A program made the position numbers and the translations under genes. 64,000 nucleotides of DNA from Selaginella moellendorffii. Its lineage: Eukaryota; Plantae; Lycopodiophyta. Position 1 is the first letter of the stretch. Each line of letters begins with the position of its first letter. The DNA lies in NCBI RefSeq assembly GCF_000143415.4, contig NW_003314375.1, positions 372,001 to 436,000 of the forward strand, written 5' to 3'. Positions 1 through 64,000 of this stretch are shown here, one piece after another. Below the pieces are notes generated by a model. It was not told the origin of the DNA. It worked only from the letters and a program-made list of their open reading frames with translations, and did no database searches.

Positions 1-59
1 AGTATGAGCGCAAAATCAATCAGATAGAAAGAAACATTTTTCAGCTTGTCGTGTCTCAC

Positions 60-3000
60 CTGAACTCGAGATGCATCACATGCACACCACCACCCAAGCG
101 CTTTCTAGACGTGGCCACCTTTATCCCCACCCAATTCTCGGATGACGGAGTGAAGCGGATCGCGTTGAGCAGGAAATCTGCCAGAACCTGCTGGAGGCGC
201 ACCTGGTCGCCGTACAGAAACATGGCCTTGATCTCCTTTGGAGTCTCCCGAATCAGCTGCAGGTTCTTTTCTTTAGAGGTGATCATGCCCTGGCTGATGA
301 CAGCGTCCATAACCGTCCCCATCATGAACTCAGTCGTATCCAGCTCCAGGTAGCTGCCAATGCCAGACATTAGACAAGAAAAAAACAAAACTCGTGCTAG
401 CTGCAAAATGTAGATAAAAGAAACTACGTACCCATCCTCAATGCTTTCCAGGTCCATATCGTCCAGGATCTTCCTTATTTGCTTCTCGCACACAGCACCA
501 GTCTCTACGTACTGCTTCTGATCCTCGGACAGGTCGGTGGTTTCCATGAGAGTCCGAGTGAACATGATGCCATAGAGCGGATTCTTTATCTCCTGGCGGA
601 TGTAAGCCAGTTCTTTGAGCTTGGACAAGGCAACCTTCTCGGTGGCTCTTTGGACTGTCAAGGCCTGTTGCAACTCGGCACTGGCAATATGTAGGAAGCA
701 AAACACTCCGGTGATGGAACCCTCGGCATCCGCCCGCTTGGTGGCCGTGAGGAGAGCCTCGACGTACTTGCCCTGTCGATCAAAGAAGGCGAAGGGGAAC
801 TTCTCCGTGTCCTGGCCATCTGCTGCGCTGTTGAGAACGATCATAAATTTGGTGACGGCGTCCTGGCCTTTGAGGCGGCAGTACATCATCTGGATGCCAA
901 ATATCTCTCCGACAAGCATCTTTCCCAGGACTTCTTCCCGCTTCCACCCAGACAGCTTTTCCATGGCAGGATTCCACTCGGAGCAGTAGCCAAACTCGTC
1001 AGCGCCAAAGATTGGCGGTATCAGCGGGTTGGGGTTCTGCACGATGGCCTTGTAGTCGCCTTGGATGCGCGTGAACTTGTCCATTACCACCTTCTGCCCC
1101 GTCACGTCCTGGCCAACGAAGCACACTCCCACCACATTGTCCGAAACGTCCCTGCTGGCGCACGCGTTGACGACCAGAATGACCGCCTCCTTGTCCTTTT
1201 GAACGCCGAACGTCTTGAGCTTGAGCTCCACGTTCTGCTCCTCGTCGCCTGGTTTGTTGTTTCACACCACACGAGACGTGGTTAGCTAGCGTGAGGTACG
1301 TGAAAGTGTGTCATGGCGTACCTTGAAGCGCCAGATAGAGCAGCCTCTCCACCATGTCCGCAGACTCTTGCAGCACCAGGTCCTTGGCGAGGGACCTCCC
1401 CATGGCCTCGGTCACGGGCAGCCCGGTGAGCTCCGCCACCTTTGCGTTCCAGCCGTTGATAAAGCCGCTCGAGTCGACAGCAAGGATGGGCGCGGTGGCG
1501 GTCTCGATGAGGCGTACCATCTCGTTGGCGACAGTGCTCAGCTCGTCCATGCCCTGGAGCTTGAGGTCGTTGAGGCGCGCGTGGATCATGGTCTTGGTGT
1601 CGCTGTCGTCAATGTCGTGGAAGGAGCCGCGGAGGATGAGCTGCAGCGAGTGTATGGCGTCCATCTCCACGTCCTCCCATGGCAGGCTCCTCCGCTTCAC
1701 CACCTCGAGGAAGGCCTTGAACGAGGAGCGGGGGTGCATCTTGCGCCCGTCGTCCTTGTCGTCGGGGTCGTGCTTGGCGCCACCCCACTTGATCTCCTTG
1801 GCGGTGTGGGAGCGGAACCAAAACAAAAAGTCCTTGGCGGTGATCTTGGCCGCGGCCATGCCGCACACCTCGTCGCCCAGTGACGCGGCACCCGGGTAGC
1901 CGGCGTCGGCCAGGCTGTCGGTGCTGAGGCCGGTGGAGTCCTTGTGGTGCTCCAGCAGCCAGTCGGCAATGTCCTTGATTTGCGCCTCGCTGGGCGTGAC
2001 GCCCAAGAGCCAGAAGCGCTTGCCGTAGTAGAGGGCAGCACCATCGCACTTGACCAGGTCCATGATGTTTGGTGACTGCGACACAATGCCGATGGGGGCG
2101 TCGCGGAGCAGCATGTCACACAGGAGTGTCTGGGTGCGCAGGATGTGCTTCTCCCGCAGCTGCGCTGCCAGCTCCACCTCCATATTGAGCTGGAGCCCAA
2201 ACACTTGCATGAGGAACTCGCAGGCGGAGCGCAGTGGGAAAGGCACCGAGCGAGGCGACGTGTGGTGGCACACCACCATCCCCCACAGCTTCCTGCCCTT
2301 CTGCTGGTACGCGCCGCCGCCGCCGCCACCCCCGCCCGACGACGAGCGGTACTCGTCGTCGTTGTCGTTGATGATCACCGCCATCACCAGCGAGGCGACG
2401 GAGCCCATGTTGCCCATGTACTGCGCGTGGCAACCGTGGGGTGCCCGCAGCGTGGAGCCGGCCAAGCTGATGGGCTGCCGCAGATCCTTGTCCTGGCTGA
2501 TCTTGACGGGCGCCGCGGAGCAGTCGCAGATCATGCGTACCCGGTTCTTCATGAAGAGGAAGCGGGAGGCCTGGGGAATGTCGGTTGCCGGGTAGTGCAG
2601 GCCCAGGTAAGGCTCCAGGTCGGAGCGCCGGATCTCCGCCACCACCTCGCCGTGCTCGTCGTCGTGGAACTTGTAGGCCATGACGCGGTCGTAGCCCGTC
2701 AGCTCGCGCACCTCCTCCACCACCGTGTCGCACAGCAGCCCGATGTCGCCGCCGGGCAGCGACTGGAGGCGCGATATGGCCTTGGCCGCCAGCTTGTGGG
2801 ACTGGAGCGCACCGGCAGCGGATCCCACGCTCGTGTCGCTGGCCTTGACGGGCTCCAGGTCCAGCACCAGGCCCACGTCGATGCGATGGACGATGGCGTA
2901 GAAGGGCTTGGCCGACGTCTTGCAGTGGACGGAGATGGGGTTGAGCATGCTCACGTCGATGGCGCCCGCCGCCTTCTCCAGGGCGCTGGCGCTGGCCGGC

Positions 3001-3404
3001 GTGAAGAGGCTGCGCGCGTCGCTGCCGATCCCCAGCAGATCCTGCTGCCCGGCGCCGAGGCTGGGGACCGACTGGGGCATGAGGTCCAGCATCTCCCCTG
3101 CATTGTCGCTGAAAGCAATCACGCGGAAGCTGCCCTCCTCCACCGCCAGCATACAGCCGAAGGGCTGCACCAGGCCACCGCGCTGCATCCGCTGCAAGTA
3201 GGCCGTGACGGCCTGCGCCGGGATGCTCTCGCCCGTGGACTTGGTTGCATTCACCGACTTGGTGTAGTCGAACGAGTCCCCGGACTCACCAGACTCCTCG
3301 TACACGGCATGGAGCTTGGCATCCGCGGTCGTCTGTGCCACACGGACGCTGTGCTTGGACTTGGCGGAGCTGCCCGAAGAGTAAGTCAGCTTGGTGGTCG
3401 ACAT
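60..3404 (-). CDS. PHY: Phytochrome (PAS-GAF-PHY-PAS-PAS-HKRD). Exons 3404-1322, 1248-432 and 353-60; the final exon lies beyond the window start.
   Basis: Starts [17 protein letters not shown]. Chromophore motif [10 protein letters not shown] (Cys ~2431), [15 protein letters not shown] and PRSSF are present, as is the HKRD segment [12 protein letters not shown]...[14 protein letters not shown] introns at the conserved plant PHY positions (LQG|DEE 1321-1249; EDG|YLE 431-354; EFR| donor at 59) join the frames. Confidence 0.98.
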
Positions 3405-3808
3405 GCTCGCCTCTCTAGATCTTCCCCTTGCTCGCCCCTCTTGCCTACAACATCTAACCCCGTTTTGAGGCGCGTGAGACCCTGCGACACCCAAACCCTA
3501 TCTACCTAGCTGGGCTGCCCGCTCCGGGAGGCACGAGGATTTGTCCATTCTTGCCAGTTGAGAGAAGAACAACCCTTGCTCCTCCTCAGTGGCTACTTAT
3601 CTACTTTACCTTTTCTTCTTTACTTTTTCCTGTGTGTTATATAGGATATATATGTTTTGTTATATCATCGGTCATGTGATGTCCATGTGAACAAATCTGA
3701 CTGCCTCGCCTCACTTGTATTATTATCCATCCACACCCTCTGCCATTGCCAAAGGGAATCGAATCAAAGCTCTGCGCTCGCTCGCTCAACAAAATCCGCC
3801 GCCCCCAC

Positions 3809-6800
3809 TCAGTAGTAAAGCCAAACCTCCTCAAACCCTTCCCAGTCCAAGTCGTTGGTCACCAGGGTGCAGCCATACTTGTGCATGTCCGACGAGGAGC
3901 CCACGTCTTGAGCCAGCAGTGTGCACCTCCTCAGGTCCAAGAGCTCCAGATTTGGCAGCCTGAAAATCCCCGGCGGTATGGAGCTCAGCGAGGTGCACCC
4001 CTCCAAGCCCAAGTTGACGAGCGTCTGCACGTGTCCAAGCTCCGCAGGCACTTCACTCATGCTGGTGCACCCGTCCAGCCGCAAAAGCTTGAGCTTTGGC
4101 AGCCTGCCCACCTCCCGCGGAAGCCCCTCGAGGGCCGCACACTTGGCCAGTGACAAACGCTTGAGGGATTCCAGATTCCCCACATCCGCTGGCAGCGATG
4201 CTAAGCCCGTACAGCCGTCGAGACCAAGGTTTTCCAAGCTGCGCAGCTGACCAACCTGCGCTGGCAACCCCTTGAGGCTCGTACATCCTTCCAACCCCAG
4301 CTCCACCAGGCTCCGCATGTCTCCAACCTCTGCCGGGAGTTGCTTGATACCCGTGCACGCATTGAGATGTAAGAACTTGAGCCTTGACAGCATGCCAATC
4401 TCCGAGGGCAAGCTCGTTAGGCCGCCACACTTTTTCAAGTCGAGCCTCTCCAGCATGGACAGCTTCCCAATCTGTGGCGGAAGCTCCTTGAGCGTTGAGC
4501 ACTGCTGGAGGTAGAGTGCCTGCAGCCTTGTTAGCTCGCCAACTTGAGGGGGAAGGGCCTTGAGCGCGGTGCACTCCCTGCAGTTGAGCCTCTCCAGCGA
4601 GCTCATGCCGGCAACGCCCGCCGGGAGCTCCGTCAGGCTGCTGCACCCTACCAAGTCGAGAATCTCTAGGGACGCCAGGCTCCCTCTGGGTACGGCCAGC
4701 GTCGTCAAGCTCACGCACTCGGCCAAGCTTAAGCAACGCAGCTTTGTTAGCCCCCTGAACATGTCTGGCGCCAGTGTCTTGAGCTTTCTACATCTCAGGC
4801 TCAGCCTCTCCAGCTTGCTCAGGTGGCCAATGCCCGGCGGCAGCTCGGTGAGGCTCGAGAACTCAGCCAGCACCAGGAGGGTCAATGATGTTAGACTTGC
4901 CAGCTCTGATGGCAGAGCGGTCACGTTGGTGAAGCCTTCCATCCACAGGGACGTGAGCAGGGGCAGGTTCCACTTTGCGTGGGCAAAACCGCCTACTCCC
5001 CGGAAACCCCGCAGCGCAAGCCTCTCCAACGTGCTAAGCGACCAAATCTCCGCTGGAACAAGGACGCAGCAGCCAGACTTGTCGTCAATGTCAAGCCGCT
5101 TGAGCGCACTGAGGTGGTGGACGTTTGGCCACAGCTCGGTGGCAGGCCCACACTCGGCACCCAGGAACGTGAGCGGTTTCATCTTTGCAATCTCCGCAGA
5201 CGGAAGTGATGCCAGGCTCACGCACCCCCGAAAGTCAATCGAGCTCACGCTTTTGAGGCCACCTATCTCGGGTGGCAGCACTTTGAGGTGAGCACATCCG
5301 CGCAGGTGCAGCCGTTTCAAACAGCTCAGCTTCCCAATGGTCACGGGAAGCTCTGGCAGGTTCTTGCAGTCGGACAGCTCCAGGTCCGTCAGCTCGTGGA
5401 GGAAGCCAACCTGAGGGGGAAGGGCCGCCAGCTTCTCGCACCACATCATGTTGAGCTCTCTCAAGCCAGTCAGGTTTCCAATCTGCTGCGGTAAAAGCAT
5501 CAGCTGCTCACAATGGGACACGTCCAGGTTGGTCAAGTGTGTGAGCGACCCAATCTCGGGGGGGAGCTCCTTGAGCGACCCACACCCCGCCAGGACCAGC
5601 TCTCTCAGGTTCCGCAGCTCACCGATCTCCGGCGGCAAGCTCGTCAGGCTCTCGCATCCTGTCAAGTCCATCACCTTGAGCGCCATCAACCTTCCAATGC
5701 TTCTGGGCAGGGCCATGAGCTTGAAACAAGCCGCAAGGTCCACGTACTCGAGGTCGTGGAGGTTCCCCAAGGACTGCGGCAGCTCCGTGATGCTGGTACA
5801 CACGCTAAGCACAAGCTCCTGCAGCATGACCAGGCCCCCAATCGAGTCCGGAAGTGCTCTCAGGCTGTGGCAGTTGTGCATGTGCAGGCTGTGCAGCCAT
5901 TTCAAGCTCCCGATTGAGCGGGGGAGTTCAACAAGCTTCACGCAGTTGTCTAGCTCCAACTCCACCAGTTTCGGAGGGAACTGCACAAGGGACAAGCCAA
6001 ACAAGCAGTTTTTAGAGAGCTGGCTAGCCTTGTTGCCTCAGCTTACGTCAATGTCGGTGAAATCAGACCGTATGTTGTGCAAATGTGCCACGGCAAGCTT
6101 GCTGAGTCTCTTGAGCTTGAACGGCATGGATGCTCTCTCCTTCCCTTGGTCCAGGGGATGCCAAACCAAGTAGCGCAGCTGGTGCGGGGGCCGGTGGCAG
6201 TGACCGATCATACTCGTGCCTTCGAAGACGAGTACATGAAGCTTCCTCATCTTGTCGATGAGTCCCACAGGGAAAGGCTCTTGACACCTCTTCAATGTAA
6301 GCCCCTTGATCATGCTTAGCTCCTGCAAACAAGAATGATCAGCAAAGCAAAGGAGAGGGAGGGAGATCACTTACCCCTTTATTGTGCAGGACATCCGGCA
6401 ACCTCTGTGAGTCGCTGGAAGTCACGTAGCTTCCCTTGGCAAGCTGGTGGCCGAGAGAGTAAACCAAATCATGCATCTCCACGACTTCTGTATTCAACCT
6501 CATGGATTGCCTGCACACAGGCACCGAATCTAGTAGATCCTGCGAGCACCATTGTGCATCCGGCTCTTTTTGCTTGGCAAACACGAAAGCTTGATCTGCC
6601 AAGCTTGCGAGCTGGTGCTTGCCCAGACTCCTCTCCACCATCTTCCAGTTGGCGCCGCGGAAGAACGTTGCAACGTCCAGGAAGGCCTCCTGAAAGGACG
6701 GGTCGAGACCGTCGTAAATCACCTTGAGCTTGGAGCATATCTCGTCGTCGCGAACTTGGAACTCCTGTGCCAGCTTCAGCTTCTTTGCTATGTGCAGCCA

Positions 6801-9800
6801 TTCGTCTCTCTTCCGTCGGGCAAACCTTGCAAAGTGTGAGCCCACAACCTGCAGCACGAGCGGAAGGCCGCCACAGAGCGGGACAAGATCGTCAACCAGC
6901 TCTTCATGCTCCGGTAAGAGATGCACCCCGCGCTTGGACGCGTGCAGCATAAACATTTCTTTGGCCTCTGGAGGTGACAGAGGGCTGGGTTGATAGCACC
7001 AAAAACAGTAGTTGATGGTAGCACTCGGATGTGCTGGTTTGCACAGCTCGTCCAGCGCCCGTGCCACGGACTCGGAGGGACAAGTAACCATAACACAACT
7101 TGCCGGAGATAGCAACTGGCTCAGGTTCCTGGGCAGCATTTCCCTCAGAGCTGCACCAGACCAAACATTGTCCACCGCCACGCACACCGCCTTGTGCTTG
7201 GCCCCAAGCTGCGCCAGCTGCTTGCCGAGAGCTTGCCTGGCTTCCAGCGTGCTGCAATATACTTCCCTCGAATCCCCTCCAAGCTGGTGGACAAGGCTAG
7301 AGATGGTGTCCGTGAGGGCCTCCGGTGAAGATGCCACGCTCGTCTCTCCATACGCCACTACGTGTTCGCCTTTCCTCCGGAGTTCCGTAAGGACTTCTCT
7401 CAGTATTGCACTCTTTCCAAGCCCGCCCTCGCCTAGGATAGCCACTCCCGCCACCTGCCGCTGCTTATCATGCTTTTCAAGCTCATCCACAAGAGCTCGC
7501 GCTCGCTCCCTCAGCCCCACTTTGATAAGGTGCGCAACCGGCTGGAGCTCCTCGTAAAGTTGGGCGGTCGTAGGCTCATCGGGCGGGAGAAGGAACTTGT
7601 GCTTGTCCGCGAACGGGAAGGACGATGAAGAAGGGGAGGGGAGGACAGTGACAAGAGCCTTGTCAGCCTCGAGGGTGCCTGCGCTGGTGCTGGGGCCTGC
7701 TCCTGCGGCTTCCGGGGTGGCGGACGGTGCAGCAGGTACAATGGCGAGCACGGTCTTCTGGTGGCACAAGGCGAGGTTGGGAGCGGTGGGGATGATAGCG
7801 AAGCACTGGCTGGCGTCGCGGAGGGCTGCGTTCGGTGTCGTGGGGACAATCGAGAAGCCACCGTCTGCCATGCACACGTCCGGGTTGGTGGGGATGATGG
7901 CAATGCAGTGCCTTTGGTCCGCCATGGCCGCCTCCGGGGTGGTTGGCTCTATCGCCAGGCAAGGAGCCTCCTCTGCTCCTGCTCCTGCCACGGGAATGAT
8001 TGCCAGCGCCTGGCCTTGGCCACCACCCAGGGCCTGGCTGGGCGTGGACGCCGGGAATATGGCCAAGCAGGAATGCCTGTGCTGCTCTAGCCTCGCGTGG
8101 ATGGCTTCCGGCATGGCGGGAATGAGAGCCATGCACTGCTGCCGCAGGTCCAGAGGGCCGTCGGGCCTCAGTAGTGCCAGACAGTTCATCTTGTCGTCCA
8201 ATGGAACCACTGCCAACTTGCGCACCACGCCGCCGTGCTCGTGCTCTTGAGGCGGAAGCATGGCCAAGCACTGCACCAGGTCCTGCGCGCTCTTGCTCGC
8301 GCTCATGCTGGCAAGCGCCTCCGATGGCGCAGTCGGGACCACCGCCAGGCACTCGAGCCTGTCCTCAAACGGCACCACAGCCAGTGAGCTCTCTTGTTGC
8401 TCACCAGCCGAGGCCACCTCCTGTGCCGTGGGGATCAACGCCAGGCAGCTGTCCTTGTCCTGGTACGGAATGATAGCCAGGCACCGCTTCTTGTGCTCGG
8501 GAAGACCAACACTACGGGCGCCTGGCAGCACCGCCAAGCAGTGCTTCATGTCTTCGTGTGGCACAATTGCAATCAATGGCCTGTCGCCAGATGCCGCTCC
8601 CAACGCCGGTATCAAGGCCACGCAGTGCTTCTGCTCTTGAAACGGAACTATGGCTAGGCAGTGGCTCTTCTCAGCCGTAGGGAACACTGCCAGTGGCACC
8701 GCCGGAAGATCAAATATCCCTTGCTCCAAGGGCGGGAGCGCTGCTAACGTGGACGCCGCGGCCAAGCTCACCATACTACCGCCCCTTGCTGCTTGCTGTT
8801 CCACCGGAGCTGGCAGCAACTTGGGAGTCTCAGGGAGTGTCACAAACACCTTCTGGCCTCCCATTGTCGTCTCTGTAGTTATGGGCCCCGAAGGAGACGG
8901 CATGCGTATTGAAGGCTTGGCCATCTTTCCCGGTGCACTGACAACGGCTACAGGAACTACTTGCGGAGCTGGTGCTGCTTCCTGTGCCTGAATTGCGGAG
9001 CTAGCTGCCGCCATCGCTGCGGATACCGCCGACGCAACAGCAGATGCCACGGTTGCCACGGCCGGTGGAACATCCACTGCAACGGATGGAGGTTTTGGAG
9101 GAAGGTGGTGCTTTGGAGCAGAAGCAGAGGCTCTTGACTCGAGAGCCTGAATTCTTGATTGTACACTTGACTTTACTTCTGTCGAAGGCTCACGTAAGTC
9201 TGAAACCAGGTCAGATGACCTGAACCCCGATGCCACCTTAGCTTGAACGTCTTCTGCTGCAACCTTCGCCTGTATCGCCGATGAGAGAGTAGCAACTTTA
9301 TTTCGCAGCCCAGACTGTACTGACGAAGCAGTCGCCTCCATTTCTGCAGAGGATTTTGCCTGTGCGTCTGAAATACTTTCCCGGACTTGCGAGGGAAGGG
9401 AGGACAGAGCCGACCCGACACGGGCCTGCATCTCGCTTGTTTTCGCATCCAACACCGACGGAATTGCGGTGACGCGGGATTGGAGGTCCGAGGCCACGGC
9501 TCCTACCTGACCAGCCTTCCCTTGCAATTCTAGTAACCTCGCTGGCACCTGTCAAGTGTATTCAGTCTCACTCCAATTCCCATAATGAGTACCTTGTTTT
9601 GCAGTTCCGATGCCTTGATTTGCAGCAGAGAAGCGGCCTTGTTTTGCAAATCGGCCACCTTCTTCTGAAAACCCAAGGAGACCCTTCCCGCCAAGTTATC
9701 CATGCCAACCTGTGGCTCGGATGACTGAACTGGAGACGACTTAACCTTCAAAGCTTCTACTTTTTCTTGAACCTGTTGTGGCACCTCTGGCTCGGTTTCC

Positions 9801-10908
9801 TCAACACTGCGTGCTACTTCCGACGCCAAAACCGACGATGCTGCAGATGCTACAGCTGAGGCTGCTTCCACTGCCTTGGATACGATGGAGGAGGGAACAG
9901 CGGCGATAGTGGATGGCAGCGAGGAGACAGCCGAAGGAATGCTGGCGGATGGCAGGAACGGTTGCAATGGCGGTGCTCCTTCGGGCATCAAAGTCTCTCT
10001 CATGGACGAGGGACTAGTTGGTGTAGCTGCAAGTAGGCTTTCTGAGGCTGAGACAGGAGCAGGGGAAATGGACAGAAAGAGCCTCTTGTCCCCCACAACA
10101 GTGTCCAACGCCGTCGGGACGCTAGATATGAGGCAGTTTTGTGCGTCGAGCAGATCCGGCTGCACGATTTTGGTTGCAGCAAAGAGCTTGGCTGCGTCTG
10201 GCAGAATGTCGGAGCTGAGGTAGAGCGCATGGAGCTGAAGGCGGGCGAGGACTCTGTCCAGGTTGTGCCTGTTTGACTGTGAATACACCATTCCCCAGAT
10301 CCACCATTCTGCAGCTACGCAACACCTGCTTGGATTGAAAACCGAGCAAAGATGGGTGAGAGGAAGGTCGGGAGGATAGGGAGGGTACACGTACCGTGAG
10401 CAAGCCGGGTTCCAGAGCATGCTATGCATGATGGCGTAGGCGTTCAAGAGGGCACAAAAGGTGCTCCTAAACACCTTGTGGTCGCCCGGGAAGTTGTCCT
10501 GCATCTCCCTCAGCCTTCCCGTCACGTAATTTGCCCTGTTCCGTATCTCATCCCACTGCGGCTTGTTGTAGCCATCGTCGGCAACCCCAGCTTGCTCCCA
10601 CATGAGCAGGGACAGCTTGGTTGCGAGGTCGGCCCAGCTAAGGTTGCCGCACTTGCGCCTCACATCTTCCGACAGCGTCTTGGTCATACCGTCGCTGTGC
10701 TTCGAGTCTAAGCCTTGCAAGCTCTGAGCCAAGCCACACAAGATGTGAAATGGCCGCTGTATCTCCCTTCCCTGCCCAGGGTGGATGAAGCACTCACCTC
10801 ATTCAGCGTGTAAAGCTGGTGCGCCGAGCTGCGGATGGCGCCTTCAAACGGCAGCAGCACATCGTCGATGGCATGGAGGCCGGCGGCGCAAGCGGCACCG
10901 CCAGCCAT
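3809..10908 (-). CDS. NLR (NB-ARC-LRR) of ~2264 aa with an atypical long N-terminus. Predicted exons 10908-10798, 10723-10395, 10325-9593, 9548-6375, 6322-6047, 5980-3809.
   Basis: P-loop GEGGLGKS, kinase-2 VAVDNVW, RNBS-B CVMVTC, GLPL (CGGLPLVL), RNBS-D FLDVATFF and MHD (EMHDL). More than 25 LRRs of type LxxLxLxxCxxLxxLP. Five GT-AG introns (44-74 nt) give one continuous phase-consistent frame of 6795 nt. An alternative ATG lies at 10935. Confidence 0.9.
7730..8700 (-). repeat. Coding repeat array in the NLR: ~20 copies of (C)-[LIMVF]-A-[ILVM]-[ILVF]-P
   Basis: Directly visible in ORF 6339..9548: CLAIVP, CVALIP, LIAIVP, CLAVLP, CLAIIP, CLALIP, LAVVP, CLAVVP, CLAMLP, CMALIP, CLAIFP, CIAIIP, CFAIIP, VLAIVP and others. 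Confidence 0.9.
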
Positions 10909-11899
10909 GACGAATCCGAAACCCCTGCCCTGCATCGCCTCTCGGCAGCCCCACGCAAACCCTAGACTTTTTCAACTCCAAAAGGGCGCGACGCCTGAAG
11001 TGTGAGCACCCTTCTTTTGCCTTTTGCCTGTCAAAAAAGTGAAAACAAATGAAAGAGCCAGATTTTTTTCCTTGATTGCGACTGAAGCAGTGCAACGAGC
11101 ATTTCAGTACGTAGCCAAGTCCCCGACAACACAAGCACACCGTTCTTCGCGTGGCCCTCGCAAGCCTGTGATTTAGCTGCGACTTTTGCGATCATAGCTC
11201 CTCGTTGGAGCTTGTCATTCGTCGCAGAATGTCGCGAGAGTGCCTCCAGTATATTATATCTCAGATTTTCTTGGACAACTTCTGGGTCAATTGCCGAGCC
11301 CTATAAGATTTCTCCTTTCCATAGAACAAGATCCGCTTGATATTACTCGAAAGTTCTTTTAGGAAACAATGCCAGTCAGATAAGAAAGACGAGACCGACA
11401 GCTTACCAAATAAAAGGAGACCACTCTTTCGTTCCTCAGCTTTCTGACTTCAACTTACGAGCACGTTTCTGCTGGGGTGGAGATGGAGGTGTGTTTGAAA
11501 ATCTTGCTGGAGCCTGTACCACAGAAAGATACCAGAATTGGCATTCGAATGTAGCGTGCGCTTATGATCACGCTTGCCTATTCGTTCTCCTGAAACATGT
11601 TAACCATTACATAAAACAAAAACCAACACAATGGCCACCTCTTCGAAATCCCTTTGTAACCAGAAAAATTTCACCATATTAACCAACATTAAGAAAAATA
11701 AAGAATGCCTTTGGGGTATTAGGCGTTGGAACTTCTGGGTGTGTTTCCTGCATGAACGAAACAGTCACCTCATTCCACTGAACTTAAAACTCAGCATTGT
11801 TAGAAGATTAAAGAAGAAAGGAGATAATTATATGTGAAGTGCACACCGCCTTTTGAAGGGTTTACAAGATTGAGAACTTCCCCTCTCAATTCCAAATGC

Positions 11900-13400
11900 T
11901 CACAACATATTGATTCGGTAGAAATTTTTGGCTCCAAATGGACATATAAGCATGAAAGTCAAAAGGAATGAAATGCCTGTCCTATTGGATTACCCCAAGT
12001 TCATCAAGTAGTATTTGCTTGACTATATCAATATAATATTGCCTTTTGGAACCTTAATATTGACTTCTTATGTCAATGTTTTTGACACCTTTCATTGTAT
12101 ATATTGTGCATATTTTACTTCCCCATCCTAAAAAGTTTTTTTATTAAGGACACCATCATCTTTTCTTTTATATCATACCAACCTATGCACTAAACTTCAT
12201 TTATCCAAAATTTGTGTTAGGATTCCAATAGCCTTATCATTTAACTACATAACCACTCTATCTCTTAGAGTGTTCACCTTTTGTCAAAGCAAAGCACTTG
12301 GAAATCCCATTCTTTGGAATTTTATTACTTTTCCCATAATCCATTAGCATCCATAATATAGTGGTTTTCCCCTAATTTATCATTTGGATTCCCTCTAATA
12401 ATTACAAAAACCCATTCTTAGTCATTAATCATTTGCTCCTATCCATTAATTATTACACCAAACAACTTAGGATCATTACCTTTGTCATTAGGGTGTTTTT
12501 TTATTTTATAGAAAAGGCTCTACTTTGTCGAATCTAAAGGGTGTTCACCCCTAGTAAGTTTTACTAGCAGTCTCTATTGCAGACACTATCCACAGTTCAA
12601 TTTTATAACTTTTTTATAAGTCCTTTAGAAATTATTTTCTTGAATTCATAATACCATTATATTGTTAAAAATCATTTCACTTAAATGTTTTTCCCACTTG
12701 GTCACCTTGACTAAGTCATACCATACCATTTATTTAAATCACTATAGGAACAACATTCTTTAACCCAGTAAAAAGTTTGCCCTTGACTATCCAACCATAG
12801 AATCACCTAGTAATCCTATATAGACATCTCAATGAGTTTATCAATAAGTACTAAGTTTGCTAGGGCTTTGAGTTGTTGGCCATGGATTGGGGGTATAATA
12901 TTAGTATATCCCGAGTGTAGCTAGAACCCACAAATACTACTTTAACCCCAATTGGATAGATTGATGTAATAGAGACACAATAATGGCAAAACTCATGTAT
13001 GATACTCAAGTTGATAAACACTTTTTTTGCTAATAATGACAAGCTTTTGTTCTGCATTATTGTAGGAAAACAAAAAGAACTACTTAATAACCAATTCATT
13101 CAAGTTCAAATATAAAAGGAAAAAGCCTATGAACAAAAGTGCACTTAATTAATGGTATTTAGATATTTGGGGTAAGTAAGGTAACTTTTGGATATTTAGG
13201 GTTAAGGAGTACTAGGAAGTCTAAACTTCAAAGTTTTAAATTAGGTATAAAAAAGATCTTATGTCCGACTTTGTTATTTAGTTGGGGAAATCACATCATA
13301 TGTTAAAATTAACATTTAATAGTCCAATATGTTCTAGTTGAGCTAGACCCAAGGGGTAGGGTGGACTCTAAAGAAACCTATTACTCTTACCCTTATGAAT
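11900..13400 (-). mobile_element. Highly decayed internal region of an LTR retroelement, homologous to ~56900-57900 (+)
   Basis: The reverse complement of ~12650-12725 (ggtatgacttagtcaaggtgaccaagtggg) matches 57117 onward, and that of ~12520-12600 matches ~57240-57330. Differences are mostly G>A/C>T. Boundaries are approximate. Confidence 0.6.
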
Positions 13401-13909
13401 AATATTAATATTTAATATTTCAAAATCAAATATTAAAAGAAGTGGTAAGTATAGAAGGCATCACAATGCAAATTGATGCAGCCCATGCCAAAACTACTTT
13501 TGACTATGATCCATTAAAAATGCTAAAAAACTCTTGAAAATAGCACTACAAATCAAGCTAGTGTAGAACACAATAAATATCCTTACATAAAAAAAAATTG
13601 ACTACATATTTATACATATAATAGCAACTTCTTTATACTTGATGCTATAATATATTTAATTATCTCTAGACTACAAGTTTAAAATGACTTAAAATTGCTC
13701 TATAAAGTATATAAAATGTATGAACTAATAATCTTTGAAATAAACTACTCAAACATCTGGACAATAAATATTCAAAGCCATTAGTTATGAATAGATTGCA
13801 TCACTTTAGTATCAATGGCTACCCCTATCAAAGGAAATAGACATTGGTAAGTTTATTTTAAGCAATTACTTTGGAAGATAGTCTACTTCTATCTTGATGA
13901 CTGAATAGT

Positions 13910-14260
13910 GTAAGCAACTAATTTTTCCATTCTACTATAGTCACTTAATCACACCTTTGACCACTTGGAAAAGTCTTACTCACCACCTCCATAAGTCTTA
14001 TTCTAGACTTAAGGACTTGCTAGCCCTGTGAATGGCATCTATGCTAGTTAGTCTTTGCATTTGGTTCAAGTGCTCCACGTATCCAATCCCATAATTGACA
14101 CCCAAGGGTAGCACCGACATATCAGTCTGTTACGTTGGGGCCATGTCATTCACCCTTGCCACATTAGCAGTCCAAGACCACTTACATCACAGTCCCGTCT
14201 CTCAAAGACTGAGCCATTTGTCCATGAGTGGTCATTGTAGCGCATTTGAATTTGGAGCCA
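13910..14260. mobile_element. Truncated copy of LTR family B (same terminus as 27730 and 59711)
   Basis: tgtaagcaactaatttttccattctactatagtcacttaatcacacc matches tgtaagcgactaaattttccattctactttagtcacttaaccacacc at 27730 for ~340 bp. Confidence 0.75.
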
Positions 14261-14483
14261 AACCCCAAGTCTGTTGTATTACGAAACGAGGGTTTGGTAC
14301 AATTCCACAAGCACTAGCTCCCCGTATCTAGCTCCTACATGTAAAATGATGTTAGACAGTGTTTAGCACGATTTTGGCATACTAGTGGCCTAACACAAGG
14401 AAGAGGTTACCCTAATGACTAGAGCAGCATAGAGCTTGGGCTTAAAAGCCAGATGCAAAACAAAGTGCAACACAGCCCAATAT

Positions 14484-14600
14484 GAGCCAAATTAATGGTT
14501 GTCAAACATGCATTTCAAACACTATCATTTGAAACCCCCCATAGCCAAATTAATGGTGGTCAAACATGCATTTCAAACACTATCATTTGAAACCCCCCAT
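14484..14600. repeat. ~58-bp tandem duplication
   Basis: agccaaattaatggt(t/g)gtcaaacatgcatttcaaacactatcatttgaaacccccc occurs twice head-to-tail. Confidence 0.85.
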
Positions 14601-16130
14601 AACCACTTTGGGCTTTCACCCCAAGCCTCCCTTAGTACCAGGAGTTAGTCTCTGGGACAAACTTGAAACTTACTAAATATGGAATGTCCCTAGATTATGA
14701 ATTTGGACACGGGACAAACACCATTGTGTTCAGGATAATCTCTACATTCTATAGATATGCCAAATGAGCAAATCTAAACATTTTCTATAAATAGCATTTG
14801 ATACTAAAATGAGACTAACACAAAAGGTATAATAGTGAGGGTGTTTGCAGACATAGTAAGCTATCATCTAGCGAATATTGAGGGACCAATCTCAATATCG
14901 CGGGGTTCCCAACACCAGCAAGTGCAAGCCAACAACATAAGTTTCTCGTCACTGTATCAAATATGCTCGATTTAATGACAACTTGGGATTTCTTTCCTTA
15001 GTACCCTTCCGGTCTAAGTGGGTGGAGACCATAAAAAGAACTAATAGTACCGACTTCTTGCAGTCATGGTAGTAAAGAAAGAGTGGACTGGTCGACAAGT
15101 ATCTTTCGATACCCAAAGTCACATTCATGACATTTTCCCCCCCTTTAAGGAAGATCGATGTCCTCGTCGATGCATACTTGAGTCTAGGAAACCATCAAGG
15201 AAATAATTATGAAAGTTAATGGAAAGCACATTATGTGGGAAACACACTAATTTAAATGAGTTATGGAACTACCTCTCCTCTATGTTTAAAGATGTGAAGA
15301 CTTAGACACCCTCCAGTTGTCACTAACAAGAAAAATGACTAATGGAATTAACCACCCTTGCTGCTCCGAGTACCACTTGGCTTACAAAGGAATGATACAT
15401 CCCCACTCGTAGGGACATAAGGAGAAGGCCAGAGGCCTAACTTCCCCTAAGCAAAAAATCAACCCATCAGGAAGATTTAGACAACTATTATAAACTGGTA
15501 GATGAACTTATTTATATGACCATGCCCCTTTTCAAAAATAAGTCATCGAGAGAGAGGTGAAGACTTGTAATCAGTCTATAATAGTTATCCCTATGGTTAT
15601 GGATTGAACCCATGCACCAAAGTGCCGAAGTCAACTTATCAAAACTAACCTAAGTACTAATGAATGAGGGAAATAAAATGTAAATATATTACTTTATTGA
15701 TTTGTAAAATTTATTACAAGATTTACAAGAGCTAGTCTTTATTACAATTCTCATACTCCGTGACAAGTTCACGAGCATGTATAAAATTCCTAAAAGGCTC
15801 CCAAGTTAATTCACAAGATAGGTAATCTTTCCACTTAACTAAATATTTTTTGGTTCGACCACCACATGCCTTACGAGACAAAAGAATAACCTCAACCTCA
15901 TACTTTGGTTCACCATCAATAACATCTAGAGCTGAACGGACATCCCTAGAGTGGCCAGGATCCTCATGATATGGGGCTAGCAAACTAACATGAAACACAT
16001 CATGAAGTCTGGACATCTCTTATGGAATATCCAATTAATAGGATACATCACCAATTTGTTTCAACACCCGATAGGGTCCAACATATTGTGGTAATAGCTT
16101 TCAAGAGAAAGATACCTTAATATTCACGGT
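14600..16130 (-). mobile_element. Ty3/Gypsy chromovirus relic: integrase C-terminus/chromodomain (16130-15732), PPT (~15150-15137), 3' LTR of family A starting at 15132
   Basis: ORF 15732..16016 reads LHDVFHVSLL...YEVEVIL...KYLVKWKDY...TWEP (chromodomain). On the minus strand, aaagggggggaaaa is followed by TGTCATGAATGTGAC, the same LTR start as 37178. Confidence 0.8.
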
Positions 16131-16217
16131 AAATAATTTTTCAATCATATTATCATTCACAAATCCATACTAACATTTTTTATACTTTTTTTGTACAACT
16201 TAGTGCTCATATCCATC

Positions 16218-16670
16218 ATGCTGGATGCCGAAACATTGTTCCTATATGTCACCAGTCAGCCAATTGAGGTGTCAATCCACAACGATTATGATAACAATGT
16301 TGGGCGGGGATCTGGGGAATCAGCAGCTTTTGTAGCATCTCGCAGTGACTTTCAGCAAGGAATCACCATCATCAGGCAATGTGTGGATTTTTGTGCAGTC
16401 GGGGTTCAGATATATGATACAAGTTGCTCGTATCAAGTGAATCAGGTGAGTGTCACGGGTTCAAACAACATCTCTCGCACTTTCCAGGTTAATGAGACCT
16501 TAAGACCAAACGAACTCATCTTAATGAGGAATTATGCTTCAGTATACAGAACTCAGTGCAATGGGTCTAATCCGTACCCCATCAGAATTGGTGCAGCGAC
16601 TGTGCTCGTTCCAAGGGCCTGTAAAACTAACACCACTGCTACACCAGCTAGAATCATATGTCCATGCTAA
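16218..16670 (+). CDS. Uncharacterised Cys-containing, beta-rich ORF or last exon
   Basis: A 150-codon open frame in AT-rich DNA with protein-like composition, ending ...ARIICPC*. No family recognised. Confidence 0.3.
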   Translation: MLDAETLFLYVTSQPIEVSIHNDYDNNVGRGSGESAAFVASRSDFQQGITIIRQCVDFCAVGVQIYDTSCSYQVNQVSVTGSNNISRTFQVNETLRPNELILMRNYASVYRTQCNGSNPYPIRIGAATVLVPRACKTNTTATPARIICPC

Positions 16671-19600
16671 GGAAACTCAAGCATGGAAAATAAGGGAATA
16701 ATGGGGGCCAGTTCTACGAAGATAGTCAGTCTCCTAAATCTCAGAATAACGATCTATTTGAATGTTATGCTCTATAGATCAAAATGCTAAAGCCTATTAA
16801 ATCTGAATATTCATCAAATTTGCTTGGATGAACCAAAGTTCTTGATGAAACAAAGCTAAGTGTTTGTGTTAGATCTCTTTGAATGCGGTTTGTATCAGCT
16901 TAAGTTCTTATTCCTCCTCATACGATTCTACTCACAGGTCTACTGCTCGCACCACTTTGATAACTGAGCCCAGTGATCGATCTCTCCAAGAACATCCTCT
17001 TGTTAAATCCATCAAACTCACAGTTTCTACCTGTGAGTAGAATTGTCCCATCCATAACTCGGCTGACGAGTTAGTCTGGCACTCTCCTCATAGCAATGGA
17101 TGCCATCTCTCCCACTCCTGCCTGATCTACACTGACCATGGAGGGCTGGAAGACTATCTCTGAATCGTTCCACACCAAGTCCTATTTGGTAATCAATATC
17201 AGTAAGAGGCCGTTGTATTACAAACTCTGGCATTATTATCTGCGGTCCTGGTGGTGGCACTGAAGTATATGAAAGATCAATTTCCTGGAAGTAAAGCAGT
17301 TAGGAAGGAAAAACAAAAGTAGTGAGTGATATACCTTGAGTCTCGAGGTTAGACGACTCAGTTTTGCTTCATCTTCATCTACATCTTCTTCTACTTCTTC
17401 TTTGTAGTCTCAGTCCATTTGCTTGTACATATGCCAATCCTCATCATTCATGCCAAAAGTATCTTCGGTTGCATTAACAGTTTCATTTGTTCTCTCTACA
17501 TGGCAGTCAGCCTTTCACTTTTGACCGCCAGTCTGCAACTACAGTACCATGACCGTTGGTTGTGCAAACCTTCTACTGTTTTCTTTGGTCTACCTTGGTT
17601 GAAACTTCACAATGCCTGGCCTTCAGCTCCTCCAGATACTTCTCCAGGTTTTCCCTATGACAAGAAAGAGATGTAAATATTTAGAAAGAAAAAGATGTAA
17701 AAGATGTACAAGCAATGCTCTTCTTCCATTTGTTGCTTGTGCTCTCTCTACAGGGACTCCTCTTAACATCTTTGCCTTGCTCGAATATGTCCCTCAACTG
17801 CATGATCCTGATTTTTCCAGTGGTGCTGTTGTTTTAAAAAATTTGTTCTCTACACAGACAGAGACACAGAGAGAGAGAGAGAGGGGGGGGGGGGGGGAGA
17901 GAGAGAGAGTATACTACCAATGCTCTCTCCTCGTGAATCACTTTCCTCCCTGCCCTAAAAGGCATTTGATTTTTTTTATGATCCCAAAAGTCATGACTTT
18001 CCATTATTTAATCTTAACTGTTAGATTTGGGCATATGCCCAGAATAAATATGTTATTATTATACCAGCTCTTTCATTTAAATATATGAGTAATAGCAAGG
18101 ATCCCAGAATATTTTTACTTTGAAAAGATATTGTAATTATTCAAGTTATTTCTTTTTTGCTTTCTCGTAGTAGGTTTATTATTATAGATTGCTACTAAGA
18201 CTTACAACTTTGATTCCACATCTATGTATTCTACAGCTTTACCAAGTTAGCTACTAAGCTTTTCTAGTTTTGATTCTAAGCTGTGCCTGCTACGGCTTTG
18301 TTTTTTCTCAGAACCAGCTTGAGCAAGAAAATCACAAACATCATGCAGTGATGGAAGCAGTAATAGGTTGATGACCCTTATGTGGAAATCCACATTTGCA
18401 GTTAAGTTCTTAAATATTGTGTCGTAACTCTTAGAAATGGAGCTCTACCTTGGCTGCATTCAAAACTAAAGAATGATTGAAATCAGAAAACATGAGGAAG
18501 ATAAGCAAATTGTAAGTTCAGTGCAGATGATGTGGACAAATCTCACAGATGGTGTCCACTTTTTAGTTGCACCAGTGCTGCACATAATTTTGATGAGCAT
18601 ACTACCAAACACAAAAGAGAATGAGGAAGAGCCAAAAAATTGCTTAGAACTCTCAAACAACACAAAGAACAAAGTCCCTACTTTCAACCTGTCACAACAA
18701 GAGCACAGGATTTTGGGATTCCCAGCCTTGTCCTTCCCTTGCCAAATTCTACTTTTGTCCTACTGGGATTTTAGTGATGGTGGCTTTGCGGAGTGATCCT
18801 TGTGATGGTGGTGATGCTACTGAACATGAAAAAACTAGTTTTGGATCAGTAGTGATGAGCTGGTTCCATTCTTTTGGAAATGGGATTCGCCCAAACCAGC
18901 ACCAAGTCTTTCAATGTCCATGTGTGGAGAGCAAAGAACACAACCAGCACATCTTTGATTCCATGGCAGCCAGGAGCATTGCACCATGGAACTTACAGCC
19001 AGGTAGGAGATATCAAACAAGGAGAAATCTAACTCAAGAAACTTTGCCACGCTCAGCAAGGGATGAGTAATTCTCACAGTCGACTTGGATGCATAACTCC
19101 ATGCAATCTCAACAACATCAAATGAAAAAGAGCGAGCATGACAAGGAAATCGACGCAAGCATGACAAGGAAAAGAAAGAGTACACATACCTCAAGTGGTC
19201 ATCAGGGAGAGGAGTGACAGGAGACTGGACTCTTGCTGTGTAGCATTTAAAAGGCTGAAAAACAAAGGTGAGACATCGGACACCAAGGGAAAAAAAAGGA
19301 AAGAATGATTGAAATCAGCGAATATGAGCAACGTAAGAAAATCATAAGTTCAGTGCAGATGACGTTACCTGCTGACAAATCTCGCAGATGGTGTTCCCTT
19401 ATCCTTATTCCCAGTGGCTACATTGGGAACCGAGAACTATGCCAAGCTGCAGTACTCCTGGCCTCATGGAATAAAAACTGTTCTGGTTTCTATTGAGCCC
19501 ATCCTGCATGAATCAAGTAGCCAAAGCTCCAGAGAACATCATTGAGAGCATCTTAGCAAGGTATGAATCGAAAGATCCTATCCAGTCTGAAATGCCTTGT

Positions 19601-20654
19601 TAGAAGCACTATTGACATGGCTTCAACGTTTTGGAGATGATGATGCACACAATGTCCTCCTGTCTAGAGGAGCTGAGACAGAATTTTACAAAACGTGCTC
19701 AAGGTATCTTGCTTTTGTTATCCAACCTCACTATTCTCCCAAGGTTTAAAACTCTACTTTCTACCAGGAAGTTTTCCCGAGCACCTCCTCCCAAGCTGTG
19801 ATCCTACACGTACAGCCTAATCATCAATTCACACAGCTTGTCTAGTGCAGAAGATCATTCAAGTCCATTACTAATGTCAAATAATGTTGGAATTGTCGAA
19901 GCCTTCAAAACTGGATCAAAGTTTTGATTCAGTAACTGGCTCAGTAACTTCAGCAGCACATGCAAGACAATAACCGGATGATCAACTGTAATTATAACCC
20001 ACACCTGAGCAGCATTCACCTTTAGAATGCGTTAGCAGTCCATCCACCCAACAAAAAAATGACAGTCCTAGAGTACGAAATGAAAGCAATACCTGTCAAA
20101 AGAAACTTGTCTCCACGAATGGATTCTTGCCAAACTCCAAGGAGCTCACAGATCAATTGGGATTGTAAGTTATTTGATGTGGGATAGAATGGCTGGGGTT
20201 GAGATTTGCCAGAGCCTGTTAGAGAAAGACTGAGCTCGGCAAACATATTAGCTGAGTATGTGCACCCTAGATGTGGCACTTTATGAGTTGTGCACCATGC
20301 AAGAATACCGCAACCATAAACTCTCTGCCTTTCAATTCTGTAACAATAGAAAATCTACAACAAACAACATGGAATTAGTGTACAAAAGAAGAAAAGTGGT
20401 TACAAATTCACCATACCTGGCTTCATATTTCAATATCCAAGGTCTGTCAAGAACTGTAGGATCTTGCTCCATAAATTTGGTCTCCTTAAACCTAAAAATT
20501 CCAAAGCTATGAATCTAGAATTCAAAAGGTGCCACTGTTTTTGCCACAATGTTAACTATCTTCACTGTTCTTTTGGATCATCATATATCTAGTCCGTTCG
20601 ATTACCATAAGTAAAAATGGATATTCTAAAAATGGAATATGTGACGTCAATGCC

Positions 20655-20754
20655 NNNNNNNNNNNNNNNNNNNNNNNNNNNNNNNNNNNNNNNNNNNNNN
20701 NNNNNNNNNNNNNNNNNNNNNNNNNNNNNNNNNNNNNNNNNNNNNNNNNNNNNN
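20655..20754. other. Assembly gap (100 N)
   Basis: Run of N. Confidence 1.
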
Positions 20755-22786
20755 TAGGAGTCTTATTGAAGGACACTTTCTAATATTACAATGTTAGAAA
20801 TTTTGGTTGTATACAAGGTTAAATCTATCTACATTTTGCTACTATTCAATGTATAATAATGCAATTAGATAATAATGCAAGTGTTGGGGAAGATAAAATA
20901 ATTTTTTAATCATCATTAAATTTGAATTTGAATTTATTGCCTTTATAGAAAGGTACAAAAACCTAAACACAAGATTGCTACCATGCTTTAAAAGCAATTG
21001 AGTTTTCATAAAACAGAAGAATTATAGACTACCAAAAAATAATAAGCTACTTTGGAGAAATTATAATTTTCATTGCATACTTACCTAACTATTTTATCTG
21101 AACTATAATGATGCTTCTAACTTTCATAGTTTACTAAAGAATTATAAAATGTTTATTATGTGTCTGGTTTTACATTCAAAAATATATATAAGTAAATCTA
21201 TCTAGATATTCACACTACATTAGAGTTGTTGAAAAGAGGTACATCCAAAGATAATAATTATATTAGAGATATAACATTTGTATTAAGAAAAATCTGTACT
21301 AATGATTTATGATAAAATTATGCATTCATGTCTTATATATGACATGGTATATAATATGGTACAAGCAATCTCATACACATAAAATATCAAATCCATTTCT
21401 TAGTAATATGTCAAAAATAATAAATCCTTTTATAATTTCAATTAGTCTTCTTGCTCATAACCTTACTGTAATCTACCACCAGCTTTACATGAGTTTACAC
21501 TGTTTGTCTCAATATTTATACAATGATTTATTTGCTACGTTAGCTTATGTTATTATTATATAAAGGCAATAAATTTAATGATGATAAAAATGAATTTATC
21601 TTCCTCAACACTGCATTATTGTGCATTTCTCTGGATATGAATAATAGAAAAATTTAGATAAATTTAACTTTGTATACAATCCAAATTTTAACATTGTCAA
21701 ATTAGAAAAGAAGATTTCCTTCATAGTGAGTTTAGTGTTCTTCAGATTTGTAGAAAAGCTAATTGAGTTTTTTCTTGGATGGAATTCTTGTTAATTAAAG
21801 CATATCACTATTGATTAAAATTAGTTATACAACATTACTAGTAAATCAATCTAGTATGAAATGTTAAGAATAAACATATAAAATAACATTATTATATTCA
21901 TAATAACATCTAAGCTTTTTAGCAGAGCATTGTATTAAGGATTAAATATTTAAACACATTGCTTATCATCATTAAATAATGTCCAAAGATTTTACCAGTA
22001 ACTAACGAAAAACTAGTGAAGCTAGCTTACACAAAGAAATTGAAGTAATACTTGAAGTTTTATTACAATTGGCTAGTGAATATGACTAATACATTACTGA
22101 CATAAAATAATATAATGCAATTCCTAGCAGCTATTTTGATACACAATTATATACTCATGTTGGTTAGATGTCATTACTTTTAGTTTTACATGGCTATTGA
22201 TTTTTCTTATTTCTTTTTCCTTTATTTCTTCATCTTTTAAATGCCAAAAGGTTTGGAGAAAACCTTGTTATTATAATTAACTCTTCAAGAGAGTAACTGC
22301 AAAAGTTATATTTTTAAAAATTTTAAATTAATGTACATAGAAGAAAAGAAATTTGCAATATAAATCCATGAATCCTTGTTAGTATTAAAGATTTTCAGTG
22401 AAGAAAATTATGGTTTGTGAATTCTTTATAGTCATGTCCACCAGGGCATTACACTAAGGGTACAACATATCATACCATACTTTTTTCATAAAATATAAAT
22501 ATATAGATAAATGAAGTTAAATTCTACTAGCTTTTATAGTTTATAAATAATTGTATCGAGAACATAAAACTACTCATAAAAGTTCTCTATATAGCTGTTT
22601 TTAAGCATGGAAAACTTTCAAGAAATGAGACCATATGAGTCTAATAATTTATAATAATATAATAATTTTTACAACTTAAAAAATATCTATAATCCAGATT
22701 TTTATATATAATTATAATTATATTACCATATATAAAATTAGTTAAAATATATATATACATGGTAAAGTGCTATGTCTATGTTTTTA

Positions 22787-23234
22787 NNNNNNNNNNNNNN
22801 NNNNNNNNNNNNNNNNNNNNNNNNNNNNNNNNNNNNNNNNNNNNNNNNNNNNNNNNNNNNNNNNNNNNNNNNNNNNNNNNNNNNNNNNNNNNNNNNNNNN
22901 NNNNNNNNNNNNNNNNNNNNNNNNNNNNNNNNNNNNNNNNNNNNNNNNNNNNNNNNNNNNNNNNNNNNNNNNNNNNNNNNNNNNNNNNNNNNNNNNNNNN
23001 NNNNNNNNNNNNNNNNNNNNNNNNNNNNNNNNNNNNNNNNNNNNNNNNNNNNNNNNNNNNNNNNNNNNNNNNNNNNNNNNNNNNNNNNNNNNNNNNNNNN
23101 NNNNNNNNNNNNNNNNNNNNNNNNNNNNNNNNNNNNNNNNNNNNNNNNNNNNNNNNNNNNNNNNNNNNNNNNNNNNNNNNNNNNNNNNNNNNNNNNNNNN
23201 NNNNNNNNNNNNNNNNNNNNNNNNNNNNNNNNNN
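22787..23234. other. Assembly gap
   Basis: Run of N. Confidence 1.

Positions 23235-23280
<46 letters not shown>
23235..23280. repeat. (TA)n microsatellite adjacent to the gap
   Basis: Perfect TA dinucleotide run. Confidence 0.98.
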
Positions 23281-23281
<1 letters not shown>

Positions 23282-26200
23282 TCTATTTTTATTATTACAA
23301 TTGTATTATAAAATAGTGATTATTAGTGACATTATTAGAATTTTCTGACCACCATAGTGGTGAATGATATAATTGTCACGAATGTGCAATGGGCTTGGAG
23401 TTCGGCTCCAAAGTCATGTGCACTATAATAATGGAGGTTCTTTGCTTAAAAGAAGAAGTAAACCTGTATTGTCATAGAAGTGTCAAAATATCATCATGCG
23501 TGACAAAATTCCATTTTTTTGTTACTGCTCTAATCCCAATGTCTAATGCATGCCATTTATATTACCACAATAGTAATATAACTATTCAGTAGCTACATTA
23601 TATATAATTAAAAAGCTGTATTATTTGAATTTATTGAGAGTTTTATGATTTTTTAAATTTTGTTTAATATCATCATTTAAATTTATCATGGGAGGATAGA
23701 ATTCCTAGCATAAATTCTAACTTTTTATTTTTTTACCTATCTGGTATTTGTATGACATGTTGTTTCTCCTTTTTCTCTATATATTTTTAATTCTTATCGT
23801 GCTCATTGAATAGCCCACCATTTGATAAGATTTAACACCCTTTCAGCTGTTGAATCTTTGATAATAATGAATACAACTCCAAAACAAAATCAGTCTATCA
23901 AATTTATACCCAAGGAACTTCATGTGCTTGCATGTACCGCAACAACTCCTTAGATTATGGAACTGCAGAAGGTAGCTCAAGGTCTCTTTCATCTCTGAGA
24001 AGAAGCTAACAAAGCTTTTGCTTGTAGTAACCGGAGCATAGATGGTGAAAACTGGTGGCAAGGCCATGCACATGCTACTCAATTCCCAGCCAAGGCACTC
24101 TTAAAAGGATTGATTCACCAGGTTTAATATTTCTAGCATCACAAGTCTCCCTGCAAGCTGACTTGGTCACTCGCAGAAACTGAGAGACAGTCTAACCATG
24201 ACTTTAGGGATATATAGTTCCACTTATACCTAATGTGTTTTTTTTCTTTTTCTTCTTCTTTTTTTATAGCAACACTACTACCAAGTGAATTTCCATCTAT
24301 ATGTGAAATTGTGTATATCCCATTACATATAAATCTCAACGAAGTCTTTAGGACAACACATATTTGCTAGGTCTATCTACTTTTGACTCTCTCTCTCTCC
24401 CCCCCCTCCCCCCCCAATTTTTTTTTTCTCTTTTACTTCATTTCATGGAATGAAGGTGCTAAAATCAATAAAGTAGGCAGTCTATATTCTCAGATTGGAT
24501 TTAGGAGCATTTTTTTTATTTCAAACAAGTATCTTCTATTTTTTCTTCTTCTTTTTCTATCTCATCTTTGATAGTCTTACTATAACTTTTTTATATTGTT
24601 CTTTATCTCTTGTAGGTTATCAAAATGAAGTGTCAAAAAAATATTAATAGCAACTAACATATGTGTGTACATGTGTGTTTTAGATAGATTTGAAAGATGA
24701 CTCTTACTTCAAACATTTTTCTATCCCATTAAAACATCTTTAAAGACTTATTTATATTTTAGTCTAGTGTAGCTGGATTTCTTGCTAGTGTGTGTGTGTG
24801 TGTATTCTATTTTTATTATTAACGATTATGACTTTTTTTATATATTAAAAAAATATAAAACTTTTGACAACACTACTTTTTTATTAATATGTTAGGTTGC
24901 TAACTATGAATGACAAACATTATTTTCATACTTTTTATTTGGATAATAGTATCACCTTGTGAAGAGTAAATACTACATTTATAATTATCTTGGTCGCTCC
25001 TCTTGCAAATGAAAGTGCATGCTCTCTTGTGTCAGAAAAAAGAATAACTTTCATCTAAAAAGAAGTGCAAAAGAGAGAGATTTTGATTAGCATCGTAAAT
25101 TTTTTTAATGCTACTATAACAGCACCTTATGCGGTCCAGAATGAAGTCGGGTATCTGCGTGACTTTAGTCAGTGCTTGTTTTAGATTTTAGTGAAAATTG
25201 TGGCTACCAAGTTCTGAGAAGAATAATAACAAATGCGAGGAAGATTGAGAAGCAGTGTTGCTATCCCAGTCCAGTATAGAATCGCAGCTGAGGCCTTTGG
25301 AGCACCTACAGTGTTTGTCAGGAAAAGCAGAACAAGGCTTCATGAATCTACTGAATCAATTCTCTACACCCCAGTGGCTTGGCAACAAGAGATGGAATTC
25401 CTGAAGAAAAAAATGAAAGAAAATAGGAGGTTTATGTGTTTATGGCATCTGATCCACCTCTTTCCTGCCAAGAGCTTTGCGAGTTGAACTTCTCCTAGCT
25501 TGACTCTCAAAAGACTAATGTGGCCTTCAAGAACTTCCACTGGAATCACGAACAGCATGGTTGGAAAAAACACGAACACGCAAAGCATTACCCAGTCTTT
25601 CCCACACTGGTGAGATCCCACACTTGCCCAGTCTTTTTTTTTCCCGTTTATCTGCTGCCTCTCATCTTTTACTGGATTTGATTGAAGCTGCCAAACCATA
25701 CCAGCACTGTCAATTTCGCCTTCATTGCTGTCATTTCCCTTTCGTCAGTGTCACTGTCGACCTTGTGCAAAAATGAGTGACAGGAAGGGCCTTTTGCTCG
25801 TCTCTTTTTCTTCTTCTGGAGCTAACGTTCCTATTCCCTGCAACACAGATGGATTCAGATATATGGCCACAGAGATGGGATGTGGGCTTACTTTTTCTAC
25901 AGCTTCTCTTTCTCATCCTCCTCTATCTTGGTGTGCAAGTTGTCACTCTGCAGCAGCACAGAAATGATACCTTTTCCACTAACTACTCCCTAGAAGTCCA
26001 ACAGTCTCTTGTGCTCTCCAGAATCTGTGGCAGTGAGCTCTGGTAATGAGAAACAGATGGCAAACAAAAGTCACCTCTGATGTCCCCTTCTTCTTGAGGT
26101 CTTGGATGTGTAGTATACTGGATGAGAAAGTTCTACTTCTCATCCGGTGTGCTTCTTCTCCCATAATAAAATTTTAGCATCCAATATGCTCCAGATATGG

Positions 26201-26541
26201 ACAGCCATATTAACTGTTTCTTGAACCTAAAACCAAGATCTTTGCCACCATGTAACAATCCCCACCATTGCTTTGGAGCGTCACAGATCTGGATCGTTGA
26301 ATCAAGAGCATCTATCATAAGTAAAAATGGATATTCTAAAAATGGAATATGTGATGCTGATGCCAAAAGAGTAAGATGATAAAGGAGTACTAGCAAAGAC
26401 CTCACCTCCGCTGGGAGATACAGCATACCCAAGATAAATAGATCTTTTTTTCTAATTTTACAATATTAGAAATTTTGATTGTATACTTTGTTAAATTTAT
26501 CTTAATTTTACTACTATTCATCTCCAGAAAAACGTACAATA

Positions 26542-27230
26542 ATGAAAATAAATAATAATGCATGTGTTGGAGAAGATAAGATGGTTGGTGTTGTTATATT
26601 GGTTGAACTGACAAATGTTACATGCAAGAATACTAGGACTCTCATTAAGAGGAGGACGTTATGTCTTGGTGATGAATCAGGAAGGAGTATTGATGTTTGT
26701 CTTTGGGACTCCAAAGTTGAAGAGGAAGGGTCAAAAATATATGAAAAGTTTGAAAAATGAGAGAAGTAGTTCTTGTGTGTAAAAAGTGGTAAAATATCTG
26801 AATACAATGGGAAGTTAATATCTGTTATAGGAGCGTCAACAATTTTACTTGATGCTAATCTAGAGATTGTAGCTAGAGTACATGCATGTTATTCAGTAAC
26901 ATTAGATTCCATCAATTTCATTTATGTCACCGGGTTATCAGGTTCTAATTTAGCTGTTCATACAACAACAATATCAGAAATGATGGGACTTAATCTCAAG
27001 GTTATGGAGAGTTCAAACAGTTACAGAATTACTGCTAACATCAGAGACATTCGCATTGATAATTTTTCTTATCCAGCTTGTACAGAAGTTGTTAATGGCA
27101 AGCAATGTGGCAAAAAAGTCTCAAAGTGTAGGTGAAGATATTTGGTTTTGCATTCCATGTGATTCAAAGATTCAGGAGGTTGACCATAAGTATGCATTGC
27201 ATATGTGTATCAAGGATAGCTCTTGCATAA
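26542..27230 (+). pseudogene. RPA70 (RPA1)-like OB-fold pseudogene fragment, of the type often carried by plant Helitrons
   Basis: KRRTLCLGDESGRSIDVCLWD (OB-B), KISEYNGKLIS, and the Zn-ribbon FSYPACT...CGKKV...WFCIPCD...KYALHMCIKDSS (OB-C). Broken by a stop at 26758 and frameshifts. Confidence 0.8.
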
Positions 27231-27729
27231 CATGCACAAATATACTACAAAACGTGTTGTTTAGCTCTTTATTATTTTTTAATGTGATTAGTCATTTTTT
27301 TCAAATGGTTTCAGTTGAAAATCATAAGCTTTATAATCCAATTGCAGTGAAAAATCTGTGTGAGCTCTTAGGCCTTGACAAACAGCAGATCTTGAGTCAT
27401 GGTGACAGCGATGGAGTCGCTGAAGAAAGAAATGACAAGGGCTGTAGGGTGTTGCTGTGGAAAGCAGTCGAAGATCAACTGTTTGCCAGGAATGGTTGTA
27501 GTTGTCACCAATAGGCTTGGTGCAAGTGAGCAAACCCTGGATGCAAGGGGAGAAAAAGAGGAAAATAAACAAAAAAAAGGAAAAAAAAAAAAGACAAAGA
27601 GCTATGCTTAAAGAAACTGAGATGTGGCTTTTATGAGGTAAGAGGGATCTGTAAGAGTAGAATAAGAGAAGGTACTTCTTCTATTCCTGCTCTAGGATAT
27701 CTAAAACTGAAACTTTGGTTAGAATATCA

Positions 27730-29543
27730 TGTAAGCGACTAAATTTTCCATTCTACTTTAGTCACTTAACCACACCTCTGACCACTTGGAGGAGTCTCAT
27801 TCACAACCTCCATAAGTCCAATCCAGGACTTGGGACTTGCTAGCCCCGAGAATGGCATCCATGCCACTCAACATTTGCACTTGGTCCAAGTGCTCCACGT
27901 GTCCGATCCCATGACCGACACTCAAAGGTACCACCGACATAGCAGCCCGTTACGCTAAGGCCATGCCCAATCACCTTTGCCACACTGGTAGTCCAATACC
28001 ACTTGCATCACCGTCTTGGCTCTCCAAGACTAGGCAAACCATCCGTGAGTGGTCATCTCAGATCCACTCCTTAGCATCCTTAGGATGCCCACCGACAAGG
28101 GGAATAGCCTTCCCCAATATCCCTCTGTCAGTCCCCACTAAGTCCCTTTCTGCCCCTGGCCGTGTTTGCCAACACTGCCACTGGATCGAGACCCACAGGC
28201 CCGACCACTAAGTCCCACGGTCCTCTGGGACTTCCTCACCACACGACTGTGTCCTTGGTTACTACCCCAGAGGACTGCTCCTCTTCCTTTCCACAGTCTG
28301 GGCCTTTGGGACAACATCTCGGAACACCGTGGCCTTACGCGAGCCACCTGGGTACTCTCCTCGCCTTCTGCCCTTGGGTGCTCTAGCCATGGGTTTAGAG
28401 CGGGTTCCGTTGAGCCACACCAGGTATCCAAGTAGGTAGTGCCACCCACACTTGGACTGGGAGCATCGGCTAGTCGATCTCCCGGGGGAACTAGAGCCGG
28501 CTCTTGAACACTTCACCAAGCTACCCCGCTTGTCGGTCTGTGTTCACTCTAGTCTTGGACTTCCCAGTGGGCAGCTCATCACCCAACACTGGGTCCGGCC
28601 TTCCTGGGCCAAACTGGCCTTTCCTGGCCAAACTGGCTCCACTGCAGTCCTCCCCCTACTATACTTTTGGAGCTCACCAAACCCCCCAGGGTCTGGGAGA
28701 CGAACGCTTTGGGCTTTCACCCTCTCAGGCTCCGGACTCGGACTCGGACTCGGACTCGGACTCGGACTCGGATTCGGACTCGGACTCGGGCTCGGGCTCG
28801 GTCTCGGCCTCGGCCTCGGTCTCGGTCTCGGTCCCGATCTCGGTCTCGGTCTCGGTCTCGATCTCAGTCCCGGTCTTGGTCTCGACTTCGGACTCCATTT
28901 CGGACTCCATCTCGGGTCCATCTCGGGTCCATCTCGGACTCCATCTCAGGTTCCATCTCGGGTCCATCTCGGACTCCATCTCGGACTCCATTTCGGGTCC
29001 ATCTCGGGTCCACCTCGGACTCCATCTCGGACTCCATCTCGGACTCCATCTCGGACTCCATCTCGGGTCCATCTCGGACTCCACTTCGGACTCCAACTCG
29101 GGTCCATCTCGGGTCCACCTCGGACTCCACTTCGGACTCCATCTCGGACTCCATCTCGGGTCCATCTCGGACTCCACTTCGGACTCCAACTCGGGTCCAT
29201 CTCGGACTCCACTTCGGACTCCAACTCGGGTCCATCTCGGACTCCACTTCGAACTCCAACTCGGGTCCATCTCGGACTCCACTTCGGACTCCAACTCGAG
29301 TCCATCTCGGACACTCCCACGTATCATGTGTTTGTCCTTTTGGGTCCCTTTTTGGAGCCTCGCCTTTTGCTCGCTTTGTGCTCATTCCTCGAGCACTTCG
29401 TTGGGAGTTCCACTCCCGCTCTTGACTTTTCAAGTCGGAGCTTTTGGTCCAAACGTGTTACGCTCGTTTAGCTCTCGCTTTGGCCACTACCATGTGGCGC
29501 CCTTCCGGCTCCACTTTGGGGCCTAGGGATTTTGTGTCTCACA
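27730..29543. mobile_element. Solo LTR (family B, 1814 bp) with TATCA target-site duplication
   Basis: TGTAAG...CTCACA termini, with tatca at 27725-27729 and 29544-29548. An inverted homolog lies at 58127-59711. Confidence 0.92.
28735..29312. repeat. Minisatellite in the LTR: (GGACTC)n/(GGTCTC)n hexamers followed by 11-12-bp GGACTCCATCTC/GGTCCATCTCG units
   Basis: Visible tandem array. It produces the spurious low-complexity ORFs in all six frames. Confidence 0.95.
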
Positions 29544-31549
29544 TATCATATTTTAATTTCCATGATCCTTGACTACAGCATATCCTTTTTGATGCAAATG
29601 TTGAGAAGGTCTTCTACATCTTTGAATGGATTGTATTCGAACATGTCCTTAGCAAATGTAATATCAACTTGTAAAGCTATACCTTTGAGACATATTGGTT
29701 TCCACTTCTTAATACCTCATTTAGGATGGAGATCATTCATAGTGTTGAGGAGTTCCTGAGCCATATCTCCTTTAAATTCCTTGCAAACATCAAATGGAAC
29801 ACCGAATCCATAATGTAGTGCTGAGAATACATATGGATTAATTCCGTTGGCTTTCTTGTTAAAGATTTTCTGAATTTCTTTTTTGTGTGGGAGCCGATTG
29901 TTGTAAAGCTTTCCAATAAGTCTATGAGCTGTAAGTACTGTAAGTGCTGCATGCAAAAAAAGAAAAATGTTTATTCTGCTTGAAAAAGAAAAAATTAAAT
30001 TGGATCCAAGCTTACCTAGGGCTACCAATTTCTTTTTGTTAATCTTCTTGAACTGTTTTATTTTTTCCTTATATTCTTTAATCTTTCTCGAAATTCCATC
30101 TATGTTGTCAAAGCCATAAATAAATTCTTTTGGCGGGCATCCAAGTACATCTAGTAGTCGGGCTTGTTTGTCATTTGGAAAGAACCTGTTTCATAGTGTT
30201 ACATGAGATAGTTTGTTGTACATTTAAAGCTAGGTATATTACTTTCTGTTTATTACGAATTCTTGATGGTAATCATGCTCTGTTTTTCTCCTTTGAATAT
30301 TTGCCAAAGCTTCTTTCCAGATTTTTGCTGTTCTGGTTGCTTTGCTAATTTCTGCCATTGTTTGTAATAGAACCTGCATTAAACTCTAAGGTGATAGTTA
30401 GTCAAAATTGATTGTGATATCTTCTCAATAGGTACCATGCTATCAGTAGAAGTGATTGATCGGCATAGATCAGCAACTATCACTATTATTTTCATTGCCT
30501 TGTTTTATATTTTCTTTCATTTGTTCTTTGGTAAGAAACTTACAGAGTCTTTGGCTCCACATGGTGGTTTGTCTTCTAGCAAATACCTAAACACAAATGT
30601 TAAACTGTAACCTTTTTAAATATTAAACTATAACTGTTTTTCTGGGATAAATATCATTTCAGTTTACTGACCAAACATTTATAAAGTCATACAAAAGATG
30701 TACATTACATTTACTGGACGATATCAAACATTCGCTTCACTTTAAAACCTTTGCTTGCTTCCTTGTGACACACTCAAAGAATTTCCAAAGAGATTGTTGG
30801 TTGTGTTATCTGAGAGCAATTGCAAGCCGGTGATGGAGTATCCAGCCAGGGTCTCTCAATTGTCTTGTGCGTCAAACTTCTCCACGTGTTGCATCTCCTC
30901 GAGATTGAATCTTTCCCCATTTTCCCCGTCAGAGGACTATCTTGAGACAGCCTTTGCCCTGCATATTGCTCTGGATGAACGTCACTGTGGAGGAGGACAC
31001 GATTCACTATTTGACACAGCTATGGGCCTTGTAGCGTCTTGGACACAGAATGTGTTTCATAACTTTTAAAAAGGTTTGGTACAGTCTCCAAGTGTTGTTG
31101 AAGTTGAGTGGCTCATAAAGATTGTACAAGTCATTTGAGATAGATCCTCTTGTTGTATGGCACCGTAAACACAAATTCTTTTGGTAATAATCATGTCTAT
31201 TACATGTGTTTGTCTAGTTTTGCAGTAATTTGTCCATCTTTACATCTTAACTGGCATATGTCGCCTACACATGCTTTCTGCATGCTCAGAAATTCTTGCC
31301 ATTTCATATCAGTCTTGAATTTATAGCTTGTGTAGTTTGTATTTAGTAGTTCAAACATGAATTCACTATCTTCTTCAAATACAAAAAGTATTTTGTGACC
31401 ATTTGTACATGGAAAAGAACACTGGATTGCTCTTTCAAACTAGTCAGATGTAGCCTTCCAAAAAACAGAAAAAAAAGAGTGAGAAAAAACCTCATCACAA
31501 AAAAATGTTTATGAAAGCATCACTTACTTGTATCCAAACATTTTCACAA

Positions 31550-32560
31550 AAATGAAAAGGTCGCAAGATAATCTCCATATCCATGACTTGCCCTAAACCT
31601 AATTGCGGAGCTTCCCTTCCTCCTACGTGAATTGTTATTCAAGATAGCTTTTTCCAGTGGCTATCACAGTGCCATTTTCTCCTGTGTGTCTAGAGAATTT
31701 TGCAGAAGGTGTAATGATGAAAGAATTTGGAAAAAACACTGTCAGAATGATTTTGTGGTGTGCTCATGTATTACCTTTGAAAGTGCAACATGTCAAACAT
31801 ACAGAGTATATATTTTTATTTTCTCCTCTTATTTTCTCAATTCTAATTGTATTACCTTATTTTCTTGTCTATAGGAAACTTACAAAAGCTGGTATATGGT
31901 ATTTAAAAGATACAACTTTAACATTGTAAAGCAGACAAGAAATATTATCATTCATTTCAAATCATTTATACATCTGAATGTACCTAAATTTTTCTCATCA
32001 ATATTAGGGAGGATGCCAAATCATGTGTTAGATGATGTCGAATCGGTATTGGGAGTCCCTTTACATCAGACACTGAGGTGTTTTCTATTGTCAATGAATG
32101 GAAAAGGAAGCCATGAAATGACTGAGGATCTTGAAATACAGGAGTATAGAGGACTGATTGGATGTTATTGGATGAATAATACATTTGTCTGCTCAAAGTT
32201 TTTGCATATTGGAGAAATTTGTTCATTAACATTAAAGTTACGTGAAATGCCTATTGGCTTAGGAAGACACATGATCCCATTTGGCAGTTCACTCTTTAAT
32301 TCAAAACTCTATATTATGAATATATAGACAGGAGATATTTTTATTAGTGCAAAAAACTTTTGGATTAATAGTGAAACAATCCCTTGTATGCCACCAGGAG
32401 TTAGAGGATTTTCATCTTTGATGTCATGGCTAAGGAATTTGCTAAAGTGTCTACATGGAACAGCATTTTGTTTTATCAAGAACCCCATAAAAGCAATTTT
32501 CCAGGGTTATCTAAGACGATATGAAAAATATTATGTAAGTGATTTTTTTAATTCAAACAA
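31550..32560 (+). pseudogene. F-box plus SMI1/KNR4-like (SKIP16-like) gene fragment
   Basis: LPSLLRELLFKI...SCVSREF...NDERIWKKHC (F-box), then LDDVESVLGVPLHQTLRCFLLSMNG...GLIGCY (SMI1/KNR4-like). In-frame stops are present. Confidence 0.55.
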
Positions 32561-33837
32561 TTTTTAAAACTTACCTTTTTCTTGTAGTATGGATGTATGC
32601 CAGCCCCAGATCTATCGTCTTTCAATTCTGCTGAAGTTTTTATATATTTAGCATTTGTATGCTTGGATATCAAATTCATGGGAGAGTTTAATGGTGTCAG
32701 ACTACTTGTTTCTACTTCCAAGAATGATAATGAAGATAATTTGGTATATGAGTTCAACATGCAGCATGGTTTACAAGAGGTTCCACAATGTGTGTTAGTG
32801 CTTAAGATGGTGTTTTGACATCCTTTTGTTTTGTACAGCAATACATATGGGACAATAAGACATATGTTGTATGACAAAAAAATTCAGTCTGGATTGTTTT
32901 CTTTGTTTTGAGAAAAGTGATTCAAATCAAACTGTTTTGAAGTTTCATTCATTGACTATTTATATTGACCTTGAAGTCGTTCACTTTTCATTATTTTTAA
33001 AATAGCCATTTTTAAAAAAAAATGCTTATTTCTAAAAGCTTGAGTTCTGTAAACACAGAGTTTTCCATCTTTTAACAGCAAAGGACATCTGAGTCCCAAA
33101 CTGTCTAAAAACCTATATCAATCAAATATCCAGTCAAGTGAGAGAAGAAGAGAACGTTTTTAAACATGCTCAGATCCTTGCTTGGAATCTGATCCGAGCA
33201 TGGAAGACTTAATGTTCAATGGATGCTATGGGGAACTTAGTCTTTTCTTGGATAACACACAAATGCTAGGTTGCTTTAGGTTTGAGTGGTCTATGGCTTC
33301 CTTGTAACTATTCTGGCCTAAGAAGCTCTGACCAAATAGAAATACGTATTTAAAGTTTTTTTAGATTTTGTGCAGCAGTTTGACTATAGAAAGCATCACA
33401 TTGCATGAGTCCACATATGGATCAACGGAGTTCTGGACATAGGCAGATAGGACGTAATTCCAGTTTTTAGCGGGTATTCAAAAGCCAACTATAACTCTTT
33501 CAGGAAGTTGAGAAACTCCATCAAGTCCTTGTGGTTGCTTTCTCACAGCATTAACGACGTCCACTATGGCCTCTTCTCTGATATCACTGTTGTTGCTGCA
33601 TGCTAGTTTCGTCTAGAGAAATGGAGATCCCAGTTCTGCTACAGTGACGTTATCTTTGGGATTATCCAAGTGCCATGCAATGCTATCCTGGAACAACATG
33701 TGTGACAAAGTATAGCAGTAAAGAATTGTACCTTTGCAACCAGAATGATCAGACGATAGAGCTTCCTTAAACTGGCCAAGTCCATTTGGCAGATGAAATG
33801 CAGTGATACCAAGTTATTATTTCGAAAGGCTTCTTCT

Positions 33838-34320
33838 TTTAGTTGAGGCTAAGGCTTCCAATATTTATTCTTTGGGTGCTCTTCACTTCGTTTATCCCAC
33901 TGTGGTCGCCAAAGTGGAGAATTACAAAATCACCTCTACAATGATTTTGTGAATCCTCTCATATCTAAACTAAAAACAAACATAAAAAGGAAAGAAATAT
34001 TTAGCCATATGTTGTTGCAAAGATGTTGATGCTGAGATTGATGTGCATCTCACAGCCTTGATCCCCAGAAGGCAATGAGTAAGATAGGCATGGAAGAGAA
34101 GAGTAGATGTTGAGCAAGTGGAGTGTATGTTATTATGGCCAAGGATATAAAAAGATAGAAAGGGGATAGGTCTGGCATGCTATCACCAGCCTATATAACC
34201 ACTACATGCCCAGTCATCCAAGTCAGGAATTTAGACCGGGAAAAATCCTGATCTCAATTCCTAACTCAGGAAATTCCTTTGTGCGAAAATCACAATGCAA
34301 AAATGCATGTACCTTTCTAC
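33838..34320 (+). repeat. ~480-bp dispersed direct repeat, copy 1 (copy 2 at ~60021-60500)
   Basis: tttagttgaggctaaggctt...aaatgcatgtacctttctac is near-identical in both places. Confidence 0.9.
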
Positions 34321-37177
34321 TCTTTGACAACTAGAGTTGAGCAGCTCCTGCAGCTCAAGCTTCCATTGTGGTGGTAGTAGCAGCTGTGGTGTTAGCCTCT
34401 AGTTCTTCCTCGTAGTCCTCAAGCTTGTCGCGAGTGTAGTTCTTTATGGCAGTCTCGAGCAGTTGTAGTCGGGCCTTGAGCTCCATGTTCTCTTTGGTGA
34501 GGTGGGCATTCTTGAGTTGGTACTGCTACGCTAACTTGAAAGATTCTCAACAGGTGTTTGGTGTTGGGAGTCCATGAGCCTGTATAGTGCGAAGGATACC
34601 CTTTACCTGATCAAGTTCCTAAGCCATGCTCGCCATCTTCTCCTCGTGTGGGCGTGCCAAAACTTTGTGAAAGAAACTCTCCATGCCGTCCCGCATGTAC
34701 ACCACCATGTTGGAGTTATGGTACTGCTCCAAGAAGTTTGTAGGCATGGGACGGATCACTTTCGGTTGCTGCTGCTCCTGATGATGATGCTCCTGCTGCT
34801 CTGGATTGTAGTGGTGGCGCTTGTTCACGCGCTCGTGATGAAATTGGTGTTGCATTGTTGAATGAGGCAGCTGCATGTTGTCGGCAGTGGTGGTTGGAGC
34901 AAATATCTGGTGCGGCTCAGATGGCTGCTGTAGCTCAGTTGGCTGCTGCAGCAAAGATGGCTGCTCCTCAGCATACTGGTGTGGTGGAGACGGCTGCTCA
35001 GTAGGCTGTGGCAGCGAATGTTGGTGCTGCTCGACGGGCTGCAATGGTGGAGGCTGCTGCTGCTGAGGCTAGTGTTGCTCAGTAGTTTGCTCCTGCTGTG
35101 TGGGTGGTTCGTAAGAAGTGTTGTGCCCCGGCTCAACGATGGTGGATTTGTAACCGTTTCAAGATTTTGAAGAATATCCTGCGTCAGCGAAATGTGATCG
35201 TCCACTGAAATTGTTGTCACTAGAGACAGAGATGGTGCCGGTTCATGCGGTGGTGATGGTGGCAAATCCGGCTGCAGTGTGCTAGGAGGTTGCAAGCTCT
35301 TCATTGATGGCTGAGTAGGTGCCAAACTTTGCTGCCGTTTTATTTTGGAGCTAGAGGTTCTTGTTGGTTGTTGTCGTTTTGGCACCTCATGCTGGATTGT
35401 TTGCACATCACTGTCGTCACTGTCAATCTGTGGAGGCGCAACGTTTCTTCAGCCTTGTCCCCGTGTCTTTCTTTGTGGAGTTGCTGCTGTCTTTCACTGG
35501 ACCTTTTTCTTCTCAGTGTTCATCAAGTGGTCTTTAGCTTGGTGCTTTGAACTTTTTGTGGCTGCGTGCTGCGGAGGCAGTGGTGGTGGACTGTAGATCA
35601 CCATGGCTTGACTTCTATGCATGATGATTGCTCTAACATATGGTAGTATTAGGGTCTTCACACATCTCCTCGTGTTAAGATCTGCTGTCACCTTCTTAAG
35701 TTCCCTACGAAACTTTGGAATCACATATCCTGCTAAATACACTTTCTTCCCAGCTTGAAGATCCTCGTAGATGAAGGCCACTGATCTGCTCACTGTCGTG
35801 GCAGTCTTCCAAAATTCCAGGTTGAGAACAAGGAACTTGAAGATTTTGTAGAGCTTGTCCTTGACGTTGGAGAATTGCAAACTAAGTGCCGAGTTGTAGC
35901 TCTCAGGATCTTTCATGATGTCGTGACTTAAAGCCCGTGTGCGTGGAGACCGCTGCTTAGTAGGCTGTAGCAGCGAATGTTGGTGCTGCTCGATGGGCTG
36001 CAATAGTGGAGGCTGCTGCTGCTGAGGCTGGTGTTGCTCGACTCGGCAACTTGAATTTGTTTATCCTCTTTGTCGTACTTATTTAAAATTGTTTCTAAAA
36101 TTTGTTGCTGTTGTTGTTCTAATTTCTCTTTTACTACCTCTTCCTTTTTCACTTCTCAATTCTTTTGTCGAAGATCTCTTTCCCGGATCTTGATTGGGTC
36201 TGGTTTCTATTTGTACATTCAGTTTGCTAAGTCTTCTCAACTTGAATGTTGAGGTAAGTTTCCTGAATTTGTGTTTTGCTTAAGTGATCTTTTGTAAATT
36301 GTTGTTCTTCATAGATTGCAAAGTCAAGCTCTTGTGTCTTGAGTCTTCTGCAAGTTTGGTTTTGTTGTTTAAATGTGAAGTCAAGCTCTTGTGTCTTGAG
36401 TCTTCAATCAAGTTTTTCTTTCTTTCTCGATTCTTCCCGAGTTTCGTCTCGAGGTCACTTTCCTAAGTCTAGCTCAGGTAAGGTCTTGTATTTGAAAAAT
36501 CTGAAGTAAGCACAATTTTGTTTGTTGAAAGGAGGTCTATTTTGTCATAAATTGATTGATTTAGCTGTTCACCAGTAAATTTGGATACTACTCACCAACT
36601 TTGGAATCGAACAGGTATGCAAACAATTGCAATTCTCTCTAGTAGTCCAATCTTGAACAATTTTTTTAATCTTTTACATTGTGTTGGTTGTTTTGGAATG
36701 CGAGCTCTCACTATGAGCTTTTGTGTTTCCCAATCGTTGGTAAGATTTGCAAATGTTGAATACAGCAGTGGTTGTATTTTTAATGTCCTAATTCTTATAT
36801 ATTTCTTGTCTCAAGTGACGTCCACACGTCAAAGTTTGGTTTCCAACAGATTTTTTTTGCTTTAAGCCTATGTGTGCGCAAATCTATCCAGTGCGCTTTT
36901 CTCTATGGTCAATTTTGTGATGGTGCATTTCCCTGAGGCTGTTCTTGCCGGTTTTGTTCTACTTCCCTTTGTCATATTGCATGTTCTCTTTCACGATCAG
37001 AGTCGATCGCTTCACGAACTTCCCAAGGTATAATCTCAATTAATATTCTTGCATTATAAGTTTGTAACCTTGACACAGGATCTCCTAAAATACTCTTTAA
37101 AATGTTGAGATTTCTTGGTCGCACTCTTCCTTGTTGGTTGCGAGTGTTATGTATTTCTAAGTTGGGGTTTCGATGTT

Positions 37178-37690
37178 TGTCGCGAATGTGACTTCGGGTA
37201 TCGAAAGATACTTGTCAGCTAGTCCTTATAGACACTCTCTCCTTACTGCCACGATGGCAGAAGGTCGGTACTGCTGGTTCCCTTTATTGGCCCCTCTTAT
37301 CCAAGTGTTAGTAAACTGGACTTAGCATCTATACTTGGCCGGATGAGTATAAGGACGGAATTCTTAAGTGTCTATTTGGCCAAACATACTTGGCCCGGCT
37401 TTTTAGTTCTCTTTTGCTCTATCTTGCACTGGCTTGGCAAGAACCCTCGCGTATTGAGACTAGTCCCTCAATATCGCCGGATGATAGCTTACTGTGCCTG
37501 CCAAACACCCTCGCTATCACGCCCTTTGTGTTAGTCTCATTTTGGTCCCAAATGCTATTTAAGGAAAGTGTCTAGATTTGCTCATTTGGTATGTTTACAA
37601 AATGTAGAGGTTGGCCTGAACACAATGGTGTTCGTCCTGTGTCCAAATTCACAATCTAAGGCCATTCCATATTTAGTAAGTTTTGAACTT
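37178..37690 (+). mobile_element. LTR family A, left part; interrupted by the DNA transposon and resuming at 56185
   Basis: Starts TGTCGCGAATGTGACTTCGGGTATCGAAAGATAC, matching 15132 on the minus strand. 37560-37690 plus 56189-56240 together match the uninterrupted reverse complement of 14780-14605. Confidence 0.85.
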
Positions 37691-39299
37691 AAGCTCTATT
37701 TCGTTAAAGTGGGATTTATTCAGTAAAATGGGACTAGGTACAAATTTTCAAGTATTTGAAAATGACGTGAAATTATATGTTTTTTGTCCAGGGGCTAGAC
37801 ATATCTGGGGCATGGTGACTAGCGCGGTGACTTTGTGTCCAGACTGAGTCCATCTGGTTGTATAATAAATCTCATTGTCAAGGTGAACAAGCCGAATCTG
37901 AAGCTAAAGAAGAGCAATGGCATGCGTGCACACACTATTTGTTTGTTCATTGAGCATGTGGTGAGCTTTCCAAGATGAACGTCATTCCTATTAGCCAGAC
38001 ATATAACTTAATGGTGAGAACATTTAGATATTATTCAATGTTATCTTTTTCTAACGAATCTAATTGTGAAGGTGTAGCAAGAGGCATTGCTAGTCTGGAG
38101 AAGTCATTTAACTCATTTGACCCTTAGTGTATTTTCATGAAACTAAATAACATTCATATTATTAAGGAATTTCTCTAGTACCTTTTTTTTACAACATAGA
38201 GGCTTGCATTTCTTTCAAAGGTGATTTAGTAAAAGGCCTGAGGGCACATGCCATTCTATTTCTTAGACCGGTATTAAGATATACTAGTGCAAAGGGAAAA
38301 AGGTATTTGGTGATCAAGTAAATGGCATGAGGGCACACGCCATTATAAGCCTAAGCGCTAGTGGACACCTCCTTTTTGGTACTCTCAGCGGTACTATCAT
38401 CCTTCTCCGGGTCAGTTGTTTTGCTTTGGATTGTTGTCTCTGACGTTACTGGGGCGTTCTCGATAGTTGTTAATGTTGCCGTTTGTTCAGAAAAATGATC
38501 ACCTAGAGTATAGTACGGGGAGTTTGGAAGACTTATATATTCTACATCTTCACCTATCTCCTTCTCCGTCTCCTTTTCTGCCTCACTTACAGATTTTGTG
38601 CTTGCCATGAGAACGCTCTTCACCCTAAAATATGGAGTTCGTTGTGTTATAAAAGGAAACCAACACACACGCTGCAAGGGAATGATGGTACATAAAGCAC
38701 GTAAGCCCACAATATGGGTTTATGTGCCATTAATATGGGCCACACGCCATATTATTAGATTTATGCACGTGTGATTGGTAAATGCATATGTCACATCATC
38801 TTTGTTTTACCTCACACACTATATCAGGCCTAATGAACCATATCACATGTGCGCACATGCTATATATATGGAGAAGTATTATGCAAGGATAGAAAAATTC
38901 AATGCATGATTGTGGAGAGCAATGGCATGAAGCCACATGCTACATAACATTTTAGAGAAAGAATTAAAATAGAAACATGCAAACAGTACTGAGTGGACCA
39001 AGACTTAGAAGTGCACAATTGAATGAGGTATTTCTAATAAATATTTCACTCACCTCATATAGGAATGGCTACCACTCTCAAATGGCGTATCGCCTCATGC
39101 CATCACCTCGCAATTTGTTATAACAATCCGATGAATTCATATTCGGCTTGTTCACCTTGAACTTTAAGTAAGATTTGCTAGAACAACTAAGAATTTATAC
39201 TTGTTATTTGTATCATCTCACCTAGGAATGGCGTAAGGCCACATGCCATCACGCCTCCTCTGATTCAGATTCGGATTGTTCACCTTGAAATAAAATACA

Positions 39300-42146
39300 T
39301 TAGAAACTTAGTAAAGGAATATTAATGAATCTCACCTTGAACCCGGTTATGAATGCTCTTGCTGCATCTCTTGCATGTTCTGGCAAAGTGATGGTGGCAC
39401 TCTGCTTCCGCATCCAACCATGCACAACATTATCCACCGATATGCTCATGCTGGGATCCCTTGGATTTAGCACCCATCTCTTTTCTAGGCAATCCTTCGT
39501 ATATCCGGAACTTGGCTTGAACCACTCCACAGTTACATTGAAGGAGTTAGTTTCCGCGTCCTCCTCTGCATCAGTGATGCAGCGCCCCACCCATATCATT
39601 TGTTTTTTATTACTGGGTCTGACAAGCACGACCATTCCTTTGTAGACCTGTACTGGATTGAATGCTGAATCCGGCTTCTTGTTCCTCGGCCCACAATAGT
39701 GATCCTCAACATCATTATCTGTCACTGCATTTCCAGAGGACATTGTTCCGCTACTATCTGGTGCTCTGGGTTCTGGCCAAAAGGACTCTTCCAATTCTTC
39801 ATATACAACCGGCCCATTTTGGATAGCAGATATAATCTTCTCCCAGTATTTGAGCAAAGGCTTGCACCTCTGAAAATAGGATTCTCCACTAAACACCAAC
39901 CCCCTCTTCCAGAAGGCAATATGTTGTCTAATCCCGGCCACTATACTTTCCTGGTCTTTGAGTCCATCCGGGTGCATCGGCCGTGGGGAACCCTGAGGAA
40001 TCATAGGTTCCCCAGTTATGGGATCTCTCTTGAAGAGTTCAATGCCGTCCACTGGCAGCCACATTGTGTCCCATTCTCTCATCTTGTACCTTATCACTGG
40101 AGCACCGTCACGCATGCTGAAATGAAACTGAAGAGGCTTGGAGTGGCCAATCAGCGTTTTGGATCCGTCCCTGATGTAGCCTCTTACAAACCCCTTAAAG
40201 TCTGGAACCTCTGTCACAAGTGCAGCTTCAACAGTGCCTTTGATGCAATTTTGGAATTCATCGTAGAGTTGTGGGAGGGTGAGGACATTGGATCGCCGGA
40301 GGGACTCTGCCAGGTGACTGAACATGGCATCGACGTCTTCATGAATGTGCCCAACCATGAGAAAGCCAAGTGTAACCGTTTCAAATATGCCTTTGGCAAC
40401 AAGCATCGCCAAGTATGCGAAGACGTACATGTTTTTGTTCTCACTGCCAGCATTGTCTGTTTGGAGCAGAAGATGGGGTGGAAGGCCACATCGGCCGCAA
40501 GAACTTCCTTGAGATTCTGCTTCGTTTGGATGAGGCTGTGCATTCACTGGGTGACCAGCCTCGTCGGAATGGCATGAGGCCTCACGTGATAACCCTACAA
40601 TCTGACGGCCAACATATTCACTGGGATGGCATGGGGCCCCACGCGATACTGCAAGCCTTTGCTCCTCCTCCAGCTGAACCCTGTATGGGGTTCGATCGAC
40701 AAGGGCCTTATGCAAGGGTTGGCCATTCAGCTCAGTCTGCGCACTTTGCAGAGACCTTAAGTATTTTGCTAGGGACGCAATCATCATGTTTGCACCCCCG
40801 CCACCCCATAGAGGTACAAAGAAGTTCCCATAGTTCTGGGCACCATGCCCATGAGCGATTATGCCAAACAGAGACACAAGCAGCTGCATGGATGAAGAGA
40901 TTGCCTTGGGGGCAGGATTGAGTTGAGGTAAGCATGTCTTTTTCTCGTCCATTTTGTCGTGGATGATGCAGAGGTAAGAGTCAGGTCTCTCCATGGAGAG
41001 AATCCTGTTATGATAATATGCAGTCCTACAGCTTCTCTGCTCGATGTTGTGGTCGAGTCGCCTTCTAACCAACGTCTCTCGCTCTTGAGCGATGCAAGAA
41101 TTCTTCGACAAAGCCATTTTGATAGCAGTGCACTCGTCACACTTTGAAAAGCTGGAGTACTTTCCTATACTCACATCCCTGAACCTGTTGCTCCACAATC
41201 TACTAAATCTAGATTGGCTCAACTTCCTGTAGCCATTACTCTGGAGTTCCCGATTCACATCTTCCAATATGGCCCCCTTGGTATACATGGAAGGGAGAAC
41301 TCATTGGGTGTCTCGTGTTCCATCTTCCAAGAGGCGGGTTTTATGTGGTTGCTGCTCGCTACATGTCTCGACAAACCTCTTGAAGATTGCCTCTCCATAT
41401 ACAACATGACCTCTGGTTTTGTGCGTACCGTCGTTCCCATGGACTACCTGTTGAACCCTTTGTTCCTCGAACTCAGTTTTGATTCTGTAGAATGTGGTTC
41501 GAGGGACTCCATAAATGATTCTCCATGCCTTCATGCAGACCAAACCCCTCTGGAAGACCATGCCCCCCACCTGATGTTCTGAAGCATCAAAAGATGACCG
41601 TAATGCCTCATACACAAAATTGCGAGTTGCCTTCCAGGACAATGTCTTATATCTTGCTCTCTCCTCTTCAATAGCATCCCAATCAGCATGTTGACAGCAC
41701 CTCCTCTTGCAACAAGCAACTATTGAGACCATTCGAACCTCCATCGCCATTTTCTGCCTTTTCGGTTCGTTGCTCAGATCCCTTTGGCTGCGCTTTAGGA
41801 AGGTGTACTTTCTTTTCCCATGAAGAGATGTTCTGTCATCAGTTGTAGTGGTGTTTGATTGTGAATCCTTCACATTCTCAAACACTAAGTGCCTCAATTT
41901 CCACCACACAATGCTTCCAATAGTTAGACTGTTTTCTTCTGTGTCAACAACCTCTAAAATCGCAACTCCAATATCATCCCAGCCCAATTCTTGATTAGCA
42001 ACCGCATCTCTTGGATCGACAACTGTGGCTAAGCCCTCAGCTACCACCTCCCCCTCGGGGTTGTTTAGAAACACCTTTGCCTGAATCCATGTAGCACGGT
42101 CCTTAAGATCCACAGAGGGAACATGCGTCGCACTTGCGGAGGCCAT
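39300..42146 (-). pseudogene. Sola1-like DDE transposase with one in-frame TGA at 41303-41301; further small 3' exons probably extend to ~38351
   Basis: ORFs 42146-41301 and 41288-39300 are in the same frame. Motifs: CCKRRCC, VCMKAWRIIYGV, FSKCDEC, LCIIHDKMD, LLLQTDNAGSENKN, FLMVGHIHEDVDAMFS. A 5' acceptor tttcag precedes the ATG, and there is a donor aag|gtgag near 39335. Confidence 0.8.
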
Positions 42147-42509
42147 TCTGAAAGTGCAGAAAAGAAGTTAAGACCATACAAAAAATGATTGGAGAATGGC
42201 CTAAATCATAACATACCAAACAACCTCAATAGCATGAGGCCACATGCCATTATTCAAACATGCTATTGACACCCACGTGAAATTTCGCATTCACAAAATT
42301 GGCATGAGGCCTCATGCCATCTTGATATACACACAGCTGCAGGCAAGTAAAAACATACATGACAATACGCTAGCCATGAAATTGCAAGGGCCCAAGATGG
42401 CATGTGGCCTCATGCCATTTCTAAATGTGGTCCTAAGCCATTCCATGGTGAACATACCAGGAAGCACAAGTGCCGAATATCAAGAGGAAGCGGTAGCCAC
42501 ACCAAAGAC

Positions 42510-42722
42510 AGTGCCGCTCGCAACACCGCAACTACTCGTAGCGCCGCTCGCAACACCGCAACTGCTCATAGCGCCGCTCGCACAAACTGCCACTTGCATA
42601 AACTGCCGCTCGCAATGGCGCTCGCAATGCCGCAACCGCTCGTAGACGCATAAACCACAGCTCACAACGCCGCTTACACAAGCAGCGCTCACTGCGCTCA
42701 GCGGAACCAAGAACACGGCGCA
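42510..42722. repeat. CG-rich tandem repeat (30-bp GCGCCGCTCGCAACACCGCAACT... units) upstream of the transposase
   Basis: gtgccgctcgcaacaccgcaactactcgta / gcgccgctcgcaacaccgcaactgctcata / gcgccgctcgcac..., followed by degenerate copies. Confidence 0.8.
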
Positions 42723-43441
42723 CAAAAATGATAGACCTAGGAATGAGTTCGAGAATTCAAAAATAACACACGCTTGAACGTCACATCAAATCCTCTGACA
42801 AACCAGATCTTATGATTCCTCTGACAAATTTCAAACTGAGTAGCTTCTAGACTTTGCTGTCGGAGGTTGAACTTTGTCACATCATGTCCTTGCCTCAATC
42901 CAGCTGTGCCATGTCAGTGATTCGAACTTTGCCATGCCATGTCAGCAATCCGCGCCAAGATTATTCGCCGTGTAAAGGAATAATTATGCTGTGTGTGTAC
43001 GTCCATTTATGGCAATATAAGGCCACACGCCATTCAAAGAATAATGCTAGTCGAGCATTTTTTGGTGCATTTTTGGGTTCAAAATTGCATGAGCCCACAC
43101 GCTATAAAGTTTACCTGTACCAAAAATAGAAACATCTTTATTTACTTGGGAATTTAAGTGGTTGAGGCATTTTTAAACTTACAAACACATGCCCTACTTA
43201 CATTCCTTTGGTTGCTTAAAATTCAAAAATATTATAAACCTTTCTTTTTGCATTTTCAATGTTTTCAATTATGGTTTTTGATTTTCACAGGACCAGCCTA
43301 GTAATCTATTTGCATCCCGTTATGTTTATAGCTAGCTTTCGTTTGTCCCCTTCGCTAGCCTGAGATACATCTGCTCGGCATCTGCCTTTTACAGCATTTG
43401 CCCAGAAAGGGCATCTTTCTTCACGCAGCATTTGCCACATG

Positions 43442-43467
43442 TTTAGGGTTTAGGGTTTAGGGTTTAG
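43442..43467 (+). repeat. Interstitial plant telomeric repeat (TTTAGGG)3-4
   Basis: tttagggtttagggtttagggtttag. Confidence 0.9.
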
Positions 43468-46400
43468 CAATTCAGTAGCTTGATAAACATGCAAATACAG
43501 AACTTGATGCAAAATCCTTTGATATGTCACAATGCCCCTAGGACCATAAACACATTTCAATAGAGAGGGTCCTTTCATTTCATAACTCCTTACGTAGATC
43601 TTGGTGAAACCAGAGTTAGTGAAGTTGGTTTCTTGTGATCCCGCATCTGATTGTGATGTCCCTTTGCAGTGTCGATGGAAAGGTCAATGCACACCAAACT
43701 GTAGAATCTTAGAGCAAAATAACGGTCGGATCTATGGCAAATGCCCCTGAAACATTGTAAGGCTCGTGTGGTCTCATGTGGTGTCCGATCGAGATGCTTC
43801 TTTGCAGGGTCATCAAGAAGGACATTGTATACCATTCTTTATTTAGCTGAACATCTGGCATTTTTGGAAATACAAGATGCTTTGGAATATCCAATCATGC
43901 ATGGTATAAATATAGCGAGGGTATTAAATGATATCCCAATCATGATCTTTCTTTTGGATTTCGCGTGCATGCATTCCGAGGAATGATGACGTTGCGGATT
44001 TCTTTTGGATTTCACGTGCATGCATGCGCGCGGCGATCCAGAAATTAATGGTGGCGCCCAAGTCCGAGGAATGATGACGTTGTGGGATTACCAACCATCG
44101 TGACATTTCGCGCGTGTGAGGTTAGGTTTTGCATCGTACTCGCGCTCGCACACTCGCGTTCGCATCGTGCTCCCACTCGCGATCACGCTCACATTCGCGC
44201 TCATCTACCTTCTCTACAGGTTTCTCGTGTGCATCAGCGTCCACTCGCGCTTGCATCACACTCGCGCTCGCATCGCGCTTGTGTGCATCAGCGTCCACTT
44301 CAAGACACACCCAGTTTGTAACTTCGCCGCCAACTCCGCCGCCCACTCCGCCACCCACACGCAGCCCACTTGGCGTCCCGAGAGATTTCAGCGCCACTCT
44401 CCAACTGTAAGTGGCAGAGTAGCCTTGCTGCTACGATCCGCTGCACACACAGTGCACATTCGCTAGCGAGTCCGACCTCGATTGTCACGCCTCCATTCGG
44501 CTTCAAATGGTAAGTCTTTTAGGCCAAGTAGAAAATGGCATGAGGCCACATGCCATTCAGTAGCAACATTGGCATGCACCGATTGGGCTCTCGAGTGCAG
44601 TCCGGTTACAGATGGCGTGTAGCCTCACGCCATCTTAGGATGCAGCCTCAAGACATCTGATGCAGTGGTGAATGGCGTGTGGCCTCACGTTATTTCCAGC
44701 TGCTAGCTTTTCATCTGTCAGCTCTAATTGTTGTGCATTTCTGAACAGGCGAGGAATTGCGTTCTTCTTCCAGCCATTGTCAATGTGGATGCAGAGAAGG
44801 GAGAGGAGCTCACCAGTTGGACTTTCGGGATGGAAGGCGAGGATCTGAGGCTATACAACACAGATGGTGGGAGAAAAGAATGCATGGGGATCCTCATCCA
44901 AGTGACAGACACTCCATGCAGTTCTATGCAAGAATATGGACTAGCACTTGTGGTAGAGACAGCGTCCGCCTTCAAGATCCACCTTGCACATCCTAGCGGC
45001 TTCCCGGAGGGGGGCAGCGGCTATGAGGAATTCCTAGAGGGAGCTAGGGAGAGGTTGTCCAGGAGGCCCACAATTTCAAAGACGCTGCGGGTCTATGAAG
45101 ATCACATGGAATCCACGGACCTCACCTACGACGATGTTTAAAAACTATATTCCAACATTGAGCCGTTGAGAGTGCCTCCAGTTCGCGAAGCGAAGGGGCA
45201 GGGGGGTCGATCTAGAAACTACCCCGAAGCAGAAAAGGGTGGTCAAGCTCAAGCCGACGTCTGACTCTCCTACTCCAAAAAAGAAGCTACTCGGTGATGC
45301 CATTGCCTCGGGTTCGAACACTACACCCACCAAAAAGAAGAGCCGCAAAGAGCAGAAAGAGCAAGAAGAGGCAGCAAAAATCGTCGCAGATAATAGTACT
45401 TGTTACTATTCCAACAAAGTATATACAATCGACGTGAGCCGTATCGACATCCAAAGCAAATACAACCACAGGCTAGTATCTGATGAGTGGGTGGAGAAAC
45501 TTAAGCAGAAGATGCTGGCAAGTCCAGTAACACCCGACATCGCAGACGTGATCCCCTACTACCGAACAATGAAGGGCAAGACGAGGTTTCCAGACTTGAT
45601 CAATAGGAAGGTGTTGGACGATCAGAACATCCGGTTCTATGCCGTCTCCGGGCAGCATTCTAGCTTGGCGATGCAAGAGATAGTTGTGGATATTATGGTG
45701 GGCGAGGAGGTGAAGAAAGTCTTCAAGACAAGAGTTGTCTGCCTGATAAAAGGCAACTCGCCCCTCCGATCTATCATATACATCTCCCACGCGCAGAATG
45801 TCAAGCAAGAAACATGCTACAAATCAGGTCTGCACGAGACATTGGCACGAACACGGAAGCTCTGGGTTCAACTAAAGAAGCCACAAAAACCAGGACAAGG
45901 ACGTGCACTAGCAACTAGCGCCTGGCAGGTAAGCCTCGTTGCATGTGGCATAGCATGTGGCCTCACGCCATTTCCATTGCAGGAATTCTCGAGTCTTCTC
46001 TCGAAAACACTGGGGGTCAATGACACACTCAGCATCCATAACATTCTACTCGCGACAAAAGTTGTTTTTGACAAATGGGTAGATGTGCTGAGGAGGTACC
46101 ATGACGGGGAGTTGCTAAACTCAATGGGTGTGGAGGACGGCCGGAAGCCCAATGATTTGAAGCTCAACGCCTTGCGTTTCTCGCGGTCTCTAGACGACGA
46201 CGACCTTCTGACAGTGGCTAATGCTCTTCTACGTGGTGAGGTAGTCTTCAACAAGACCAAAATGACTCCCGGCCATATTGTGACATACGAGGACTTGTGC
46301 ACGACTCTAAGAGCTCGTGCGCTATTGAAGGATTGGATCTTCGAGCAAGTGGCCGTGGAGAGGGTGAGCATCGACACCACGCAAGAGATGATGGAAGAGC

Positions 46401-49400
46401 TGGAGTTGTCAAATGAAGACATCGACGAGTACTTGAAGGGGGCCCCCAAGTTCATCGATCTGCTGCGGGATGCCACGAAAAGTAAAGCTGAGAAGTTGGA
46501 TCAGTATCCAAATTTCATTAAGAGGGATGTCGACCGCCGGCTTCAGAAACAACTCGACCCCGCAGCAGAGGCCTATCAAGAACCTTACCGGGTATACGTG
46601 AATTCGGATGAGGATCAAAGGTGGAGGAGCATCGTTTCCCGCGGAGATGAGCAGGTCAAGAACATCTTTTGTGTGATGGACTTCACAAACGAGGAGATCA
46701 CTCATGCAGACGAAGTCAGCTCCATCATTGACTTAATGGTGGGACTTGCAGAGGTGGAATCTTCAGTCCACTATATGATCTACGACTCCGAATCCTATCA
46801 CAAGTTCTGGAAGGCCTTGAACGAGGTGAAGGCTCGGTTGAAAGGCAAGGAGATGCGGGAGATCCATGGGATAATGGCTAAGAAGAAGATACCGACGAAT
46901 GTTCGCATCTTCACACTCGCCCTTGTTATTGGTCCTGCAGCAGAGTGGGACTGGAGTGACTTCCCAGCTTCGTTCGACAAGGCCGATCGAATTGATCTGA
47001 GGGAGGTCAATTTACCCGTGCCTGAGGAACTGAAGATGGCTATGGAGCTTTCGAATCCAGAGAAAGCTCCAGGTGCAGCATGGGAAATGCTCAGCTGGGT
47101 CTTCAACGCAATAGCGGGTTGGTCACCTGCTTCCGACTCCAAGGGCAAATGCGTTGTCGAGTACAACTGCGGCGGACTATTCTTTCGAGCCGCACTACTC
47201 AAGGGTGTCCTGTGTGTTGCGGTGACAAACTCCATTGAAGAGGTGACTTCAATGGAGCATATAATTACAGTTGCCAAAGAAAAATAGTATCTTCTCTGCG
47301 AACCTGGTGAGTACGCACTTTAAGTTTAAATGTTATCTCACAAGCTCTGTATGCAGGAGCGTGGCCACCCCCAGATGCTGAAACGGCGTTAACAGCTACT
47401 GTTGAACATACCCATGTTGGGCCGAGCTCACAACCTGCACAAGGTAAGGTCACGTGAGGCCTCATGCCATTTTGATTATAGATCGTTGTGAATATTCAGA
47501 CACGAGGACTGAAAAGCGCACTGGTGGCGCGTCGAAGAAGGACAAACAGACAAGCAATAGGAAAAAAGGAGGTACAAATTATATTTGCAATGGCGTGTGG
47601 TCTCATGCCATTCCTTGCAGGAGACACTTCTTCAAAGGCAAAACAGGCAAGCACCAGCCAAGCTCAAACTGATAGTGGTCATAAAAAGCGAAAGCACGTT
47701 GGACAGTCGTCGGGATCAGAGGCGTTTGATTCGAAAAGGAAGAAGGGCAACGAAAAGATGATAGGTAATGCCTCGCGGTTATGGCGTGTGTGCTCATGCC
47801 ATTCATTGCAGATCAAGGGCTGAGTGAAAGGAGCCAGTCACCACCTCCTGACTCACATTCCTATGGCAGACTCCCCTTCCCCAATCTCAATGGAGAGGTA
47901 CAATGGATGAGGGATGCTTTTCAAGTCAGGGCCACGTTTTTCTCATCTCGTCGTCTTCGAAGGGTGCAAGAACGTGCAGAAACCATGTTAAGATAGTCGG
48001 GTGAGGATACGGTCCTAGGTCACGCACTAAAACAGGCTATGGATGTCTTGTATTTTGAGATGGAGACTCGGCCAGATGATTTTCCCAAGATGGTCCTGGA
48101 AGAACAAGCCATCCAGCCTGAGCAGCCTATGGAAGAAATGCAGGAGGGGGATGAGGAGCCAGAGAAAGATAATGAGCAGGAAGAGCAGAAGGACGAAGAG
48201 GAGGACAAAGAAGAGGAGGACGAAGAAGAGGAGGATGAAGAGGACTTGGATGGTCCTCACAATGGTGACGATCACAATAACGACGACGACGATGATGACG
48301 ACGATGGCCAACCTGAGGTGGCCAAAGAGTAGCGGAGGAAGGTCATACAAGACAAACCATCAGGTAAATAATAGTACATCCATTCCTAACCTTTTACCAT
48401 TTCTAACATTGTCCATGTAGGTCGCAGAGCAAATGGTAAGTAGAGATTATTCAGTTGAATTAAGATACAAACTCTAGCCTTTAGTGTCGAGGAAGGATAG
48501 TGCCAAGCAAGGGTCGAAACGTATGTCCAATCCTTCAGAATCATCAGTGCGCCCAAGTGATATCGGTCCTAGTTCCTCAATAGCAGTTGATAGTAAATAC
48601 AGTATAGTCGATTCAATATGCTAATGAGTTTGTTTTTAGTAGCCAGTAGGGAGGATACCATCTCAATCGAAGGGAGATATTTGGACATGCATATGGATCC
48701 GCCAGTGGACTCTACTTGCCTGCAAGAATCATCAGAGCTGGTGGAGGCTACTATCCATATCAACGCCAAGCAAGCTGACCACGCTCCACTTGATGCTACC
48801 CATACCACTAAGTAAATCTTGTCCACGTATCCAACTGACGGTGACCAGGCGCCATTGGACCCGCATGAGGCCGCCCCAGCCGCCGAGCCAGTCGTATCCT
48901 CATTTCCAACGGACTCAACGTGTGCCCAATCGTCTGACTACGCGCCGTTGGAACCTCCCTACACCGCCCCTGCTGCCTGTTCGGTCATGTCCACTTTGCC
49001 AACGGAGGCACCAGCTAAAATGGCGTGTGATCACACGCCATCGGAACCACCCCATGCCACTGTTGAGCCAGTTGTATCAGAGTCTATAGCTGAAATGGCA
49101 TGTGCCCACACGCCATCGGATGCGATTGACCCCACATTGCAGAGGAGAGTATTTCCGCCCTTCACGTTTCCTCGACCAAAACCCTCTCAACGACCATCGG
49201 GAGCACCATTCGCTAATATTGTAGATGGTAAAATTGACTTGTACCATTTTTTATGCTGACGCATTTTATTTCAGAGTCACGGCGAAGGTACTGTATCGTT
49301 TTTTATCTGAACGGTGTCCTTTTCTCCCATGAGCGTGGCTCGTCCTCGAATGTCACTGCACCCTCCAAAGCCTGCGGTCGCAAGTTGGTCAAAAGAGACA

Positions 49401-49915
49401 GATTGACATTAATCACACGGGAGAAACTGCTGTCAGGAATCCCCCAATTCTTGCCACATTCTTGACTCTCGCCGGATTCCTGACCTGCAGACCACATTCT
49501 TGACTCTCGAGACATTTCCCTATTCCTGACTCTCAAGACACTTCCCGATTCCTGAGTCTCGAGACACTTCCCGATTCCTGAGTCTTGAGCCACATTCCTG
49601 ATGATGATGTGGCGCCTCCTCGACCTCAACTGTATTTAGGCCGTCCTCGATCCAAGAGTGGTGGAGCTTCATCAACCTATAGTATATATAGGTTAGCCTT
49701 GTTCCATTTCTCCACAATCTGAATCAACACCAGTCTAAGGCCTCTTCTTTGTTTTCACTAGCTTTTTCTCTTTGTCTTTAGCATTTTCCAGTCTTGATCT
49801 TGTTGGGGGTCTTGACAGTTTGATTCAGATTGTGTTTTTTGCTTTTCTTTTAGCTCGTTTTGATTATTTGATTGCCTTTGTCTTTTTCCCCCTTTTCTTT
49901 TCTTTCTTCTTGCCA

Positions 49916-50886
49916 ATGGAGTCTCCAAGCCATCCTGATTTCTTTGCCGAAGTCCTTGCAAAAATCCAGTCTGAGAATACCGAGCTGAAGGCGACCTTCT
50001 TCGCATGCAGCAGGAGCTTGCTTCACTTTCGGCTCAAGGATCCAGCAAAGTTCTTGAACCGAAGGTGAGTTTCCCGGCGAAATTTTCAGGCAAGCGTTCG
50101 GAGCTTCGTGGATTTTTGAACCAAATGGAGCTGATCTTTGCACTTCAACATCGGCGGTACCCCACTCCCGAGTCTCAAATCGGCGCGATTGGGACGTTGC
50201 TCGAGGGTGCAGCTTTGTCATGGTTTTCTCCTCTTTTGGAGAAGAGCATGAAAGGGGTCGTGGTTCCGGAGCTGATGGATCTTCAATTGTTCAAAGAGAA
50301 GCTCGAAACATGTTTTGGCGAGACGGATCGGGTTCGGGCTGCTACCACAAAGATGAGACGTCTCTCTCAGGGGTCTCGTCCTGCCTCGATCTACGTTGCA
50401 GAGTTCCAACTCCTTGCCTTGGACACTCAGTGGGATGAGCGGGCCCTGATTGACCAATTTCGCTTCGGCCTCAACAACGGTGTCAAGGATTTGTTGCTCA
50501 CCATGGAGGATCCCAAGGACCTGTCGGACGCCATCAACAAAGCTGTTCGATGTGACAATCGTCTCTTTGAATGTCGTCAGGAAAGTCGCTGCGCCGCTGT
50601 TTTTCCGTCCCAAACTCAGGAATCCCAGCTTGAGTCTTCGGGGCATAGTCCTGAACCTACTGCTCCGGTCCCGATGGATATTTCTGGTACTCCCCGACTC
50701 ATTAGAGGGAAGTTGAGTCCTACTGAGAGGCAACATCGAATATCTCATAATCTTTGCCTCTACTGTGCTGATCCTAATCACAAAGCAGCTGTGTGTCCCA
50801 GGAAGCCTCCCCGATTGCTCGAGTTCACTCTGCCTCAAAGTCCACTTCTGTTGCAGTCGGGAAACGACCCTGTCCAAACAGAGTAG
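49916..50886 (+). pseudogene. gag: gag (frameshift near 50005)
   Basis: PAKFSGKRSELRGFL, LEGAALSWF, QGSRPASIYVAEF, PVPMDI, and the zinc knuckle CLYCADPNHKAAVC. Confidence 0.9.
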
Positions 50887-53800
50887 GAGCTGTCTGTTTG
50901 GACTCCCCAAATAAAAATCACTTTTCTTCCTTATCAAGCTCCTCACCACCTTTCATCAAAGCCACCACCAATTCCCGCAACTTCCGCGTCCCATGTCTCC
51001 TTTCTTTCACCGGACAATCAGGAATCAAGGCTTTGGCGCTACTGGACTCGGGTGCAACTTCCTGCTTCATGGACACAGACTTTGCTGCCCGACATCATGT
51101 TCCTCTTTCTCCTACCATACGGGATCTGAGGGTTGAAGGCATCGGCGGGCATTTTGTGTCTCCATCTTCTGGACTTAGGGAAACATTGCCCGTTCGAGTA
51201 CACATCGGGTCCACCGTCACCGATATCGCCTTCAACATCATCAACAACAAGTCCTCCTCTGTGGTGCTCGGTCTTCCTTGGTTCCAACTACATCAGCCTC
51301 AGATTTGTTGGAAGGACTTACAGCTCATCTCTCCCACATCACCATCTCCCACGGCTTCCCTTGATGTTCATTGAGTCCGAATCAGGAAACGTTCCCTAAA
51401 CTCAAGTCGGGGTTCTGTTCCTGACTCTACGAAGTTTTCATCCTCTTCTTTTTCCTCTCTTCCATCTTACATTGGACAGTATCCTCGTCTCATCATTCCA
51501 TTTAGTCATACCCCTTCTCCTATCTCCACAATCACTATGAAAGAACTCCTTCATGAAGAACCTCTTTTTCTTTTTGCTTTGCATGTTTCTCCTATCAGTC
51601 TTCCTGAGAAGTATCATGATTTTGGGGATGTGTTTGATAAGAAAAAAGCTAGTGTACTGCCTGTTCATCGGCCTTATGATTGTCCCATTGATTTACAGGA
51701 AGGAGCGTCACCTCCGTGGGGGCCTATCTACGGGTTATCCCCGTCCGAGCTTAAGGCCCTCAAAGAGTATGTGGATGAGAACCTTGCCTCGAGCTACATT
51801 CAGCATTCGCAGTCCCCGGCTGGAGCGCCTGTCTTCTTTGTCAAGAAGAAGGATGGGAGCTTGCGGCTAGTCATCGACTACCGAGGTTTGAACAAGGTGA
51901 CTGTTCGGAACCGTTATCCGCTGCCCCTGATCTCGGACCTGTTGGAACGCCTCGGCGGTGCCCGCTTCTTCACCAAGATCGACCTCCGTGAAGCATACAA
52001 CCTGATCCGGATCCGGCCTGGTGATGAATGGAAGACTGCATTCCGAACCCGCTATGGCCACTTCGAGTACACTGTCATGCCATTTGGCTTGACAAATGCT
52101 CCAGCGGTTTTCCAACACATGGCGAACGACATTTTTCGGGAGTTTCTTGATCAGATGGTGATCGTCTACCTCGATGACATCCTCATCTACTCAAAAACTC
52201 AGGAGGAGCATGACGAACATGTTCGCAAGGTGCTAGTGAAGCTGCGAGAACACGGCCTATACGCGAAGCTTGAGAAATGTTCCTTTGATCAGCAATCTGT
52301 GGAGTTCCTTGGGTACATTGTCACTCCTGAGGGTATCACGATGGATCCTGCTAAAGTCAAGACTATTCTCGAATGGGAGCCTCCACAATCAATGTCGGAC
52401 GTTCAGGTTTTCCTTGGCTTCGCCAACTTCTACCGCAAATTCATTGATCACTACTCTGACATTGTCCTTCCTCTCACACATCTCACTCGCAAGGATGTTC
52501 CCTTCTCTTGGTCTGCTGCTGCCCAGCAGGCCTTCGACACACTCAAGGCGGCCTTCAGTTCTGCTCCTGTCTTGATCCATGCTGATTCCTCACAACCTTT
52601 CTTCATCGAGGCTGACGCCTCCGACTTTGCCATTGGTGCTGTGCTGTCTCAACTCGGAGCGGATCACGAACTTCATCCGGTCGCTTTCCATTCTCGGAAA
52701 TTCCAGCCTGCGGAGATCAATTACGAAATCCACAACAAGGAGCTCCTTGCCATCGTGGATTCCTTTGGAGAGTGGCGCCATTTCTTGGAGGGGGCGAGCC
52801 ATCAAACAACAGTTTGGACGGATCACAAAAATCTCGAGTACTTTGCCACTTCCCGAGTTTTAAGCCGTCGTCAAGCAAGGTGGGCACAATTCCTGAGTCG
52901 GTTTGACTTTGTTATCAAGTACAGACCTGGAAAGTTTCAAGGCCTTCCTGATGCTCTTTCAAGGCGCTCCTATCTCAGTCTCAGGCCTGGTAATCCTGCC
53001 TTCGATCAACAGGATCAAGTTATCCTCGGTCCTGATCGGCTTCAAGTTATGGCAATTTCCCTGGCCCCTCAGGACTCCTCCTTGATGGATGCAATCAGAA
53101 ACGATCTTCAATCCGATGATCTCGCTAGCAACATTTTCCCCCATCTTCAGGCTGGACACCCAGTGACTCCGGACTGCCGGTGATTTGACGAGTTCGAGTT
53201 CTTAGATGGCTTATTGTACCGTGGGGAGCAGCTTTACGTTCCTGAAGGTGATGCTCGAAGGTTGGTCTTGATGGCGTGCCACGATAGCCCGACTGCTGGT
53301 CACTTCGGCATTGCGAAAACCTATGAGCTAGTTGCACGGGACTTTTGGTGGCCTCACATGGACGACTACATCAAAGCTTTTGTTACCTCCTATGACACTT
53401 GTGCCCGGAATAAGGTACCTCGCCACCTTCCTTCAGGTTTGCTTTGTTCCCTTCCGGTCCCTTCAGGTCCTTGGGAATCCATCTCCATGGATTTCTTGAG
53501 TGATCTTTCGAGTTCTGGAGGCTTCAACAGCATTTTAGTCGTGGTGGATCGCTTCACAAAGATGGCGCACTTCTTGCCATGTACCAAGGAGTTTTCGGGC
53601 GAGGACATGGCAAAACTGGTATTCAGGGAAATTTTCCGACTTCATGGGATTCCTACAGATGTGGTTTCGGATCGGGGGCCTCAGTTCATCTCTCATTTCT
53701 GGCAACGGTTTTTGCAGCTGCTTGGAGTGAAGGCCAACCTCTCTTCGGCATATCATCCTCAAACTGATGGGCAGTCCGAGCGAACGATTCAGACGTTGGA

Positions 53801-54632
53801 ACAATTCTTGAGGTGCTTCATCAACTATCATCAGGATAACTGGTTCGATATCCTTCCCCTTGCTGAGTTTTCCTATAACAACTCTGTTCACTCCTCTCTT
53901 CAAGTTTCCCCCTTCTTTGCGAACTCTGGCCGAAATCCCCGATTCAATCTCTCACTTCCTTCTCCATCTGAATCCTCTCGTTCAAATCCCCACTCTGAGG
54001 CATTTATCTCCAACCTCAAGGAAATCCACAACTCCATCTCCTTCCACCTCCATCGTGCTCAGGAATCTCATAAAACGTTTGCCAATGTCCATCGTCAGGA
54101 TTGTCCCCCTTACAATATCGGGGATAAAGTCTGGCTCCTCAGGCGAAATATCTCCACCACCAGGCCCTGTCCAAAACTCAATTTCAAACGCCTTGGTCCT
54201 TTCCCTATCACTGCCATCATTAATCCTGTCACTTATCGCCTTGCACTTCCCTCCTCATATCAAATTCACCCTGTTTTTCACTCCTCTCTCCTTGAGCCTT
54301 ATATTCCTAGTCCTATTCCAAATCGGGTCATTCCTCCGCCTCCACCAGTGCAGCTCGAGGATGGGTCTGAGTACGAGGTTCAGGACATCCTTGATTCCAA
54401 GATTTCACGGTCTAAACTCTACTATCTGGTGGACTGGAAGGGTTACGGACCTGAGGAACGCACTTGGGAACCTGCGGACAACCTGATTCATTCTCCTGAC
54501 CTTGTTCAGGACTTCCACCGCCGCTATCCTTCTCGTCCCAGTCCTCATTTTTTTTCTCCCTCTCCCATCCCTCGCCGCTCATCTCATCCTCCTCTTCGTT
54601 CTCGTTCACATCCTCGTTCCACTCGTTCTTGA
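50860..54632 (+). pseudogene. pol: pol (protease, RT, RNase H, integrase, chromodomain) with in-frame stops at ~51372 and ~53181
   Basis: A GGGAAAC slippery site lies at ~50859. Motifs: LLDSGAT (PR), YLDDILIYS (RT), EADASDFAIGAVL (RH), HDSPTAGH...SDRGPQF...TDGQSER (IN), YEVQDILD...YLVDWKGY...TWEP (chromodomain). Confidence 0.93.
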
Positions 54633-56184
54633 GGAGGGGGTGCTGTCAGGAATCCCCCAATTCTTGCCACATTCCTGACTCTCGCCGGATTCCTGACCTG
54701 CAGACCACATTCTTGACTCTCGAGACATTTTCCTATTCCTGACTCTTGAGACACTTCCCGATTCCTGAGTCTCGAGACACTTCCCAATTCCTGAGTCTCG
54801 AGCCACATTCCTGATGATGATGTGGCGCCTCCTCGACCTCAACTGTATTTAGGCCGTCCTCGATCCAAGAGTGGTGGAGCTTCATCATCCTATAGTATAT
54901 ATAGGTTAGCCTTGTTCCATTTCTCCACAATCTGAATCAACACCAGTCTAAGGCCTCTTCTTTGTTTTCACTAGCTTTTTCTCTTTGTCTTTAGCATTTT
55001 CCAGTCTTGATCTTATTGGGGGTCTTGACAACTGCGGGATCTAATAATGACCATGCGACACTTAAAACAGAGGGCCAGGTTCAATTTGCAATTGGGAGTT
55101 TGGACATCCATGATGCGCCACAATGCATTAACGTTGCTACAGATGATGCACGATCAGACGTGAATAATATTACCATTTGACTTTCTCCTAACGCAAGAGG
55201 ATTGCTTGACTATGGTCCATGTGAGGGGTAGCAAGCCCATCTTCGTCAAGCCAGAGGCTGTAGTGATGAACCGGACTGCTAGGTCAAGTGAAATCCTCAT
55301 CATCGATGACTCGCCGATTAAAACTGCAGCAAACACGCACACATATGCAGTGCACCCCATTTCTTGCAGTATGGAAACTAGGGAGAAGAAACCATATGTT
55401 CTGGGGGACCTTGCAAAACGGCTTGGAGCGATGGTGATAGAGAACCGGCCAGTCCAGGAGGTGGCTGCAGAAATCAACCAAATGGCAGATGGAACGGTAT
55501 ATCAGAAGCCATTTGATCAGACAGACACCAGTCATCATTTATGGCATGTATATTGTCTAGCCAAGCACTATCCGCATCTCCATAATCTGCTCAACCGGAT
55601 GGGTTCTTCGACCACTGAACATGAGCGTGGACGTATTAGAGAAGAGATGGCATTACTATTGGGTTTAAATCCTGATAGTGTGGAGAGTGATGAAATTCCA
55701 AGATTATTGTATAGGCGTTGGAGGCAAAAAATAACAGTCTGAGATGGCATGTATTTATTTAAAATTGTAACTTATTATGGCATGGGGTTCCATGCCATTG
55801 TATTAATATTAAAAGACAATTCTTTGAGAGGATTTGCATTATACTAAAAGTGTTACAGCATGTTATTGGAAGTCTACGAAGTTGTTTTATTAATAAGGGG
55901 AAAGTAAAGATTGAATGAGGACTTGGGCTCCACCTAGACTCAGAGCAACTGAGCCAATATTAAAAGGATGGAAAGAAATTGAACGACGATGACAAGGAGA
56001 AGAGAGAGGTGAAGCAGTGGCAGGGGGAGGAGAAGTGATTGAGTAGACATTTCCTTGTTTAAAATAAAATGGCATGTGCCTCAATGCAGTTGAATTTCGT
56101 TATATTTATATACTATATAAAGGTTTGGAAACCTTATTTTACAAGTGGGATAATGACAATTCCCACTTTAACGAAATAGAGCTT

Positions 56185-58126
56185 ACTTATCCCAGATACT
56201 AACTTCTGGTACTAAGGGTGGCTTGGGGTAAAAGCCCAAAGTGTGTGTTCCTCAAGGGGGGGGGGGGGTTGTGGGGGGATGACTTGCTAAGTGAGATTGG
56301 CAAGTCAGGGGGACAAATCCCCTAGTTAGAGGTGTTAACTTCAAAAGGGGTGGCCCATGGGGCCAAGCGTGGAGGAGTCCATGCATGATCACAAACTTGT
56401 CAAGTGAGAGGACTTGGCAGTGTAGAGGAACTAAGTTCCTAAGTTGTGATCTGTAGCGTGCTTTAAGTATAAGTTAGTGCACCGGTGTGGGGAGTCACGC
56501 CAGGCATCTAGGGTGATGTTATCCGTAGATGCATATACAGAGGTTGGGTTTGAGTCCCAACCCTCTAGTGCTTGGGTTCAAGTCCCAAATCACTAGGGCA
56601 TGGTGATGGTTTGGAATATGAGGACACTCTTATTTCAGTGGTCATGAACTCTTAGTGAGGAGACTGGTTTGGGCACACCGCCAAGCGAGGGATGGCTTGG
56701 AATTGTGATGCACGGTTAGATTGCTTAGAGTGAAAGCTCGGTATATCTTGTTCAAAGAGCTTGAACAAAATTTTCTTCAGCTCCAATTTTTAACCAGCTC
56801 TCAGATCTGGAGCTCGATTCCAAGGACGAAAAGGCACCAAGGACGTGGTGAATGAGATGGGGACACCCAGTCTTAGTTGATATGGATCCTTGGTCGGAAG
56901 GGCTGGCTTGGGCGCACTGCCAAGTGTGGGGGATGCCCCCGGGGTCATAGTCAACAATTTAAAAGGGTTTGGAAGACCTAGTTCTTATTGGTAGACCTGT
57001 TAAGGGGTCAAGATGAGATCACTAAGTGATCTTGTGGCTAATCAAAGATAAGGTCTTTGTTTGGGTTAAGGAATATGATTTCCAGTTCAAAGTGTTGATT
57101 TGAACTATTGATAATGGTGTGACTTGGTCAAGGTGACCAAGTGAGAAGGACACCTAAAGGGAAATCAATTGTGTTAATACGATGGTATAGTAAGTCCAAG
57201 AAAGTAGTCTCGGGGAGAGACCCATAGAAGGGTCGCAAAGTTGGGCCATGGACGAAGCCCGTAGCAGAAATTGCTAAAGAGACCTACTAAGGGTGAGCAC
57301 CCGCTGGACTTAGCAAAGTAGAGCTTTTGCCATGGAACCAAAAGAATACCTCAAGAATGGAGGTAGTGATCTTATGTTGCTCAATGCAACAATCAATGGA
57401 TAAAAGCAAAAGACAAGTGGCCAAGTGTGGGCCATAGAGTTCATTGGAAGGAATCCAAATGGCAAAGTTAGGCATGGAACACTAATGTGTTGGATGCTAA
57501 CGGATTGTGAGAAATGAAATGTGCTTCCAAGGATGGATTCCCAAATGCTCCAAGTTAGTAAAGGTGAAAGCTCCAAGGGAGAGAGTGGCGAAGTAGCCAA
57601 AGGATAGGGCCGTGGATAACTCTAGCATAACTTACGATGGCTGGAACTTGGTGCCAAAAGTAGCATAAAATAGAAAGGAGGACAATGGCGCCCTCAAGTG
57701 GGGAGCTTTCTAGGATGGGAAGTGAAGTTGCACAATATGTGTAGTGAAAGGTGTCAAAGACACCAAAGAAATTGACTTTGAGAAGTCAAAATTAAAAGTT
57801 CCAAGGTGAATTGGTTATGTCAATAGAAGTTGGGATTACTCGAGAATGAGTAGTGGAATTGAGTTAAAGAAGGTGTCTCTAACGGGTTTAGCGAGAACTG
57901 AACCAATAAAAAGGAGCAAACCACCTCAGGTGGCCAAATGAGTCTCTATGTTAGAGAGACTATGCCCTTTAGAGGATGGACAAGGCATGGTGAGCCTTCG
58001 GGGTCAAACCATAAACAAATATTGGCTAGGTGCTAAGGATGGAAATGGTAATACTTGCGGGTGTTACTTTATAAAAGGGTTTACTGTTTGATGAGGACAT
58101 CGAACTTTGTCTATGGGTGGTGGAGT
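56185..58126 (+). mobile_element. Continuation of LTR A plus a degenerate retroelement internal region ending in a PPT-like tract
   Basis: Resumes the family A LTR sequence. ~56900-57900 is homologous to 13400-11900 (-). It ends tgaggacatcgaac...gggtggtggagt immediately before TGTGAG at 58127. Confidence 0.6.
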
Positions 58127-59711
58127 TGTGAGACACAAATCCCTAAGCCCCAAAGTGGAGCCAAAAGGGTGCCATGTGGTAGTGGCCGAAGCAAAAACTG
58201 AACAAGCGTAACACGTTTGGACTAAAAGGCTCCGACTTGAAAGATTGAGAGCAGGAGTGGAACTCCCAACGGAGTGCTCAAGGAACGAGCATGAAGCGAG
58301 CAATAAGCGAGGCTCCAAAAAGGGACCCAAAAGGACCAACACATGACACGTGGAAGTGTCCGAGATGGAGTCCGAGATGGACCCGAGTTGGAGTCCGAGA
58401 TGGAGTCCGAGGTGGAGTCTAAGATGGACCGAGATGGAGTCCGAGATGGACCCGAAATGGAGTCCGAGATGGACCCGAGATGGAGTCCGAGATGGACCGA
58501 GACGGAGTCCCAGATGGAGTCCGAGATGGACCCGAGATGGAATCCGAGATGGAGTCCGAGAAGGACCCGAGATGGAGTCCGAGGTTGAGACCGAGACCGG
58601 GACCGAGACCAGGACCGAGACCGAGACCGGACCGAGACCGGGACCGAGACTGAGGCTGAGGTCGAGGCCGAGCCCGAGCCTGAGTCCGAGTCCAAGTCTG
58701 AGTCTGAGTCTGAGAGGGTGAAATTCCAAAGCGTTCATCTCCCAAACCCTGGGGTTTTGGTGAGCTCCAAAAGTATAGTAAGGGGGAGGACTGCAGTGGA
58801 GCCAGTTTGGCCAAGAAAGGTCAGTTTGGCCCAAGAAGGCCAAACCTAGTGTTGGGTGATGAACTGACCACTGGGAAGTCCAAGACTAGAGTGAATACAG
58901 ACTGGCAAGTGAGGTAGCTTGGTGAAGTGTTCAAAGAGTCGGCTCTAGTTCCCCCGGGAGATCAACTGGCCAATGCTCCCAGTCCAAGTGTGGGTGGCAC
59001 TACCTACTTGGATACCTGGTGTGGCTCAATGGAACCTCGCTCTAAGCCCATGGCTAGAGCACTTAAAGGCGGAAGGTGGGGAGAGTACCCACGGGGCTCG
59101 TGTAGGGCCGCGGTATTCCGAAATGTTGTCCCAAAGTCCCAAATGGGGGAAAGGAGGAGGAGCAGTCCTCTAGTGTAGTGACTACGGATATGGTCACATG
59201 GTGAGGAAGTCTTAGAGGACAATGGGACTTAGTGGCCGGGCCTATGGGCCTTGATCTAGTGGCAGTGTTGGTGAACATGGCCATGGACGGAAAAGGGACT
59301 TGGCAGGAACTGACAAAGGGATGTTAGGGAAGGCTATTCCCCATGTTTGTGGGCATCCTAAAGAAGCTAAGGAGTGGATCTGGGATGACCACTCGTGGAC
59401 GGACAGCCCAGTCTTGGAGAGACGGGATTGTGATGCAAGTGGTATTGGACCACCAGTGCGGCAAAGGTGAATGGGCATAGCCTTAACATAACGGGCCAAT
59501 ATGTCAGTGGTACCTTTGGGTGTTGGTCTTAAGACTGGACACATGGAGCACTTGGACCAAGTGCAAGGGAGGAGTGGCATGGATGCCATTCTCGGGACTA
59601 GCAAGTCCCAAGTCCTGAATTAGACTTAAGGAGGTTGTGAATGAGACTCCTCCAAGGGGTCAATGGTGTGGTTAAGTGATGAAAGTAGAATGGAAAATTT
59701 AGTCGCTTACA
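58127..59711. mobile_element. LTR family B copy (inverted relative to 27730-29543) with a shorter minisatellite at ~58360-58712
   Basis: TGTGAGACAC...CGCTTACA termini; reverse-complement homology along the whole length of the solo LTR. The flanks do not form a TSD, consistent with a 3' LTR. Confidence 0.9.
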
Positions 59712-60020
59712 GTGTTCTTTATGTTTTCATGCTTGTTAACACTTGCTTGCTCTAATTTCTTATCGAAGATTCTTCGAATATTCTGATGTGTAGAATATTC
59801 TTCATCTTCAACCTCTTGCCAAGAGGCGGTTATGGAAGATGCTTGGACTTTCTGAAAAGTGGGCAATCACTAGATGTTCGTAGTCTTCAAACACTTGGTT
59901 TCTAGCATAATTGCCATGCTTCTTGCTGTAGATTTTTGTTGTTTTTCTTCTTTTTAGTTTTGTTTTCTTCTTTTTGTCCCTTTTTGATTTTTCCCTCGAT
60001 TCTTTACTTTGGCTTCTTCT

Positions 60021-60500
60021 TTTAGTTGAGGCTAAGGCTTTCAATATTTGTTCTTTGGGTGCTCTTCACTTTGCCTATCCCACTGTGGTCGCCAAAGTGG
60101 AGAACTACAAAATCACCTCTACAATGATCTTGTGAATCCTCTCATATCTAAACTAAAACCAAACATAAAAAGGAAAGAAATATTTAGCCATGTGTTGTTG
60201 CAAGATGTTGATGCTGAGATTGATGTGCATCTCATAGCCTTGATCCCCAGAAGGCAATGAGTAAGATATGCATGGAAGAGAAGAGTAGATGTTGAGCAAG
60301 TGGAGTGTATGTTATTATGGCCAAGGATATAAAAAGACAGAAAGGGGATAGGTCTAGAATGCTATCACCAGCCTATATAACCACTACATGCCTAGTCATC
60401 CAAGTCAAGAATTTAGACCAGGAGAAATTCTGATCTCAATTCCTAACTTAGGAAATGCCTTTGTGCAAAAATCACGATGCTAAAATGCATGTACCTTTCT
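60021..60500 (+). repeat. ~480-bp dispersed direct repeat, copy 2
   Basis: Near-identical to 33838-34320. Confidence 0.9.
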
Positions 60501-61475
60501 ACAAGGCGAGCATGAGGCCATAGCAACATCTTCATCGACATTGGTACCAAGTGAGAACATATGTGATGATGCAGTGGAAGCCTTTGCAACAATGCTTTCA
60601 GATGGTGATAAGAGCACTTCACAAGTGGTGACAGAGGTGTCTAAGAAAAAAAGAAAACTCCGTACTTTGGCTCCGAAGGCTTTTTCTTGCAAACAGGAAT
60701 GAGTTCTTTGTGTTCTTTGGAAATCACAATGGTCAATTAGATTTGTAAAAATTAACCTATGAAATGTCCCATACATATTACTATTGTAATGCCTCTAATC
60801 TATATCATGTTTTTAATAATTGTTTTAAGCCAATAAAAGAGCAAAACCTGCCGAACCTCAAGACGACCATTCATCGTTTGTATCCAGTCCATAATGAAGG
60901 ATAGCAGCATAGAATGCTCAAATATTACCATTTATCTTACTTCCATTGTCCTTTCTTTTCTTTTATTTTTGTATAAGATCATAGTTTATAGATTTAAGAT
61001 CACAGATCAGATCAGTCTAGAAAAATATACTGTTTCTTTTTTTTTTATGACATAATTTTCATAGAGTGACATGGACATCACTTTTTAAGACTGTTTCCAG
61101 CCACATCAATGCCCAATTCTCAATGTCATAGCAAGCAAGAGATTAAACCATAACATGGCAAGATCGGTGTTAAATCATTCATGAGACAAATCGAATACAC
61201 TGAAGCATTAATGTTGGCACGGAACAGCACCATTATTTAATGAATGGTAATTTTTCATATTGGATAAATTAAAAACTCATTCAGAACAATATAACTCACT
61301 ACCTGATTAGGTACATACATACATAGTTTTAATACATGTAATTATTAAAGGTAATCATAACATATATATACATGTTCCTCATACAATATAATTGCCTTCT
61401 ATATGCAGAAATACATTGGGCAGCACATGGGTACATAATTTGTAAGTTAGGTTTTGAAATCAATTCTTAGAGACG

Positions 61476-62450
61476 ATGGGAGACCACATGAGATGCATGG
61501 TGGATGGCATAAAAAAGATTAAGGACAATTCTACAGATGAGATTGTCCTGTGTATTACAAAGATCGATTCCAAACCTGGAGATTTAGTGGGAAGATTTTG
61601 TGTAACAGATGAGAAGGAATGGTTGGAGGCATTTGGTTCTTATCATGTGTCAAGTGCCATAGACTCTTGGGATGTCTGTGTAAATAGTCTTGTGAGATTT
61701 ACTGATTATGGTTTTTATCGTGCCACGCCATTCGTGCTAGACAAGCAACGGGGATGCGAACAAGAGCTTGGTTTCATCTCACGGAGGTATCTGCGGAAAA
61801 CCTTGGACCTCTCCAATTTTTCCCTGTCAAACTCATGCTACAGAGTTTCAAGCTCACGTTCAGCCACTAGGCGAGAAGATGTTCGAGGCTAGAGAAAGCA
61901 ACGTATTCAACTACAGATACACGCTAGAAGCCTCCATCGATGGGAAACTCTTCCGTGGGCTGCTCTTCTTGTACAAGCTTGGCTTTGCTCAGGCAGTGCA
62001 AACTTACATGGGAAGGTTTGTTTCGTTTGATCCTCAGTTACTCTCTAACGCCAGGAAGGAAAACATCACAGGAGGAAACCACAGGACGTCCAAAAGGCCG
62101 TAGTAAAGGCCAAACCGTGTGTATGCAGCTGCATTGGAGGATTTGGTTGGGTCGCTGACGCAAGGAAAGTTTGCCGACTTTGTGTTGTCCGAGTCTCCTT
62201 TTGGACAGGGCTTTTCCTCAAGTGGTTACATTCGTTGGTGGAAATATTGCCTCCCTGTCTTAAGGCGTTATTCCATAATTATTTGGTCTTTTAAATATAG
62301 CATATTTGCGAGAAGATTAATCATCAAGCAGCTGGTAAAGACCTTCAAATAGATTTATTTGAGGGGCGTGGTTCACCAGGATCTCAAGCTCGACAACAGC
62401 ACAGCGAAGTACATGGCAGCTGAGGTGGTGGAGAACAAGGATTGGAGCTC
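61476..62450 (+). pseudogene. Mosaic of gene fragments: OB-fold/RPA70N-like, kelch-protein C-terminus-like, amidohydrolase-3 (LAF3-like) C-terminus, protein-kinase fragment
   Basis: VLCITKID...VNSLVRFTDY; QPLGEKMFEARESNVFNYRYTLEASIDGKLFRGLLF; EDLVGSLTQGKFADFVL; VVHQDLKLDN...TAKYMAAEV. All pieces are short and joined out of frame. Confidence 0.5.
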
Positions 62451-64000
62451 TACATGGCAGCCTACTCTACTTTCTTACAGACAAAGCCATGAACTGTTTT
62501 TAAAAAAGCCATTTCTGAAGGAATAAGACAGCATTAAATAAACTGTTGTGCGTGTTTATAGACACAACTTTGAAGCCATGAGCTTGGTTTGATTCGGTAC
62601 ATGATATTTGTACATTAACTCAGGGCATAGAAATGATTTCTGTGTTTGATTATATGTCATTCCAGATCACGATCCTAAAAAACGCTTAAAACATTCAAAA
62701 GGAAGCGTGCAGGCAGAAAACAGTTCAGAAGAGTGATCTGCACATACAAGAATCTCTATTCTATTGTGCTATTGCTATGTTTGCTTGAATATAAAACAGA
62801 AAAAAAACCAAAAAAACTTATCGATAAGAAACTGCATTGTTGCGTGACGAGCTAAACAGAACTAACACCTACCAAAGCTATTCTACTTTGCTGAAACTAC
62901 TAGCCTATTATACAAATTGAAATAACTAGCTGGAAATGGGCCGCAAAAGAAAGCAGAAAACTATGGATGCCATTTTAGAAGGGGATGTAATTGTAGCAAA
63001 TGCTACTGGAAATCAAGAACTCATACCGTTTACCACTAGTGGAGATTTGTTTGGAAACTAATATGGGCAAAAACAATGCTTGCAACAATGCTTGCAGAAT
63101 ATGATGTTATGCCAATTGGCACCACCCATGGATTTGTCAAAAATTGCAGCATTAAGATCAACAAGCTGTGAAGGAGTGGTGTAAAAAAGAGTGCTCCTGG
63201 CCTTGAGAACGACTTGGGCATGAAGAAAGTTCGAGCGGCTTAAAAGAAAATGCCAGCAGTAAGTTCCTATTTCCTTTTCACCATTTCTAACTTCATTTGC
63301 TTGCATTTTTCTTTTTTGATGAAAAAAAGTTGGAACAAAAAGGAAAGCAAGGGAGTTGAAATGTAAAGAAAGAATTGTAAAACGTTTATTGATATATAAA
63401 TAAAGACCAAAGTTGAATCGAGATCTTTCACTAATCATCCAATATATTTAAACTAAAGAGCCTCATTGATCATTGCAGTAGGTGGCCCTAATTATTTTAA
63501 TCTATATATATAAATTTAATATAATATTGGAAGTTTCAAACCAAATAATGAAAAATATGCACCTTATTCACAATGAAATATTTTAGAATACTGCTCAAGA
63601 AACGGAAATAAAAATAAAAAAACAAACATAATTATAAATGCAATGAGCAACTAATGGGTGGTCTTGATAAATTATTAAAAGAGATAAATCCCTATGCTAA
63701 TGCATTCAAAAAATGGTAAGAAATAGAGAATGAAGAGTTAAATTCAACAAATATTCAAGGAGGCATAAGTTATATTGTAATACATATAAAAGGCAATTGG
63801 ACAACTGATCCAAGATGATATAATGCACTAGGTTCAAATGATTTTAAACATTTAGTTGTACAAAGATGGTATTCATTGATGAAGTTTTTTATTATGTCTA
63901 CTATATATGATATTTTTAAAGCAAAAAATATGTTCAATATGTCTAAAAATATAGTATAGAATCAATGAAAGACTCCTTCTTCTAGAACAAAAACTTTATA

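Follow-up and report, generated by a model that had tools for sequence, protein, structure and literature searches.

A twentyfold array of a short hydrophobic motif precedes the NB-ARC domain of a Selaginella moellendorffii NLR and might act as a multivalent binding module

The N-terminal domains recognised in plant NLRs belong to the TIR, CC, RPW8, kinase, hydrolase and Cbl-N classes, and in NLR surveys the N-terminal region of numerous receptors is left without annotation (PMC11218826). In fungal and bacterial NLRs, amyloid motifs (HET-s-related HRAM, sigma, PP and BASS) are ~20-40 residues long, number one to three, lie at the very N-terminus and recur at the C-terminus of an effector whose gene is usually a neighbour (PMC9815663). 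The NOI/RIN4 region of rice Pii2 appears to provide a precedent for a short-motif integrated region in an NLR (bioRxiv 10.1101/239400). NLR biology beyond flowering plants is little explored.

Repeated short motifs are also found in other proteins. Barragan et al. reportedly found in 2019 that the C-terminal short tandem repeats of RPW8/HR4 modulate RPP7 activation in Arabidopsis. SUMO-interacting motif arrays, for example those of RNF4-type ubiquitin ligases, act by multivalent strand addition. The microtubule-binding repeats of tau are units of 31-32 residues, each of which includes Cys or His and has a hydrophobic, beta-prone hexapeptide ahead of Pro or Gly-rich turns.

Here we describe an NLR gene of S. 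moellendorffii with an array of six-residue motifs directly ahead of its NB-ARC domain. The gene lies in a 64-kb window, by which we mean the whole stretch of DNA that was analysed, and tblastn with XP_024521209.1 finds all of its exons present and undamaged there. The array-bearing ORF spans 6339-9548 on the minus strand (1069 aa), and the order of domains in the product is a helical N-terminal region, an amphipathic-helix region, the array, the NB-ARC and 21 LRR units:

3809..10935, minus strand: whole NLR gene, an allele of S. moellendorffii XP_024521209.1 (P0001; LOC112342872, 2260 aa), placed by tblastn of P0001 on the window
10324-10392 and 9547-9590, minus strand: introns seen as RNA joints
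6323-6374 and 5981-6046, minus strand: introns placed by GT..AG sites and by the RefSeq model
9789..10935, minus strand: N-terminal region, P0001 residues 1 to ~330, with a ~230-residue part predicted to be all-helical and then a Ser/Pro/Ala-rich stretch
9114..9788, minus strand: amphipathic-helix region, P0001 residues ~330-540, split by a 44-nt intron
7734..8696, minus strand: array of 20 copies of the motif C-h-A-h-h-P with polar Ala/Pro-rich spacers, ORF residues 285-605
6711..7496, minus strand: NB-ARC, Pfam PF00931, ORF residues 685-946, E 2.4e-11
3812..5980, minus strand: LRR domain, 21 regular 24-residue units with C-x-x-L-x-x-L-P, Pfam LRR_14 E 2.6e-71

Judged by its sequence, the gene product is a plant NLR. 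Its NB-ARC scores 43.8 bits against a Pfam gathering score of 23.5, the P-loop GEGGLGKS (7410-7433) and the GGLPL and MHD motifs are all present in the translation, and LRRs form the C-terminus. The Walker B region reads VDNVW, not DDVW.

The preliminary description had put the array in the position of an NLR N-terminal domain. This holds on one side only, as the NB-ARC follows after a gap of ~80 residues but the array starts at residue ~680 of the 2260 in XP_024521209.1, behind the helical and amphipathic-helix regions. The N-terminal region has no match in Pfam (residues 1-260, E up to 10), NCBIfam, PDB sequences or the ESM Atlas features, and none of the recognised classes (TIR, CC, RPW8, kinase, hydrolase, Cbl-N) was found for XP_024521209.1 in the Pfam search of these residues or among PDB sequences. 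Single-sequence AlphaFold draws the first 250 residues as all helix, but with a pLDDT of 38.7. The amphipathic-helix region has a weak, below cut-off match to Apolipoprotein (E 0.001), and its hydropathy autocorrelation is positive at lags 4, 7 and 11.

The array itself was correctly described at the outset as some 20 motif copies. All 20 match x-[LIVMF]-[AS]-[IVLM]-[IVLFE]-[PR], and 11 of them match the strict form C-[LIMFV]-A-[IVLM]-[IVLF]-P, which had a mean of 0.004 and a maximum of 1 in 5000 shuffles of the array region's own 361 residues. Outside the array, the strict motif is absent from all six frames of the window; the loose motif has eight scattered matches elsewhere in it. Position 3 is Ala and position 6 is Pro in 19 of the 20 copies each, and position 1 is Cys in 13. 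The conserved part consists of the six-residue core and a few flanking positions. Motif-to-motif spacing is irregular, from 12 to 27 residues, yet six consecutive pairs are spaced by exactly 12, as anticipated from the paired LAIVP...CLALIP layout noticed earlier, and these pairs read LA[IV][IV]P-[FHYL]-[QED]-[DE]-x-x-x-C-[LV]A-x-x-P. A unit table and MAFFT alignment divide the region in two:

8070..8696, minus strand: sub-array A, ORF residues 285-493, units of 28-32 residues, each a motif pair of the form just given with a variable linker after it
7686..8069, minus strand: sub-array B, ORF residues 494-621, units of 16-22 residues with one motif each, C-x-A-I-[IV]-P-[TA]-x-P

The motif is followed by P-x-[QE]-[DE] five times (0.38 in shuffles) and by PxxP in 7 of the 20 copies, six of them in sub-array B and one (residue 400) in sub-array A. 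The spacers are 6 to 21 residues long and cannot be aligned from one unit type to the other. A, E, Q, S, G and P are abundant in them, their net charge is -13, and their mean hydropathy is -0.88 versus +2.2 for the motifs. We know of no reading of the motif as CaaX-like, EAR-like, AIM/LIR-like, LxVP or TRAF-type P-x-[QE]-E that accounts for the invariant Ala and Pro.

The distribution of cysteine raises the question of whether the Cys is the functional element, whether in a disordered region whose disulfides form in response to redox change (the oxidative burst), as S-acylation sites that tether the linker to a membrane, or in weak Cys/His metal binding. Motif position 1 takes 13 of the 15 Cys of the array region, four of these are immediately preceded by His, and every Cys adjoins a hydrophobic patch. 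However, Cys is not the most constrained position, since 7 of the 20 motifs are without it while Ala and Pro are nearly invariant, and CxxC or other chelating geometry is absent. A function centred on Cys is a distinctly unlikely explanation.

The DNA of the copies has diverged, with 60-78% identity across 23-43 nt, and Tandem Repeats Finder calls no array at the repeat region. The invariant Ala is encoded by GCA in 5 copies, GCC in 6, GCG in 4 and GCT in 4, and the invariant Pro by CCT in 2, CCG in 7, CCA in 4 and CCC in 6. Because synonymous codons are fully mixed at these two positions, we conclude that the copies are old and that the residues are held by protein-level selection, which bears out the earlier claim that the motif is selected as protein.

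Searches for relatives lead to the view, again from sequence comparison, that the array is an orphan repeat of S. moellendorffii belonging to no described family among the databases searched, as the preliminary description had surmised. Against Pfam (E up to 10) the array gives only noise (GF_recep_IV at E 0.45); NCBIfam and PDB sequences (E up to 10) give nothing, and a feature search of the ESM Atlas gives no usable match. Word searches with the array part of the 1069-aa ORF and of the 2260-aa protein return the self-match alone, and the literature holds nothing relevant under the motif strings or the accession. A HMMER scan of 1.84 billion representatives returned the allelic copy and three matches near E 1e-3. 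One of these, P0002, has LAVIP every 13 residues, but this protein is the translation of a perfect minisatellite, surrounded by tiny familyless ORFs on a contig from a metagenome, and we attribute the match to chance; P0003 and P0004 are animal-type repeat proteins and unrelated. The best matches of the NB-ARC, mostly TIR-type NLRs of flowering plants, are 23-29% identical to it; no NB-ARC relative exceeds 29% identity, and the motif is absent from all of these best matches. No ortholog or paralog of the NLR was found in the protein databases searched, and the gene is a singleton. Descent of the array from the LRR units of the same gene, in which Cys...Leu...Pro likewise occurs, was rejected: hhalign gives a probability of 3.8% for an LRR unit against an array unit.

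We next compare the array with the known systems. Like the fungal and bacterial amyloid motifs, it consists of short beta-forming elements N-terminal to a nucleotide-binding domain, and a likeness to these motifs had been suggested. By each of the positional features taken from those systems (PMC9815663) the likeness fails: the array is 680 residues away from the N-terminus, it has 20 six-residue cores instead of one to three copies, and there is no second motif gene, and hence no effector-side copy, in six frames of the 64-kb window. There is also no sequence resemblance. With NLR integrated domains such as the NOI/RIN4 region of rice Pii2, the array shares the property of being a non-canonical short-motif region in an NLR and possibly a bait or docking site. 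Unlike integrated domains, which are recognisable copies of host proteins, it has no detectable source protein among the 1.84 billion representatives and in the word searches, and unlike those placed at an end, it is internal, with the N-terminal region before it and the NB-ARC after it. It would be the first plant NLR-borne self-templating or bait module of short linear motifs if it were either an amyloid/prion-like oligomerisation element convergent with the fungal and bacterial motifs or a 20-fold decoy of a peptide that is bound, cleaved or modified by effectors, and we regard this as very improbable.

The remaining comparisons are with proteins outside the NLR family. As in RPW8/HR4, an immune protein carries short tandem repeats whose units vary in number and length among alleles; the RPW8/HR4 repeats, however, differ in sequence and lie in a separate RPW8-like protein outside the NLR. 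As an analogy only, the disordered protein tau likewise has repeat units that each contain a single hydrophobic, beta-prone hexapeptide, but there is no sequence relationship, and unit length and biological context are different. The hydrophobic core pattern of SUMO-interacting motifs, [VIL]-x-[VIL]-[VIL], fits 13 of the 20 motifs versus 3.8 in shuffles, the pattern being degenerate. At least two acidic residues follow the core in 5 of the 20, most array motifs being without an acidic flank, and the array has an invariant Ala and Pro and a frequent Cys, unlike the SUMO-interacting motif consensus. By analogy, the logic of multivalent strand addition may nevertheless be common to both.

Based on these data, we tentatively propose, with somewhat less than even confidence, that the array is a lineage-restricted, selectively kept module of multivalent beta-strand "sticker" motifs in a flexible linker. 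Some 20 hydrophobic motifs of the form C-h-A-h-h-P, each probably able to form a beta-strand, would be carried on net-acidic Ala/Pro/Ser/Gln-rich linkers, for which we infer disorder, within the long linker that joins the N-terminal helical region to the NB-ARC. Each motif might bind the surface of a partner by strand addition, and many weak contacts would then sum. Candidate partners would be a monitored host protein, a pathogen effector baited by the motifs or, once the receptor is activated, further copies of itself.

The exact 12-residue pair spacing, the ladder of Cys, Ala and Pro, and the beta propensity of the motif would also be compatible with a folded hairpin or solenoid repeat. In such a beta-rich domain the strands would form hairpins, or a solenoid in which every turn holds one CLAIVP strand, and when the receptor is activated the domain may bring about oligomerisation or amyloid-like templating. 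In favour of it, the motif combines hydrophobicity with many beta-branched residues and the model draws it as a strand, six pairs have the distance expected for strand-turn-strand, and Cys, Ala and Pro are in register as in solenoid ladders; a stabilising role in the oligomers of fungal NLRs has also been proposed for internal amyloid-like motifs (PMC9815663). However, unit length is irregular, every strand ends in an invariant Pro, the spacers are low-complexity and polar, and the distance from the N-terminus and the lack of a second motif gene count against templating of this type. AlphaFold without an alignment gives the array a pLDDT of 32.8, below 50 at each of the 361 residues, with no confident fold, although single-sequence prediction has no power to separate disorder from an orphan fold and is uninformative for a stacked fold of an orphan. 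Nearly every strand that it draws in the array coincides with a motif. We consider a folded repeat rather unlikely, and the regular beta-solenoid suggested earlier is not favoured given the 12-27 residue spacing and a pLDDT of ~33.

The gene provides a concrete, expressed case of an old, selected six-residue array between a helical N-terminal region and a nucleotide-binding switch. If the motifs serve for docking or as bait, they would lead to a protein of the host or of a pathogen that has so far not been connected with NLR function; if they self-associate, motif-driven NLR assembly would be extended to plants. The present value of this single-species orphan is as a lead for experiments and not as a result.

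Lastly, we consider whether the array is without specific function, having expanded as low-complexity sequence that is tolerated in an orphan receptor which evolves fast or is decaying. The absence of relatives for this singleton would be expected under such a scenario, as would its low expression (a depth of ~1-2 reads when 12% of each of two RNA runs was sampled). Similarly, the two haplotypes differ across the whole gene by 16 nonsynonymous and 11 synonymous changes, so that strong constraint across its full length is not evident. Conversely, codon saturation together with Ala and Pro in 19 of the 20 copies is inexplicable without protein-level selection, the 2260-codon reading frame is uninterrupted in both haplotypes, and the transcript is spliced correctly. 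RNA reads and contigs span the array without a splice joint in it; the array is therefore part of the mature transcript and is not, as might have been the case, spliced out. An array without function is an improbable explanation. Within the array the haplotypes differ by 5 nonsynonymous and 3 synonymous changes, a number too small to infer selection. Two 12-nt in-frame indels distinguish the haplotypes, both within spacers, and within motifs they differ by a single replacement, Ile to Leu.

The array, carried by a singleton lycophyte NLR, is genuine: it is expressed, maintained by selection and to date unique. NLRs with non-canonical inserts are a known kind; an insert built as a tandem short-motif array is new among them. 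Using HMMER against 1.84 billion representative proteins, we find one true match, P0001 of Selaginella moellendorffii (XP_024521209.1; 2260 aa), annotated "uncharacterized protein LOC112342872". Its locus, L001 (GL377687.1), shares 98.4% DNA identity with the window over the large exon, and a phytochrome gene comes after the NLR gene in both, so L001 is the allelic haplotype and not a paralog. The layout of the gene is as follows, with array residues numbered on the ORF unless P0001 is named:

3809-10935, minus strand: whole NLR gene, intact (P0001 mapped on the window)
Within 9789-10935, minus strand: N-terminal part, P0001 1 to ~230, predicted all-helical
P0001 between ~230 and ~330: Ser/Pro/Ala-rich stretch
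~9114-9788, minus strand: amphipathic-helix region, P0001 ~330-540, from an Apolipoprotein Pfam match and hydropathy periodicity
P0001 between the amphipathic helices and the array: Ala/Pro linker
6339-9548, minus strand: ORF carrying the array, 3.2 kb, 1069 aa
P0001 680 to ~1010: array
8070-8696, minus strand: array first half, residues 285-493, double-motif units of 28-32 residues
7686-8069, minus strand: array second half, residues 494-621, single-motif units of 16-22 residues
6711-7496, minus strand: NB-ARC (PF00931, E 2.4e-11), with P-loop, GLPL and MHD present
C-terminal to the NB-ARC: LRR domain, 21 regular 24-residue units

The preliminary description had placed the array directly upstream of the NB-ARC, and a gap of only ~80 residues bears this out. 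It does not, however, take the place of an N-terminal domain, as had been supposed, since in P0001 it begins at residue 680. Searches of Pfam, NCBIfam, PDB sequences and the ESM Atlas give no family match for the N-terminal region; AlphaFold2 draws the first 250 residues as all-helical at low confidence (pLDDT 38.7), and the region could represent an N-terminal domain that has yet to be described in NLRs. The amphipathic region resembles apolipoprotein or LEA-type repeats, with positive hydropathy autocorrelation at lags 4, 7 and 11 and a weak Apolipoprotein match under the Pfam cut-off (E 0.001), and may serve the receptor in binding membranes or lipids. The NB-ARC is highly divergent; its best relatives among long proteins are for the most part flowering-plant NLRs of the TIR type, although the protein itself has no TIR domain. 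The RNBS-D-like stretch FLDVATFF is TIR-NLR-like, and the Walker B region, ending in W, CC-NLR-like.

Translation gives 20 copies of the six-residue motif at residues 285-605 (window 7734-8696), upholding the ~20 CLAIVP repeats first reported at 7730-8700. Cys stands at position 1 in 13 of the 20; position 2 holds Leu in 14 copies and I, V, M or F in the rest; Ala at position 3 and Pro at position 6 each recur in 19 copies; and positions 4 and 5 take I, V, L, M or F, a single Glu excepted. In its strict form, C-[LIMFV]-A-[IVLM]-[IVLF]-P, the motif occurs 11 times (shuffles of the same 361 residues: mean 0.004, maximum 1) and is absent outside the array from all six frames of the 64-kb window; a looser core, [LIMFV]-A-[IVL]-[IVLF]-P, occurs 16 times in the array versus 8 times dispersed over the other 63 kb in six frames. 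Start-to-start spacings are 12, 12, 16, 12, 19, 12, 20, 12, 27, 17, 12, 16, 22, 20, 16, 18, 16, 18 and 18 residues, and two unit types can be distinguished. First-half units run from a motif through [FHYL]-[QED]-[DE]-x-x-x to a second motif exactly 12 residues on, followed by a variable linker; in the second half the motif leads into P-x-x-P (C-x-A-I-[IV]-P-[TA]-x-P). By mean Kyte-Doolittle score the motifs are strongly hydrophobic (+2.2) and the spacers hydrophilic (-0.88); the latter have a net charge of -13 and are enriched for Ala, Glu, Gln, Ser, Gly and Pro. Motif position 1 holds 13 of the 15 Cys of the array region, four of them directly preceded by His; a function centred on these Cys, whether redox, S-acylation or metal binding, seems improbable. 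The gene's own LRR units likewise carry Cys...Leu...Pro, but derivation of the array from them was rejected (hhalign probability 3.8%).

Transcription of 6000-11000 was followed in two RNA-seq runs from 2026, both stranded, plus two contig sets. First mates map almost exclusively to the plus strand, which in the usual stranded libraries means minus-strand RNA. Read depth is low (~1-2 reads in 12% samples of each run). Two introns have joints in all four runs:

9547-9590, minus strand: intron, 44 nt, GT..AG
10324-10392, minus strand: intron, 69 nt, GT..AG

Neither reads nor contigs of the four runs contain a splice joint within 7730-8700, and contigs are unbroken over 6656-7977, 7970-8273 and 8252-8827. 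The array is therefore not spliced out and belongs to the mature mRNA. Variants in the RNA match the haplotype differences, so all runs come from the same species and carry no cross-species information. The boundaries of the first intron (10724-10860, minus strand) are uncertain: RefSeq joins 10861 to 10771, a 15-letter loose end of one RNA contig from run X2 fits an in-frame splice from 10798 (GAG|gtgagt) to 10723 (AG at 10725-10724), and a contig from X1 is continuous across 10794-10961. The alternative splice would give a different N-terminus, with ~46 residues in exon 1.

That the repeat is not a described domain stands within the reach of our tools: the array has no match in Pfam or PDB sequences (E up to 10 in each), NCBIfam or ESM Atlas features. 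Array-restricted word-index searches with the 1069-aa and 2260-aa queries return only the protein itself among candidates of 588-3955 aa. Three further HMMER matches (E 4e-4 to 8e-4) were dismissed, two being unrelated repeat proteins. The third, the best non-self match, is the translation of a perfect 39-nt minisatellite in a metagenome contig (L002:5001-5567), in which LAVIP recurring at 13-residue intervals imitates the motif, a caution on chance matches with repeat-array queries. Among proteins of 1243-3955 aa, NB-ARC relatives reach 23-29% identity at best, none exceeding 29%, and the motif is absent from all of them. The representative library merges proteins >50% identical, and one or two isolated motif copies would miss significance; in this library and the databases searched, the array so far appears to lack detectable relatives.

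The motif had been thought diverged as DNA and selected as protein, and the codons agree. Tandem Repeats Finder reports no tandem array here, and ungapped DNA repeat families reach just 60-78% identity over 23-43 nt. At the near-invariant positions, Ala is encoded by GCA 5, GCC 6, GCG 4 and GCT 4 times and Pro by CCT 2, CCG 7, CCA 4 and CCC 6 times, with a third-position pairwise identity of ~0.22-0.25, the value expected at saturation. These mixed synonymous codons lead us to infer old copies whose motif amino acids have been kept by purifying selection. An array without function is quite unlikely: the codon evidence speaks against it, as does the 2260-codon frame, intact in both haplotypes. 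Over 1069 codons the haplotypes differ by 16 nonsynonymous and 11 synonymous changes and two 12-nt in-frame indels, both in array spacers (residues 503-506 and 612-615); the sole within-motif replacement is Ile to Leu. These differences are consistent with constrained motifs and free spacers, in numbers too low to test.

A short core, variable spacers, spacer indels and many copies are the marks of short-linear-motif arrays in disordered protein regions. Based on the same combination here, with low-complexity spacers, we tentatively favor an array of multivalent beta-strand "stickers", in which each motif would add as a strand to a partner surface; candidate partners would be a host protein that the receptor monitors, an effector, or further copies of the receptor. 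This functional meaning we infer from one species. The exact 12-residue motif pairs and the Cys, Ala and Pro in register would instead suit a folded repeat of hairpin or solenoid type, which might be self-templating; this reading we consider doubtful. AlphaFold2 without an alignment places ~13 of 16 drawn strands on motifs at pLDDT 32.8 (all residues <50), a value that for a single orphan sequence fits disorder and an unrecognized fold alike.

The array can be set beside known systems. Amyloid motifs of fungal and bacterial NLRs are short, lie at the extreme N-terminus in 1-3 copies and are matched by a C-terminal motif in a neighboring effector protein (PMC9815663). The Selaginella array differs in position, copy number and neighboring partner alike, no strict motif outside the array marking a partner gene in any frame of the 64-kb window, and the proposed amyloid analogy finds no support. 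The NOI/RIN4 region of rice Pii2 shows that integration into an NLR extends to regions of the motif type (bioRxiv 10.1101/239400). The hydrophobic core of SUMO-interacting motifs fits 13 of 20 array motifs versus 3.8 in shuffles; that consensus leaves the invariant Ala and Pro unexplained, and an acidic flank accompanies only 5 of 20. NLR integrated domains are copies of host proteins, whereas this array has no detectable source protein.

Directly downstream of the NLR lies the phytochrome gene (56-3494, minus strand), which runs past the window start; two ORFs encode its photosensory part (727 aa) along with parts related to PAS/HisKA, and its counterpart beside the L001 allele is annotated with PAS_2, GAF and PHY domains. 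AT-rich stretches (GC 0.20-0.30) at 12000-14000 and 20000-24000 lie between GC-rich genes (0.57-0.62), making the composition of the window strongly heterogeneous.

What the first reader, a model, noticed from the sequence alone, without database searches (positions are those of the whole stretch)
45929..47811. Cargo-gene micro-introns each contain one palindrome at a fixed distance from the 3' splice site
Seen: introns 45929-45982 (54 nt), 47444-47481 (38 nt), 47572-47620 (49 nt) and 47765-47811 (47 nt) each hold one 22-bp palindrome ending 9-11 nt before the exon. Its right half supplies CTCAT/CTCAC at a plausible branch-point position, so the introns are little more than donor + palindrome + acceptor. 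Inference, three options: introns let the element place protein-binding sites inside a gene at no coding cost; the hairpin hides the branch point and gives autoregulated splicing; or these are introner-like introns that spread by copying.
Basis: partly seen in the sequence, partly recalled or inferred. Interest (0 to 1): 0.8.

Follow-up and report, generated by a model that had tools for sequence, protein, structure and literature searches.

The report
Transposon palindromes doubling as branch points
A plant jumping gene scatters 23 copies of one DNA palindrome along its length, likely as docking sites for its own accessory protein, and four copies sit in likely micro-introns so short that the palindrome is predicted to serve also as the splicing branch point, which would explain their fixed position.

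Summary
The four GT-AG spans exist, each with an imperfect palindrome ending 9-11 nt before the exon. They are 4 of 23 copies spread over a 12.9-kb Sola-like DNA transposon (24-bp TIRs, 4-bp TSD) whose second gene has a ParB-like fold. Intron 1 is supported by a 15-18-residue gap in 3 of 3 spanning homologues. Introns 2-4 are supported by reading-frame logic only; no RNA junction was seen.

Five palindrome-free introns of the gene are as short (47-57 nt) and four place a branch-type A at -15 to -17. The palindrome's CTCAY puts one at -16/-18, so the fixed distance likely reflects double use in tiny introns. Related elements carry different palindromes, mostly outside coding sequence; the few checked inside introns are far from the AG. 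Not introners; a hairpin forms in only 2 of 4.

The element type is published (Ectocarpus Sola1-1_Ec32) and this scan noted it earlier in six findings on other genomes; intronic binding motifs are known from VANDAL/VANC. Only the overlap with the branch site looks new.

The parts
37691..56184 (.). Sola-like DNA transposon, about 12.9 kb without the nested retrotransposon
   Evidence: 24-bp perfect TIRs and ACTT on both sides; sibling contigs change flank at 37691; empty paralogous site at 14610-14700
37691..37714 (+). left terminal inverted repeat
56161..56184 (-). right terminal inverted repeat
39250..42146 (-). DUF7869 transposase gene (one stop in this copy; inferred short last exon; palindromes at 40569 and 40626 lie in its variable insert)
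   Evidence: Pfam E 1.2e-40; alignment; 3' end read
42148..42457 (-). inferred 310-nt 5'-UTR intron of the transposase gene with three palindromes (42229, 42299, 42397); donor is a guess
44507..55744 (+). cargo gene model: ParB-like domain, helical region, degenerate N6/N4-methyltransferase-like region, long low-complexity region, NIF/FCP1-like end; ten inferred introns; broken in this copy
44510..44748 (+). inferred first cargo intron (239 nt) with three palindromes (44535, 44612, 44672) and its own CTAAT at -22
45929..45982 (+). intron 1 (54 nt, phase 0, in frame and stop-free), palindrome 45950-45971, branch-type A at -18
   Evidence: gap of 15-18 residues in P0033, P0043, P0045
47307..47356 (+). 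inferred palindrome-free intron (50 nt, phase 1), CTCAC A at -17
47444..47481 (+). intron 2 (38 nt, phase 1), partial palindrome 47449-47470, branch-type A at -18
47572..47620 (+). intron 3 (49 nt, phase 1), palindrome 47590-47611, branch-type A at -16
47765..47811 (+). intron 4 (47 nt, phase 1), palindrome 47781-47802, branch-type A at -16
48364..49274 (+). four more inferred palindrome-free micro-introns (48364-48420, 48436-48484, 48593-48639, 49228-49274) and two exonic palindromes (49020, 49095)
37917..39249 (.). seven palindromes between the left TIR and the transposase stop (37917, 38233, 38322, 38842, 38922, 39082, 39228)
43084..43105 (.). palindrome between the two divergent genes
55777..55798 (.). 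palindrome behind the cargo stop
49431..55030 (+). nested Ty3/gypsy chromovirus-type retrotransposon splitting the last cargo exon (not part of the system)
   Evidence: Pfam gag, RT, RNase H, integrase, chromo; LTRs 97.9% alike; ACTGC on both sides

Best explanation
The 22-bp palindrome occurs 23 times across a Sola-like transposon and is likely a double-stranded DNA site for an element-encoded protein, most likely the ParB-like cargo protein; four copies lie in likely micro-introns of the cargo gene, where the palindrome's CTCAY is predicted to serve as the branch site. Shown: the element's ends, the motif's spread and its avoidance of conserved coding sequence, a ParB-N-like predicted fold, the homologue gap at intron 1, an open frame through introns 2-4, and the -16/-18 register. 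Inferred: the site is kept wherever it costs no protein function (UTRs, introns, next to stop codons, variable inserts). In a 38-54-nt intron a 22-nt site, a donor and a branch A at -15 to -18 barely fit side by side, so overlap with the branch site is the only placement at 38 nt and one of two at 47-54 nt; the fixed distance follows. Inferred function of binding: the protein loads on the sites and keeps the element transcribed or mobile against host methylation, as VANC does for VANDAL elements.
For: 23 of 24 motif copies lie inside the element, 1 weak copy in 51,169 nt outside. Density per kb: cargo introns 10.3, other non-coding 2.7, coding 0.5. Relatives use different palindromes: 6 copies in L009 (two in coding sequence, one 47 nt from the end of a 125-nt intron, one at the stop codon), 10 in L029, 6 in L001, against at most 2 in two control stretches; a 16-bp palindrome has 138 matches in 26 of 33 other loci against 1, 0, 0 in shuffles. 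The 99-nt GT-AG span at the intron-1 position of L056 lacks that family's motif. Cargo N-terminal model matches Noc, ParB, KorB (Foldseek best E 1.7e-4; Z 10.0, rmsd 2.9, 100 aligned). Branch register equals that of 4 of 5 palindrome-free micro-introns; the T that makes CTCAY is in 4 of 4 intronic and 6 of 19 other copies (P=0.024); arm mismatches left/right are 4/0 in the four and 9/11 in the other 19. All three stops of the spliced model behind intron 1 read CAG in the family's contigs.
Against: No binding data. The ParB/Srx fold also occurs in enzymes that are not DNA clamps (sulfiredoxin, SbnI, SerK) and no helix-turn-helix was identified. No spliced read was seen, and a contig of X1 (RNA only by guess) runs unspliced through the first cargo intron. 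Introns 2-4 rest on frame logic in a low-complexity region, and a 38-nt intron is very short. Geometry does not force introns 1, 3 and 4: upstream placements with a separate branch site were possible (10, 5 and 3 positions). Cargo remnants were detectable in only 8 of 80 relative loci. Statistics on 4 introns are weak and post hoc.
Confidence: 0.6

Rival explanations
1. Same layout and same double use, but the transposase (not the cargo protein) binds the palindromes, for synapsis or transcriptional activation.
For: Transposases themselves can activate cognate copies (bioRxiv 10.64898/2026.08.24.746577, start of abstract and passages); the 16-bp palindrome surrounds many relative loci where no cargo remnant was detected; a homologue has a weak helix-turn-helix hit (P0008, E 0.07).
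Against: The copies are spread through the whole element rather than massed at the ends and do not resemble the TIR; the cargo has a fold whose bacterial relatives load at palindromes (their site preference is recalled knowledge).
Confidence: 0.17
2. The palindrome acts in the pre-mRNA as a hairpin that hides the branch point, giving regulated or autoregulated splicing of the cargo gene.
For: Introns 3 and 4 fold into stems that pair the branch A and the acceptor region (z -2.53 and -1.72; 5 and 8 of 200 shuffles as good).
Against: Introns 1 and 2 fold no better than shuffles (z 0.45, -0.30); the left arm decays while the right is kept; 19 of 23 copies are not at a micro-intron branch position; relatives' motifs in the introns checked are far from the AG.
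Confidence: 0.1
3. The introns are introner-like elements that spread by copying, or at least a motif-plus-acceptor cassette was copied between introns of this gene.
For: Introns 3 and 4 are 90% alike over their last 31 nt (family D3); three of the four end in TTGCAG, none of the six other introns does; seven successive downstream introns are phase 1.
Against: 5' parts show no clear similarity (43, 96 and 799 of 1000 shuffles score as well) and the three exons before introns 2-4 are unrelated (56-374 of 500); lengths differ; intron 1's position is shared with distant relatives; no copy at up to 4 mismatches in 51 kb of other DNA with host genes. Whole-intron copying is unlikely; cassette copying is compatible with the best explanation.
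Confidence: 0.06
4. Introns 2-4 are not spliced; the cargo frame ends or is processed otherwise, and the GT-AG frames around the motif are chance.
For: No junction seen; no homologue covers this low-complexity region.
Against: Exons of 87, 90, 144, 552, 15 and 108 nt are all multiples of three between phase-1 sites; retaining intron 2, 3 or 4 raises stops from 3 to 11, 20 or 6; the remaining stops are CAG in family contigs; a Riccia homologue joins ParB-like, methylase-like and NIF-like parts in one protein.
Confidence: 0.07

Closest known systems
Sola1-1_Ec32 of Ectocarpus (PMC12477816; passages read; figures and supplements not seen)
   Same: Large Sola-type element with a second gene on the strand opposite to the transposase, carrying a ParB-like domain and an N4/N6-methyltransferase-type domain; proposed to bind and modify its own element.
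   Different: The paper's main text has 0 occurrences of 'palindrom'. Here the methylase-like part lacks the usual PPY motif (motif recalled; alignment), a NIF-like domain follows, and a family palindrome is spread through the element and into micro-introns.
VANDAL/VANC anti-silencing system of Arabidopsis (PMC5735166; passages read)
   Same: Accessory protein of a DNA transposon binds short family-specific motifs gathered in introns, intergenic and terminal non-coding DNA; motifs differ between related families.
   Different: VANC motifs are 8-9-nt, not described as palindromes, and build up as tandem repeats; different superfamily and protein; no overlap with a branch site in the passages seen; binding is shown there and only inferred here.
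Spm TnpA and AtMu1 transposase regulators (bioRxiv 10.64898/2026.08.24.746577; start of abstract and passages)
   Same: Element-encoded proteins bind clustered family-specific motifs and activate cognate copies.
   Different: Motifs are concentrated at the termini; here they are internal too.
Bacterial ParB/Noc/KorB clamps (PDB 7ol9, 6sdk, 8qa8)
   Same: Predicted fold of the cargo N-terminal domain; these proteins load at palindromic sites (recalled).
   Different: 9-14% identity; CTP binding, helix-turn-helix and sliding are untested; the fold is shared with sulfiredoxin-type enzymes.
Introner and introner-like elements (PMC3443670; passages read)
   Same: Short introns sharing sequence, some folding into stable RNA structure.
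   Different: [quoted passage not shown]

Membership tests
Sola superfamily | 4-bp target site duplication (PMC10741241) | tested here: met
   ACTT both sides; a 2-bp reading is possible from this locus alone, but sibling flanks start at 37691; empty paralogous site
Sola superfamily | terminal inverted repeats | tested here: met
   24 bp perfect
Sola superfamily | DDD transposase matching a Sola1/2/3 profile | tested here: inconclusive
   DUF7869 match and conserved acidic motifs; no Sola profile was run and the founding paper was not held; subgroup Sola1 is taken from earlier notes
Sola1-1_Ec32-type accessory gene | ParB-like domain | tested here: met
   predicted model, pLDDT 63.9; Foldseek and VIA-align top hits are ParB family
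Sola1-1_Ec32-type accessory gene | gene on the strand opposite to the transposase | tested here: met
Sola1-1_Ec32-type accessory gene | N4/N6 DNA-methyltransferase domain | tested here: inconclusive
   no Pfam hit in the window's protein; atlas leads at 0.77-0.79; homologue P0045 E 0.0072; low-confidence model gave nothing clear
active N4/N6 methyltransferase | catalytic [DNS]PP[YF] motif (recalled) | tested here: not met
   the strand that likely corresponds ends in DFT, DLR, DSA, DAT, DVT in the five aligned proteins that reach it; the correspondence is my reading
VANC-type anti-silencing system | family-specific motifs gathered in introns and other non-coding DNA | tested here: met
VANC-type anti-silencing system | accessory protein binds the motif and lowers methylation of cognate copies | not testable with these tools
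   needs ChIP/DAP-seq and methylomes
VANC-type anti-silencing system | VANC protein family, VANDAL (Mu-like) transposase | tested here: not met
   DUF7869 transposase and ParB-like cargo: it may work like VANC but is not one
U2-type spliceosomal introns | GT...YAG ends and branch-type A in the host register | tested here: met
U2-type spliceosomal introns | removal from RNA | tested here: inconclusive
   no RNA-record run covered the introns; homologue gap supports intron 1 only
introner-like elements | whole-length similarity between introns | tested here: not met
introner-like elements | presence in many unrelated host genes | not testable with these tools
   no genome held; none in 51 kb of the window

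The most novel reading that the evidence does not exclude
A eukaryotic transposon tiles itself, with no gap above about 1.6 kb, with parS-like palindromes that load its own ParB-type clamp, and four of these sites are at the same time the branch points of the clamp's own pre-mRNA, so that clamp occupancy on the DNA or the RNA stem in introns 3 and 4 throttles splicing: a feedback loop written in one 22-nt word read both as DNA and as RNA.
Probability: 0.12. Interest if true: 0.78.

Novelty: new variant of a known kind. Interest (0 to 1): 0.4.

Why it matters
The element offers a compact, testable candidate for a site-specific self-recognition system outside flowering plants: a ParB-like protein and a defined 22-bp site that differs between families. 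The four introns show how a protein site could be fitted into a gene by sharing letters with the branch point, which makes them a natural test of double constraint on one sequence and of the lower size limit of plant introns (38 nt). If the overlap has no regulatory effect, it is a neat but modest packing solution in a known kind of element.

Tried and rejected
No genome is held for this window, so sibling copies could be seen only as collapsed contigs (X2, X4).

No RNA holder was listed for 44400-49400. Seven of the 23 listed runs were laid (X1, X2, X4, X8 on 37500-49420; X12, X11, X10, X4 on 45850-48480). No splice joint appeared. X8 and X10 (RNA, about 12 in 100 of each read), X11 and X12 hit only a 40-nt stretch or the acidic repeat, bar one 190-nt X12 contig at 48197-48386. 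This says nothing on splicing.

Cargo searches: none at E<=0.001 among 7,994 candidates, none in PDB sequences, none in metagenome contigs (66 pattern matches, 0 confirmed), no Pfam hit. Of 12 hits, P0036 was not fetched and the repetitive P0040 was left out of the alignments. The motif has 0 exact matches in viral contigs. The transposase has no relative in viral or prokaryote contigs. The window's motif is absent from the 80 relative loci at up to 4 mismatches. The second structure model (pLDDT 54.8) gave no clear match. Rfam found nothing credible in 37000-49500.

Even spacing of the motif is weak: P=0.21 for single sites, 0.017 for post hoc clusters. Tandem duplication of exon-intron units found no support in exon sequence, bar one pair at 13 of 500 shuffles.

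Literature: 'DUF7869' 0 papers; ParB+methyltransferase+transposon+Selaginella 0; two searches listed nothing on a transposon site overlapping a branch point (listings only). One search used whole-word matching, so its term 'palindrom' could not match and the search tested only Sola+transposon+ParB. The founding Sola paper was not held. Supplements of PMC12477816 and of the bioRxiv preprint were not seen and may mention such motifs.
Full report
What is there. The window is plant DNA (phytochrome, NB-ARC-LRR and gypsy genes). Earlier notes on this genome call it Selaginella; I did not test that. The four spans have the stated coordinates, GT and YAG ends, and one motif copy ending 11, 11, 9 and 9 nt before the exon; self-complementarity is 16, 14, 16 and 16 of 22. 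The motif gives 41 strand matches against 0.01 expected. At up to 5 mismatches there are 24 sites: 23 inside one element and one weak site in the other 51,169 nt.

The element. It runs 37691-56184 with 24-bp perfect TIRs and ACTT on both sides. Sibling contigs change flank at 37691 and a paralogue at 14610-14700 shows the empty site. A DUF7869 transposase lies on the minus strand. A 4-bp duplication defines Sola (PMC10741241, passage); no Sola profile was run. Contigs of X2 and X4 cover the 11.9 kb laid in all 30 bins, mostly at summed depths near 75-270; they differ from this copy mainly by A>G and T>C, as expected if this copy has decayed by cytosine deamination (the cause is inference).

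The cargo gene. Its N-terminal model (pLDDT 63.9) matches Noc, ParB and KorB (Foldseek best E 1.7e-4; VIA-align Z 10.0, 9.2, 9.1), but also sulfiredoxin-type enzymes. The atlas gave ParB_N plus N6_N4_Mtase clusters as leads (0.77-0.79). A Riccia homologue has weak N6_N4_Mtase (E 0.0072) and NIF (E 0.01) hits. The same design, ParB plus methyltransferase opposite a Sola1 transposase, is described in Ectocarpus (PMC12477816, passages), and six earlier notes of this scan report it with palindromes in other genomes.

Are the spans introns? Intron 1 is in frame and stop-free, so the sequence alone cannot decide. All 3 homologues that span the site lack 15-18 residues there (P0033, P0043, P0045). 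Five other homologous ORFs lose similarity and end shortly after this point, three continuing with a valine as a read-through GT would give, and three begin just behind it. L056 has a 99-nt GT-AG span at the same place. For introns 2-4 the evidence is frame logic: exons of 87, 90, 144, 552, 15 and 108 nt between phase-1 sites; retention raises stops from 3 to 11, 20 or 6; and the three remaining stops (47285, 47994, 48330) are CAG in X4 contigs. No RNA junction was seen. No run on record as RNA covered the introns, and an X1 contig (RNA only by guess) runs unspliced through the first cargo intron.

The fixed distance. Uniform placement gives so tight a range with P=0.0066, or 0.036 if introns 3 and 4 are one event. 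The gene has five inferred palindrome-free introns of 47-57 nt; four have a branch-type A at -17, -15, -16 and -16, one has none. Small size is therefore a trait of the gene and probably the host; the intron lengths of S. moellendorffii cluster with fungi and differ sharply from other land plants (PMC6157073, passage). The palindrome's CTCAY puts an A at -18, -18, -16 and -16. With a branch A at -15 to -18, the motif must end 8-11 nt from the exon if it supplies the branch, or at least 18 nt away if it does not; the second option has 0, 3, 5 and 10 positions for 38, 47, 49 and 54 nt. Two signs fit selection on the right half: T at the variable position in 4 of 4 against 6 of 19 copies (P=0.024), and arm mismatches 4 left/0 right against 9/11. 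These are small, post hoc counts. In the two longer first introns, three copies each, the last motif ends 55 and 81 nt from the AG.

Relatives. The best 80 of 201 confirmed transposase loci fall into 43 groups. They lack this motif but several have their own. L009 has six copies: two in coding sequence, one 47 nt from the end of a 125-nt intron, one at the stop codon and two behind it. L029 has ten and L001 six. A 16-bp palindrome, derived from the same loci, has 138 matches in 26 of 33 loci from 32 groups against 1, 0, 0 in shuffles; the other 11 groups were not in that count. In L056 the copies within the cargo region cluster in the middle of a long AT-rich stretch, and the span at the intron-1 position has none. 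I did not build gene models for these loci. So the dispersed family-specific palindrome is the shared trait, and the branch register was seen only here.

Mechanism. The best reading is a DNA site for an element-encoded protein, kept wherever it is free of coding cost: 10.3 per kb in cargo introns, 2.7 in other non-coding DNA, 0.5 in coding DNA, where it falls in a variable insert and a low-complexity region. This works like VANC, which binds family-specific motifs in introns, intergenic and terminal DNA of VANDAL elements (PMC5735166, passages), though the proteins are unrelated. Binding, the binder and any anti-silencing effect are inferred. The hairpin model fits introns 3 and 4 only. The introner model fails on whole-length similarity, although introns 3 and 4 share 90% over their last 31 nt, so copying of the 3' cassette inside the element remains possible.

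Verdict. Observation largely real, framing too narrow; new variant of a known kind; interest 0.4.

Noticed in passing
window 39228-39252; L009 4150-4172; window 55742-55752: A palindrome copy abuts the inferred transposase stop codon in the window and in L009, and a half-site follows the cargo stop: the motif takes the first free position after the coding sequence.
   Followed up: partly
window 44404-44443: A 40-nt stretch just upstream of the cargo start is shared with an abundant RNA (about 170 partly fitting reads in X8). It looks like the 3' end of large-subunit rRNA (recalled); Rfam gave no match.
   Followed up: partly
L044:12058, L027:12039, L056:9834, L064:12074 and similar: In many relative loci the 16-bp palindrome about 2 kb behind the start of the transposase match follows CCCTAATC or a variant, ends in YAG-G or similar, and has GTATGT some 20 nt later. 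It may supply a splice acceptor there; if so, overlap of the motif with splice signals recurs in the group.
   Followed up: no
window 47307-48639: Seven successive inferred introns of the low-complexity region are all phase 1, with symmetric exons including one of 15 nt.
   Followed up: partly
window 42138-42140 and 38294-39237: Family contigs carry 244 more letters near the transposase start than this copy, and a minority contig skips 942 nt of the left arm, ending inside a palindrome.
   Followed up: no
window 49431-55030: Gypsy chromovirus-type insertion with LTRs 97.9% alike and a 5-bp duplication; it splits the NIF-like exon.
   Followed up: partly
window 27730-29091 / 58358-59711 and 33828-34320 / 60011-60502: A 1.37-kb inverted pair (86%) with 12-bp tandem arrays and a 493-bp direct pair (95%) surround the element: older nested repeats.
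   Followed up: no
window 56-10798: An NB-ARC-LRR gene lies next to a phytochrome gene on the minus strand.
   Followed up: no
L029:1-360: This relative's palindrome sits in 47-bp tandem units upstream of the transposase, like VANC-type tandem arrays.
   Followed up: no
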